Shown: piece after piece, positions 1 to 64,000 of the stretch
How the letters are laid out: the number at the start of each line of letters is the position of its first letter
Position numbering within the stretch: the first letter of the stretch is position 1
Source of the DNA: Octopus sinensis
Lineage: Eukaryota
NCBI RefSeq assembly: GCF_006345805.1
Contig: NC_042997.1
Span: forward strand, 209,808,001-209,872,000
Length of the DNA: 64,000 nucleotides
Direction of reading: 5' to 3'
Made by a program: the position numbers and the translations under genes
Notes under the pieces: model-generated
Seen by the model: only the letters and a program-made list of their open reading frames with translations
The model's database searches: none
What the model was told of the DNA's origin: nothing

Positions 1-1106
1 TATTATGCAACTCAAACAGTGATAGACATAAACCAATACATAAATAACAAATAATATATATATAACTAGATCTCAAAAAGTATAAAAATGAATGATAAAT
101 ATATAATATAATAAGTAAAAACACTACGTACGTTTCATGGCTACAATTAAATTCAAATTACAATTAAGTTTCAATTGAAATAAATTCGAATTAAAATTAT
201 ACTGTGAAATTTGATTTAATACTAAATTGAATTTTTCCCTGTAAGTTTGGAGTTATACTCCCTAATATTATTATTATTATATATATATGTATATATAATT
301 ATATATATTTGCACACCCACCACATACTGAGTACAATAACTGTGATGTGTTACATTCTAAAAACTACAAAAATTCATTAACATACATATATATATATACA
401 CACACACATGGACGTGTTTATATATATATATATATAAACAGATGTGTTTGTACAAACGTTAATATTTTTCTCTCCTCTTTAATTAAACTTAAAAAGTAAA
501 ATAAATTATATTTTAAAGATTGCTTATATTTCTTACGATAAAAAGTTTATTCTATCTTCTCGACATAAGCATCTCTAACGGAATATGAACACACACATAC
601 ACCCCACACACCCACGCCGCACACATACGCTGAATAACACAGTAAAAGTAATGTTTATTTTTTTTATCTAAAATCCATGAAAGTTCACGTTATATTTATC
701 TGCCTTTCACTATTTATTGATTATAGATTATTGATCTAACCCCACCGTCCTCCACACCCTGTAGCTTGCCAGTGTCTGTAAAAGATAAAACAAATCTCTT
801 TTGTCCCATTTTGTATTTCAATCTCACAGCAAAATATCAAAAGTTCATCTTAAAAGTTCCCTACCACCACCACCACTTTCATCTGACCAACTACATCTTC
901 CTCACCAACTGAACACTCCCCCACTGTCTTCCCTCCACCAGCCCAGGACACTCTATACCACACCCCATGTATCTATGCACTCTACCCACACTCACGTCAG
1001 CAGAAGTGTTTTCCTAACTTTCAAATTAATTCAAAATTTCAATAAGTGGAATTACATTTTCTGTACACTACTTGTGTCTGATAAACCTGTACTTTCTATG
1101 TACGTT

Positions 1107-1137
<31 letters not shown>

Positions 1138-2648
1138 ATATTGTATGTTTATTTGTGTGCATATGTATGTGCTCATGTAAATGTATTTGTACTTGTGTAT
1201 GTTTATATATGTATATAAGTGTGTGTGTATATATTTGTTTTATATATTACACACAATTATGTTAAGGTGTTGTTGCAAGACAACTGTGTCGTATAACTTG
1301 TGTGTTTGTATCTGTATCATTCCAACACCTAAAACACACGTGCCTCGTTGGTCTCCAGAACACAAGCACTCCTTCCTCCTTTTGACTGAACCTTACCCCA
1401 CCTTGACTCAAAGCTGCCTGTGTATAGCTGACCTAAATCAGCTATACATTATATATATATATATATATACACCCTGTTCACCACTTTCAAGCTGATCCCT
1501 AATATTTCTCTCCTACCTCCCCATCCACCTACAAGCACGCACACACACACACACCAGGGCCTTTCTTATTGCATCTTTAACACTCCTCCCTTATTTCTCC
1601 TAGATTCCTACTTCTATTTTGTTGTTTACAATTTGGTATTCTTTACAGAAATGAAGAACAGATTTCTTTTTTTTTCTCTTTCACCAGAGTCTGAGTTAAA
1701 AAACAAAAACTGCAACACAAAAGCCGTTCCCTATTGGGGAACACATTTCTTGGTATTTCTTTAAGGCTTTGTATTTTGTCTCCCTCCAAAAACAAAAAAA
1801 ACAAAAATTTTATCATTATTCTTAGGGCAGTGGATCAACAGAACTGTTGGAATATTGGATAAAATACCTTGTGGTGTTTGTTCTAATTTGTTACATTGTG
1901 TTACTTTCCTGTTGGGGTCAAATTTGCTTTTCATCTGTCTAGGGTTAATAGAATAAAGTACCAGTAAAGCACAGGGGCTAATGTAATTACCTGCCCCTCT
2001 CCTAAAAATTAGTGTCCTTCTCCCTGAATTAGAATTATTAATACCAGTAATTTCTGTCCCCAATATTAGCAGGGGATAAGGTGGGAGTTGGCAGAACTGT
2101 TACCATGCTGGGCGAAATGCTTAGTGGCATTTCATCCATCTTTATGTTCTGAAGTTAACTTTGCCTTTCATCTCTTTGGTGGGGGTCACTAAAATAAATA
2201 CCAGTTGCGCACTGGGGTTGATGTAATTGACTTACCCCCCCACTTCCCCTGAACTTGCTGGCCTTGTGCCAAAATTTGAAACCAGTGGATTGACAAAATC
2301 ATCAGAGCAGTGGAAGAAATACCTTTTGGTATTTAGTTTAGTCCTATATAATTCTGAGTTTGAATCCCACAGAGTTTAACTTTCAGGGGTCAATAAAGTG
2401 AAGTACCAATCAAGTACTTGGGTTGATCTAATCAATTAGCACCTGCCTGCTAAAATAGTTGGCACAATGCCAAAATGAGAATCATTGCGAAGATGACAAG
2501 ATGGCAAAATTGTTAGCAGCGTCAGAAGAATGCCTAGCAGCTTTCTTCCAGCTCTTTACATTCTGAGTTCAAATCCAATGAGGCGCAACTTTGCCTTTCG
2601 GGTTGAACAATATAGGATACCAGTCAAGTACTAGGGTCAATAAATAAA

Positions 2649-2679
<31 letters not shown>

Positions 2680-4352
2680 TATCCATCTTCCCCCAAATTG
2701 CTGGCTTTGTGCCCAAAATAGAATTATTATTATTAAATTACTGCAAATGTAAACAAATCGTGGAGTTTATTCCATGTCCATCTGCACAATATTACCGTTA
2801 TATTACTCTTATGTCTGTGAGTAGCAAAGTGCCAAGGGACCTACTGTTGTGTCTGCACATCCCCAATATAACGCATTGGCTTTTAATGGAAGAAACACAG
2901 GGGGTGGAGGGGGTAATATTGAACTCTAGTCTTCTGTTGTTGCATGTGAATTCACAGTCAAAACAAAGAATAAAAGTTCTTCCTTTCAATAAAAGTATTT
3001 TAAAGTTTACCATATTTTGGCACCCTGCCCCCTCGCTCAACCAAACGTACTCTTTCTGTTCTCCCCGTTTTTCTGCTAACCATCGTCCCACCATCACAAT
3101 CACCACCTCTGTATAGTTTTATAATTAAGCTTTCGTGTATGCATCATGCTGCTAATATCTTCATATATACATTCTCCATTCTATCCTAAATCTGATTAAA
3201 ACTTTCAAGGTTGTCTCCACTGACCATCTTCACACACACACACACACACACATGTTTGCCATGGAGAAAAATACGTTGCTTCATCTAAAGCATTGATTAT
3301 CCATTTTTTCCTTTCCCCCTCTGGACCCCTTCCCTTAGCCATTTGATGTTTAAAAAAGTTGCTCTACAGATACTTTCAAAATTCCTATTTTGTTTGCCCC
3401 ACATTCCCTTGTGTAGGCTGAACTGTGTAAAACATCAGAGAAAGAAACCTGTTTCTTACAACAAACACATCTAAAGCAAAAGTTATCCACGGACCCATAA
3501 AATACTACCGTGGACCCAATTTACTATTTTTCTTGGGTGCATCACCAAAATTCTTGTATGGACCCCCCTCCCCACCCCCAGTTAAAAACCACTGATCTAA
3601 AGTATGAGTTATTTTCTCAAAGACAAAACTGCAGTAAAAAGGCCTTTTACAGGTTCTGATATAATCCCAAAACATATTTGAACTGATCAAAGGTTTGTAT
3701 AACTACCCACAATATACATAAATCATTTTTAAGGGTGGAACTCAAAGTAGATAAAAGTTACAAACACTAGCATGCAGAATACTTGGATGACAAAAAAAAA
3801 AAAGGTGAAGGTTACGCATGGGACACAAACCCATATATACATTATATATATATATATATATATATATATCATCATCATCATCGTTTAACGTCCGTTCTCC
3901 ATGCTAGCATGAGTTGGACGGTTCGACCTGGGATCTGGGAAGCCAGGAGGCTGCACCAGGCTCCAGTCTTATCTGGCAATGTTTCTACAGCTGGATGCCC
4001 TTCCTAACGCCAACCACTCCATGAGTGTAGTGGGTGCTTTTTACGTGCCACCTGCACTGGTGCCAGGCGAGGCTGGCATCGGCCACGGTCGGATTGGTGC
4101 ATTTTACGTGCCACCTGCACGGAAGCCAATATACACACATATATATATGTCAGTTTTTCAGTTTCCTTCTACTAATTCCACTCACAATAGTCATGGTAAG
4201 ACAACAAAAGAATGAATGAGACCTCAATATTATGTAAATAGAGAAATCTATCTGTAATATAATTTGTGTCAATTATTCGGTTGCCATAATAAAACTCTGA
4301 GTTTCGGATGTCAGGGTGGAAATCTTCAGCATTAGCATTTTTTTTTTTCTCT

Positions 4353-4415
4353 TAATAACTGAAGAGATGCTGGAGCAGATTTCTGCCCCGACATCCGAAA
4401 CTCAGAGTTTTATTA
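4353..4415 (+). ncRNA. Type-I hammerhead ribozyme motif, family A
   Basis: TAATAA-CTGAAGA-GATGCTGGAGCAG(attt)CTGCCCCGACATCC-GAAA-CTC(a)GAG-TT-TTATTA. Stem I is 6 bp, stem II is long, stem III is short, and the predicted cleavage triplet is GUU at 4407-4409. Confidence 0.75.
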
Positions 4416-4466
4416 TGGCAACCGAATAATAGTCACATATATATATATATATATACACACACACAT

Positions 4467-4829
4467 GGAGGCACAATAGCTCAGTGGTAAGGGCAGCAGA
4501 CTCACGGTTTTGATTCCCACACCAAGTGTTGTGTTTATTGAGCGAAAACACCTAAAGCTCCACGAGGCTCCGGCAGGGGGTGGGGAGAACCCTGCTGTAC
4601 TCTTTCACTACAACTTTCCTCTCATTTTCTTCTTCCTGTTTCCGTTGTACCTGTATTTCAAAGGGCCAGCCTTGTCACACTCTGTCATGCTGAATTTTCC
4701 CGAGAATTACTTTAAGGTTACACGTATCTGTGGAGTGCTCAGCCACTTGCACATTAATTTCATGAACAGGCTGTTCCGTTGATCGGATCAACCAGAACCC
4801 TCGTCGTCGTAACCGACGGAGTGCCACGA
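4467..4829 (+). mobile_element. tRNA-derived SINE family 3 (others at 49240-49420 minus and ~50595-50915 plus)
   Basis: GGAGGCACAATAGCTCAGTGG A box, GGTTTTGATTCCC B box and a shared 3' body ending CGTAACCGACGGAG. Confidence 0.8.
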
Positions 4830-6179
4830 TATATATATATATACACGCAATTACACATTATGAGAAGTAAAAAAAATTAAAATTTTTAATTTAATTCCAA
4901 GCACAACTACATTAATATTTTGAGATTCAACATAATTATTGCTATAATTACCACAATTACTACCACTACTGCTGTTTAAAGCTTCCATAAAAAATGCCTT
5001 GCAGTTCTTTACATTCTGAGTTCAAATCCTGCCAAGGTCAACTTTGCCTTTTATCATCCCAGGGCTGATAAAATAAAGAACCAGTCAAGTACTGGAGTTG
5101 ATAGAATCAACTAACCCCTCTCCCTCAAATTTCAGGCCTTGTACCTATGCTAGAAATAATAATAAAATTTCTCTGACTAATAACCTCTCTACACTGAAGT
5201 AAAATGTAATTGCATTTCTGAGAAACACACTATCTTCACAGTGCAGCTTTAAATATAAAAAGTTATATTAAAAAAAAAAAAAAACAGACAAAAAAATATC
5301 CCTGATCCCTATATTACATATACACACACACATCTCTAATTTCACTGCAGCTTTACCCTCATTATTGCAAATTACCACTTAATTATTACCTCACTTCCTC
5401 TCAGGTTTTGCTTCGCCTTTACCCCCAGATTAATATATTTCAGAATTAAGGCAGTGACCTGGCGCAATTGGTAGCATGTTGGACTGAAAAGCTTAACAGC
5501 ATTTCATCCATCTGTGTTCTGAGTTCAAATTCTGCCAAGGTCAATTTTGCCTTTTATCCTTTCAGGGTTACTAAATTAAGTACCAGTAGAATACTGGGGT
5601 TGATATAATCGACTTACTCCTCCTCCAAAATTGCTGGCCTTGTGCTAAAATTTGAAATCAATATTTTTAAGAAGTATTCTCTTCTCACAGTCACTCATTA
5701 TCTTCTTCAATCTCATAACGAACTACCATTTTTTCAAATTAATTAATTGTTATTTTCCGTTTATTAATACACTTCCAGTCCTAAACAAACCCATCCATGT
5801 TTTAGTTTTGGTTTTTGGGAAATTCCATTGAATTAAAAACCTTCAATTAGTTATTGATTTGGTTGACCCCTCTCACTTGCAATGTCCCCTTCTAGATTTG
5901 GTATAAATAAACAAGAAGGGAAATAAATGCATCCCCACCACTGAGATATAATTAGTTAACCCTAGCATAGAAGTTATCAGTGACTCTCAGTGAGTTTTTT
6001 TTTTTCTTTTCTTTTACATGGAGACTAAAAATTACTGTTTCAAACTGGATTATTTGAATTTTAGGAAATGTACAGAACGTTTCTTTAAGGCTTATATAAA
6101 GTGAAATACATAATCTACAGAAAAAAATTCATAAATGGAGGTATAATGAATGTTTTAAGATTGTTTAAACATGTGTATA

Positions 6180-6860
6180 TCATCATCATCGTTTAATGTC
6201 TGCTTTCCATGCTGGCATGGGTTGGACAGTTCAACTGGGGTCTGGGAAGCCAGAAGCTGCACCAGGCTCCAATCTGATCTGGCAGTGTTTCTACAGCTGG
6301 ATGCCCTTCCTAATGCCAACCACTCCCAGAGTATAGTCGGTGCTTTTTATGTGCCACTGGCACAGGGGCCAGAGGAGCTGGCACCAACCATGATTGGACG
6401 GTGCTTTTTACGTGCCACCGGCAAGGAAGCCAGTTAAGGTGGTACTGGCATTGACCACGTTTGGATGGTGCTTTTTACGTGCCACCAGCACAGGGGTTAC
6501 AACTACAATTTCCATCTGATTTGATATTGATGTTGATGTACTTGACTCAATAGGTCCCCTCAAGCACAGCATGTCACCCTATGATCCTAGATACTTTTGA
6601 GCGGGCTGGTTATGCAACACTGGTGTAGGTTAGAGCTGTGAAGTCACTTTATTTGCCGGGTCTTCTCAGTCACAGCATACCTCCAGAGGTCTCTGTCTTT
6701 TGTCATTGCTTCTGTGAAGCCCAACGTTCGAAGGTCATGCTTCACCACCACATCCCATGTCTTCCTGGGTTTCCCTCTACTGTTTGGGAGTGGCACTTCT
6801 TCACACAGCTCTCCTTGTCCATCCGCAGTACATGACCACACCAATGCAAACGTCTCTCTT
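6180..6860 (-). mobile_element. 5'-truncated RTE copy (ORF end + 3'UTR + (GAT)n), representative of >20 RTE-tail fragments
   Basis: Matches the 3' end of the 20817-24383 element (GKPRKTWDVVVKHDLRTLG and AGGAAGGGCATCCAGCTGTAGAAAC). Similar tails occur near 3870, 8280, 11783, 20206, 32320, 32667, 36600, 45255, 47020, 47570, 49940, 55020, 58803 and 62150. Confidence 0.9.
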
Positions 6861-8597
6861 GGACTACTTTGCTGACACCTGGCTTAAAATTTTGTATTAG
6901 TCTACTGAAGCTTTATCTGTATATCACAACCTACCACAAAATCCTGCCCTTTTACCAGAAAATGTTGCAATTTATTTTGCTGTAATTTAAAACCCAACGT
7001 AGAATTATGCCACATTTTGATGGTGAGAAAAATAGCAGAGCTAACCAGGATGAGTTTATAGTCAGCATCTCTGTAGCTGCTAAGTGAAAGAGTATCCTGC
7101 AAATTGTCTTCTATATTAGAACTGTCTCACGATTGACGAACTCTAAGTAATACAAACTGCAGGGATGATATTCGTTAATTAACGCAGGGGTTCGTTGGTA
7201 GCCTGTATTTATTTCTAGTGCGGCAGGATAGTAGTCAGTTTATAGAGAATATTAATAAAACTGAAGACGGTGAGCTGGCAGAAACGTTAGCATGCCAGGT
7301 GAAATACTTAGTGGTATTTCGTCTGCCACTACGTTGAGTTATATATTATTTTGGAATATTTTCCTAAATGTATTTGAGACCTTGTTTAAGGTTACCTCAA
7401 TTGGGAGAATATTTTTTATTCACGAAATCGGTAGACATAATGAGTTTGGCTTTAGTAGCATTTTCAAAATTTAATTAAAGTAACTCTGGAATGATTACTA
7501 AGAGTTTTAGTGTTTTAACCCTAGGCTTGATCCAACAGGTCTATAATTAAAAGGACATTCAACAGTGACTGTCCCCTCTTTATATTCACTCAATATATCT
7601 ATAATTACATTATCCACTGAGTCTTATTTTTTTAAGATGGTGGTCTATGACTTGAGAGATTTGGCTGGCATTTCTAGCAGGTAGAGCGTCCACATTGAAG
7701 CTATCTCATCAATTTATAGGTTTTAGTTTCGTGTGTGTGTCCACTGAAGTATGTAGTAGTATTCATCAACAGATTTAGAATGAAAGGGACCCCCTCCTCA
7801 TCACTAGCAGAATTTATATTCAAAACCTAAACATTTCTTTGTTGTAGGAAAATAGTAGAAGCAAGGAGTGGTGCTGGTTGGGGGGAGGTTCAAATGATAG
7901 GAGGCATTTTGGCACAGCTGTTTTGGCGCTGCCTCTTCGGCAGCACTAAATCAATGCTGACTTCTTTGACGTGCATGCATGTAAGCAGATTTCTTTTGTG
8001 TGTGAGATAAGAGGGAAGGTATTTATATTAATTGTGTTCAGTTAATTATAATGCCTCGTTAGTGATCCTGCATGGCCCAGTGGTTAGGGTGTTGCTGATG
8101 CAAAGGAGTGGCTGTGTGGTAAGTAACTTGCTTACCAACCACATGGTTCCAGGTTCAGTCCCACTGCATAGCACCTTGGGCAAATGTCTTCTGCTATAGC
8201 CTTGGGCCGACCAAAGCCTTGTGAGTGGATTTGGTAAACAGAAACTGAAAGAAGCCCATCGTATATATACATATATATGCATCATCATCGTTCAACGTCC
8301 GTTTTCCACGCTAGCACGGGTTGGACGGTTCGACCAGGGTCTGGGATGCCAGGGGCTGCACCAGGCTCCAGTCTGATCTGGCAGTGTTTCTACGGCTGGA
8401 TGCCCTTCCTAACGCCAACCACTCTGCGAGTGTAGTGGGTGCTTTTTACGTACCACCCGCACAGGTGCCAGGGGGATCCGGGATCGGCCACGATCGGTTG
8501 GTGCTTTTAACGTGCCACCGGCACGGAAGCCAGCCAGGGCGGCGCTGGCATTGGCCACGTTCGGATGGTGCTTTTTATGTGCCACCGGCACAGAAGC

Positions 8598-8629
<32 letters not shown>

Positions 8630-9366
8630 ACGTATGTATTTGTGTGTCTGTGTTTGTTCCCATCATTGCTTGACAACCAATGCTAATGTGTTTATGCCCC
8701 CATAACTTAGTGGTTTGGCAAAGGAGACCGATAGAGTAAGTACAATGCTTAGAACGAAAATGTCCTGGGGTCGATTTGTTCGACTATAGGTGGTGCTCCA
8801 GCATGGCCACATTTCATTTTGCTCCAGTCCACTCATCTGTAAATGAGGCGTCCAGCAACAGACAGGTGTCCCATTCGTCAGAGCGAATGTTTTGATCTTG
8901 GACACTTGTACACCATAGGGACCAGGTAGCCAGCACTATGAACCCTAGGGCTTGAGACAATTTACTTCACAAAATCTCTCTCTGTGTATATTTCTGGTTG
9001 CACTAGTGTTCACGTTTGCTTCTAACACCAAAACAAACAATCGGAAGATCCAGTCAGCCGTTCAAAAAGTACCCAAAGATTAGAGTACAGCAAATGCTTT
9101 TTAATTCTCCACTTTGTACATTAAATATTAGAAAAGTGTGTGGAGGTCAGACAAATTCCTGTATCATATTTTCCATTAAGCTTTGGCTGCTGATGACTAT
9201 AATTAATTAATTAATTAATCAATCAATTGGTCTTGCTACCAATATTACACTGTGATGAGGGCGTTATTCTTATTCTTTGGTACTATTCAACAATCTATTA
9301 CAAAATGTTGGTCTTCAAATTAATTTCACAGAAATGTCTCAGTTATTATCATTATTATTATCATCT

Positions 9367-9830
9367 AAGGCAGCAAGCTGGCAGAATCATTACCATGCCG
9401 GGCAAAGTGCTTCGTGGTATTTCGTCTGTCGCGGCGTTCTGAGTTCAAATTCTGCCGAGGTTGACTTTGCCTTTCATCCTTATGGGGTCGATAAAATAAG
9501 TACCAGTTAAGCACTGGGGTCGATGTAATCGGTTTACTCCCTTCCCGAAATTGCTGGCCTTGTGCACAAAATTCGAAATTATTATTACTATTATCTAAGG
9601 TGGCGAGCTGGCAGAATCGTTAGCATGCTGGGTAAAATGCTCAAGGGCATTTCATCCATCCTGACGTTCTGAGTTCAAATTCCGCCAAGGCCGACTTTGC
9701 CTTTTGTCCTTTCAGGATTGATGAAATAAGGATCAGTTACGCACTGGGGTTGATGTAACTGACTAGCCCCCACCCCCACCCCACTCCCCAACCATTTCAG
9801 GGGCCCTGTGCCTATAGTAGAAAGGGTTAT
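9367..9830 (+). mobile_element. SINE family 2 with Deu/Nin-type core, two tandem copies (others near 2078-2730, 4990, 5448, 28304, 48370, 60890, 61860)
   Basis: GAGTTCAAATT B box followed by GCCTTTCATCCTTTCGGGGTCGATAAAATAAGTACCAG. Confidence 0.85.
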
Positions 9831-10962
9831 TATTTTCATCCCAAAATATAATTCCACTCCATTCGAATTTTATCAAAAGTAAATTTTTGTTTTTGTTTAT
9901 TTTATTATACATATATATTTTTTTGGTATTTTAAAGCATTTTTGATTCAATTAAAAAAAAATAAATGTTCAAATAAAATGATCTTTTAATGGAGACTGTC
10001 AGAGAGAGAAAGAGAGTGTGTGTTTGTGTGCATGCATGCCTGTATATATATATGTGTGTGTGTATATGTATATACACATATATATATATACACACACACA
10101 CATATATATATATATACACACATACACACAAACAGTCCGACCCATGCCAGCATGGAATATAGGATACTAAATGATGTATATATACATGTGTGTGTATATA
10201 TATCTCTATATAAGTATATATATATATATATACTCATAAATTATCATTTATGTCTGTTTACATACAATGTGGCTTAAGTTCTGGTATAATTATTTTTATT
10301 TTTATCATTACGACTATTTTTTACAATGTCAAATAATTGCGTTCACTTTTATATATACATATATATATTTTATTTTTCTCCCCCCCCCCCTTCGAAGAAC
10401 TTTCAATTTTTTTTATTTTTTTAAATCTACCATTTTCTGCACCGCCATGCTTGCAGTCCTCCCTCCCGCCCACGCCCACCCCTAAATACCATTTACAGAA
10501 CTCCTCCATTCCACCCACCCACCAACCTTCAAATGCTGCTAACTCACAATAAATTCCTCTCTCTCTCTCAACATTTTGCTCTTTCGATTTCATTTCCAAA
10601 ACCCATCTTCTTCGACATTACCCTAAAACTGCTTCCATTTTGCCATCCATTCCACCATTTTCTCAGTAGACACCTATTAAACCTGTTCTTATTCATCTTC
10701 ATCCAAACGAAACATAACCAACAACAACAACAACACCTTATTTTATTTCTCTCTCTCTCTCCCCCGCCACCATCTCTCCTCCTCCTCCTCTACTTATCTG
10801 TCTTGTTATTATACAGTTTTTTTTTGTTTTTTTTTTGTTTTTTTCCAAATGAAAATAAACTTGTTGCGTTATACGAAGTCACTGGTTCCGTGGTTTGTCT
10901 CTCTTCTCTTACTTCGTTTGTTTCGGTCACTGGACTAAGGCCGTGTTGGGGCACTGCCTTAA

Positions 10963-11364
10963 CCCTTTAGTATTTAAACTGGCCATAACCGGCCAAAATA
11001 TTTAATCTGTTTTATGTTCAAACTGACCAGATCCAGGCTCTCACACCTACCCTACAATGTCCACTTTTCAAGATTGCTCCTGGGGTCAGGCAGAATTTGA
11101 GGCAGATTTTCTACCGCCGAATGCTCTTTCTGTCACCAACCCTCAGCTGTTTCCAAGCAAAACCATTTTCCCTCCATTGCCAGACATATTTTTCACAGAA
11201 GACTAGAAATGAACAACTTTGCTGATGTCAAAATAAGGGTACAAAAAAAAACCCCAGTAATTACACCATCAAGATCTTGAAGATATGAGATAATGCATGA
11301 TTAATTCAAATCAATGGGAATCAATAAGCATTATGTTTGATAGGATAATCTGAACACTAAAGGG
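10963..11364. mobile_element. Second piggyBac-type MITE family
   Basis: TTAA|CCCTTTAGT ... ACTAAAGGG|TTAA. Confidence 0.72.
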
Positions 11365-12062
11365 TTAAAGGGATTTGGTTGGGGGAGGACTTTAAACTTT
11401 AGTAGTGGCTGTGTGGTAACAAACTTGCTTCCCAACCACATGGTTCCAGGTTCAGTCCCACACAGCATGGCACCTTGGGCAAGTGTCTTCTACCATAGCC
11501 TCGGGCTGACCAAAGCCTTGTGGGTGGATTTGGTAGGCAGGAACTGAAAGAAGCCCATCATATATATATATATATATATAATAATAAATATTAGGGAATA
11601 AATCCAAATTTACAGGGAAAAAATCAGATTTAGGATTAAATCCAATTTTATAGTAAAATATTATATAATATTAATTCGAGACAAAGCCACTATTTTGCAA
11701 AACAAACAAGGAAAGACTTAATCAATACATAAAATTTTAATATAAATAAACAAATAAATAAATACATATATATATATATATATCATCATCATTGTTTAAC
11801 GTTCACTTTCCATGCTGGCGTGGGTTGGACAGTTTGACTGAGGACTGGCGAGCCAGGATGCTGCACCAGGCTCCAGTCTGATCTGCCAATGTTTCTACAG
11901 CTGGATGCCCTTCCTAATGCCAACTACTCCGAGAGTGTAGTGGGTGCTTTTTATGTGCCATCAGGACAGAAGCCAGTCAGGCTGAACTGGCATCGACCAA
12001 CATTCGGACGGTGCTTTTTATGTGCCCCAATTTGGAGTGACAGTTTTTAAATATAAACAAAC

Positions 12063-14960
12063 AAGATTTTCTGGGCAGGGAACACTGACGGGGTCGGGTG
12101 CATGGGTATACTTCTTGCGGAGAAATGGGTGGATAAGGTAATCGAGGTAGTCAGAGGATGCGACAGAATACTTAAGATTAGATTAGTGCTTCATCATGGA
12201 TTAGCAACCATTATCTCGGCCTATGCCCCTCAGCCAGGGCTACCCGATGGACAGAAGGACCAATTCTATGACCCCCCCCCTCTTGCGGACTACCTCGTTA
12301 ACAAATGACAGGGACCCTATCTTTGTGTCTGGTGACTTCAATAGACATGTTGGATGACATATAGGAGGCTACAGTTTTTGGGTCCCGCAATGAGGAGGGA
12401 ACCAGGCTGCTGGAGTTCTGCGGTACAAATGATCTTATGGTTTGCAATACTAACTTCAGGAAACCTGCCAGTCACCTAGTCACCTACCATTCTGGCAGAT
12501 ACACAAGCCAAATTGACTACATCCTCACCAGAAAAAGGGAAAGATGGCTGCTTATAAATGCCAAAACCTTCCCAGGTGAAGAATGTATTCCACAACATAG
12601 ACTGGTAGTTAGTGACTTCAGGATCAGGGCTAAGTGGATGATACCCAGAAGACAACCAGCATGGAGGAGAAGGGTCTGGAAGCTTAAAGATCCTGCGAAT
12701 GGACAGAGATTTAGACATATTACTCAAAAACTTTGCCGAAATAGAAGGGGATATAGCTTTACACGATATAGAAGACAACTGGAGGTTTCTACGGGACAAC
12801 CTGCTGAGAGCCACTGACCAGATCTGTGGATGGTGCAAAGTCCCCTCTCGACCCAAAATAATGTGGTGGTGGAATAATGTTGTTGACGGGGCTATTACAG
12901 AAAAGAAACAGGCTTGGAAGGACTGGAAGAATGGTGGTAGCAGGGAAGTGTATCCGACTGCCAGAAGGGAAGCTACAAGACAGGTTTATTTAGCCAGAGG
13001 GGAAGCAGATAAGAAAAAATTTGCCAATGTTCTGCGCCATGAGGACCAAAGACTTGAGGTATTTCGTGTTGCAAGACAGTTTGTGAGAGAGAATCGTGAT
13101 GTTGTAGGAAAGAAATGTGTCCGCATGGATGATGGTTCTCTTGCACTAAATGAGGATGCAAAGAGAGAGGTTTGGAGATGCCACTATGAAAGGTTGCTCA
13201 ATAAAAAAAATGAATGGGAGAAAGAGAGTCTGCCGAATGTCGACCCAACAGAGGGACCAGCTATCCAAGTTGACAGTACCTTGGTAGTTAAAGCAATTAA
13301 GAGTATGAAGAGAGGGAAAGCCCCTGGCCCATCAGGAATCACTGCAGAGATGCTCAAAATATCTGGCAGTGTTGGCTATAGCCTAGTCACCTATATAGTT
13401 AACCAGGTGATACACGAAGGAGTCATACCCAATGACTGGTGTAGCAGCACCATAGTCAACTGCTACAAAAGTAAAGGTGATGCTTTAGATACAAATAATT
13501 AGAGGTATCAAGTTGTTGGATCAGGTAATGAAGGTCATGGAGAGGGTCATAGCTCAACCAATTAGGGAGAGAGTCAGTTTAGATGAGATGCAGTTTGGGT
13601 TCGTGCCAGGGAAAAGCACCACTGATGCTATATTCCTGGTAAGACAGCTGCAGGAGAAATACCTAGCCAAAGATAAACCTCTGTATCTGGCTTTCATTGA
13701 CATGAAGAAAGCCTTTGACAGGGTCCCCCGATCCCTTATCTAGTGGTCAATGAGGAAACTAGGGATAGATGAATGGTTAGTGAGAGCCATGCAAGCCATG
13801 TACAGGGATGCTGTCAGTAAGGTGAGGGTTGGCAATGAGTACAGTGAAGAATTCAGGGTAGAGGTAGGTGTCCACCAAGGTTCAGTCCTCAGCCCCCTCC
13901 TATTTACTATAGTCCTCCAGGCAATAACAGGAATTCAAGACAGGATGCCCCAGGGAGCTCCTCTATACTGACAACCTTGCTCTAATTGCCAAGTCACTAT
14001 CAGAACTAGAGGAGAAGTTTCAGGTGTGGAAACAAGGATTAGAATCGAAGGGACTTAGAGTCAACCTAGCTAAAACCAAAGTCCTAATATGTAGGAAGGC
14101 AGACAAACCACAAATCCCATGAGGTAGATGGCCCTGCTCGATCTGTAGAAAAATCACAGGTAGAAAATCTATAAGATGCACCAAGTGTAAGCTATGGACA
14201 CATAAGAGGTGCAGCAATATCAAAGACAGTTTTTGTATGTGGCAGATGCTCAGGAGCAATAAACACTGAAAATGCTCTGAGACCAACTTCTGACACATTT
14301 CAGGGAGAAAAACTAGAAATAGTTAATAGTTTCCGTTACCTAGGTGACCAAGTCAGTAGTGGGGGGGGGTGCGCTGAAAGTGTAACTGCTAGAGTAAGAA
14401 TAGCCTGGGCAAAGTTTAGGGAGCTCTTACCTCTGCTGGTAACAAAGGGCCTCTCGCTCAGAGTAAAAGGTAGACTGTATGATGCGTGTGTACAAACAGC
14501 CATGCTACATGGCAGTGAAACATGGGCTGTAACTGCTGATAACATGCATAAGCTCGCAAGGAATGAAGCCAGCATTCTCCGATGGATGTGTAATGTCAGT
14601 GTGCATACTCGACAGAGTGTAAGTACCTTGAGAGAAAAGTTGGATCTAAGAAGCATCAGATGTGGTGTGCAAGAGAGACGACTGCACTGGTATGGTCATG
14701 TGGCAAGAATGGATGAGGATAGTTGTGTGAAAAAGTGCCACATCCTAGCGGTTGAGAGAACCTGTGGAATAGGTAGACCCAGGAAAACCTGGGATGAGGT
14801 GGTGAAGCACAACCTTTGAACATTAGGCCTCACCGAGGCAATGACTAGTGACCGAGTCCTTTGGAAATATGCAGTGCGCTTGAGAAGACCTGGCAAGCTA
14901 AGTGAGACCATAACCCATGACCTATGCCTGAGGTGTAACCAACCCACTTATGCATACCTT
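12063..14960 (+). mobile_element. RTE-clade LINE, 5'-truncated, decayed APE-RT ORF
   Basis: ORF fragments contain SAYAPQ, GDFN, SQIDY, GKAPGPSGI, QFGF, AFDRV, GVHQGSVLSP and WYGHVARM...GRPRKTW, with several stops and frameshifts. Confidence 0.95.
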
Positions 14961-15226
14961 TAACTATTACATTTGAATGGTGCTATTTACATGTCACCAG
15001 TACGGAAGCCAGGCAGCAATCACGCTCGGATGGTGCTCTTAGCGCTGCACTGGCACGGGTGCCAGTCATTGAATTTGTGAATTTGATTTTGATTTCACTT
15101 GCCTCAACAGGTCTTCGCAAGCAGAGTTTAGTGCAAGACTCATACACTGTTCACGTTCCTGATTCTATGTGTTATACATGCACATTTGATGAGTTGTAGT
15201 GCACCTGAGCTCTATACACAATTTTA

Positions 15227-15504
15227 TCATTTACAATTAACGGATATTTGTCGTCATCTTGTTTGTTGTTAACACAACATTTCGGCTGATATACCCTCCA
15301 GCCTTCATCAGGTGTCTTGGGGAAATTTCGAACTTGGGTTATCATTCCTCAGTTCCATTCCAGGAAGTGACCTGAATAATAATATCGAAAAATACCTTAG
15401 GAATTTCCCCAAGACACCTGATGAAGGCTGGAGGGTATATCAGCTGAAAAGTTGTGTTATCAACAAACAAGGTGAAGACAAATATCCATCAAATGTAAAT
15501 AATG
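15227..15504. mobile_element. Head-to-head foldback of a family-B hammerhead element (motifs at 15271-15316 minus and 15413-15458 plus)
   Basis: ~100-bp inverted arms, each reading GACAC-CTGATGA-A-GGCTG(gagggtatat)CAGCY-GAAA-NG-TT-GTGTT. Confidence 0.75.
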
Positions 15505-16046
15505 TAAATAATTCCTCATCTCTTAAATATAGAACTGAATTTTATTATTATTATTATTATTATTATTATATGAACACTGGCAGCGTATTGAGCAAATGGA
15601 AAAAACTAATGTAGGGGAAATAACTGTGTTTATACGAAATTAATGAGAATGTCTAAAAGAAAACAGGTGTGGAAAGGTGAGAATGTTGGTGTTCACAGGT
15701 GAGACGAGTGACAGTATGAGAGTTAAGCATTAAAACGATGATGATGATGATGATAATGAAAAATAGGATGAGGAGGAGGATGTAAAGCATAAACTGCAGC
15801 AATCTATTGCTAAACCAAAATTCTGTCTAATGATGTAACAGTTTGTCTCTGTCCCTTGTAATTTATTCAGTCACCCGGACAATTTGTTCTTTGCACCGAT
15901 ATTCCTTCTAAGCTGTGCATTTGTACACGCCCACACACGTTCTACAAAAAACATACAAAGGAAACAAATGTGTCTGCACACCAGGTTTTTTTTTTTAGAT
16001 GAAATCAGATTTATTTTTAAATTGAAGATGCCTATTTGCACTTACT

Positions 16047-16248
16047 CTACTCTTTTACTTGTTTCAGTCCTTTGACTGCGGCCATGCTGGAGCACCGCCT
16101 TTAGTCGAGCAAATCGACCCCGGGACTTATTCTTTGGAAGCCCAGTACTTATTCTATCGGTCTCTTTTGCCGAACCGCTAAGTGACGGCGACGTAAACAC
16201 ACCAGCATCAGTTGTCAAGCAATGCTAGGGGGACAAACACAGACACGC

Positions 16249-16281
<33 letters not shown>

Positions 16282-16444
16282 TACGACAGGCTTCTTTCAG
16301 TTTCCGTCTACCAAATCCACTCACAAGGCTTTGGTCGGCCCAAGGCTATAGTAGAAGACACTTGCCCAAGATGCTACGCAGTGGGACTGAACCCGGAACC
16401 ATGTGGCTGGGAAGCAAGCTACTTACCACACTGCCACTCCTGCA
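16047..16444 (-). mobile_element. tRNA-derived SINE family 1, representative full copy (others near 8100, 11403, 19283, 27608, 33735, 39113, 40135, 42176, 44860, 53050, 54515, 60011)
   Basis: Head TGGCTGTGTGG...GGTTCAGTCCC, conserved core CCTTGTGAGTGGATTTGGTAGACGGAAACTG, internal (TA)n/(TG)n and (GTAAAAGA)n tail. More than 12 copies in the window. Confidence 0.9.
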
Positions 16445-16629
16445 CATTTCTGTATATACCTCAAAAATAAGAGGGGGACATTGCTTTGTGTCCCCTCGAC
16501 TGCGTGAGTGTTTGATTTCATGTTATTCACCATGGTGCACGGGTTTGTCTTTTCTTTCCTTTGTACCAAGTAAAGATCAACCCTGATTTAGCTTTGCATC
16601 AATGATTCTAACAGGTGTGTGTCAACATA

Positions 16630-17725
16630 TAATAATAATAATAATAATAATAATGAAATTATTGTATACAGTGCTCGGGTGCACCACAACTTGTCAGAAA
16701 GTGCATATTAAGTACATGCAGTAATGTAGAAATGTCTGGAAAGCGAACAATGTACGAGTCAGATACAAGCTTGTGTGTGTATGGAGGGGAGAAAATCAAG
16801 TGTAGTGTTGGCGAATCTCAGGAAGCATGGAAGTTTTGAAGGATGCAGTGCTCCGACAACTAACAACCGATGCCAGCAGTTTGTTCCACGCTTCAGCAAC
16901 TCTTAGCGTGAAAAAATGTTTCCTGAAGTCATGGGAGCTGTGCTGTTTTCTGACTTTGTAAATATGTCCACGGGTGTTAGATGGGTGGAGTTTGAAGAGG
17001 TGCTCAGAGTTATTGTTTGTGCGATGGTTGATAATTTTATGGGTGTCTGCCAAGTCAGCTGCCAGACGTCGGAGTTTCAATGTGTCCATGCCCAGGGAAG
17101 TAAGGCATTCAGGATATGGCAAATGCCTGATGGAGAGTATTCTTTTGGTTGCACGTCGCTGAACAGCTTCCAGACGATTGATGTCCTGGGCAAGATAGGG
17201 GTTCCAGACCGGTGATGCAAATTCCAGGTGAGGTCTTACCATAGCTATATGAAGCCGCAGATAGATAGCTGGGGAGCGGCTCACAAAGGATTTGGTGAGT
17301 GATGCCAAGACACCCTCAGCCTTCTTGACAATTTTAGCGATGTGTTTTGTCCAACGCAAATCACTGTCGACAATAACACCCAGGTCACGTTCACTTGAAG
17401 ACTTTTTGAGACTAGTGTTGTGGAGGGAGTAGGTGGACGCTGGGTTTCTCCTCCCAAAATGCATGGTGGTACATTTGTCCACAGCCAGCTTGAGTTGCCA
17501 GTCCATGATCCACTGCTGCATTGTGTCCAGGTCTGCTTGCAATAGAGATCCATAGTGTACAGGATTTGACCTCTTTATTTCGAGGTACAGCTTGATGTCA
17601 TCTGCATATTTCAGCACTGTGGCATTCTTTAAGTTGGCATCTATGTCATTAACATATGCAACAAATAAAAGGGGGCCAAGAACAGATCCCTGTGGTACAC
17701 CAGATGTCATCTCATATTCTGCTAG
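16630..17725 (-). mobile_element. CR1-clade LINE 3' fragment with 304-aa open RT C-terminal ORF (16796-17710) and (ATT)n tail
   Basis: SGVPQGSVLGPLLF, KYADD, ERDLGV, VRPHLEFASPVWNP, TRGH and RVAEAWNKL motifs. Confidence 0.93.
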
Positions 17726-17849
17726 TCTCTGCCGATCAGAAAAAGACTGGTTTTATCAGAGAAAGTCCAGCTGATCCCTTGCTGGTTGGCCCAGTGGAAA
17801 GACGATTCTTTCACTCACAAACAATGAAAAGAATATGTTTACACCTCAT

Positions 17850-18480
17850 CATCATCATCCAGTGTTTTAAATTCGGGTTTTGTCCCTGTTAATGGGGGTG
17901 GCCAGATCTACTTCAATGCCATAGCAACTGCCTCACACCATCTCGCCCAGTTTTGGGCATCCTCCTTTTTCAAACCAACCCTCCCAATCTCCTCCGCCTC
18001 TACATTTTCCTTGGTCTCCCTTGCTTTCATGATCCATTTACTTGAAACGTAATCAAACTCCTCAACACATGTCCATACCACCTCACTCCATTCACCCTTG
18101 CCAACCATTCCATCAAGTCCTCCATCCTCCTCTTATCAAACAGTCTCACACCACACATTTCTCTCAGTCCTTCTCAAAATTACCATCTCTCTCTCTCCCT
18201 CAGACACCATGTCTCACTCCCATACTCATTGCAGCTCTCATACAACTCCTATTGACCCTTCCTTTCATCTTTAATGAGAACCTTCTCCCATATGATAATG
18301 CTCCACATTCCCTGAACTTCACCCAGCCAAGTCTCCCTCTTGCTGTCACATCCACCACTTACACATCCACCCTATCTCCCAAATAACAAAACCCTCTAAC
18401 CGTTTCCACCTACTCTGACAAATCATTTTCACATAAGCTCTCATCTCCTAGTTTAGTCACCTTTATCCATGGCATAGCCC
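17850..18480 (-). mobile_element. Old RTE-like LINE 3' fragment (different subfamily)
   Basis: Degenerate ...RVGLKKEDAQNWARW C-terminus and a (GAT)n tail at ~17850. Confidence 0.55.
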
Positions 18481-20816
18481 CACTCAGTCAGAGGCGATCT
18501 TAGTCTTGGAGACTGTATGGTTCTCACTAGTGCCAGTACCATGAGAAAAAAGCTCCCAGCACACTCTGTAAAGTGGTTGGCATTAAGGGCATCCATCTAT
18601 AGAAACTGCACCAAAGCAGACATTGGAGTATGATGCAGTCTTTGGATCCATCAGATCCTGTCAGATCATCCAGCCTATGGCAGTGTAGATGATGGACATT
18701 GAAAGATGATGATAATGGTGAGATGCTGAAAAATTTTCATGTACAAACACAATATTGTAAAATTGTGAAGACATCCGCTTACACAGTCGCATACACACAA
18801 TAAGCTGAGAATGTCTCAAGACAGAAAGAAATGTGACATTTCACACTCCCTCTTCTCTGACTATTATCTACCACAGACACACAATGAAAGCAATGTGTCT
18901 ACACATCATTATCATTTAACGTCCGTTTTCAATGTTGGGCATGGATCGGTCAGTTTGGCAGGAGCTGGCAAGCCAGAGGGCTGCACCAGGCTCCCATTGT
19001 CTGACCTGGCATGGTTTCTATGGCCGAATGCCCTTCCTAATGCCAACCACTTTACAGAGTGTACTGGGTGCTTTACATGTGGCACCAGCATGGGCACTTT
19101 TATATGGCACCAGCCCTATGAAAAATAACATTCTCACATACAAATACATAAATCTACAATTATTATCCAGTTGTTAAAGCCTTTCTTTTACCTGTCAAAC
19201 TCAGTCAAGTTGAGAACATTTTGAATTTGTCCCCACACCCAAACACATTAATGTCTATCACAAAGGTGACAACTTTGTATCTTTTATCTTTTACTGGTTC
19301 CAATCATTAGACTGCAGCCATGCTGGAGCACCGTTTTGGAGAATTTCAGTTGAACAAATCAAACCCAGTACTTATTCTATGTCTTTTTTGCTGAATCGTT
19401 AAGTAACAAGGATGTAAATATACTAACACCGGTTGTCAAGCAGTGGTGAGAGACTAACACAAACATATACACCATTTAATGTCCACTTTTCGTGTTGTAG
19501 GGCTTCTTTCAGTTTCTGTCTACCAAATCCACTCACATGGTCAACTCTAAGTTTTAGTAGAAGACACTTGCCCAAGGTGCCATGCAGTGGTATTGAACCT
19601 GGTCTCACCGCAATGCCTATGCCTGTCAGGGTTCTTCCTGCATAACAGCAGATCCCAAAGACTGGCTGGCTTCAGTCAGAAACTATTTCAACCTTGAAAA
19701 ACTGTAAGCCTCTAGAAAACTACAAGGGAGACCCCACAATGACCTACCGTCCCCAGTTGTCAAACAGTAGTAGGGGACAAACACACACACATATATATAT
19801 ATGCGACTGGCTTCTTTCAGTTTCCATCGACCAAATCCATTTACAAGGCTTTGGTCATTTCAAGGTTATAGTAGACATTTGTCCAAGGTGCCACTGAGTG
19901 AGAATGAACCGAGAACCATGTGGTTGGGAAGCAAGCTTCTTACCACACAGCCACGCCTGCACCTATAAGATTCCATAACTTTGCATGACATCATCATCAT
20001 CATCGTTTAATGTCCGTTCTCCATGCTAGCATGGGTTGGACGGTTCAACCGGGGATCTGGGAAGCCAGAAGGCTGCACCAGGCTCCAGTCTTATCTGGCA
20101 GTGTTTCTACAGCTGGATGCCCTTCCTAATGAACTGGAATGCACACCCACTAAGTACTAGAAATAGTAACACAGAAAAACTCATTGTAGGTTTGTACACG
20201 TGATTCATCATCATCGTCGTCGTTTAACGTCCGTTTTCCATGCTGGCATGGGTTGGACGGTTTGACTGAGGACTGGTGAACCAGAAGGCTGCACCAGGCT
20301 CCAATCTTGATCTGGCAGAGTTTCTACAGCTGGATGCCCTTCCTAACGCCAACCACTCCGAGACTGTAGTGGGTGCTTTTATGTGCCACTGGCACAAGGG
20401 CCGTCAGGTGGTTCTGGCAATGATCATGCTCAAAAGGTGTTTTTTATGTGCTACCTGCATGGGAGGCAGTTTGGCGGCACTGGCAACGACCACGCTTGAA
20501 TGTCGTTTCCCACGTGCTGGTAAGGCGACGCTGGCAACGATCACGCTCAAATGGTGCTTTTTGCATGCCAATCCGTGGCCCTGGCAACAATCACGCTCGG
20601 ATGTGCTTTTAATGTTCCACTGGCACAAGTGCCAATCCGTGGCCCTGGTAACAATCACGCTCAGATGTGCTTTTAATGTTCCACTGGCACAAGTGTCAAT
20701 CAAGCAGTACTGTCATCAGCCATGTCAGCGATTTTGATTTTGATTTCACTTGCCTCAATAGGTCTAAAATTATTTCTTCTGCATTATTTTCTCATCGATA
20801 TGTATTTGTACAATTT

Positions 20817-23800
20817 TAACACTGTCCCAGGGTCTCTAGAGCCCATGCCTCCCACACCCTCAGGGTTGGCACCCTCAACGTTAGCACACTGAAAGGTAGG
20901 TCTGGTGAGATAGTCGAGATGCTTGAACGGAGATGTGTGGATATATGTTGCATGCAAGAAATAAGGTAGAGAGGAGGATCAGCTAGGTTCCTCACAGGCA
21001 AGGAACGCAGGTACAAGATTTTCTGGGCAGGGAACACTGACGGGGTTGGTGGCATGGGTATACTTATCGCTGAGAAATGGGTAGATAAAGTAATTGAGGT
21101 AATCAGAGTATGTGACAGAATACTTAAGATTAAATTAGTGCTTCATCATAGTTTAGCAACCATTATATCAGCCTATGCTCCTCAGTCGGGGCTATCCGAT
21201 GGACAGAAAGACCGATTCTATGACACTCTACTGCAGACTACCTCGTTGACGAACGACAGAGACCTTCTCTTTGTGGCTGGTGACTTCAATGGTCACATTG
21301 GACGACATGCTGGGGGCTTCCATGGCGTACATGGAGGCTATGGCTTTGGCTCCCGCAACGAGGAGGGAACCAGGCTGCTGGAGTTCTGCGATGCAAATAA
21401 TCTTATGATTTGCAACACTAACTTCAGGAAACCTACCAGCCACCTAGTCACTTACCGATCGGGCCAACATACCAGCCAAATTGACTACATCCTTGCCAGG
21501 CAAAGGGAGAGATGGCTGCTTATAAATGCCAAAACCTTCCCAGGTGAAGAATGTACCCCACAACATAGACTGGTAGTTAGTGACTTTAGGATCAGGACTA
21601 GGACAACCAGAAGACGACCAACATGGAGAAGAAGGATCTGGAAGCTTAAGGATCCTGCAAATGGACAGAGATTTAGAGACATATTACTTGAAGCCTCTGA
21701 CGAAGTAGAAGGGGATAGAGCATCACAGGGGGTAGAAGACAACTGGACGTTTCTAAGGGACAACCTGTTGAGAGCCACTGACCAGATCTGTGGCTGGTGC
21801 AAAGTCCCCTCTCGTCCCAAGGTAAGTCCCCTCTCGACCTAGAATAACGTGGTGGTGAAACAATATTGTAGACAGGGCTATTGGAGAAAAGAGACAGGCT
21901 TGGAAGGTCTGGAAAAATGGGGGTAGCAGGGAATTGTATCAGACTGCCAAAAGAGAAGCTAAGAGACAGGTTTATTTAGCCAGAGGGGAAGCAGATAAGA
22001 AAAAATTTGCCAATGTTCTGCACCGTGAGGACCAAAGACTGGAGGTGTTTCACGTTGCAAGACAGTGTGTGAGAGAGAATCGTGATGTGGTAGGAGAGAA
22101 GTGTGTTCGCATGGAAGATGGTTCACTTGCGCTAAATGAGGATGCAAAGAGAGAGGTTTGGAGATGCCACTATGAAAGGTTGCTGAATAAAGAAAATGAA
22201 TGGGATAAAGAGAGTCTGCCGAATGTTGACCCAACAGAGGGACCAGCTATTCGAGTTGATAGTTCCGTGGTAGCTAAGGCAATTAGAAGCATGAAGACAG
22301 GGAAAGCCCCAGGCCCATCAGGAATCACTGCAGAGATGCTCAAAATGTCTGGTAGTGTCGGCTATAGCCTAGTCACCCGTATAGTTAATCAGGTGATACA
22401 CAAAGGAGTCATACCCAATGACTGGTGTAGCAGCATAATAGTCAACTGCTACAAAGGTAAAGGTGATGCCCTAGATACAAATAACTATAATTAGAGGTAT
22501 CAAGCTGTTGGATCAGGTGATGAAGGTTACGGAGAGGGTCATAGCCCAACTAATTAGAGAGAGAGTTAGTTTAGATGAGATGCAGTTTGGGTTTGTACCA
22601 GGGAAAAGTACTACTGATGCTATATTCCTGGTAAGGCAGCTGCAGGAGAAATACCTAGCCAAAGATAAGCCCCTGTACCTGGCTTTTGTTGACATGGAGA
22701 AAGCCTTCGACAGGGTCCCCCGATCCCTTATCTGGTGGTCAATGAGGAAACTAGGGATAGATGAATGGTTAGTGAGAGCTGTGCGGGCCATGTATAGGGA
22801 CGCTGCTAGTAAGGTGAGGGTTGGAAACAAGTACAGTGAAGAATTCCGGGTAGAGGTAGGGGTCCACCAAGGCTCAGTCCTCAGCCCCCTCCTATTTATC
22901 ATAGTCCTCCAGGCAATAACGGAGGAATTCAAGACAGGATGCCCTTGGGAGCTCCTCTATGCTGATGACCTTGCTCTAATTGCTGAGTCGCTATCAGAAC
23001 TGGAGGAGAAGTTTCAGGTGTGGAAACAAGGATTAGAATCGAAGAGCCTCAGAGTCAATCTAGCTAAAACCAAAGATGGTTTTTGTATGTGGCAGATGCT
23101 CAGGAACAATAAACACTGAAAATGCTCTGAGACCAACTTCCGTCACTTTCCAGGGAGAAAAACTAGAAATAGTTGATAGTTTCCATTACCTAGGTGACCA
23201 AGTCAGCAGCGGGGGCGGGTGTGCTGAAAGTGTAACTGCTAGAGTAAGAGTAGCTTGGGCAAAGTTCAGAGAGCTCTTACCTCTGATGGTGACAAAAGGC
23301 CTCTCGCACAGAGTGAAAGGCAGACTGTATGATGCGTGTGTACGAACAGCCATGCTACATGGCAGTGAAACATGGGCCGTGACTGCTGAGGATATGCGTA
23401 AGCTCGCAAGAAATGAAGCCAGTATGCTCCGATGGATGTGTAATGTCAGTACTCATACTCGGCAGAGTGTAAGTACCTTGAGAGAAAAGCTGGACCTAAG
23501 AAGCATCAGTTGTGGTGTGCAAGAGAGACGTTTGCAGTGGTATGGTCATGTGGCGAGAATGGATGAAGATAGCTGTGTGAAAAAGTGCCACACCCTAGCG
23601 GTTGAGGGAACCTGCGGAAGAGGCAGACCCAGGAAAACCTGGGACGAGGTGGTGAAGCACGACCTTCGAACTTTAGGTCTCACTGAGGAAATGACTAGAG
23701 ACCGAGACCTCTGGAAGTGTGCTGTGCGCGAGAAGACCCGGCAGGACAAGTGAGTCCATAACCCGTGGCCTTCTACATGGGATGGAGCCAGCCTACGTAT

Positions 23801-24383
23801 GCATACCTTCCCTTCTTGGGACACAAAACTCTACTTGTGAAGACCTGTTGAGGCAAGTGAGGATCAGAATCGAAATCGATCAATGGAAATCACAGATGTG
23901 TTACCAGTGCCGGTGGCATGTCGAAACTCTACTTGTGAAGACCTGTTGAGGCAAGTGAGGATCAGAATCGAAATCGATCAATGGAAATTGCAGATGTGTT
24001 ACCAGTGCCGGTGGCATGTAAGAGAATCTTCCGTTTCGCGACCGTTGCCAGCGCCGCCCCGACTGGCCTCGTGCCGATGGCACGTAAAAAGCACCATCCA
24101 TTCCTGTCCGTTGCCAGCCTCGCCTGGCCCTCGTGCCGGTGGCACATAAAAAGCACCATCCGTTCGTGACCGTTTGCCAGCTCTGTCTGGCACCTGTGCG
24201 GGTGGCACATAAAAAGCACCCACTACACTCACGGAGTGGTTGGCGTTAGGAAGGGCATCCAGCCGTAGAAACACTGCCAGATCTGACTGGGCCTGATGAA
24301 GCCTTCTGGCTTCACGGACCCCAGTTGAACCGTCCAACCCATGCTAGCATGGAAAACGGACGCTAAACGATGATGATGATGAT
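20817..24383 (+). mobile_element. Near full-length RTE-clade LINE (APE + RT + 3'UTR + (GAT)n tail), inactivated
   Basis: Starts TLRVGTLNVSTL...CMQE (APE N-terminus) and includes LLYADD. The ORF ends at TGA 23753, followed by a repetitive 3'UTR and (GAT)n. A few stops and frameshifts. Confidence 0.96.
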
Positions 24384-25261
24384 TAACATCAATCACCAAC
24401 ACAAACATAATTACTAATATACAAAGAGGGGAAATGATATAGTTTTTATTCCCATTCGTCATACGAACTAGGATAATATGAGCAATGATCCCAGCAAAGG
24501 CATCAACTAGCAGAAGCTTTCTATTTCTTCAACAACAGCTAACGAATATGGAAAAATACTGGAATCAACACAATTTGGCCGATGCTGGATTAAACTTGAT
24601 AATTTGGAAAAAATGTTTTTATTGATGTCTGTAGGAAGTGGTGCCCTGAAGAGCAAGAAAGGGAGAAGGCAGAAAGAGTCAGTTTTATATCCTTACGCTA
24701 ATTAAAAGTGTGTGGGTATGTGTGTGTATATATTTAAAATAATAAGGATGAAAAATTGAACATTAATTTGATTAATATCAATTTAAAACCAGTGGTCTAG
24801 CATATAGAAAAATCTGAAGATTCAGAAAAATTATATTACATACATATAAGAGAGATAACCACTACGTGGATAACCCTTGTGCTAGAAGTAGATCCGCTAT
24901 GGTCTTACCTCTAAGAAAGGAATGTTCTCAAGAAAATTTAGAAAACGGCAGAACGTAAGTGAGCAAGACAAATGAAAAGAAACATATATATAAAACGAGG
25001 TTAGTGAAAAAAAATGTTAATTATTTCAATAAGTGTGGGCGACAACTCTAAAAGGTTTCAGTCCTTTTCTGACCTCTTCAACGAAGTAAAACTTTGCTCT
25101 CTCTAATAAATACACTAACCTGCCAATTGGTTTTGATGTGTAGTCTCTGAGTTAATATATTTTATATATTGTATACTGTCTGGCTGTAGCCAAGAAAGGC
25201 AAAGCACCCAATGAAAAATTCCATGATGGAGTGAAGGTGTGTGTCAGCATAAGTGGTACAT

Positions 25262-25456
25262 ACAGTTCTATATTTAAGAGATGAGGAATTATTTATATTT
25301 GCCGGGTATTTGTCCTCACCTTCTTTGTTGTTAGCACAACATTTCGGCTGATATATGCTCCAGCCCTCATCAGGTGTCTTGGGGAAATTTCGAACCTGGG
25401 TTCTCATTCCTAAGGTATTTTTCAATGTTATTATTATTATTATCATTCAGGTCACT
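25262..25456 (-). mobile_element. Family-B hammerhead element, single copy (motif 25333-25378)
   Basis: Same body, (AAT)n linker and GACAC-CTGATGA-GGGCTG...CAGCC-GAAA-TG-TT-GTGCT motif as the 15.3 kb and 32.0 kb copies. Confidence 0.72.
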
Positions 25457-27058
25457 ACTTAATAATAATAATAACAACCAATCGTAAAATGTGTCTCAGA
25501 CATGGGGAGTTCTTATTTCTCTTATATTTCTGTCTGAAAAAGTCATTCACAAAGACATTACGTCTGGGACGTGGGGGATTCTTGGGGTGAGATGGGTTTC
25601 TGTATGTTTGAGTGAAGCTGCTTTGTCATGTGGTGAAGGGTTCAATGGAATTTCCCATTTTGTGTCTTGGATGAGTATTTGGAGTCCTGGAGAGGGTATT
25701 GGTTATTCTTGGTTCTGGATGGTCATTCTGGTATTGTTCCGGTAGTGACTTTCTTCCAGTTGTATGGAGTTCATAGATTTTAGTTTTTTTTCAAGAAGGA
25801 GTTATCAGGTTGGTACTCCTCCTTGAATTTTACCTCATAGTGATTGAACCAATCGTTATATATATATATAATAACAAAGGGTAAAATTAATTAATTAAGA
25901 AGTAATTAATAATTTCACCAAGTAGAATTCGGTATGAAAAAAGGACCATTTCACGGTAAGAAATAGCTAAGATTTTGGCTGCTATTTCTAAACTTCGGTG
26001 TGTGGTGAAGCAAATCGTTGCTGAACCCTTTTATTAGTATATATATATATATACATACACTGACACACATATACATTAACGCTATATACATATACAAATT
26101 CATGCTATACATATTGTATAACTTGAGTATACACACATAACAGAAGTTATATATCTGTTATACAGTATGTAAATTAAACTATGTGACATGTTATAAGTCT
26201 TATAAACATACTAGATATATAACACCTAAGTTTTACAATATATACTAAACATGCTGGGTGTATTCTGTACTAATTAAATATACACATTCTAGGTGTACTA
26301 TACAATAATTATGTATATCCTAGATACACAAGTTTACAAGGGTTGGGTGTTGGTCCTGCTGGAAACAGTAGCCAAACCTCCCTTAAATCTCATTATACCG
26401 TCAGATACACTAAATGAATTTAAGACAGGGCAGTCATTAATGGAATGTCTTTGAGTAAAGGTCTACTGGTACAGGATGGGACAACCAGAACAAAGGATAT
26501 TATTGAGTGATAGGTAGACTTAGGGAATAGCTGTCCCACATAAGTTAGAATTCCGAGTAAACTTTTTCAGAAAAATGCATTTTTCAAGGTGAGGGGAGAT
26601 TCTACATTAGCCCCGAAATTTTTCCGTTTTATTCAGGGTCTTTCCACTTTTTCTCACACGTTTCGAAACAAATGGGGTGGGAATGAACCTTTAAAAAACA
26701 TAAAGGTTCCCCTCTACTGTTTTGAAATGTGTCACACCAATAAACTTGGTGAAACCGCGACCAAAACGGACAAATTTCAACTTATGTTGGACAGTTATAC
26801 CGAAAATTCGCCAAATAAAGTTAAGAAACAGCAGCTGAATAAAAGAGGGGTCAGTCGTCATTTTAGGAACGAAACAATATTAGAACAAGAACAAATTGAA
26901 ATAACAATAAAAAAAAAAGGAATTGTTGTTGGTTAATGAATAAAACAAAGAATTGTGTAAAAAAACTGTCATCTTTAATGGTCAGATTTTGGTTAGATGG
27001 AATTGGAATAAATAAACAAGAGGAACATTTACATTTACAGAGGTCAGTGGAGTCCGTT

Positions 27059-27349
27059 TCAGTTGTGGATCGGGGTTCGAATCCGAGACGTTCCCAGCTG
27101 AGGTTTGGGGTCGTAACCAATTCGTTCTTGAATCTCGCGAATAAACTGGGCCTTCGTTTTGCTGCCGGGTGTCGTGTCCCCGCTGCATGTTCCTGGCAGG
27201 GCTCCCGTCGACGACGACGAACACTGCTCCCCGACCGCATCCACGGACATCTTCTGCGCATTCTGCTTCAGCCTCTCGTTCTTCATCGCTTCGTATTCTT
27301 TGATGTCTTCCAGTTTCAATTCAATCCGGGTCGGGTTACGGCGCAGCAT
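27059..27349 (-). CDS. CDC26: Anaphase-promoting complex subunit CDC26 (APC12), 96 aa, intronless CDS
   Basis: The ORF from the ATG at 27349 reads MLRRNPTRIELKLEDIKEYE, the conserved CDC26 N-terminus (MLRRKPTRLELKLDDIEEF). It ends with the ERIGYxPK motif and lies in a locally CpG-rich island. Confidence 0.95.
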   Translation of the reverse strand: MLRRNPTRIELKLEDIKEYEAMKNERLKQNAQKMSVDAVGEQCSSSSTGALPGTCSGDTTPGSKTKAQFIREIQERIGYDPKPQLGTSRIRTPIHN

Positions 27350-27409
27350 TTTCGCTCGATATGGACGGCAATAAACCAACGTCGGTCCTCTCTCTCTGTC
27401 TCTCCCAAA

Positions 27410-27590
27410 CTGTCAAACAGTGGCAGTTAATGTCAGATTAATAAACATAAAACGGAAAGACGAGGAAATGGATTCCAAGACAGATTTCCAGTTACCGCGC
27501 TTTTAGACCAACATGGTGGCTGACGGTGTCAGGCGAAATAATGTTCCTCCTTTATAAACAGACCGACCGGTCGTTGGCGCATGTTCTTTC
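27410..27590 (-). promoter_or_regulatory. Probable CDC26 promoter/5'UTR with a small 5'UTR intron (27410-27495) and a YY1-like CAACATGGTGGC motif
   Basis: CpG-rich unique sequence upstream of the ATG. On the minus strand there is a donor gcg|GTAACT at 27495 and a pyrimidine tract plus tttgacAG acceptor at 27410. The AACATGGTGGC element is at ~27510-27520. Confidence 0.45.
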
Positions 27591-28990
27591 TTGTATTACT
27601 TAAACAAACTACTCTTTTACTTGTTTCAGTCATTTGACCGTGGCCATACTGGAGTATCGCCTTTAGTCGAGCAAATCGACCTCAGTACCTTATTGTTTGT
27701 TAGTCTAGTACTTGTTCTTACAGTCTCTAATGCCGAACCGCTAAGTTACGGGGACGTAAACACACCAGCATCGGTTGTCAAGCGATGTTGGGGGGGGGAC
27801 AAACACAGACACACAAACATATATACACACACACATACCTATATATATATATATACATACATACATATATACGACGGGCTTCTTTCAGTTTCCTTCTACC
27901 AAATCCACTCACAAGGCTTTGGTCGGCCCAAGGCTATAGTAGAAGACACTTGCCCAAGGTGCCACGTAGTGGGACTGAACCCGGTACCATGTGGTTGGTA
28001 AGAAAGCTACTTACCACACAGCCACTCCTATGCCTATTATATATAAAGTAGAGAAAGGTCATAGCTGTTTACACCTTTCAATTGCAATGTGGTCATTTGG
28101 TGATTCACATATACATACATGTATATATTGCGTATTTGCTATCACTTTCAATGCCCTCATATATCTACTGCAAACACCATCCCTGAGCCTCTCCTAGGTT
28201 TCTCCCCATCACTTGCCAACGTCAACTCTATCCTGCCACTCGCCCAGTTCATCCCTCTACATCACTTCCCCTATCCTCACCACCTCCAATATCCTTCAAG
28301 GACAAGGCGGCGAGCTGGCAGAATCGTTAGCATGCCAGGCGAAATGCTTAGCGGTTTTTCGTACAGGACAGCTGTATAAAGAAGTGCTCATTGCTAAATG
28401 TGGAAGGAGCCTGTTGAAGCGGGAGACCCAAGATGTGGGATGAAGTGACAAAGATCTCAAGATATTGAGCTTAGTGGAAGAGATGATGGCAGAGCAACAT
28501 GAATGGCGATATGCAGTGCTTGAGAAGAATCATCCATCCCAACAGAATTGAGGTTCTGTCAAACCTTTCCCCACAACTCATCTTTTAACCCCCAAATGTG
28601 GTGCCCTATTTCCTTTCTTTCACTTCCTCTCTGCTGGATTCATATTCTCTGCAACCAGCTTTGTTCTTATCTCTAATCATCAGTCACACTGTTTCTCCAC
28701 TGGACTCTTTACCTACTCTACCATTTACGGATTCGTTTGGATACTTACCCTCCGGCTGCACCTCTTCTACACACGGATCACAGCGAACTCTACTCTTGAT
28801 GAGAAATCCTTGCAATACACCACGACGTCTAAAAACCTTTGAACTTTACGTAAAACTGCTGCTATTATTGTCATTACTTTATTTTTATACTTTCTAAACT
28901 TTCCTGTGACCCTTCTGTCCGGCACTAGTCGCCATGATAGATCATTAGCCATTACACACATTTTTTTCTCTCTTTGTTTTTTCTGTGTCC

Positions 28991-29026
28991 CTTTCTGTGG
29001 AAGAGCGTAGGCTCGAAACATAAAAG
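28991..29026 (+). ncRNA. Degenerate minimal hammerhead motif, family E
   Basis: CTTT-CTGTGGA-A-GAGC(gtag)GCTC-GAAA-CA-TA-AAAG. Stems I and II are perfect but the core CUGANGA is altered. Confidence 0.55.
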
Positions 29027-30899
29027 ATTTTTTTCTATTCCTGAACGTTATACTAATACATCTGTTTGTTTTCTACACCACCTGTCTTTGTCTTTTGTTT
29101 TTTTTCATAAACTCTCCCTATATATATATATAATATATATATATATATTATATTAAATTAGAGACAAAACCACTATTAGGCAAATCAAACAATGAAGAAC
29201 TTAAGCCAATACATAAGATTATTTAATTTATATTATTTAAATATATAACAAAATTATTAAAAAATATATATATATATGCCTCATGTACTATGATTACCTC
29301 CCACTCCCCAATCTTGTCCTCTTGGCCTCACTGCTTGCTTTCCCTGACCTGTGTGTCCTACCCACATGCCTTGTCTCACTCTATTAATGCCATCTTCTCA
29401 CCCACACATAACAACAAAACTTTTCCCTCACCCGACCCCAACAAACCAATCTACATCTCTTCTCTTTCTCGCATTTCCTCCTCCCTTCATTATGCCTAGA
29501 CTCTCACTCCCCAATCCTGTCCTTACAATCACTGCTACCCAGTAGCCCCTCCAACTCTATACACACCCAGGTCTTTCGTCACTTACCCGCACTCTTTAAT
29601 CGCACTCCCTTCCCAATAGCCTATCACTTATATTATGACGTTCAAACCTCAAGGGTATGCCCTGGCACTTGCCACTATCTCTCTCTTCCTTTACTCAACC
29701 ATTTCATTTATACTCTGATCCCCATTCCTTGTGAGCATCCCCGGCAGTTTGCCAGCATCTCCATCCTGTGGTCCCCCACTCTCTCTCTCTCTCTCTCTCT
29801 CTTCTTCTCCTGCATTTCCCTCAGGTTGGGCAACCATGTATTTTCTTTGCAGTAGCACACCTGTTTCTGTTTTCATTCCTAATCTTTCTCTCTCCAGCCA
29901 GGTAACCTTGTACTTCCTCTACAGCAAGACATCTGTATCTGTCTCCCTATAACCTTTCCATCATCACCTCCTCCAATGCCTCCCCACCCTCTTGAAGGTT
30001 TTTGCTTTGCAAGTACTTGGTGATCCTGTCAGTGCAGGTGCCACTTAAAAGCACCCAGTCTACACAGCAAAGTGATTGGCATTTGGAAAGGCATCCGGCT
30101 GTAAAAACCTTGCCAAAACTGACCCCACCTGTGCTTGTGCAATGTAAAAAGCACTAATTTCTGTAGAAATAACCTTAACAAAAAGCACTAAGTCCATTCT
30201 GCTGAGTGGTCAGTGTTAGGAAGGGCATCCAGCATTAAAAATCCAGCCAAAAGAGTCACAGAAGTCTGGTGCAGGCATCTGCCTGGCCAGCTCTTGTGGT
30301 AGTATCCCACCCATGCTAGCATGGAACACGGACATTTCCTGTTGCTCTAGTCCACTCAGCTGACAAGAATAGGTATTCTTGCAGTGGACCGGCGCCCTGT
30401 CCAGAACAGAAATACATATTCCATGGAAAACAAGACGCCGACCCTCTCAGTCTATACAACTTGGGAACAATTTTTATCCTTTTTTTTATACACACACGGA
30501 GGCAAAGTGGTTGAGTTCCTTTCAAGTGTTGGGCCTCACAGAGGCAATGACCAAAACCTTTGGCATTATGTTGTACTTGAGAAGACCCATCAAGCCAAGT
30601 GAAATTGCAGTTATGGCAGATACTGTTGTTGCACAAATGGCACCCATACCGGTGGCACATAAAAGCACCCATTACATTCTCGGAGTGGTTGGCATTAGGA
30701 AGGGCATCAAGCCATAGGAAACCATGCCAAATCAGAGTGGAACTCAATGCAGTCTTTTGGCTTTTGAGATCCTATCAGGTCATCTAACCCATGCCAGCAT
30801 GGAAGATGGACGTCAAATGAGGTTGTGATGAGGGAAAATACCCAGGGATGCCTACTGCCTGAAAACTTAATAGATAAGTGGGTGCTGTCTTACATTATA

Positions 30900-31345
30900 T
30901 CATGGTAGTGGTGGAATTGTTGTCGCTGTGTTGGTGGTGGTAGTGGTAATAAAATTGTTGTTGTTGTTAATGACGATAATGGTAGTGGTGGTAGTAGTGG
31001 CGCTGATGGTGGCGGTGGTGGTGATGGGGTTGGGTGGTTTTGATGATGGTGTGGTGGTGGTGGTGGTGATGGTAGTGATGGTGATGGCAATGGTAATACT
31101 CGCGGTGGTGTTGATTGCTAGTGGTGTACACGATGATGGTGGTGGTGGTGATGATGATAGCAGTGGGCATGTGACGGTGGTGGTGGCAGTGGTGATGTTG
31201 ATGGTGATGATTGTACAAATGATGATGATGCTGGCGATGGTGATGGAGATGGTGGAGGCATTGGTCATTACAGCAGTGGCAATAATAATGATGACACCAA
31301 CAACGATAACTAAAACAACAACAACAATGGCAATAATGATGAATG
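30900..31345. repeat. Compound trinucleotide tract (GGT/GAT/ACA)
   Basis: Low-complexity triplets producing spurious poly-V/M/T/H ORFs. A similar tract lies at 59280-59470. Confidence 0.9.
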
Positions 31346-31769
31346 AAAAAAATGAATAACCAAAAAAAAAAACCAACAAAAAATATAAAAAAAAGACTAT
31401 TATTTGGTTAAAGTAGTGACCCATTGTTCGTCTAATGGAGCAAGACTGGGGTAAATGACCAGGTGTGTTTGTATTGAGCGTCTAATTAAATCAGAAACTA
31501 CCTGGTGTTGAGAAGGGAAAAAAAATCTCCGTTCCAAAACCAGGTTTCTTTTGATTTTAATCACAAACATTTCTGCCGTATTTAAATATGTCACAGACAC
31601 CATCGACAACAATGGAACCCGTCCGACAAGTTGCAACATTAAAAGCCTTTTGTATGTTGTTGCTATTATCATGATGTATTTTTCCTGCTTGATTTTCAAT
31701 GCCTCTGCAGCAAAATCTTTGACAAATATATTCAGGAATCAATCAATACTCAGAGAAGCTGGAATAAAT

Positions 31770-31876
31770 GGCATACGGCACAGTGGTTAAGAGTGCGGGC
31801 TACTAATCCCAAGATTCCAAGTTCGATTCCAGGCAGTGACCAGAATAATGATAATAATAATAATAATAATAATAAC

Positions 31877-31913
<37 letters not shown>

Positions 31914-32100
31914 GTAATAATAACATCGAAAAATATCTTAGGAATGAGAAGCCAAGTTTGAAATTTCTCCAAGACCCCTGATGAAGGCTGGAGGGTATAT
32001 CAGCCGAAACGTTTTGTGAACAACAAACAAGATGTGGACAAATATCCATCAAATGTAAATAATGGAAATAAATTTGTTGGACTCCTTATTCATTATAGAG
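31770..32100 (+). mobile_element. tRNA-headed SINE with (AAT)n linker and 3' family-B hammerhead motif (31973-32018)
   Basis: A box CGGCACAGTGG and B box GTTCGATTCC at 31776-31830, then (AAT)n, then CTGATGA-A-GGCTG...CAGCC-GAAACGTT. Confidence 0.75.
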
Positions 32101-33603
32101 TTTGGGGTTTTATCATAGGGAGAGGGAGGTGAGAGAGAAAGAGGAACAGGAGGTGAGAGAGAGAGAGAGAAATTAAAGTTGATTAAACAGATGAGTGGAA
32201 CTGAAGATATAAATAGTGATGCACAGGAATGGCTGTGTGGTAAAAAAGCTTGATTTCTAACCATAGGATAACAAGTTCAATTCCATTGTATAGCACCTTG
32301 GACAACATGTCACCATCTAAATGTGGTTGATGCCAGTGCCTCTTGACTGGCTCCTGTGCTGGTGGCACATAAAAAGCATTATTCCGACGTGATCAATGCC
32401 AGGGCCACATGACCAGCTTCCATGCCGAAAAAAGCACCCACTATACTTGGAGTGGTTGGCATTAGGAAGGGCATCCAGCAGTAGAAACTCTGCCAGATCA
32501 GATTAGAGCCTGGGGCAACCGCTGGCTTTCCATACCTCAATCAAACCGTCCAACCCATGCCAGCATGGAAAACGGACGTTAAACAATGATGATGATGATG
32601 ATATATATATATATAAATACATAGATATACACACAGATATATACACATGTGTATATATATATATATCATCATCATCATCGTTTAACGTCCGTTTTCCATG
32701 CTAGCATGGGTTGGACGGTTCGACTGGGGTCTGGGAAGCCTGAAGGCTGCACCAGGCTCCAGTCTTATCTGGCAGTGTTTCTACAGCTGGATGCCCTTCC
32801 TAATGCCAACCACTCCATGAGTGTAGTGAGTGCTTTTTACATGCCACCAGCACAGGTGCCAGGGGAGGCTGGCAACAGCCACGATTGGCTGGTGCTTAAA
32901 ATTTTTGGCTATTGAAGCAACCAGTAAATCATACATTTTTCATTTGAAAAGGGTTATTTGAAGATTGAAACTCATAACAGAGTAACTCACTGTAAACATT
33001 ATCATTAAAATAAAAATTATCCTCACAAAAAGCCATCTCTAATCATTTTTTCAAATATATATAAGTGTGTGTGTGTGTGTGTATTTACATGCATACATAT
33101 ATGTTTATATGTATATAAGCATGTACAAATGTGTGTGTGAGTGCACGTATGTTTGTGACTTCTTGTCCAGACGTCTCGCAATTGTCATAAATGAATGTCA
33201 GTCATGCGGGCAGCGTCATTCGCTTCCAACATTCTGCAAGAATATGTCTGGCCATAGGGATGCATTACCTTGCTGTGAGACAGGTAAAAAGTTGGGAAGA
33301 GCATCCAGCCATAGAGAATCTGTTGCAATAAACTTCATCTGACCCACACAAGCATGGAAAAGTGGACGTTAACATGATGAAGACAATGATGATGATGATG
33401 ATAATGATATATCATATTATCACCACCACCACCACCACCACTACCACCATCATCATCATTTCATTTCTGTCCTCCACGATGACATGGAATGGATATTCTG
33501 AGAGGTTCCAATAGGTCAAGGGACCATGTCTTGTGCCACTGTCTCAAACTGGTCATGGGTTTTTATTGTTAGATGCTTTCCTAGCACCACACTCCTCTCT
33601 TTC

Positions 33604-33661
<58 letters not shown>

Positions 33662-33662
33662 G

Positions 33663-33695
<33 letters not shown>

Positions 33696-35448
33696 TGTAT
33701 ATTATATATATATATATATATATACATATATATAGATGCAGGAGTGGCTGTGTGGTAAGTGTAGGCACAGGAATAGCTGTGTGGTAAGTATCTTGCTTAC
33801 CAACCACATGGTTCTGGGTTCAGTCCCACTGCATGGCACCTTGGGCAAGTGTCTTCTACTATATCCTCAGGCTGACCAAAGCCTTGTGAGTGAATTTAGT
33901 AGATGGAAACTGAAAGAAGCCCGTCGTATATATGTATATATGTATATATATATATATATATATATGTGTGTATATATATATATATATGTGTGTGAGTATA
34001 TGTTTGTGTGTCTGTGTTTGTCCTCCCAACATCATTTGACAACCAATGCTGTGCTTACATCCCCGAAACCTAACAGTTCAGCAAAAGAGACCTATAGAAT
34101 AAGTACTAGGCTTACAAAGAATAAGTCATGGGGTCGATTTGCTCGACTAAAGGCAGTGCTCCAGCATGGCCACAGTCAAATGACAGAAACAAGTAAAAGA
34201 GTAAAAGAGTATATATATATATATAATATATATGGTTGAGTCCTGTCTTGCATCTGATGTAAATAGAAGATTTAATTTGCATCATAATGTATTCATTAGC
34301 AACATGGTTTCTTAATTAATTACTTATGCAAGGCACACCATAAACTTTGCTAGTTTGCTAAGATTAAATTGCAGATTATACAATGTGTTATGTTATGTGT
34401 AAGTTACACACACACACACATACATACATACACAAGCATACACATAGTAATATAGATATACATTCATTTATGTATATATATATATACATATACATACACA
34501 CACACACAAATATACACATGTGTGTGTACATATACATACATAAACTGGTAGTGTAATAAGGTTTCATTAGCTGTCTGCAGAAGACATCCATATACATTTT
34601 TACATACATGCAAGCATGTATCCATCCAAACATACATGCATACGTACATCATACATACACACACTCTCTCTCTCATATACATTTTCATATGCATGTTCCT
34701 CAATAAACGCACATCATACATACATACAAATACACACACACTCACACACAAATATATATTGTCATGTAGTTTGCATCCATTCGGCCTTCCGAGCTATTGT
34801 GGTTGTTACTGGATTCTACAAAAGTGCATAAAGCTTCTCTCCACCTTTGACCAACACCATAGAGCTGGATCAACAGTCAGCAGTCAGACATTAGTCCTTA
34901 GTCCGTGGACTGAGAGGCAAGGCTAGTCGCACGGCCTCTTGAGAACAAACTGATTAGGGAGTTTACACATAATACACACACACACAAATATATATACTTA
35001 AATATATACATACAGACATATACCTATACAGATACATACACACACATATACATATTTAAACACACAACCCCTCCACTGATACATACACACATATGTACTT
35101 AATATATACATAGACATATTTATAAATACATATATATATATATATATATATATCTATATATTTATACACACAACCCATTGATAACACACACACACACACA
35201 CATACATATGTACTTAAATATATACATAGACATATTTATAAATACATACATATATACATACATACATATATACGTACATATATATTTATATACACAACCC
35301 ATCCATTGATGACACATACACACATGCATGCACACACACACACAATCCTTATGTGTAAAGTGATTTTAAATTGAATAAGATGTTTCATAGCAAACTGATA
35401 TTCTAAGTCCATTTTGGGTCATTTTGTCCAAAGGCAGTCACCGTAAGC

Positions 35449-35453
35449 ATGAG
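35449..35453 (+). CDS. Candidate first coding bases (ATG AG|gtaagt) of the Roco-like gene; exon 35391-35453
   Basis: Acceptor tttcatAG at 35390 and strong donor AG|GTAAGT at 35454. Phase 2 matches the next exon, giving M-R-T-A-R-I-F-L-L-G, with an in-frame TAA upstream at 35404. An alternative phase-0 reading (QTDILSPFWVILSKGSHRKHE) cannot be excluded. Confidence 0.45.
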
Positions 35454-36090
35454 GTAAGTTCGGAATGTTATTATATTTTGTTGCTATGGAGACAAAGAGG
35501 AATTATAATTTGTATTTGTTTAGCCCCAGGTCAACCTTCATTGGTAAAACCCATGATCAAAGGTGTTCCAGGCATGACTATTCTCCTTTGTATTTCAGTC
35601 ATAGTATATCTTGGAATGTATTATCTAAAATGTTCTTAGTTTCTTTTTAAGATGGTACTATACGGTTTTGAGTAAATTTGGCTGCTTGACTTTTTTTCCA
35701 TATGTATATATATCAACTTGTGTGTTCCTTTTCAACCTTCTACACACACACACACACACATGTATATGATGTGTTGTGAATTTATGGAAAGAGACCCCAT
35801 AAAACTCAACAAATTTGTTAAAAAATGGAGAAGAGAAGATGTTAAAATATATAAGAGGATTTTAATTCATGCAGATGATTGTTTCGTACAGAGATATAAA
35901 AATCATGCAAATTCATGGTTTAATTAAATTAATTATATATCACTGTACTCTCCAATGCAAGAAGTATAAACAAAATTTTTACAAAGGACTTGAGAAAGGA
36001 AATCGTAGAATAGAATCTAGGATTTTCTTATTTATCCTTTTGAGAGAAAGAGATGTGAGTCCAGTTAGGTGTATATTTTATCATTCTTAA

Positions 36091-36316
36091 CCCTTTTGTT
36101 ACCAACCCAGCTGAAACCGGCTCTGGCTCTGAATACAAATGTCTTGTTTCCATAAGTTCTGAATTAAAATCTTCCACCACCTACTCATAAGTCACAATTT
36201 ATATTCCTAATACCAGCTTAATGATAACAAAGTTATTTTACTAAATTCTTTGTTATATTTAAAATTGATTGAAAGAAACACAGAACATCTCAACAGAAAT
36301 ACAGTAACAAAAAGGG
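36091..36316. mobile_element. piggyBac-type MITE
   Basis: TTAA on both sides; TIRs CCCTTTTGTTAC / GTAACAAAAAGGG. Confidence 0.85.
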
Positions 36317-38398
36317 TTAAACAAGAATATTACTGACAGTGACTTTGAAGCTTCAGCTAGCTAAGCCATCATCCGCTGATGGCTTAACTGGCAATAATAT
36401 AAAGTCACTGCCAATAATGTTATCTTTGCTTAAGAATAATAAATTTGTGCCCAAGAAAAAAAGTATGGAGTAACCCATCAGATTAATGTAAAATTGCTTT
36501 TTTATTATTATTGAACATAAACACAAACATTAACACACTCACGCACAAATACATGATCATCATGATCATCATCATCAAGATCGTCGTCATCGTCGTTGTC
36601 ATCGTCATCATCATCATTGTTTAATGTCCGCTTTCCATGCTGGCATAGGTTGGATGGTTTGACTGAGGACTGGCAAGCCAGGAGGCCACCACACCAGGCT
36701 CCAATCTGATCTGGCAAGGTTTCTACAGCTGGATGCCCTTCCTAATGCCAACCACTCCGAGAGTGTACAGGCTGCTTTTTACGTGCCACTGGCATTGACA
36801 TTGACCATGCTTGAATGGTGCTTTTTACATGCCACTGGCATGGGAACCAGTCCAGTGGCAGCATCGACCATGTTTGAATGGTGCTTTTTACATGCCACTG
36901 GCATGGCAGCCAGTCAGGCGGCAATGTATATATATATATATATTATATACATGTTTGTGTGTGTTTCGGTGTATTTGTTTTTTCCCACTTGGCAAGTGGT
37001 GTTGGTTTGCTAATTGTAACTTAACAACCTGGCAAAAAAGACTAATAAAACAAGTACCAGATATAAAAATCTAAAAGTATTGGGGTCAGTTTGTTTGATG
37101 AGAACATTTCAAGGCAGTGCCCCAGCATGGCTGCAGTCCAAGGACTGAAATAAGTACAATGATAAAAAGATAAATAGAAATAAAAATTATAATAAAATTG
37201 CACCAACAATATGCTAATGTCAAAAATTTGTAAACCTACTCTACCCATGTTGACAGGAAACAGGTGCTGTCAAAGGTCAGCAGCCATGACCTTCTGTAAA
37301 GTCTGATGAGGGTGGGCAAGAGAGGGCGCTAGTGTCAGATAGCAGTGGCTTGGACTGAATGTTTAATATAATTTTTTATTTGTTCCAGTTGTTAGATTGC
37401 GGTCATGCTGGGGCACCACATTAAAGCATGAGTTGGATGGTTTGACTGAGGACTGGCAATCCAGGAGGCTGCACCAGGCTCCAATCTGATCTGGTAGAGT
37501 TTCTACAGCTGGATGCCTTTCCTAACGCCAACCACTCTGAGAGTGTAGTGAGTGCTTCTTTATGTGCCACCAGCATGGGGGCCAGTCAGGTGGCACTGAC
37601 ATCGACAATGCTCAAATGGTACTTTTTACGTGCCACCAGCACTGGCATATATATATATATAATATATATATATATGTCCTGTTGTTTGCATTTGTATTGT
37701 GTACCACTTCTCTGCTTTTTTCCATCCTTGTTTTCATGTGCAATGGTGCTCTAAGCTTGCAAAAGATGATCTGGAACTCGACTGAGGAAAGAAAACTCCG
37801 AATGACCCGTCCTTGTTTTTTCTTGTATCATCTGACTGTCTGGATGTCTTGTTGTCACCTGTTGTATTCTTGTCCCATTTTTTGTATTCTTTTTGTATTC
37901 TTTGGTCACTTATATGTGAGAATAAATATATATATCTAAATTTTGTACAACTCCCTTATTCTTTCATTCTTTTAGTCCCTTTGTTCTTTCCACTCTCACA
38001 TTTCTTGGTCTTCCCTTCATTCTCACCTTCCCTCCTCTTTCAGTTCACTCTGTCCCTTTTCTTTTTCTCTCCTCTTTCCCTAATTCTTCTATCCCTCTTC
38101 TTCTACCCCTCTCCTCTCCTCCCACCTGACCGGTGATCTGCCAAACCTGACCTTTCTTGTACCCTGAAAACATTCCCTGACATCTCATCGCTCTCATGAT
38201 TGCCTTATTCCCAGCGACTCCCAGCGACCCTTATATGATGTGGGGTAGCCTTGTATCTCTGGACACCCGTGCTTGTCTCTATATCATTCTTCAGCCTCTC
38301 AACACCTGGCATAAACTCACCATCCGACCCTTTCCCCAGCATGGACAGCATACATTAAAGAATGATGAGATACAACTCACTGCCTTTGTCTTTACACA

Positions 38399-38433
<35 letters not shown>

Positions 38434-38958
38434 ATATATATATATAAATTAATAATATCAGGGTAATAAAGATTTTAGGATGCACTTCCTAAAGTCAACC
38501 ACTCCAAGAGTGAAATGGGTGCCTTCTATGTATCACTGGCACAGGTGCCTTTTACATGACATGGCATTGGCCACAACTGCAATTTCCCTTGGCTTGATGT
38601 GTCTTCTCAAGCACAGCATTTTGACAAAGGTCTCAGTCACTTGTCATTGACTCCATGAGGCCCAACATTTGAAATTCATGCTCCATCACCTCAGCCCATG
38701 TTTTCCTGGGTCTACCTCTTCCACAGGTTCCCTCCAAGGTTAGAGTTCAGCACTTCTTCAGGCAGTTGTCCTTGTCCATATGCATCACATGACCATACCA
38801 AGGCAGCCTCTTATGCCCAGTTTTTCTCTCGAGATGCTTACACTCTCTTGTATATTAATACTAATGGTAAGACAACAAAAGAATGAAAGAGACCTCGATA
38901 TTATGTAAATAGAGGAATTTATAGGCAACATAATTATGACAATTATTTTGTTGGCATA

Positions 38959-39017
38959 ATAAGACTCCGAGTTTCGGATGTTGGGGCGGAAACCTGCTCC
39001 GGCATCTCGTCAGTTAT
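38959..39017 (-). ncRNA. Type-I hammerhead ribozyme motif, family A
   Basis: The minus strand reads ATAA-CTGACGA-GATGCCGGAGCAGGTTTCCGCCCCAACATCC-GAAA-CTC(g)GAG-TC-TTAT, with an intact core and a GUC triplet. Confidence 0.78.
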
Positions 39018-39544
39018 CAAGGCAGAGCAGGTTTCTGCCTTGACACCTGAAACTCAGAGTCTTATTATGGCAACCAAATGATTGTCACATATTATATTAC
39101 AGATACATATATATACTCTTTTACTCTTTTACTTGTTTCAGTCATTTGACTGCGGCCATGCCGGAGCACCACCTTCAGTCAAGCAAATCGACCATGGGAC
39201 TTATTCTTTTGTAAGCCCAGTACTTATTCTATCGGTCTCTTTTGCCGAACCGCTAAGTGACGGGGACGTAAACACACCAGCATTGGTTGTTAAGCAATGC
39301 TAGGGGGACAAACACAGACACACAAACGCACATACATATATACATATATACAACAGGCTTCTTTCAGTTTCTGTCTACCAAATCCACTCACAAGGCTTTT
39401 GTCGGCCCGAGGCTATAGTAGAAGACACTTGCCCAAGGTGCCATGCAGTGGGACTGAACCCTGAACCATGTGGTTGGTAAGCAAGCTACTTACCACACAG
39501 CCACTCCTGCGCCTATATATATACATGTATATGTCTGGATGTAT

Positions 39545-39980
39545 ATAAATAAATGGCATGACAGGATTTGATTATTGGGCTCAACTTAAACAGCTGAAAG
39601 TCCATTCTCTGCAATGCTGCTGTGAGCAATACATTATTTGCACCATATGGAAAAAATTCCACCAATATTATCCAAATGATATCAGTATTATGTTTACAAT
39701 TCACCCAATACTGGGCCCCTGTGCAATATGCCCCCTTCAAAGGTCAAGATCACATCACATAAGAACATTGCGACACAATTTCTTCACTGCAAATGGTCTT
39801 GCACTTTACAATATTATCCCAAAAGAAATTTAAGTAGAAAAAGACAAAAAAACCCCAGAACTTTCGAATGGCACCTGGACAAATTCTTCCAGGAAATACC
39901 AGATAAATCACCCACACCTGGATACGTCTCAACCAACAACTCTCTGCTTGAGTGGTCCATGGTGTCCCGAAATAATTAAC
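39545..39980 (+). mobile_element. Decayed CR1-like LINE 3' end
   Basis: DYWAQLKQLKVHSLQ...YII..IWK...LYNIIPKEI...LDKFFQEIPD parallels the CR1 'YWERLK.L.LYSL.RRRERY' C-terminus. Confidence 0.7.
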
Positions 39981-40026
39981 TAAAAGCCTTTTTCCAGGTC
40001 CAATCTAAGTTACCTAAGTTACATAT

Positions 40027-40076
<50 letters not shown>

Positions 40077-41204
40077 TGTCGGGACATATACATATATGTA
40101 TATATAAAGATATATCTTTTATATATATATATACATATACAATGGGCTTCTTTCAGTTTCTGTCTACCAAATCCACTCACAAGGCTTTTGGTCGGCCTGA
40201 GGCTAAAGCAGAAGACACTTGCCCAAGGTGCCATACAGTGAGACTGAACCTGGAACCATGTGGTTGGGAAGCAAGCTACTTACCACACAGCCACGCCTGT
40301 GCCTGTAGATATATATCAATACAAATATAGAGATAATTGTATATAGATTTATTTGAATGTAAATCTTTAATAAAAATGGCTGCTGCATTTGTTAGTCTGT
40401 CTCACACACACAATGTCTACACACACGTTTTCACATATATAAATAAATGTAAAGATATATTTGGATAAACAAATATACATAGACAAATCTGCGTATAGAT
40501 ATAGTGATATTTATTAATATACCAGAATATGAATATAGGTATAAATGGAGATATAATGATATATATTGATATGAGATATCTGGTTATAAATATAGACATA
40601 CACGTATATAGACACATCAGGTTATAAATGTAGAGCCATATTGCAACGTGATAAAATGGTTTACAGCTAAAGAAATGAGTGAGAAAGGCGACAAGTCTAA
40701 TTATGATGATAATTTTAATTAGAAAGTGTCCTGTACTAATTATATTTCTGTCATCACAGAATTATTTCTGGTTGCAATCAGTGTGATGAAGAGTCTTGCC
40801 TACTCTTTCTCCTCCTCCTCTTCCTCTTGACCGGACATATTTTTCCACAGAAGACTGGAACAATCTCGCTTGATGTCAAGACAAGAAGACACACAGACAC
40901 ACACGCAAATGCACACACACACACATACATATAAATATATGTATATGATGGGCTTCTTTCAGTTTCCGTTCACCAAATTCACTCATAAGGCTTCGGGAAA
41001 CCTGGGGCTGTAGTAGAAGACATTTGCCCCAGGGTGCTGTGCAGTAGGACTGAACTGAAAACCACATGGTTAGGAAGTAAGCTTCTTAACCACACAGCCA
41101 CACATGCACAAACACATAATGAGTATTTCAGCAAAGTTAAACCATTTCTGTGGATCTTTGAATGGACAATCTTTCATATCATCGTTATCATTATTGCCAT
41201 CGTT

Positions 41205-41239
<35 letters not shown>

Positions 41240-41440
41240 CATCCTTGTCATCTTATCCTCCACCTCCTCCTCATCATTTGTCATCATCTAACATCCATTC
41301 TCAGTACTGGCATACGTTGGCTGGCTTGGAAGGATCCAATGTGTCTAAAGACCTATACAGATATTAGATGATACATTATACTCTATATCATAATATCGAA
41401 TTGTATTATATTATATCTATTATGTTCTGCTCTGTTGTAG

Positions 41441-41592
41441 GACTGCAAGGATTTTTCTCTTGGGGACAACAAAGTCTAGCAAAAGGTCCTTGCTGAAAAC
41501 TTTGTTAAAGGATCAGTTTCAGGAGTCTGGTGCCGAAGGTGATGAAGGCGTTACACTGTGGCAATGGCATCCTTTCAAGAATCAACAAAATT
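41441..41592 (+). CDS. Roco-like (Roc-COR) gene exon: degenerate P-loop/G1 and G2 region
   Basis: tgtAG|...|GTaggt boundaries. Translates TARIFLLGTTKSSKRSLLKTLL...EGVTLWQWHPF, i.e. a Roc beta1 plus GxxxxGKT-like loop and a GI-x-x-x-x-W strand. Confidence 0.8.
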
Positions 41593-41825
41593 GTAGGTCC
41601 TTTACGTTGTTATTTTTGTTGTTGAATGTTGTTGTTGTTAAGCCCTAGTTCAGATCTGAATGAGCAGACCTATGATCAGAAACATTCCAGCCTTGACCAT
41701 CCCATCATGTTATTCCAGATGTAGCATAACCAAGACTGTTTTATTGTTTTTTTTGTACATTTCAGCCCCAAGGTTGTGGCCATGCTGGAGCAGCGCCTGT
41801 AAAAATATTTTTTAATATGCTGGAC

Positions 41826-41897
41826 TGCCGTGACCAGGATTCAAACCTAGGTTACCACGGCCTCAATGTGGGGTCCTCACTACTGGATGATCACAAC
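41826..41897 (-). pseudogene. tRNA-His-derived pseudogene (anticodon now GAG)
   Basis: The minus strand reads GTTGTGATCATCCAGTAGTGAGGACCCCACATTGAGGCCGTGGTAACCTAGGTTTGAATCCTGGTCACGGCA. This is collinear with invertebrate tRNA-His(GTG) but has CpG decay and damaged A and B boxes. Confidence 0.85.
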
Positions 41898-42703
41898 CTT
41901 CATTTGGTTTTAAATATTAGGTTGTAATATGAGGGAGACTTGGCTGCTATTTCTGATGTATGCAGGCATCTTTATATATATGTGTGCATGTGTATGTGTG
42001 TGTATCATCATCATCATTTAACGTCCTTTTTCCATGCTGGTATGGGTTGGATAATTTGACAGGAACAGACAAGCCAGAGGGCTCTGCCAGGTTCTATGTC
42101 TGTTTTGGCATGGTTTTTATAGCTAGATGCCCTTCTTAATGCCAACCACTTAATAGAGTTTACTGGGTGCTCACTTGTGAGTGGATTTGGAAGATGGAAA
42201 CTGAAAGAAGCCTGTCCTATATATATATGTATATATACGTATTTGTGTGTCTGTGTTTGTCTCCCCCAATATTGCTTCATAGCCAATGTTGGTGTGTTTA
42301 CGTCCCCCATAACTTAGCTGTTCAGCAAAAAGAGACTGACAGAATAAGTATACTAGGCTTACAAAGAATGAGTCCTGGGATCGATTTGTTTGACTAAAGG
42401 CGGTGCTCCAGCATGGTCGCAGTCAAATGACTGAAACAAGTAAAAGAATAAAAGAATTTCTTTTAGAGCAGTGAGTTGGTGGAAAGCCCAGAGCATCAGA
42501 AAAAATATCTTGGAGCATTTGCTTCAGGTCTGAAAGTCATGAGATCAATTCTGACCGAAGTCAAGAACCAGGGGTGATGTAAATCATATCACCAACTGCA
42601 AACCCCACCCAACCACAAATTCCAGGCCCTGTACCTGTGTTAGAAACAGTTATTGGTTAATACTTTACATGGTTTCTAACATTAGAGAGTAATATCTTTT
42701 CAG

Positions 42704-42780
42704 GTGATTTAGTGGAAAAATATATGACAGAAGATTTAAAAGACTCACAAATAGAAATTTGGGAACTCTCAGACAATCAG
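42704..42780 (+). CDS. Roco-like gene exon: G3 region
   Basis: ttttcAG|...CAG|GTtggt, phase 1 to 0. Translates DLVEKYMTEDLKDSQIEIWELSDNQ, occupying the position of Roc 'WDFAGQ'. Confidence 0.8.
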
Positions 42781-42815
42781 GTTGGTAGCTTTTGTTTCTC
42801 TAACACAAATATTTA

Positions 42816-43336
42816 TGGAGTAAAGGTTATTTTCCAACATAACATAGCTGTCCTGGTTTAGGACAAATGTTGCTGTAATTTAGCCCCAGGAGACGTCATC
42901 TCCAGCTGGCTATATGACCCAATCTGTGTCCTTATATTTTTGAACAAGGGAATCTAGCACCCCCACTCAGCTCAAAGCAATATCTGTGTATCGCAATTTC
43001 CAGGTTATTTCCCTTCATCAGTACAGAATAATTGTTCAGCTAGAGGTGGTGCTGCCAAATTCCTGTTGAAAACTATACATTTCGAACAGGAATTTGGCAG
43101 CACCACCTCTAACTGAACAATTATTCTATGCTGATGAAGGGAAATAACCTGGAAATCGTGATACACAGATATTGTTTGAGCTGAGTGGGGGTGCTAGATT
43201 CCTTTGTTAAAAAAATGTAAGGATACAGATCGTGTTGTATAGCCAGCTGGAGACATTGTCTCCTGGGGCTAAATTACAGCAACATTCATCCTAAACCAGG
43301 ACTGCCATGTTATGTTGGCAAATAATCTTTACTCCA
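42816..43336. repeat. ~520-bp foldback (~255-bp arms, ~8-nt loop) carrying family-C hammerhead-like motifs (42983-43027 minus, 43125-43169 plus)
   Basis: The arms are reverse complements throughout, centred at ~43075. The inferred two-arm consensus is TCTGTG-CTGATGA-AGG(gaaataa)CCTG-GAAA-TCGCGA-TA-CACAGA. Confidence 0.85.
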
Positions 43337-43685
43337 AAGTACTGTTGCTGAATATCTCTCGTTGTAAGATTTACAAATAGTAATTTTCTAACAAATATTT
43401 ATAGTCACTGACTTCTCTCTCCCATCCTACTCTCTCTCTCTCTATTTCTCTACTTATCACTCTTTCTCCCTCTTCCTTCCCCCCTCTCTTTATGTATCTC
43501 ATTGTTTATGCATACAAACACACACACACACATCTCTGACTCTAGATATCTTTTTCTCTCTCACTTCCCCTCTGTTTTTCTCACTACACATTATCTCTGG
43601 CTTAATCCATCCATCCATCAATACATCATCCAATACTCACACACATGCATATATACAATCATATATAAATATATATAGATGTGTG

Positions 43686-43757
<72 letters not shown>

Positions 43758-43764
<7 letters not shown>

Positions 43765-43974
43765 GGGTAGGCTAGTTTATGGGGTGACTGTGGGTTTCTC
43801 ACACATAAGGGGTTTAGCTTTACGGCATATCTTCAGACCCCAAACACTGCTGGCCTGAGACTTCTTTAAAATCTCAGAGGTCCCAGGCCAGCAGTGTTTG
43901 GGGGTCTGAAGATACATCATAAAGTAAAACCTCTTATGAGTGAGAAACCCAGGACAACCCCATAAACCACTATA
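43758..43974. repeat. ~215-bp foldback carrying family-D hammerhead motifs (43781-43841 minus, 43901-43961 plus)
   Basis: Inverted arms around ttaaaatctc. The left arm on the minus strand reads GGGGT-CTGAAGA-stemII-GAAA-C(ccaca)G-TC-ACCCC. Confidence 0.8.
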
Positions 43975-44112
43975 GTATTAACTGCTCTCTCCGGATTTAT
44001 ATATTTCTACAAACGATCCTAAATATATATATATATACACACACACACACGCATAATATATCTCAAGTTCTTTAATCACTGGTGTATTATTCTTTGCTGA
44101 CCACCCCAACAG

Positions 44113-44232
44113 GTATTTCAGAAGGTCCACCCCATCTATTACACATCAACTGCCCTCTATGTAATCACCTGTCATTCACCAAAGCCCAACTGTAAATCTG
44201 TGGTCAACTTTATCAATACGATCCAATGTAAG
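44113..44232 (+). CDS. Roco-like gene exon: Roc switch II/beta4
   Basis: caacAG|...AAG|GTaggt, 40 codons. VFQKVHPIYYTSTALYVIT parallels the LRRK2 FYSTHPHFMTQRALYLAV motif. Confidence 0.88.
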
Positions 44233-44312
44233 GTAGGTAATGCTTTCATTGTACCTTAATTACACTTTATTTAGTTTCATTCTGCTCTCATTATATCTTA
44301 ATTATTCTTTAA

Positions 44313-44810
44313 CCCTTTAGCGTTCAGATTAACCCTTCTGAAACCACCTCTGGTTCTGTAGTACAAATGTATTGTTTTCAAAAATTCTGCATTAAAATCT
44401 TCCATCAAACCTTAGTCACAATTTATGTTCTTAACACTAGCTGAATGATAACTAATTTATTTTACTAAATTCTTTGTTATATTTAAAATTAATTGAAAGA
44501 AACACAGAGCATCTCAACAGAAATATGGTAACAAAAGGGTTAACAAATGATTAATTTAACCCTTTTCATACTGAGCTGGTTGAAACTGGCTCTGTCTTTA
44601 TAGTACAATTATCTTGTTTCCATAAATTTTGAATTAAAATCTTCCACCAAACCTTAGTCACAATTTATGTTCCTAACACTAGCTTAATGATAACGAAGTT
44701 ATTTTACTAAATTCTTTGTTCTATTTAAAGTAATTGAAAGAAACACAAAGCAAAATATATAATAGAGAAACAATTCTTAACCTTTTTGATACCAACATGG
44801 CTGACACCAG
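44313..44810. mobile_element. Tandem cluster of piggyBac MITE copies (44333-44539, 44560-~44750, plus end fragments)
   Basis: Repeated TTAA-CCCTT starts and the same internal body as the 36.1 and 46.5 kb copies. Confidence 0.78.
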
Positions 44811-45555
44811 TTGCAGTACTGAATAGTAATGTTTATGTGCCAACAGAATGTGACAGTCACCTGTTTCAGTCATTAGACTGTGGCCATGCTGGAGTGCTGC
44901 CTCAAAGAACTTTTAATTGAATGAGTTAACCACAGTACTTACCTTCTTTTTTTCAAGCCTGGTACTTATTCTATCACTCTCTTTTGCTCAACTGCTAAGT
45001 TACAAGGGATGTAAATGGATGTAAACACACTAACACTGGCTATCAATCAGTGGTGGTGGGGGACAAACACACATATACAACAGGCTTCTTTCAGTTTCTA
45101 TCTACCAAAATTCACTTACAAGGCTCTGGTTGGCCTGAGGCTATATTATAGTAGAAGAAACTTGCTCAAGGTGTCATGCAGTGGGACTGAACCCAGAACC
45201 ATGTGGTTGGAAAGCAAACTTCTTACTGCCTCCTCACCCCTGCACCTATATTCCTGACAGACTGGCTCCTGTGCAGGTAGCCTTTTCAGCATGGTCGTTG
45301 CCAGAACCGCCTGACTGGCCCTCGTGCCGGTGGCACGTAAAAAGCACCCACTACACTCTCGGAGTGGTTGGTGTTAGGAAGGGCGTCCAGCTGTAGCAAC
45401 ATTGCCAGATCAGATTGGAGCCTGGTGCAGCTTACTGGCTTGCCAGTCCTCACTCAAACCATCCGACCGATGCCAGCATGGAAAGCAGACGTTAAACAAT
45501 GATGATGATGATGATGATGAAATAATTTGTTTTCAAACATTTTTGTTAATTTCAG

Positions 45556-45725
45556 AATCCTGGCAGCAGTATATTAATTGTAATGATTGTAAGTGATATA
45601 AACGAGGAGGTGAAAGGGACTCGAACCTCCGTCCCTGACCAATACTTCCAATTCCTCTTGAACAGCATAATGGACAATGAGAAAAACCAACTGGACAGTC
45701 TGCAAGAGGAGATGGAACAAATTAG
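45556..45725 (+). CDS. Roco-like gene exon: G4 region and helical insert
   Basis: tttcAG|...AG|GTgag, phase 0 to 2. Translates NPGSSILIVMIVSD...LDSLQEEMEQI, with VMIVSD at the position of Roc VGTHxD. Confidence 0.85.
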
Positions 45726-46270
45726 GTGAGACCTCTACTTAGACACTGATCATTGGTCAGATTAAGTAAGATAGCCACTGGTGGCCATCACTGGTCAGTT
45801 TTGGGTAAAATTTAGTGACTGGTCATTGTTGGTTCATTAATTAAAATAAATTATGTGTTGGTGTTCATAAAAAGCACCCAATACATTCTAGAAAGTGGTT
45901 GGAGTTAAAAAGGGCTTCCAACAGTCGAAAGCATGCCAAAACAGACAATTGGGGCCTGGTGCAACCCTCTGGTTTGCCAAATTCTGTTCAAATGTACAAT
46001 CCATGCCAGCATGGCAAATGGATGTTAATTGATGATGATGACAGCAACAACGACGGCGATGATGATGATATGGATGCTGGAATAGATCAAAATCCCAGAT
46101 CGTCAAGCAGGAAGTTCAATTGGTTATGACTAATATCATAAACTGACCAATCACATATATTAAATATACAACACCTGGCATTCCATTTATTTCCTTCTCT
46201 GATCAAGTTCAGAATTAAAATCTTGAATATAATCAGAGAAGGGAACAAGCGGAATACCAGACTTTTATAT

Positions 46271-46428
46271 TAAGGGTTAGTTACCTATCTATGTTTGTTA
46301 TCTATGATCACAGAAGGGACAGTTATCTACTCATGTTTATTAAAGGGTCACTCACCTACCTATGATTGCTAAAGGGTCAGTTTCCTACCTGTGTTTGTGA
46401 AGGAGTCAGTTACTTACCTGTGATTACA
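46271..46428. repeat. Degenerate ~29-bp minisatellite (AAGGGTCAGTTACCTACCTRTG...)
   Basis: About five successive imperfect units. Confidence 0.65.
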
Positions 46429-46448
46429 AACAGTCCCTGCATTATTAA

Positions 46449-46673
46449 CCCTTTCGTTACCAACCCGACAGAAACCACCTCTGGCTCTGTAGCACAAATG
46501 ACTTGTTTTCATAAGTTTTTAATTAAAATCTTCCACCAAACCTTAGTCACAATTTATGTTCCTAACACTAGTTTAATGACAACTAAGTTATTTTACTAAA
46601 TTCTTTATTATATTTAAAATCAATTGAAAGAAACCTGACAGGGCATCTCAATAGAAATACAGTAACGAAAGGG
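46449..46673. mobile_element. piggyBac-type MITE (same family as 36.1 kb)
   Basis: TTAA TSD and perfect 12-bp TIRs CCCTTTCGTTAC / GTAACGAAAGGG. Confidence 0.88.
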
Positions 46674-46770
46674 TTAAGGTGTTCCAAAGGACCAGTTAGT
46701 AAGCTACATTTGTTTACTCTTTCATATTTTATGAAATCCCTTTTAACTTTACCAATTTCATGTTCCTTAG

Positions 46771-46885
46771 GTCCCTTGATGCAAATGAAGAAGCCACAGA
46801 GAAGATCAAGTTGTTAACCCAACTGCTACACACTCGGCCCAAGTTGCCAAAACAAGTCCACGTACTCAATTTTTCAACAAATCAG
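46771..46885 (+). CDS. Roco-like gene exon: end of helical insert, G5 region
   Basis: ccttAG|...CAG|GTttgt, phase 2 to 0. KIKLLTQLLHTRPKLPKQVHVLNFST resembles MFHAS1 QYLLNHRLQILSPVLPVS. Confidence 0.85.
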
Positions 46886-48199
46886 GTTTGTATGACTTTA
46901 CTGTTTAGGCATGGGTGTGGGTGTTTAACAAGTCTGCTTCTCTCATCCATAGTTTTGTGCTCAGCTCTGATGTAAAGTCAGAATAAGCAATGCCATGTGA
47001 GTGACATTTGCACAGCTCTCAAAAGTACCTTGGATCGTAGGCTGACATGCCGTGCTTGAGGAAACCTAGTAAGTCAAGTACACCAAAACCAAAATCAAAT
47101 GGAAATTGTAGTTGTGATCCCCATGCCAGTGACATGTAAAAAGCACCATCCAAACGTGGCCGATGCAAGCGCTGCCTCGACTGGCTTTCGTGCTGGTGGC
47201 ACGTAAAAAGCACCATTTGAACATGGCTGATGCCAGTGCCACCTTGACTGGCTTTCGTGCTGGTGGCATGTAAAAAACACCAACCAATCGTGGTTGTTGC
47301 CAGCCTCTCTCTAGCTCCTGTGCCAGTGACACGTAAAAAGGCACCCACTACACACTCAGAGTGGTTGGCATTAGGAACGGCATGCAGCTGTAAAAACACT
47401 GCCAGACCAGATTGGAGCTTGGTGCAGCCTCCTGGCTTCCCAGACTCCAGTCTAACTGTCCAACCCATGCCAGCATGGAAAACGGATGTTAAATGATGAT
47501 GATGATGAGAAACTGTATGAAGCCTGTTGTATGTTTATGTATGTATATATGTATGTATATGTATACATTTGCTGGGTCTTCTCAATCACAGCAGACCCCT
47601 GGAGATATGCTGTGACTGAGAAGACTCAGCAAGTAAATTGAGATCACAGCCGTAGCCTATACCAGTGTTGCATAAGCAGCCCACTTAAAAAAGTACCTTT
47701 GGATCATTGGGTGACACACCGTGCTTGAGGAGATATATTGGGTCAAGTAAAATCAAAATCAAAAATCAGATCAAATGGGAATTGTAGTTGTAGCCGATGT
47801 CTGACTGGCTCTTGTGCTGGTGGCACACAATAAGCACCATTCATGCATGGGTCATTGCCAGTTCCACCCGACTGGCTCCCCGTGCCAGTGACATGTAAAA
47901 ACACCATCCGAATGTGGTCAAAGCCAGCCCCCTTACCCCGACTTACCCAGTACACTCACGGAGTGGTTGGCATTAGGAAGGGCATGCAGCTGTAGAAACT
48001 TTGCCAGATCGGATTGGAGCCTGGTGCAGCCATCTGGTTTGCCAGTCCTCAGTCAAACCATCCAACCCATGCCAGCAAGGAAAGTGGACGTTAAACGGTG
48101 ATGATGATGATGATGATGATGCATGCATACAAGTATGTATGCACAAATGTATGTAATTATGTATGTATGTAGGTATGCCTGCATCTATGTATATGTGTC

Positions 48200-48230
<31 letters not shown>

Positions 48231-48774
48231 ATAAACGATGAGATGCAGAGGGAGAGTGAAAAGAGGGAGAAAAAGTGAGAGGTAGAGAAGTAGAGAGAGA
48301 GAGAGGGTAGGATGGGGGAGAGGGAAATAGGCAGCTGATAACGATGACAATGATGATAATGATAATCTTTCCTACTATAGGCACAAAGCCTGAAATTTGT
48401 GGGGAGGGGACTGGTCGATTACATTGATCCCAGTGTTCAACTGGTACTTAATTTATCAACCCTAAAAGTATAAAAGGGAAGTTGACCTCAGCCGAATTTG
48501 AACTCAGAACATAGCAATGGGCGAAATACTGCTAATCATTTCATCCAGCATGCTAACGATTCTGCCAGTTCACCCCACTAATGATGATAATGATAATGAT
48601 GACAATGATGATGATGATTACGCTGATGATGATAAAGTCGATAGGGACAATGATGATGGTGATGAAAATAATACACTTCTTCCTCTTTATTTCGGAGTAA
48701 ACTTATATTTTACAGTTACCATAGTAACATTCCAACCAATGATTCCTTCTCTTTCCTCCTCCTCATCTTTGCAG

Positions 48775-49005
48775 GGTTCTGACATCATACAGTCAGCTCT
48801 ACTCCGTAACTGTATTGACCAAATGCGTGACGCCAAGTGGGAACATCAAAAGGAGCTGGACATTATAAGGGACAAGATTGTTGAGTTGAAGGAATCACAA
48901 ACCATTTTAGCAACATGGTCCTCTCTTCAAGAGTATTTCTTCACTAAGATACAAACTACAAACCAAAAACTCTTTGAAAAACTGATGTCATTCCTCCACA
49001 AAACG
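48775..49005 (+). CDS. Roco-like gene exon: Roc C-terminal helix and start of COR-A
   Basis: tttgcAG|...ACG|GTaaga, 77 codons. Ends LMSFLHKT|G, the COR 'LxFLHxxG' motif. Confidence 0.88.
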
Positions 49006-50967
49006 GTAAGACATTTAAGTTTTGTTATTTTGTTGTGGAATAAGTGTGAGGTTATAGTTGTTGCTGTTGTCTCTTCTTCTTCTTCTTCTTCCAATCAGGG
49101 CTCATGCCATTAGCCACAAAGAATAATCTCTAATTCGAGCCTACTCTAAGCTACTAAGAATGCGTGTGGCAACTTCTAGGGTCTAAAAGTTTACCATACC
49201 ATGGTGGGTTACACCATGGTTCCTCTGCTTTGTGGCAGAAGTAGGCAGAAAGAGTGAGAGAAAGTTGTGGTGAAAGAGTACAGCGGGTTTCCCCTGCCGA
49301 AGCCTCATGGTGCTTAGGTGTTTTTGCTCAATAAACACTCACAATGCCCGGTCTGGGAATCGAAACTGCATTCTTATGACAGCGAGTCTGCTGCCCTAAC
49401 CACTGGGCCATTGCGCCTCCACTGTTGCTATTGTTCTGATTAACAGCTGTAGAAAAAAGGTGAGAAAATGGGAAGGCTGGCCAGAGAACAGGCAGGGCCT
49501 GTGGAACCATTTGCTGAGTTGCCCATTTCAGTCAGTCTGTGATGAGCACTGGTCACCTACATGACCTGTCTTGACTCATGAACTGAAGATTCCCAGCCAA
49601 CTGTGAGTCGTTGCAGCTTTTCTCTTCATGAACTTCGACGACACATTGAAAGTGAGAACTTCTTGCCATGTTCAGCAACCTTCATGTGCACTTGAGGACC
49701 GCCACAAAGCATTGTTCCCATGTAGGGACTGTGTGCACATATCTGGATTGAAAGGGTTGGCCTTGTCTGTTCTCATTCAGGTTATTGGAGCACTGGATAG
49801 AATGCTTCATGGTAATTGTGTGACTCTTTGTGCTCTGAGCTGAAATCCTGCCAAAGTCAAATTATTTTTCGTTGTTGCAAGGTTGACAAAAAAACGACTG
49901 ATCTAGGGTGGCTGATTGAGGGATTGTGAAAAGTTTGCATGGCATGTAAAAAGCACCATTCAAGTGTGGTCGATGCCAGTATAGCCTGACTGGCCTTCAT
50001 GCCGGTGGCATGTAAAAAGCACCCACTACACTCTTGGAGTGATTGGCGTTACGAAGGGCATCCAACTGTAGAAACATTGCCAGATCACACTGGAGCCTGG
50101 TGCAACCACCTGGCTCTCCAGACCTCAGTCAATCTGTCCAACCCATGCCAGCATGAAAAACGGATGTTAAACAATGATGATGATGATGTATCAGCCCCAG
50201 TTTTTGCATTCCTAAAGGTGCAGGTATAGCTAAAGGTGCAAAGGATTTGGTCAATGGAAATTGAATGAAGCCCATTTAGATCATTATGAAACAGAAAATC
50301 TGAATCATAGGATCAGGGACTGTCCCACGGCTCTGTTTTGAATGCTAGCATGGGTTCGGCAGTTCTTATTTGAAGTTACTGTTCTTCCAAATTAGTCAAG
50401 GGTTCAAATCTTGCATGTACACTCTATTTTTTTTTTTTTTTGGTCAAGGCACTGGTCAAAGAAAAGAGCAGATAACATTTATAAGTCCAAGGAGAATGGT
50501 CAAATTGATCTGACATGTTATGCTTAGACAGCTCTATGTTAACAACTGCAAAGAAAACGTACATTCTTTTTGATGTTATTCATCTTCAGTGATGAGGCAT
50601 GGCACAGTGGTTAGGGTATTCAGTTTATGGTCATAAGGCCATGAGTTCAATTCCCAGCAGTGTGTTATGTCCTTGAGCAAGACACTTTATTTCTCATTGC
50701 CCCAGTCCACTCAGCTGGCAACAATGAGTACTACTTGTGTTTCAAAGGGCCAGCCTTGTTACATTCCATGTCATGCTGAATCTTCCTAAGAACTACATTA
50801 AGTGTATGCCTGGCTGTGGAGCGCTCAGCCACTTGCTTGTTAATTTCACGAGCAGGCTGTTCTGTTGATTGGATCAACTGGAACACTCATCGTCATAACC
50901 GACGAAGAGCCAGTTGATCTTTAATTCCAGATGCTGAACAACTGTAATTTCTTAATTCTTTCTTCAG

Positions 50968-51465
50968 GGAGGTATTCTTGACCTACAGAAATGTGGATGG
51001 AACCAACTCGACCTTGATAACCATTTTATTTGTGTGAATCCCCTTGTATTCACAAAACTTCTATGTCGATTCCACATTGCAGAAGAAACCCAAGAATTTC
51101 GGTTAACGTCCAGTCACTTCTGGCCAGACAAACAAAACAAACCAAGTGTGGAGAGTTTGATCGAAGTCTTAGAAACGGTTCAAGTCCGTGGAATTATTCC
51201 TGAAACGTTGTTCCCAGTTTTGTGGCAAGAGTTCCCGACTTTGGATGAAAGTCAGGTGAAGCTTCTACTTCAGGTGTTTATCAGCCTGGGTATGTTGCTT
51301 CCGCTTCATTCCAGTCTACATTGTTCATCTTTAACAACATTATCGCTACCCACATATCCAACACTTTCACCCAAGAAATATTATTATGCGTCGGTCATTG
51401 ATTGCTTCAATGACCTTCGACCTCAGCTCAACTGGACTCAAAAACCATTCCCAGGAGATTTACAG
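50968..51465 (+). CDS. Roco-like gene exon: COR-A
   Basis: ttcttcAG|...CAG|GTaaga, 166 open codons. Contains FICVNPLVFTKLL, RGIIPETLFPVLW and LLLQVFISLGML, typical COR-A segments. Confidence 0.88.
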
Positions 51466-52382
51466 GTAAGAAGACTACACACACACACACACACACACAT
51501 CATCATCATTATCCTTATCATTATTTAACATTCTTGTTCTCCGCTGGCATGGGTTGGATGATTTGACAGGATCCGACAAGCCAGAGAACACCACAGAGTT
51601 CCAATGTCTTCTTTGAAATGGTTTCTACAGCCAGATGCAATTTGATGAAGTTCTGTGGCTTGTTGGATCTTGTTAAACAATCCAACCCATACCAACATGG
51701 AACAAGGCTGTTAAATGATATATATATATATATATATATATTGATATAAAAGAAAAATATAAAGCAAAACCAAATCACTTGTAACATTCTATTCTTTCTA
51801 AACCAAATCATGTTAAATTAATAAAACCTAGTCATTCCCGACTACCGAAAAAATCCCTGATTACCTTCCCTGTCTGGAACTCCATATTTCACAACATAGC
51901 GAAGACATGTCATGATATAGGTAAAGAAATTTGAGAAATTTTAAAAGAAAATATGAAACCAGTTATTTCTCCAAAAACAATGTTACTATACACAAAATTT
52001 TATGACATTTTTCTAACATAACGATTTAAATATATTATTTAACCATATAACACAAGCCTTCTGTAGTTTTTTTCACTCTATTTTGTCTTTTATACATCCA
52101 ACCACGTGCTTTCACATACCAACTCTCTCACCTATTTAAATTAAAACACACACACACAAGTATAGTGAAGTTTTCATAAAATTTCTGTTCCTGTATTGGT
52201 CTGCCATATTGACTTCCCAAACTCCGTACAAAAGGGTGTGGTCAACTGACCTTACTCCTCCAAATAGATTTGATCCCTGTGTCTGTTGTATGAAATATTG
52301 TCTCCTCCCTTCAGTCTGTTGATGGTACAGAGTTACGTCTCCCTCATGTCTTTATCCTGTGTCCTCATTTTTTAAGATTTAA

Positions 52383-52738
52383 CTAGCCCTGTGACCCGGC
52401 AACACCGGGTCATAGTGCTAGTGCATGCATATACAGCTGCGTGCGTGCGCACATACACGCAAGTACTGTCCAAATCTCTGACCAATCACAAACAGCTAGC
52501 TGGCATTCAATTGGCGTATCAAGTTTCGGGCATTTTGATTGGGTTTTGTATAGAAAATTCACAAAAAAGTCACTTCTATTGATTTTTTAATGGCTTTGTG
52601 GGGTGGACATGTAAAGATGTGCACGGCCACCTTTGGACGGTTTTGAATGACCATAGAAAATGCGATCCCTCTAACTGAAAAATTGTGGATTTGTATAAAG
52701 GACACACACACAGACATTTTGCCGTTTATATATATAGA
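52383..52738 (-). mobile_element. Non-autonomous Helitron (356 bp)
   Basis: The minus strand begins A|TCTATATATATAA and ends with hairpin GACCCGG-tgttg-CCGGGTC then CTAG|T. Inserted between A and T with no TSD. Confidence 0.85.
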
Positions 52739-53469
52739 TGATTTAGTCTAGAAGAAGGGGTTGTGATAAAGAAAGATCGTTGGGGTTGATTTTCATCTTA
52801 AACTGCAAAGAAAACAAGGATTGGAGGGGGGTTCCATTGGGTTGATGCTTCGGTAAGAAAGGGCTGAGTGTAGTGGGTAGGGGAACATAATATGAAAGCT
52901 GGGAGGAGAGATGAGTGAGCTGGGTGGAGAAGGAACACAATCATCAAGCTACAAAGAACAGAGGCCATTGTAGTAGCAGTTGAAAGACAAAGTGAGGTAT
53001 CAGTGTAACTGTAGGTTCCAGAAGTAGACTCCATGCCAATCATTCTTTTTTTCTTATATTTGTTTCAGTCATTTGACTGCGGCCATGCTGGAGCACCGCC
53101 TTTAGTCGAACAAATCGACCCTAGGACACTTATTCTTTGTAAACCTAGGACTTATTTTATCAGTCTCTCTTTACCAAACCGCTAAGTTACGGGGACATAA
53201 ACACACCAGCATCGGTTGTCAAGCGATGTTGGGGGGACAAACACAGATGTACAAACATATATATATACGATGGGCTTCTGTCAGTTTCCATCAACCAAAT
53301 CCACTCACAAGGCTTTTGTCAGCCTGAGGTTATAGTAGAAGACCCTAACCCTAACTTGCCCAAGGTGCCACGCAGTGGGTCTGAACCCGTAACCATGTGG
53401 TTGGTAAGTAAGCTACTTACCACACAGCCACTCCTGTTTTATTTCTGTATCCGTTTAGCTTTCTGGCCA

Positions 53470-53856
53470 CTTTCTCAAGTTCCTATCTCTACTGACCATT
53501 GTCCTTCCAGTGGCCTTGTTCTTATATCTTACTGACCAGAGATTTACCTCTCGAAAAAGCGGTTCTTCACTCCTGCTCCAGAGCGTCGGCTGCGGGGTCA
53601 CTCCGAAAAGCTCTATCTGTGACGATTTCATCTCAATCGAAGGAGAGGAGCTTTCTCCGTCCAGGTTGTGGATCCGTGGAATAAGCTGCCGGACGAGATA
53701 GTGAAAATACCAACGACCGCTCGGTTCAAAGTCTCTCTTGACCAGAAATGGCCTGAACTCTTTGCATGAACACCCTCCCTGTACATAACTCCATGTCCCC
53801 CTACATGGCCTTGCTTTTTGCTTTTTGAGCCAAAAAATTAACTAACTAACTAACTA
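53470..53856 (+). mobile_element. CR1-like LINE 3' end with (TAAC)n tail
   Basis: Translates LRGHSEKL...AFSVQVVDPWNKLPDEIV...FKVSLD, followed by a short 3'UTR and TAACTAACTAACTAAC. Confidence 0.75.
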
Positions 53857-53888
53857 TTGACCTTCAATGGATCTAATTTCCTTTTCAG

Positions 53889-54387
53889 ATCAGCTGCTGG
53901 TTTCGTTTCATCTTGGGTGATCCGCCAGAGGGTCTGATGCAGCGACTGTTGTGTTGCTGTCACCAAGCCATACACAAACAGGCAACTTACCAACACTTAT
54001 GGAAACACGGAGTGTTGATACGTGCTGGGGATGTGATGCTTTGTATAGAATACACATCGGGGAACATCAAACGCTTCCATATAACTGGTCGCATCAACAC
54101 AGACTTCCAAGGAAGCGAAGCCACAGCTATCCAGATGACCTGGCTTAAAATGGCTCCTCTTATACTGGCAGCCATTTCCATGCTCAGCTCCTTCCATGGT
54201 TTGATGTATAGTACCTACCTGGTGCCATTAGGTAAATATTTCTATGAACCCATTGAGACGGCCACCAATTCCACTCACCAACACGTCTTCTCAACTGGAA
54301 GCTGTCTACAAGCATGGACTCACAAAAAACCTTTGATTATTGAAAGAGAAAGAATTCTAAAAGTTGATCATCTTTTGCCATTTGAAG
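53889..54387 (+). CDS. Roco-like gene exon: COR-B
   Basis: cttttcAG|...G|GTaagt, phase 0 to 1. WFRFILGDPPEGLMQRLL...HLWKHGVLI matches the COR-B 'F..P.GL..RL ... W..G' pattern. Confidence 0.88.
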
Positions 54388-57123
54388 GTAAGTTCTGGTT
54401 CATTCCAATGCTGTCCAAATGTTCTTTAACCCCGGGCTAACCTGGATCCAGCAGATCTATGATCAAAGACATTCCATTTCAGTCTTGGACTGTCATGGTC
54501 TTTTATTTTTTAATCTTTTACTTGTTTTAGTCATTAGACTGTGGCCATGCTGGGGCACCATCTTGAAGAATTTCCATTTGAAGGATTCAACTGCAGTATT
54601 TTTTGTGTTAAGCCTGGTACTTATTCTGTCAGTTTTCTTTGCTGAACCACTAAGTCACTGGGATGTAAACACACCAATACCAGTTGTCAAGCAATGGTGG
54701 AGGACAAACTCAAACACCCACCAACCCACATATATATATATGTATATATATGACAGGCCTCTTTCAGTTTCTTTCTACCAAATCTGTTCAGCTTTGGTTG
54801 GCCTGAGGCTGTAGCAGAAGATGCCTGCCCAAGCTGCCATGCAACGGGACGGAACTCAGAACCATGTGGTTGGGAAGCAAGCTTCTTACTGCACAGTGGC
54901 ACCTGTGTCTATGTTACGACACATATAATTTATTACACGAGAAAATATCAACTTAGACACACAAGGTAGGAACCAGGTGAAATGAGTGAGTGGTTGGATA
55001 ATATAGATACCAGCTAAGCACTATCCGAACATGGCCAATGCCAGCCCCCCCTGATTGGCTCCCATGCCAGTGGCATGTAAAAAGCACTATCCGAATGTGA
55101 TCAATGCCAGGCTCGCCTGACTGGCTCCCCTGCCGGTGTCACGTAAAAAGCACCCACTACACTCTCGGAGTGGTTGGCGTTAGGAAGGGCATCCGGCTGT
55201 AGAAACATTGCCAGATCAGATTGGAGCCTGGTGCAGCCTCCCGGCTTCCCAGACCTCAGTCAAATCGTCCAACTCATGCCAGCATGGAAAACGGATGTTA
55301 AACGATGATGATGATGTGGGTAAGAGAGAAGACATGTAATGTGTTTGGTGGTGCAATTGAGAGATAAGTAATCTAGAAGGAGATGCGTGTTTTAATGAAG
55401 TGGAGCTGTTGGGCAGCTATCTTGATTTTTAGACAGCAGAACACAGTGTTTCTCAGCACCTTGCTACCTTGGCTAAAGCTTATTTTATTTCATTTTGAGA
55501 TTTGGTTTGCAAGATTCTTTATGTGAGTTCGTATGTTGAAGCATATTCTGTTGTGTCTGGAGAGAGTCATTCTCTTTTGGTGCCTTAATAATTTAACACT
55601 CACTGGTAAAATTTTCACTTCTTTCTTTTTTTTTTATTATTTTTCTAAAATTTTTGTTGCATCTTGCAACCTTTTCAATAGAAGACCAATGGAAGAAGCA
55701 GCATGGTTAGATCCCAGAACGTCCGATATTATGGAAGAGATAAGATCATACTGTAAGGTAATAGATCTCTCCCACCCGAACTAGTCTGGGAAAAAGAAGC
55801 GAAGTTGATAGAATAAAATATCAGGTTAATTAATACTGGAGTTGATTTAATTGACGAACCACTTCAGACTAAATTTGTGATCTTGTGTCTATGTCAGAAA
55901 CAAATATAATTCTGGATTCCAGCAGGGACATTCATGCATCTACTCTACAACAAAACACCTATATCTGTCCCCTCAATACCTTAAATCGTGCAATTGGCAG
56001 AAAGCCACAATCCCACAACACTACCCTCCACTCCCAGTTGAAGGGTTTTTGTCTTGCAAGGTACTTGGTGACCCTGTCAGTGCTGGGGCTACATAAAAAG
56101 TACCCTGTACACTCTGCGAAGTGGTCAGCATTAGGAAGGGCATCTGGTCATAGGAACCAGCCCAAAACAGACAGTGGAGCCAGGGACAGCTCCTGGCCTT
56201 GTCAGCTACTGCCAAACCATCCAACCCATACCAGCATGGAAATCGGATGTTAAATGATGATGATGATGATGTTTACGCTCTGACTTCAATCCTGTTCAGG
56301 ACCACATTGCCTTTCCTCACACTGGATTTGATGAAGTATCAGTCAAGTACCAGAGCCCTTGGACATTAACATTTTCCCCTAAAATTGCAGGCTTTGTGGT
56401 GGTGGGGAGCAATGTAATTGACTCTCACCTTCTCACTAATAATTACTCGTCTTGCACCAAAATTCAAAGCAATTATCAAAATGGTAAATGTAATAACAAG
56501 AACATGGAAGACAAGATTAAAAAAGAGTTAAAAGTTGTAAATTGTATTAATATAACGTCTCCTCACCGCCACCATCAACATTTAACATCCATCTTTCAAG
56601 CTGGTATGGACTGGACGGTTTGGAAGGACTCAAGGTGCCATAGGATTGTATTGAGTGCCAGTGTCAGCTTTGGCATAGTTTCTATGGCTAGATACCCTTT
56701 CTAATGCCAACCACTTTACAGAGTGTACAGGGTGCTTTTTACATGGCACCAGCCCTTGTGATGTCATCAAATAACTCACAAAACAAAGAGAAAAGACCTT
56801 CAACCGGGTAGGGTTACAGCTTTGAGGAAGGTGTCTTTATGTCAGGAGTTGAGAGGATAAAATATGATAGAGGGATAGTCACAGGAAGTCTTCTATACTG
56901 AAGATAGATGGCTACCCTGTATTATATAAGGGTGGGTGGGAACAACTTGAAAGAAGCCAATGATAGTGGTGATGAGGTGTCAAAATGTAATTCAACTCCG
57001 AAATACATATTAGGGTATTGTTAGTGGAAATATAGAAATATTTACCGATTTCTTGTGATTCTCAGATTGATGTAGTTCTGATTCAATATTGAACTTTGCT
57101 TTCTTTTTCTTTGTTGTTTCTAG

Positions 57124-57791
57124 TACAAAAGCCTGTTGGTTCCATCTCTGTTATGATGGAATTCATCCTCTCCAAGAAGGAAGAAATCTGCTCACAGAGT
57201 GAAGAAAGTCCATTGATCGTTGATAACTACTTAGCTGCAAGATATTCCACTCAGGTGGCAGTTCCAAAGACCAAAAAGAAAGCGACGCTCCAAATAAAAT
57301 GGAAATTAGACGAAGGAAATAGAAGTTCCCAAAGAACAAACAACAACATAGAGGGTGGAGGTTTGTCTGTAAAAGACAATGGTAAGAATTCTTGTACAGG
57401 TGTTGATAGTTCAAAGGGAACATTTCAGAACCTGAATGAAACCCAAACTGGGGTTTTGAATGAAAATGAAATTGATGGAAGAATAATGAATGGCCGAGTG
57501 ATGAGTGAGGAGAATGAGAATTCTATAGCTGTGAGGATTGCTTCTAGTTTTGTGGCGAGCATAATGGTAATGGCTTTAGCACAACACCTTGTGGAGGAAT
57601 CTTCAGTATCTGTGGGAAATATTGCTAAAATCACAGCTACCACTGCAACCGCAGTTCAGGCTGGTGACATCGATGCAGCCGTGAATGCAGTGTTTGATGT
57701 TGTAAATAAAGTTAACGACATGCTTGAGGTAAGACATTCTAGCCCCGACAATGAGGCCCCCCGCAAAAGTAAGTTTTGTATCCTAATGTAA
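57124..57791 (+). CDS. Roco-like gene terminal exon ending in polybasic + CaaX box (RKSKFCILM*)
   Basis: tttctAG| acceptor in phase 1, matching the previous exon. 221 further open codons to TAA at 57789-57791, with AATAAA at 57802. Confidence 0.8.
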
Positions 57792-58321
57792 AAACACAGA
57801 AAATAAATGAACTCACAAACACATTTGTTTTTAATCTTTTCATCGGAGGAGAACTTAGTGTCTATGACCTGTAACAGGGAACTCTAAGACTGGTGGAGGA
57901 GAGGGAAGGGGGGTAGTATCCTCAAACCATAGATCAAGCTCAAATACTAGCTGCAGATTAGACTCCACTTATGGCACCAAAAGTATTGTGGCGAAACGAC
58001 AGGAGATATGGCTTAATTCTTATGATACCAAACGGATTTGGTCAAATTTCGACATACGATAGTTTAACATAATAACAAAGACATATATATAGATAGATAT
58101 TTAGTCAACAGACTATATATATTATTCATAGAATACAGTATACATTTTTCTCTGAATAATATATAGTCTATTGACTAATTTTTCCTTCTCACTAGACCAC
58201 TGGTAGCAAAGAATTTTTCTAAAATTTTTTTTGCTACCCTAAGATTTATTAATATCATCATCATCGTTTAACATCCGCTTTCCATGCTAGCATGGGTTGG
58301 ACGGAGCATGGGTTGGACGAT

Positions 58322-58361
<40 letters not shown>

Positions 58362-59615
58362 ATATATATATATATTGTTGCTATTACATTAAACTGTCAT
58401 ATGTCCAAATGTGTTTTTTTCAATATCTATTTTTGCTTGCAATAACCAGTTCATTTGGTCAAACTATCGTATCTCCAACTGCTTCAGGTGCCAAGAAATC
58501 AAAAATTGTCAAAATGTAGTACAACAGTTTTGCTATGGAATCATCATCATCATCGTTTAACGTCCGTGATGATGATGATGAATCCATAGCAAAACTGTTG
58601 TACTACATTTGTGAAACTATTTTTTCGTTTTCTGAAAAAGCAACGTGTTGGACTTACGACACTTCTGCATAAAAGCAACAATATATATATATATACATAC
58701 ACACACACACATATATGAATGTGTATGCTGATTTGTTCATGTGCATGCAAGTGCAAGTGCTGAGACATGTCTGTTACATGCATTCGGTATATGTGTGACT
58801 GTCCATCATCATCATCGTTTAACGTCCGTTCTCCATGCTAGCATGGGTTGGACGGTTCGACTGAGGTCTGGGAAGCCAGGAGGCTGCGCCAGGCTCCAGT
58901 CTAATCTGGCGGTGTTTCTACAGCTGGATGCCCTTCCTAACACCAACTGCTCCGTGAATGTTGTGGGTGCTTTTTATGTGCCACCGGCACAGGGGCCAGA
59001 AGGGGCTGGCAAACGGCCACAATCGGTTGGTGCTTTTTACGTGCCACCGACACGGACGCCAGTCGAGGCGGCGCTGGCATCAGGTTTTGTTATCCTTAAA
59101 TCCTTAAAATGTTTTAGCCCGAAGGCTGCGGCCATGCTGGGCTAAATAAAATAAATAAATAAATAAATAAATAATAAATCAAATACAAGTAGAAAAATTT
59201 AATTTTCAGTTTTGAAATTCCATGATATTGAGGACGACAACAACAACAAGAAAAACATGCAGATAAATAAGAGCATGGAAGCGGTGGTGGATATGGCGGT
59301 GGCAATGTTTGTTACTGATGATAATGATGAGGACGATGATGATGATAGTGATGGTGGTTCTTGTAGTGGTGGTGGTGATGCTGCTGCTTATTATGATGAT
59401 GATGGTGATGAAGGTGGTGATGGTGGTGGTGGTAGTTCTTGTAGTGATGATGATGTTGATGCTGATGATGCTTAATGTTCATGTCCAGATGACAACCAAA
59501 CACACTGACATCATTGTTGGTCATAACTGCAGGACACTCCACCACTCCACTACTGACCACCACCACCAACAAGACATGAAACTTTCCCTTGTGCAGCCAA
59601 TACAGTACTATCTCC

Positions 59616-59822
59616 TCATCTCCTACGTTTGGTCCGAGCACGTTTGCGTCGGTCAGGTCCACTGCTCGGTAGCTTGCTAAGCCGGCCAACACTCACACCT
59701 TGTCTCTTACTGGTCAACATGTGTTGCTCCACCAGTTCGGCCAGATGACCCTCTTGGGCCAGGAAGGACAGGAAAGTACAGATGAACTGGTCATAGCTGT
59801 GTGTCCGGCGACAGTCATCAAT
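59616..59822 (-). CDS. BAP1: BAP1/Calypso deubiquitinase, terminal coding exon (ULD end + NLS)
   Basis: cttttcAG| then [50 protein letters not shown]...[13 protein letters not shown], closely matching the human BAP1 C-terminus. Confidence 0.95.
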
Positions 59823-61336
59823 CTGAAAAGAGACAAAGAAGCAACAGTTTCAAAAAGTGGCAAGGAAGAGGTTTGCTTTTAGGAGGAAGAGGAGGAGGAG
59901 GAGGAAGAGGATCCACAGACTTTGGTCTTTTTAGCTCTGTCCATCTGTAGCCAACCTACGTCTCTCTTTATCTCTGTAGTGTTGTCTTTGGCTGTCCATT
60001 GTAGGTTGATACTCTTTACTCTTTTACCTCTTTCAGTCATTTGACTGCGGCCATGCTGGAGCACTGCCTTTAGTCGAGCAAATCGACCCTGGGACTTATT
60101 CTTTGTAAGCCTAGTACTTATTCTATCTATCTCTTTTGCCAAACTGCTAAGTTACCGGGATGTAAATGCACCAGCATCGGTTGTCAAGCGATATTGGGGG
60201 GACAAACACAGACACACAAACACATACATACATACATATATACAATGGGCTTCTTTCAGTTTCCGTCTACGAAATCCATTCACAAGGCTTTGGTTGGCCT
60301 GAGGCTATAGTAGAAGACACTTGCCCAAGGTGCCACGCAGTGGGACTGAACCTGGAACCATGTGGTTGGTAAGCAAGCTACTAACCACACAGCCACTCCT
60401 GCACCTATTGACTGTTCTGTTCAGAAATCTTTTCCCTGAACAAAATACCTTTGGAAAGTAAGGCAGTTGGCACTGTCCCCTGACCAGCCTGCTACTTGGA
60501 GCCTCTACACCAAGTACCAAATGGTGTACAAGAGTGCAAGGAGCATGGTCAATGATGGGGCTGCCCCACAGAAGCAGCTCACTCACTAGTCAACACCCAA
60601 CCATTGTCTGATGGTACAGACTTTCCCCTTGGCCACAATAACTTTCAAGCTATTCATCTAGGGCTTGCCCGCTTTGTTGGTTATCCAATGTCCTGCTGCC
60701 TACATCTTCACTGTATCCCTGGCATGGGAGGTGAAGGAATTGCAAACACTTGCACAAGATACCACTCCAGTCTACAGCTGAAAGGGGCAACTTACTCTCA
60801 TCTTTGTGGCCTGCCAATGTCGGTCGGGTGAAAATATAGGCTGAAATCTATTTTAGCAGTAGACGAGGGGGGGGGGTAAAACAGGTTTCAAATTTTGACA
60901 CAAGGTCAACAATTTCGGCGGAGCAGGATGGGGGGGGGGGGACAGGGGGTGGTTGATTACACTGACCTTGGTGCTTCTACTTAAGTTATTGATCTCCAAA
61001 ACGATGAAAGGCAAAGTCAACCTTGGAAGAATTTGAATTCAGAATGTAAGGACGAAATGCCTCCAAGCATTTTGCAAGGGTGCTGACGATTCTGTCAGCT
61101 CACTGCCTCAGATGGGAGTAGTATTAGTAGGAAGTGTGGAGATGGTGGAGAGAAAGACAATAATATGGAACCAGTATGAAAGTGAGGAGGATGGGAGGGA
61201 GAGAGAGAGAGAGAGAGATGATAAGTCGTATATAAATTCAACAACATATACACAAACCCACAAATATATATACACACACAGACACAATACAAAAACACTC
61301 ACACACAAACGGACACACTTCCGCACACTGGTTTAC

Positions 61337-61429
61337 CTTGTATTTGTTTCGTTTGTCCACCTCATCCTTCAGGTTGTTCTCACAGGTTGTTATTTCTTTC
61401 TCCACGTTCTTCATCAAATCGTACAAATC
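61337..61429 (-). CDS. BAP1: BAP1 penultimate exon (ULD coiled coil)
   Basis: gcacAG|[31 protein letters not shown]|GTaaac, 93 nt, phase 0-0. Aligns with human [31 protein letters not shown]. Confidence 0.93.
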
Positions 61430-62473
61430 CTGTGCGTAAATAAATAGACAACGGTTTATTTCTATAGACATCCATTCATGCATACACCCACATATCTGAT
61501 CACCACCGTCATTGTTTTAATGCTTGAGGTAGATTTCTGACAGCTGGATGCCCTTCCTGCCATTAACCCTCACCTGTTTCCAAGCAGGGTAATATTTACC
61601 CAGATATGGTTTTCCTTGAGGATGAGAAAGGAAGGATGTTGTTTCTATGATGTTAAATGCTTGCTTGCAACTATCAGGTGATGTCAACACACACACACAC
61701 ACACACACACGCACATGTGTTTGTGCCATATAGAAGTCAGCTGCTCCGCTGATGTGAATCGTCATCATCATCATCATTGTTTAATCTGTTTTCCATGCTG
61801 GCATGGGTTGGATAGTTTTACTGGGGAGTAGCAAGCCAGGAGGTCACACCAGGCTCCAATCTTATTTCTTTATTGCTCACAAGGGGCTAAACATAGAGGG
61901 GACAAACAAGGACAGACAAAGGGATTAAGTCGATTACATCAACCCACGTGCGTAACTGCTACTTATTTAATCAACCCCAAAAACATGAAAGGCAAAGTCG
62001 ACCTTGGTGGAATTTGAACTCAGAACGTAGCGGCAGATGAAGTACCGCTAAGCATTTCACCCAGCATGCTAATGTTCCTGCCAGCTCACCGCCTTGCTCC
62101 AATCTGATCTGGCAATGTTTCCCAGATTAGATTCCAGCATTGCCCAGGCTCCAATCTGATCTGGCAATGTTTCTACGGCTGGATGTCCCTCCTAATGCCA
62201 ACCACTCCAAGAGTGTATTGGGTGCTTTTTACATGCCACTGGCACGAGGGCCAGTCAGGCGGTACTGGCATCAACCACACTTGAATAGTGCTTTTTACGT
62301 GCCACCGGCACAGAGAACCAGTCAGACAATACTGGCAACGACCCATGCATGAATGGTGCTTATTGCATGCCATCAGCATGGGAGTGAGTCAGACATCACT
62401 GGCATCGGCCACAACTACAATTTCCATTTGATTTTGAATGTCTCTTTGAAAAACCAAAGAGAAAGAGGATAAC

Positions 62474-62800
62474 TCATCATCATTGTCCGACCGTGGTCGA
62501 GACAATGGAATTTACTAAGTTACACCAGACTTCACGGTTGATCATAGCATTACGGGGGTCCTGTTGCTGGATGCCTGTATCCCTGGAGATTACACCAGGG
62601 TAGGAGAGTGTGCGCCCTCTGGTATCGCGAGCAGATGGCTTCCAGAGGAGAAGAGTAGAAATTACCTCTTTTTCAGCTCTACAACAATGTCCAGCAAACT
62701 GGACTCTCCTACCTTTCACAAGAGATGATACTAGTGGTAATTTCCCATATATTTGTACTTTGGTTGGATGACGCTTCCACGAGAGATTTTGAGCTCTCAT
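62474..62800 (-). mobile_element. RTE-like LINE 3' fragment
   Basis: LSWKRHPT..QIYGKLP...RRVQFAGHCCR...LLLWKP motif with a (TGA)n tail. Confidence 0.75.
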
Positions 62801-63040
62801 AAGGATAACTATGAACACCTTCTTCTAAATCTCCAGCTTCTATATCCAGGTTTAAAATCTGAATTTACACCAATGATAATTGGCGCACTTGGGATTGTGA
62901 GTAAATACCTAAATGACAATCTGGACAGGTTAGGGTCCACAAAAAAAAAAAAGAATCAACCAAATGACTTGCATATTACAAATGTAGTCTGTAAGTAGAA
63001 CAGTGAAAATATGCAAGACTTTTCTCAAGTTTAAAATGTG
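62800..63040 (+). mobile_element. R4/NeSL-type (restriction-like endonuclease) LINE C-terminal fragment
   Basis: YEHLLLNLQLLYP...FTPMIIGALGIVSKYL..NLDRLG is the 'P(I/V)(V/I)IGALG' REL C-terminal pattern. Confidence 0.6.
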
Positions 63041-63343
63041 ACATTCCATGCTAGCATGGAAAGCAGACATTAAATGATGATGATGATGATATGTGTGTGT
63101 GTGAGTGTATATATATATATATATATACAATGATGATGATGATGAGAGCAAACAAATCTCTAAGCTTTTGAGCATCTTCAAATCCTTTCTTATTTTGGCT
63201 ACAGCTCTTATCCAACATCCAACTCTGACACTAATTAGATCACCCAGGTAACAGAAACAACCAACTCTTTGTAGTGAGTTATCTGAGTAGCTCAGGTACT
63301 CATCTCTTAGGCACCTCTACACCTAATCACTTCTGTATATCTA

Positions 63344-63588
63344 TCTGTTCATGAGGTACTCTGTTCATGGGGTACCCTGTTCACGAGGCACATTTTTGTG
63401 TGGTACCCTATTCACAAGGTACCCTGTTCATAAGGCACTTTTTCAGGTGGTACTCTGTTCATGAGGTACCATGATCATGAGGTACCCTGTTCATGAAGCA
63501 CTTTTCATGTGGTACCCTGTTCATGAGGTACACTGTTCATGTGGTACCCTGTTCACGAGGTACTCTGTTCATGATGTACCCTGTTCAT
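63344..63588. repeat. 16-bp minisatellite (GGTACCCTGTTCATGA)n in a BAP1 intron
   Basis: About 15 imperfect units with periodic variant units (GGCACTTTT). Confidence 0.9.
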
Positions 63589-63705
63589 GTTGGAGATAAA
63601 AATGCTGAAGTAAATAAATAAAAGATTTGTAAAACAAACAAACAAAATTGACAAGAACAACAAAAGATATTAAAAAAGAATATGAATCAATAATGATGTT
63701 GTTAC

Positions 63706-64000
63706 CTTTGGAGTAAAGGCTTGTCTTGTATGTTGTTTGGTACTTGACCTGGGATGGCCTGAGGGGTTAACGGGGTTTGCTCGTGATGCACTTTCTTCTT
63801 TCACCGGTCGTGTACTCGAGGACTCTTTGCTTGGCTGACTGTCACATTCCATTTTCTCTTCTTTCACCGATCCCGCTGGGTCCTTTACTGCTTTCTCTTG
63901 GTGTGGGTCGGTGGGTCTGCCCGGTGTGGCTGCTGTGTCCCCCTCGGACGTCAGAGAACTGTTTAACGTTGAAACAACAGGAACAATGTGGGGCGAATTG
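63706..64000 (-). CDS. BAP1: BAP1 exon (low-complexity linker), runs off the window edge
   Basis: Open frame NSPHIVPVV...TRQAFTPK|GTaac. The ending FTPK parallels human YSPK before the ULD exon. Confidence 0.85.

What the first reader, a model, noticed from the sequence alone, without database searches (positions are those of the whole stretch)
31770..32100. Chimeric SINE: tRNA-derived Pol III head joined to a Penelope-type hammerhead tail
Seen: a tRNA-like head with A and B boxes, an (AAT)n spacer, then the family-B hammerhead with the palindromic GAAACGTT junction. The copy at 15350-15410 keeps a B-box remnant (GTTCCATTCCAGGAAGTGACC) and the copy at 25456 keeps AGTGACC, so the fusion is a family trait. 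Known: SINE 3' ends normally come from a LINE partner. Inference: a SINE mobilised by Penelope-like RT/GIY-YIG machinery, or one whose transcript end is defined by ribozyme cleavage. This would be an unusual retroposon type.
Basis: partly seen in the sequence, partly recalled or inferred. Interest (0 to 1): 0.8.

Follow-up and report, generated by a model that had tools for sequence, protein, structure and literature searches.

The report
Penelope retrotransposon with captured tRNA promoter
This short repeat is the terminal repeat of a Penelope-type jumping gene that carries a tRNA-like piece just in front of its start codon and hammerhead-ribozyme motif; the tRNA piece likely acts as an RNA polymerase III promoter, which would explain why thousands of short, SINE-like copies begin right at it.

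Summary
The head, (AAT)n spacer and hammerhead motif are real and linked: 84 of 93 head-bearing arms run into the tail. The unit is not a separate SINE with a borrowed tail. It is the pseudo-LTR of a ~2.6-kb Penelope-type element in the same genome. Of 30 copies of the ORF end, 29 continue into the head. The 'tail' is the ORF's first ~50 codons (ATG at 31944). Copies end at two sites ~30 nt apart, well past the ribozyme cut site, and 66 of 93 have an inverted partner; both are Penelope signatures. The unusual part is the tRNA head. None of 49 distant Penelope relatives has one. 5' ends pile up at it (49 of 93, about 7x the neighbouring rate), and the sense strand has no TTTT shared among copies. 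Best reading (0.6): Pol III transcripts from the pLTR are copied by the element's own protein into SINE-like copies. A fold-back hairpin at the same spot is a real rival. Pol III transcription is untested.

The parts
31770..31843 (+). tRNA-derived head, positions +2 to +75 of the family head (+1 = first G of the acceptor-stem position)
   Evidence: A natural family copy (L215) matches the genome's own tRNA-Arg(TCT) at 45 of 69 aligned positions, z 8.9 against shuffles; the six isotypes compared score z 2.8-8.9. Acceptor and T stems are decayed.
31776..31786 (+). A box (decayed in this copy)
   Evidence: Sequence; column counts over 49 arms
31821..31830 (+). B box GTTCGATTCC
31844..31925 (+). 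(AAT)n spacer, variable in length; often interrupted by other elements
31944..32064 (+). First ~40 codons of the Penelope ORF (ATG at 31944; premature stop at codon 6 in this copy)
   Evidence: Translation. In natural copy L382 this frame stays open and aligns to protein P0003 residues 17-367.
31973..32018 (+). Minimal type I hammerhead motif: core 31978-31984, stem II 31986-31991/32000-32005, GAAA 32006-32009, palindromic ACGT, predicted cut after 32013; stem I broken in this copy
   Evidence: Column counts in 62 arms. Covariation with 5 distant PLE relatives: 94% of cells paired, 7 of 10 pairs with two-sided change.
32052..32064 (+). Short 3' end (ATG+~120); the family's long end lies ~30 nt further on
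   Evidence: 36 long, 34 short, 8 other of 78 arms
31760..31769 (+). Possible target-site duplication with 32063-32073 (one indel); uncertain because it overlaps the element's AT-rich end
   Evidence: family-wide, 4 of 21 plain copies have a repeat of 7 nt or more, against 3.3% of control pairs
15226..15352 (-). Second copy (tail only), left arm of an inverted pair
15351..15537 (+). Third copy: B-box remnant, short spacer, internal deletion, hammerhead, long end
25262..25456 (-). Fourth copy: AGTGACC remnant, spacer, hammerhead, long end

Best explanation
The unit is the pseudo-LTR of a ~2.6-kb Penelope-type retrotransposon, with a tRNA-derived segment between the end of one ORF and the start codon of the next, and that segment likely works as a Pol III promoter whose transcripts would be copied by the element's own protein into short SINE-like insertions. 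Shown: anatomy (ORF end, ~30 nt, head, (AAT)n, ATG, coding hammerhead, tail, ORF), partial tandems, inverted partners, two 3' ends, and a pile-up of 5' ends at the head. Inferred steps: (1) an ancestor captured a tRNA or tRNA-SINE head in its pLTR; (2) Pol III starts ~6-7 nt upstream of the head, about 14 nt before the A box, in a pLTR that lies in front of the ORF, and reads on because there is no TTTT; (3) the RT/GIY-YIG protein nicks AT-rich DNA and starts reverse transcription inside that RNA at ATG+~120 or +~150, as shown in vitro for the lizard element PAc; (4) the cDNA runs off the RNA's 5' end, often folds back on the palindrome there or joins a second cDNA, and leaves a ~250-350-nt copy or an inverted pair. 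The short copies lack the ORF sequence beyond the RT start, so they are probably mostly dead ends rather than a self-propagating SINE lineage. The hammerhead does not set the copy ends.
For: ORF-seeded loci: head follows in 29 of 30, tail in 27 of 30. The tail runs straight into the ORF N-terminus. Homologues carry RVT_1 and GIY-YIG; L068 hits RVT_1 at 1e-9. Genome-wide exact 24-mer counts: hammerhead-adjacent 4,448; B box 5,674; A box 3,221; at -28..-5 only 640; at about -166, 452. 5' ends of 93 position-ordered arms: 30 in +8..+54, 49 in -20..+7, 14 further upstream. Stop rate per nt is 0.008, 0.056 and 0.003 in those zones. Of the 47 pile-up arms that could be anchored, none carries forward sequence beyond -7, and 28 show no clear fold-back. 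66 of 93 arms have an inverted partner. No TTTT site is shared by more than 2 of ~20 covering copies anywhere in the unit (0.40 per kb, all private). 64 of 65 distant PLE ORF stretches have TTTT, at 3.0 per kb for those with T<=25%. 0 of 49 relatives has an A+B box pair after the ORF. PAc mechanism: PMC11167929.
Against: The pile-up coincides with the only GC-rich tight palindrome in the last 900 nt of the copies scanned (3 of 4 copies retain it), and 19 of 47 anchored arms are fold-backs there. Of 6 distinct upstream pLTRs that keep the head, 3 extend into the previous ORF end, so longer read-through templates were also used. The TTTT tests on single decayed copies were not significant (p 0.48-0.80; p 0.09-0.39), RTE LINE frames in the window are also TTTT-poor (5 in 4.3 kb), and the family is one evolutionary sample. 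RNA-seq gave equal depth on both strands, 76-79% of reads running into unrelated flanks, and no start site at the head. Paired arms of one insertion are not independent. The sample comes from one 63-Mb stretch of contig C1 and required an intact B-box motif.
Confidence: 0.6

Rival explanations
1. The short copies are ordinary 5'-truncated Penelope insertions made from long read-through RNA. The cDNA self-primes at the palindrome at -7..+5, and the tRNA head is a passenger from an old insertion with no promoter role.
For: The palindrome is unique in the last 900 nt; 19 of 47 arms are fold-backs; tandem read-through templates exist. Solo and inverted pLTR fragments are normal for PLEs (PMC4209133; PMC8557442).
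Against: 28 of 47 arms end in the same window without a clear fold-back, and none passes -7. A and B boxes are intact in the family while the cloverleaf stems have decayed. No TTTT is shared among copies.
Confidence: 0.26
2. The short unit is an independent SINE with its own master copies that borrows the Penelope protein.
For: Short copies outnumber ORF-linked ones about 5 to 1 (79 against 14 arms), carry the whole promoter, and could be transcribed alone.
Against: The variants tested occur in both classes at similar rates, e.g. G/A at +64 is 44/35 in short copies and 6/8 in ORF-linked copies. The nucleotides 5' of +1 in short copies match the PLE's own upstream sequence. PAc needed the first 172 nt of its ORF as template, more than the short copies hold. 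Only five sites were compared.
Confidence: 0.1
3. Hammerhead cleavage defines the RNA end, so the element spreads like a retrozyme or like schistosome Sm-alpha.
For: The motif is structurally conserved; a few tandem tails exist (L004, L014).
Against: 70 of 78 arms end 50-80 nt past the cut site; only one of 84 (L234) stops next to it. Copies are solo or inverted, not arrays. PAc insertion does not need hammerhead cleavage.
Confidence: 0.04

Closest known systems
Penelope/Poseidon PLEs, esp. PAc of Anolis (Frangieh et al. 2024, PMC11167929; parts 1-2 of 4 read)
   Same: Single RT + C-terminal GIY-YIG ORF starting in the pLTR at the hammerhead; two RT start sites ~30 nt apart about 110-150 nt into the ORF; AT-rich targets; partial tandems and inversions.
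   Different: Here a tRNA-derived A/B-box head and (AAT)n sit ahead of the ATG, most copies begin at that head, and the sense strand has no shared TTTT. No such head was mentioned in the parts read, nor found in 49 relatives.
Schistosome Sm-alpha / Sj-alpha SINE-like repeats (seen only through the review PMC6765202, passages; Ferbeyre 1998 not held)
   Same: Pol III-type promoter followed by a hammerhead in a short repeat.
   Different: Described as tandem units released by ribozyme cleavage, with no partner shown in the passage read. Here the unit is the pLTR of an ORF-bearing element and cleavage does not set the ends.
Non-LTR retrozymes (bioRxiv 10.64898/2026.07.22.740005, part 1 of 5 and passages; PMC7761336, passages)
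   Same: Short hammerhead-bearing units related to PLE pLTRs and thought to use PLE proteins.
   Different: Those are tandem arrays, described as lacking their own promoter; 'tRNA' and 'promoter' do not occur in the preprint's text.
TRIMp3: Helenus, Ajax, Cassandra (Kojima 2024, PMC10886601; abstract and outline)
   Same: Small-RNA-derived Pol III promoter inside the terminal repeat of a retroelement, possibly from a SINE insertion.
   Different: Those are non-autonomous LTR elements; here it is a PLE, and the promoter is in the ORF-bearing element itself.
Octopus tRNA-derived SINEs of Ohshima and Okada 1994 (PMID 7932738; not held; title seen in reference lists only)
   Same: tRNA-derived short repeats of what I infer is the same genus.
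   Different: Could not be compared. The short form may already be catalogued as one of these three families, or in Repbase/Dfam or the Zenodo library of PMC13282606, without the PLE link.

Membership tests
Penelope/Poseidon PLE | One ORF with RT and C-terminal GIY-YIG endonuclease bearing CCHH | tested here: met
   RVT_1 hit on L068; 42% identity over 548 aa to P0064, which has Pfam GIY-YIG; VYSIPCSCG..YKGET and later histidines in L072/L071. No direct Pfam GIY-YIG hit on the decayed copies.
Penelope/Poseidon PLE | No CX2-5CxxC linker between RT and EN (separates it from Neptune/Nematis; PMC8557442) | tested here: met
   By inspection of L075, L072, L071 translations
Penelope/Poseidon PLE | Partial tandems forming pLTRs, and 5' inverted copies | tested here: met
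   66 of 93 arms with an inverted partner
Penelope/Poseidon PLE | Optional 30-40-nt 3' tail | tested here: met
   36 long, 34 short of 78; same two ends in three other labelled organisms
Penelope/Poseidon PLE | Minimal type I hammerhead in the pLTR | tested here: met
   cleavage activity itself not testable
Penelope/Poseidon PLE | RT phylogeny inside the clade | not tested
   No tree with named reference elements was built
tRNA-derived SINE | tRNA-derived head with A and B boxes at the 5' end of short non-coding copies | tested here: met
tRNA-derived SINE | Transcribed by Pol III | not testable with these tools
   Only unstranded-looking RNA-seq was available
tRNA-derived SINE | 3' end from a LINE 3' UTR with poly(A) or simple-repeat tail | tested here: not met
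   The 3' part is the PLE ORF's 5' end and stops at two fixed sites
tRNA-derived SINE | Target-site duplications | tested here: inconclusive
   4 of 21 plain copies with 7 nt or more, control 3.3%
tRNA-derived SINE | Lineage separate from the autonomous partner | tested here: not met
   Variants shared between short and ORF-linked copies at the five sites compared; a small test
Non-LTR retrozyme / Sm-alpha type | Tandem arrays whose unit ends are set by ribozyme cleavage | tested here: not met
   Solo or inverted copies ending 50-80 nt past the cut site
Non-LTR retrozyme / Sm-alpha type | Circular RNA in vivo | not testable with these tools
   No suitable library

The most novel reading that the evidence does not exclude
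An autonomous, protein-coding retrotransposon that switched to RNA polymerase III: a captured tRNA promoter in its pLTR drives the whole 2.6-kb RT-endonuclease RNA, whose sense strand has been purged of TTTT terminators, and the same promoter throws off tens of thousands of SINE-like copies. It would be a SINE and its partner in one element, and a model for how Sm-alpha-type repeats arise.
Probability: 0.25. Interest if true: 0.85.

Novelty: new variant of a known kind. Interest (0 to 1): 0.62.

Why it matters
SINE partners are normally LINEs, and a Penelope partner for promoter-plus-hammerhead repeats has been suggested rather than shown in the papers I could read. Here the SINE-like unit can be traced base by base into the pLTR and first codons of an ORF-bearing Penelope element in the same genome. 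If the head is a working Pol III promoter, it gives a route from a captured tRNA to a SINE-like family without a LINE, and possibly a protein-coding element transcribed by Pol III. It also warns that some repeats filed as tRNA-SINEs may be Penelope pLTRs. The two RT start sites and inverted pairs give a large natural test set for the PAc internal-initiation model.

Tried and rejected
Rfam and ARAGORN at default call neither part; ARAGORN at a lowered threshold gives weak calls on family heads. Pfam gave nothing on three decayed ORF stretches and PDB only E 0.14 RT matches. Forty evenly placed 10-kb stretches held only 3 insertions (5 tail segments), too few for end statistics; they imply roughly 10^4 to 8x10^4 arms genome-wide. 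Run search: no RNA holder listed. Raw RNA-seq showed no start or end at the head and no strand bias, so it says nothing on Pol III. Codon-shuffle tests of TTTT loss on single copies were not significant. Minimum-energy folding of monomer or dimer did not return the hammerhead fold beyond stem II. An intron reading of the tail region was considered and dropped, because the unspliced frame is open from the ATG and matches P0003. The source tRNA isotype is not settled: only six isotypes were compared. No intact full-length ORF was seen among the copies examined (longest open frames 551, 434 and 401 codons); this was not an exhaustive search. Ten paper searches listed no paper describing a tRNA promoter in a PLE pLTR. 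Repbase, Dfam, SINEBase, the Zenodo library of PMC13282606 and all supplements were not seen. Earlier-findings look-ups gave one unrelated archaeal note and two blanks.

Full report
Observation. The element ends near 32064. The window has three more copies; two of them form an inverted pair at 15226-15537. The genome (G000, 2.72 Gb) is probably an octopus, which I infer from recalled repeat families and size, not from any call. Neither Rfam nor ARAGORN at default calls either part. A family head matches the genome's own tRNA-Arg(TCT) at 45 of 69 positions (z 8.9), with A and B boxes at tRNA spacing and decayed stems; only six isotypes were compared. The hammerhead fold is supported by covariation between 4 window copies and 5 distant PLE relatives that I picked because they showed the motif: 94% of cells paired, 7 of 10 pairs with two-sided change, against 19-50% for slid controls.

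Linkage. 27 of 29 head-seeded loci run into the tail, and 17 of 29 tail-seeded loci have a head remnant within 420 nt. The rest are inverted pairs, tandems, or have another element in the spacer. In a sample taken in genomic order from a B-box pattern (90 loci, 98 arms; 5 arms from near-identical duplicated loci dropped), 84 of 93 arms have the tail within 1 kb.

What it belongs to. Upstream of the head in L017 lies the 3' end of an RT-endonuclease ORF. Of 30 loci found with that ORF end, 29 continue into the head and 27 into the tail. A near full-length broken copy (L091) has an inverted pLTR, then a partial tandem tail running straight into the ORF, then the ORF and a full pLTR. The tail is coding. 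From the ATG at 31944 the family reads MRTQVRNFPKTPDEGWRVYQPKRCVNN, and natural copy L382 carries head, spacer, ATG and an open frame aligned to the 847-aa protein P0003 from residue 17 to 367. The 9-nt repeat variation in the tail keeps frame. Relatives carry RVT_1 and GIY-YIG. [quoted passage not shown] No tree was built.

Penelope signatures in the short copies. Of 78 scored arms, 34 end at ATG+~120 and 36 about 30 nt further on. PAc starts reverse transcription 111-118 nt into its ORF and at a second site that gives the optional 30-40-nt tail, cuts both strands at AT-rich DNA, and does not need hammerhead cleavage (PMC11167929, parts 1-2 of 4). 66 of 93 arms have an inverted partner. These ends lie 50-80 nt past the cut site, so the ribozyme does not define them. 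The same two ends appear in contigs of three other labelled organisms.

What is unusual. None of 49 distant relatives with enough sequence after the ORF (of 80 loci fetched; 28-48% identity) has an A+B box pair there, while 20 show a similar hammerhead. Exact 24-mer counts fall from 3,221 at the A box to 640 just 30 nt upstream, then only to 452 at about -166; the patterns differ slightly in degeneracy. 5' ends of the 93 arms: 30 in +8..+54, 49 in -20..+7, 14 further up. Stop rates are 0.008, 0.056 and 0.003 per nt. Ends scored at -13..-20 are fold-backs; of 47 anchored arms none carries forward sequence beyond -7. That wall lies ~14 nt before the A box, the usual place for a Pol III start (established knowledge). 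Across 52 kb of aligned copies covering the whole unit, TTTT occurs at 0.40 per kb and never in more than 2 of ~20 covering copies. Only 1 of 65 relatives' ORF stretches lacks TTTT, and those with T<=25% have 3.0 per kb.

Results against the reading. The wall coincides with a GC-rich palindrome that is unique in the last 900 nt, and 19 of 47 arms fold back on it. Three of six upstream pLTRs that keep the head extend into the previous ORF, so longer templates existed. TTTT tests on single copies were not significant, and RTE frames in the window are also TTTT-poor. RNA-seq showed symmetric depth and reads running into flanks, with no start site. Target-site duplications are seen in 4 of 21 plain copies.

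Mechanism and odds. That the unit is the pLTR of this Penelope family is shown (about 0.97). That Pol III starts at the head and supplies the template for the short copies is inferred (0.6); hairpin-driven truncation gets 0.26, an independent SINE lineage 0.10, and cleavage-defined ends 0.04. Short and ORF-linked copies share variants at the five sites compared, and PAc needed 172 nt of ORF as template, so the short copies are probably mostly dead ends. Copies are 85-94% alike and no intact ORF was seen, so the burst looks old.

Prior art. Minimal hammerheads in pLTRs, with solo and opposite-strand copies, are known (PMC4209133, part 1 of 4 and passages). Pol III promoter plus hammerhead is known from schistosome SINE-like repeats (review PMC6765202, passages). 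Retrozymes as PLE derivatives: preprint, part 1 of 5 and passages; PMC7761336, passages. Pol III promoters in terminal repeats: Helenus/Ajax, abstract. Octopus repeat surveys PMC13282606 (parts 1-2 of 3), PMC8967140 and PMC4758252 (passages) do not describe this link in what I read. Ten searches listed no paper on a tRNA promoter in a PLE pLTR. The 1994 octopus SINE paper, the repeat databases and all supplements were not seen, so the short form may already have a name.

Verdict. A new variant of Penelope elements that behaves like a SINE generator. File it as a PLE pLTR, not as a SINE family. Interest 0.62.

Noticed in passing
L011, L014, L019, L182, L186, L231 (spacer region): A different LINE sits inside the (AAT)n spacer in several copies; its ORF ends ...LLGTAHILRRTLSIQ*. 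It resembles Dong/R4 elements that target TAA repeats (label recalled; Dong-R4 is listed as active in PMC13282606). This explains several head-only or tail-only copies.
   Followed up: partly
L381-L384, L388, L393, L394: Copies that start in the pLTR, run into the ORF and stop 350-870 nt past the usual end with no 3' pLTR; L383 is an inverted pair of two such arms. They suggest further internal RT starts.
   Followed up: partly
L386, L389, L390, L396: Copies where the first 470-1050 nt of the ORF are joined directly to a pLTR (direct in L389, L390, L396; inverted in L386): internally deleted derivatives with different breakpoints.
   Followed up: partly
window 4280-4420, 38950-39070, 42870-43330: Two other hammerhead-like repeat families, each as inverted pairs (cores at 4359 +, 39013 -, 43021 -, 43131 +), with no tRNA head seen by eye. 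Useful controls for the 5'-end test.
   Followed up: no
window 41826-41897 (-): Decayed tRNA gene, Rfam RF00005 35.1 bits, unrelated to the head; looks His-like (recalled).
   Followed up: partly
window 12365-14819, 20970-23753, 16796-17752: Broken LINE ORFs, RTE-like and CR1-like by recalled motifs; used as controls.
   Followed up: partly
window 32219-32600 and families D2-D19: At least three other abundant short-repeat families, one starting 150 nt after the element; not part of it.
   Followed up: no
L183, L184, L188, L189; L206, L207; L064-L067: Near-identical insertions with identical flanks at several places: segmental duplications or assembly redundancy.
   Followed up: partly
L103:5080 in run X22: 342 RNA reads share one flank joined to an ORF-linked copy, so a single host transcript appears to carry that copy.
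   Followed up: no
window 50956-57791 (+): Several open frames that look like exons of a host protein gene; not identified.
   Followed up: no
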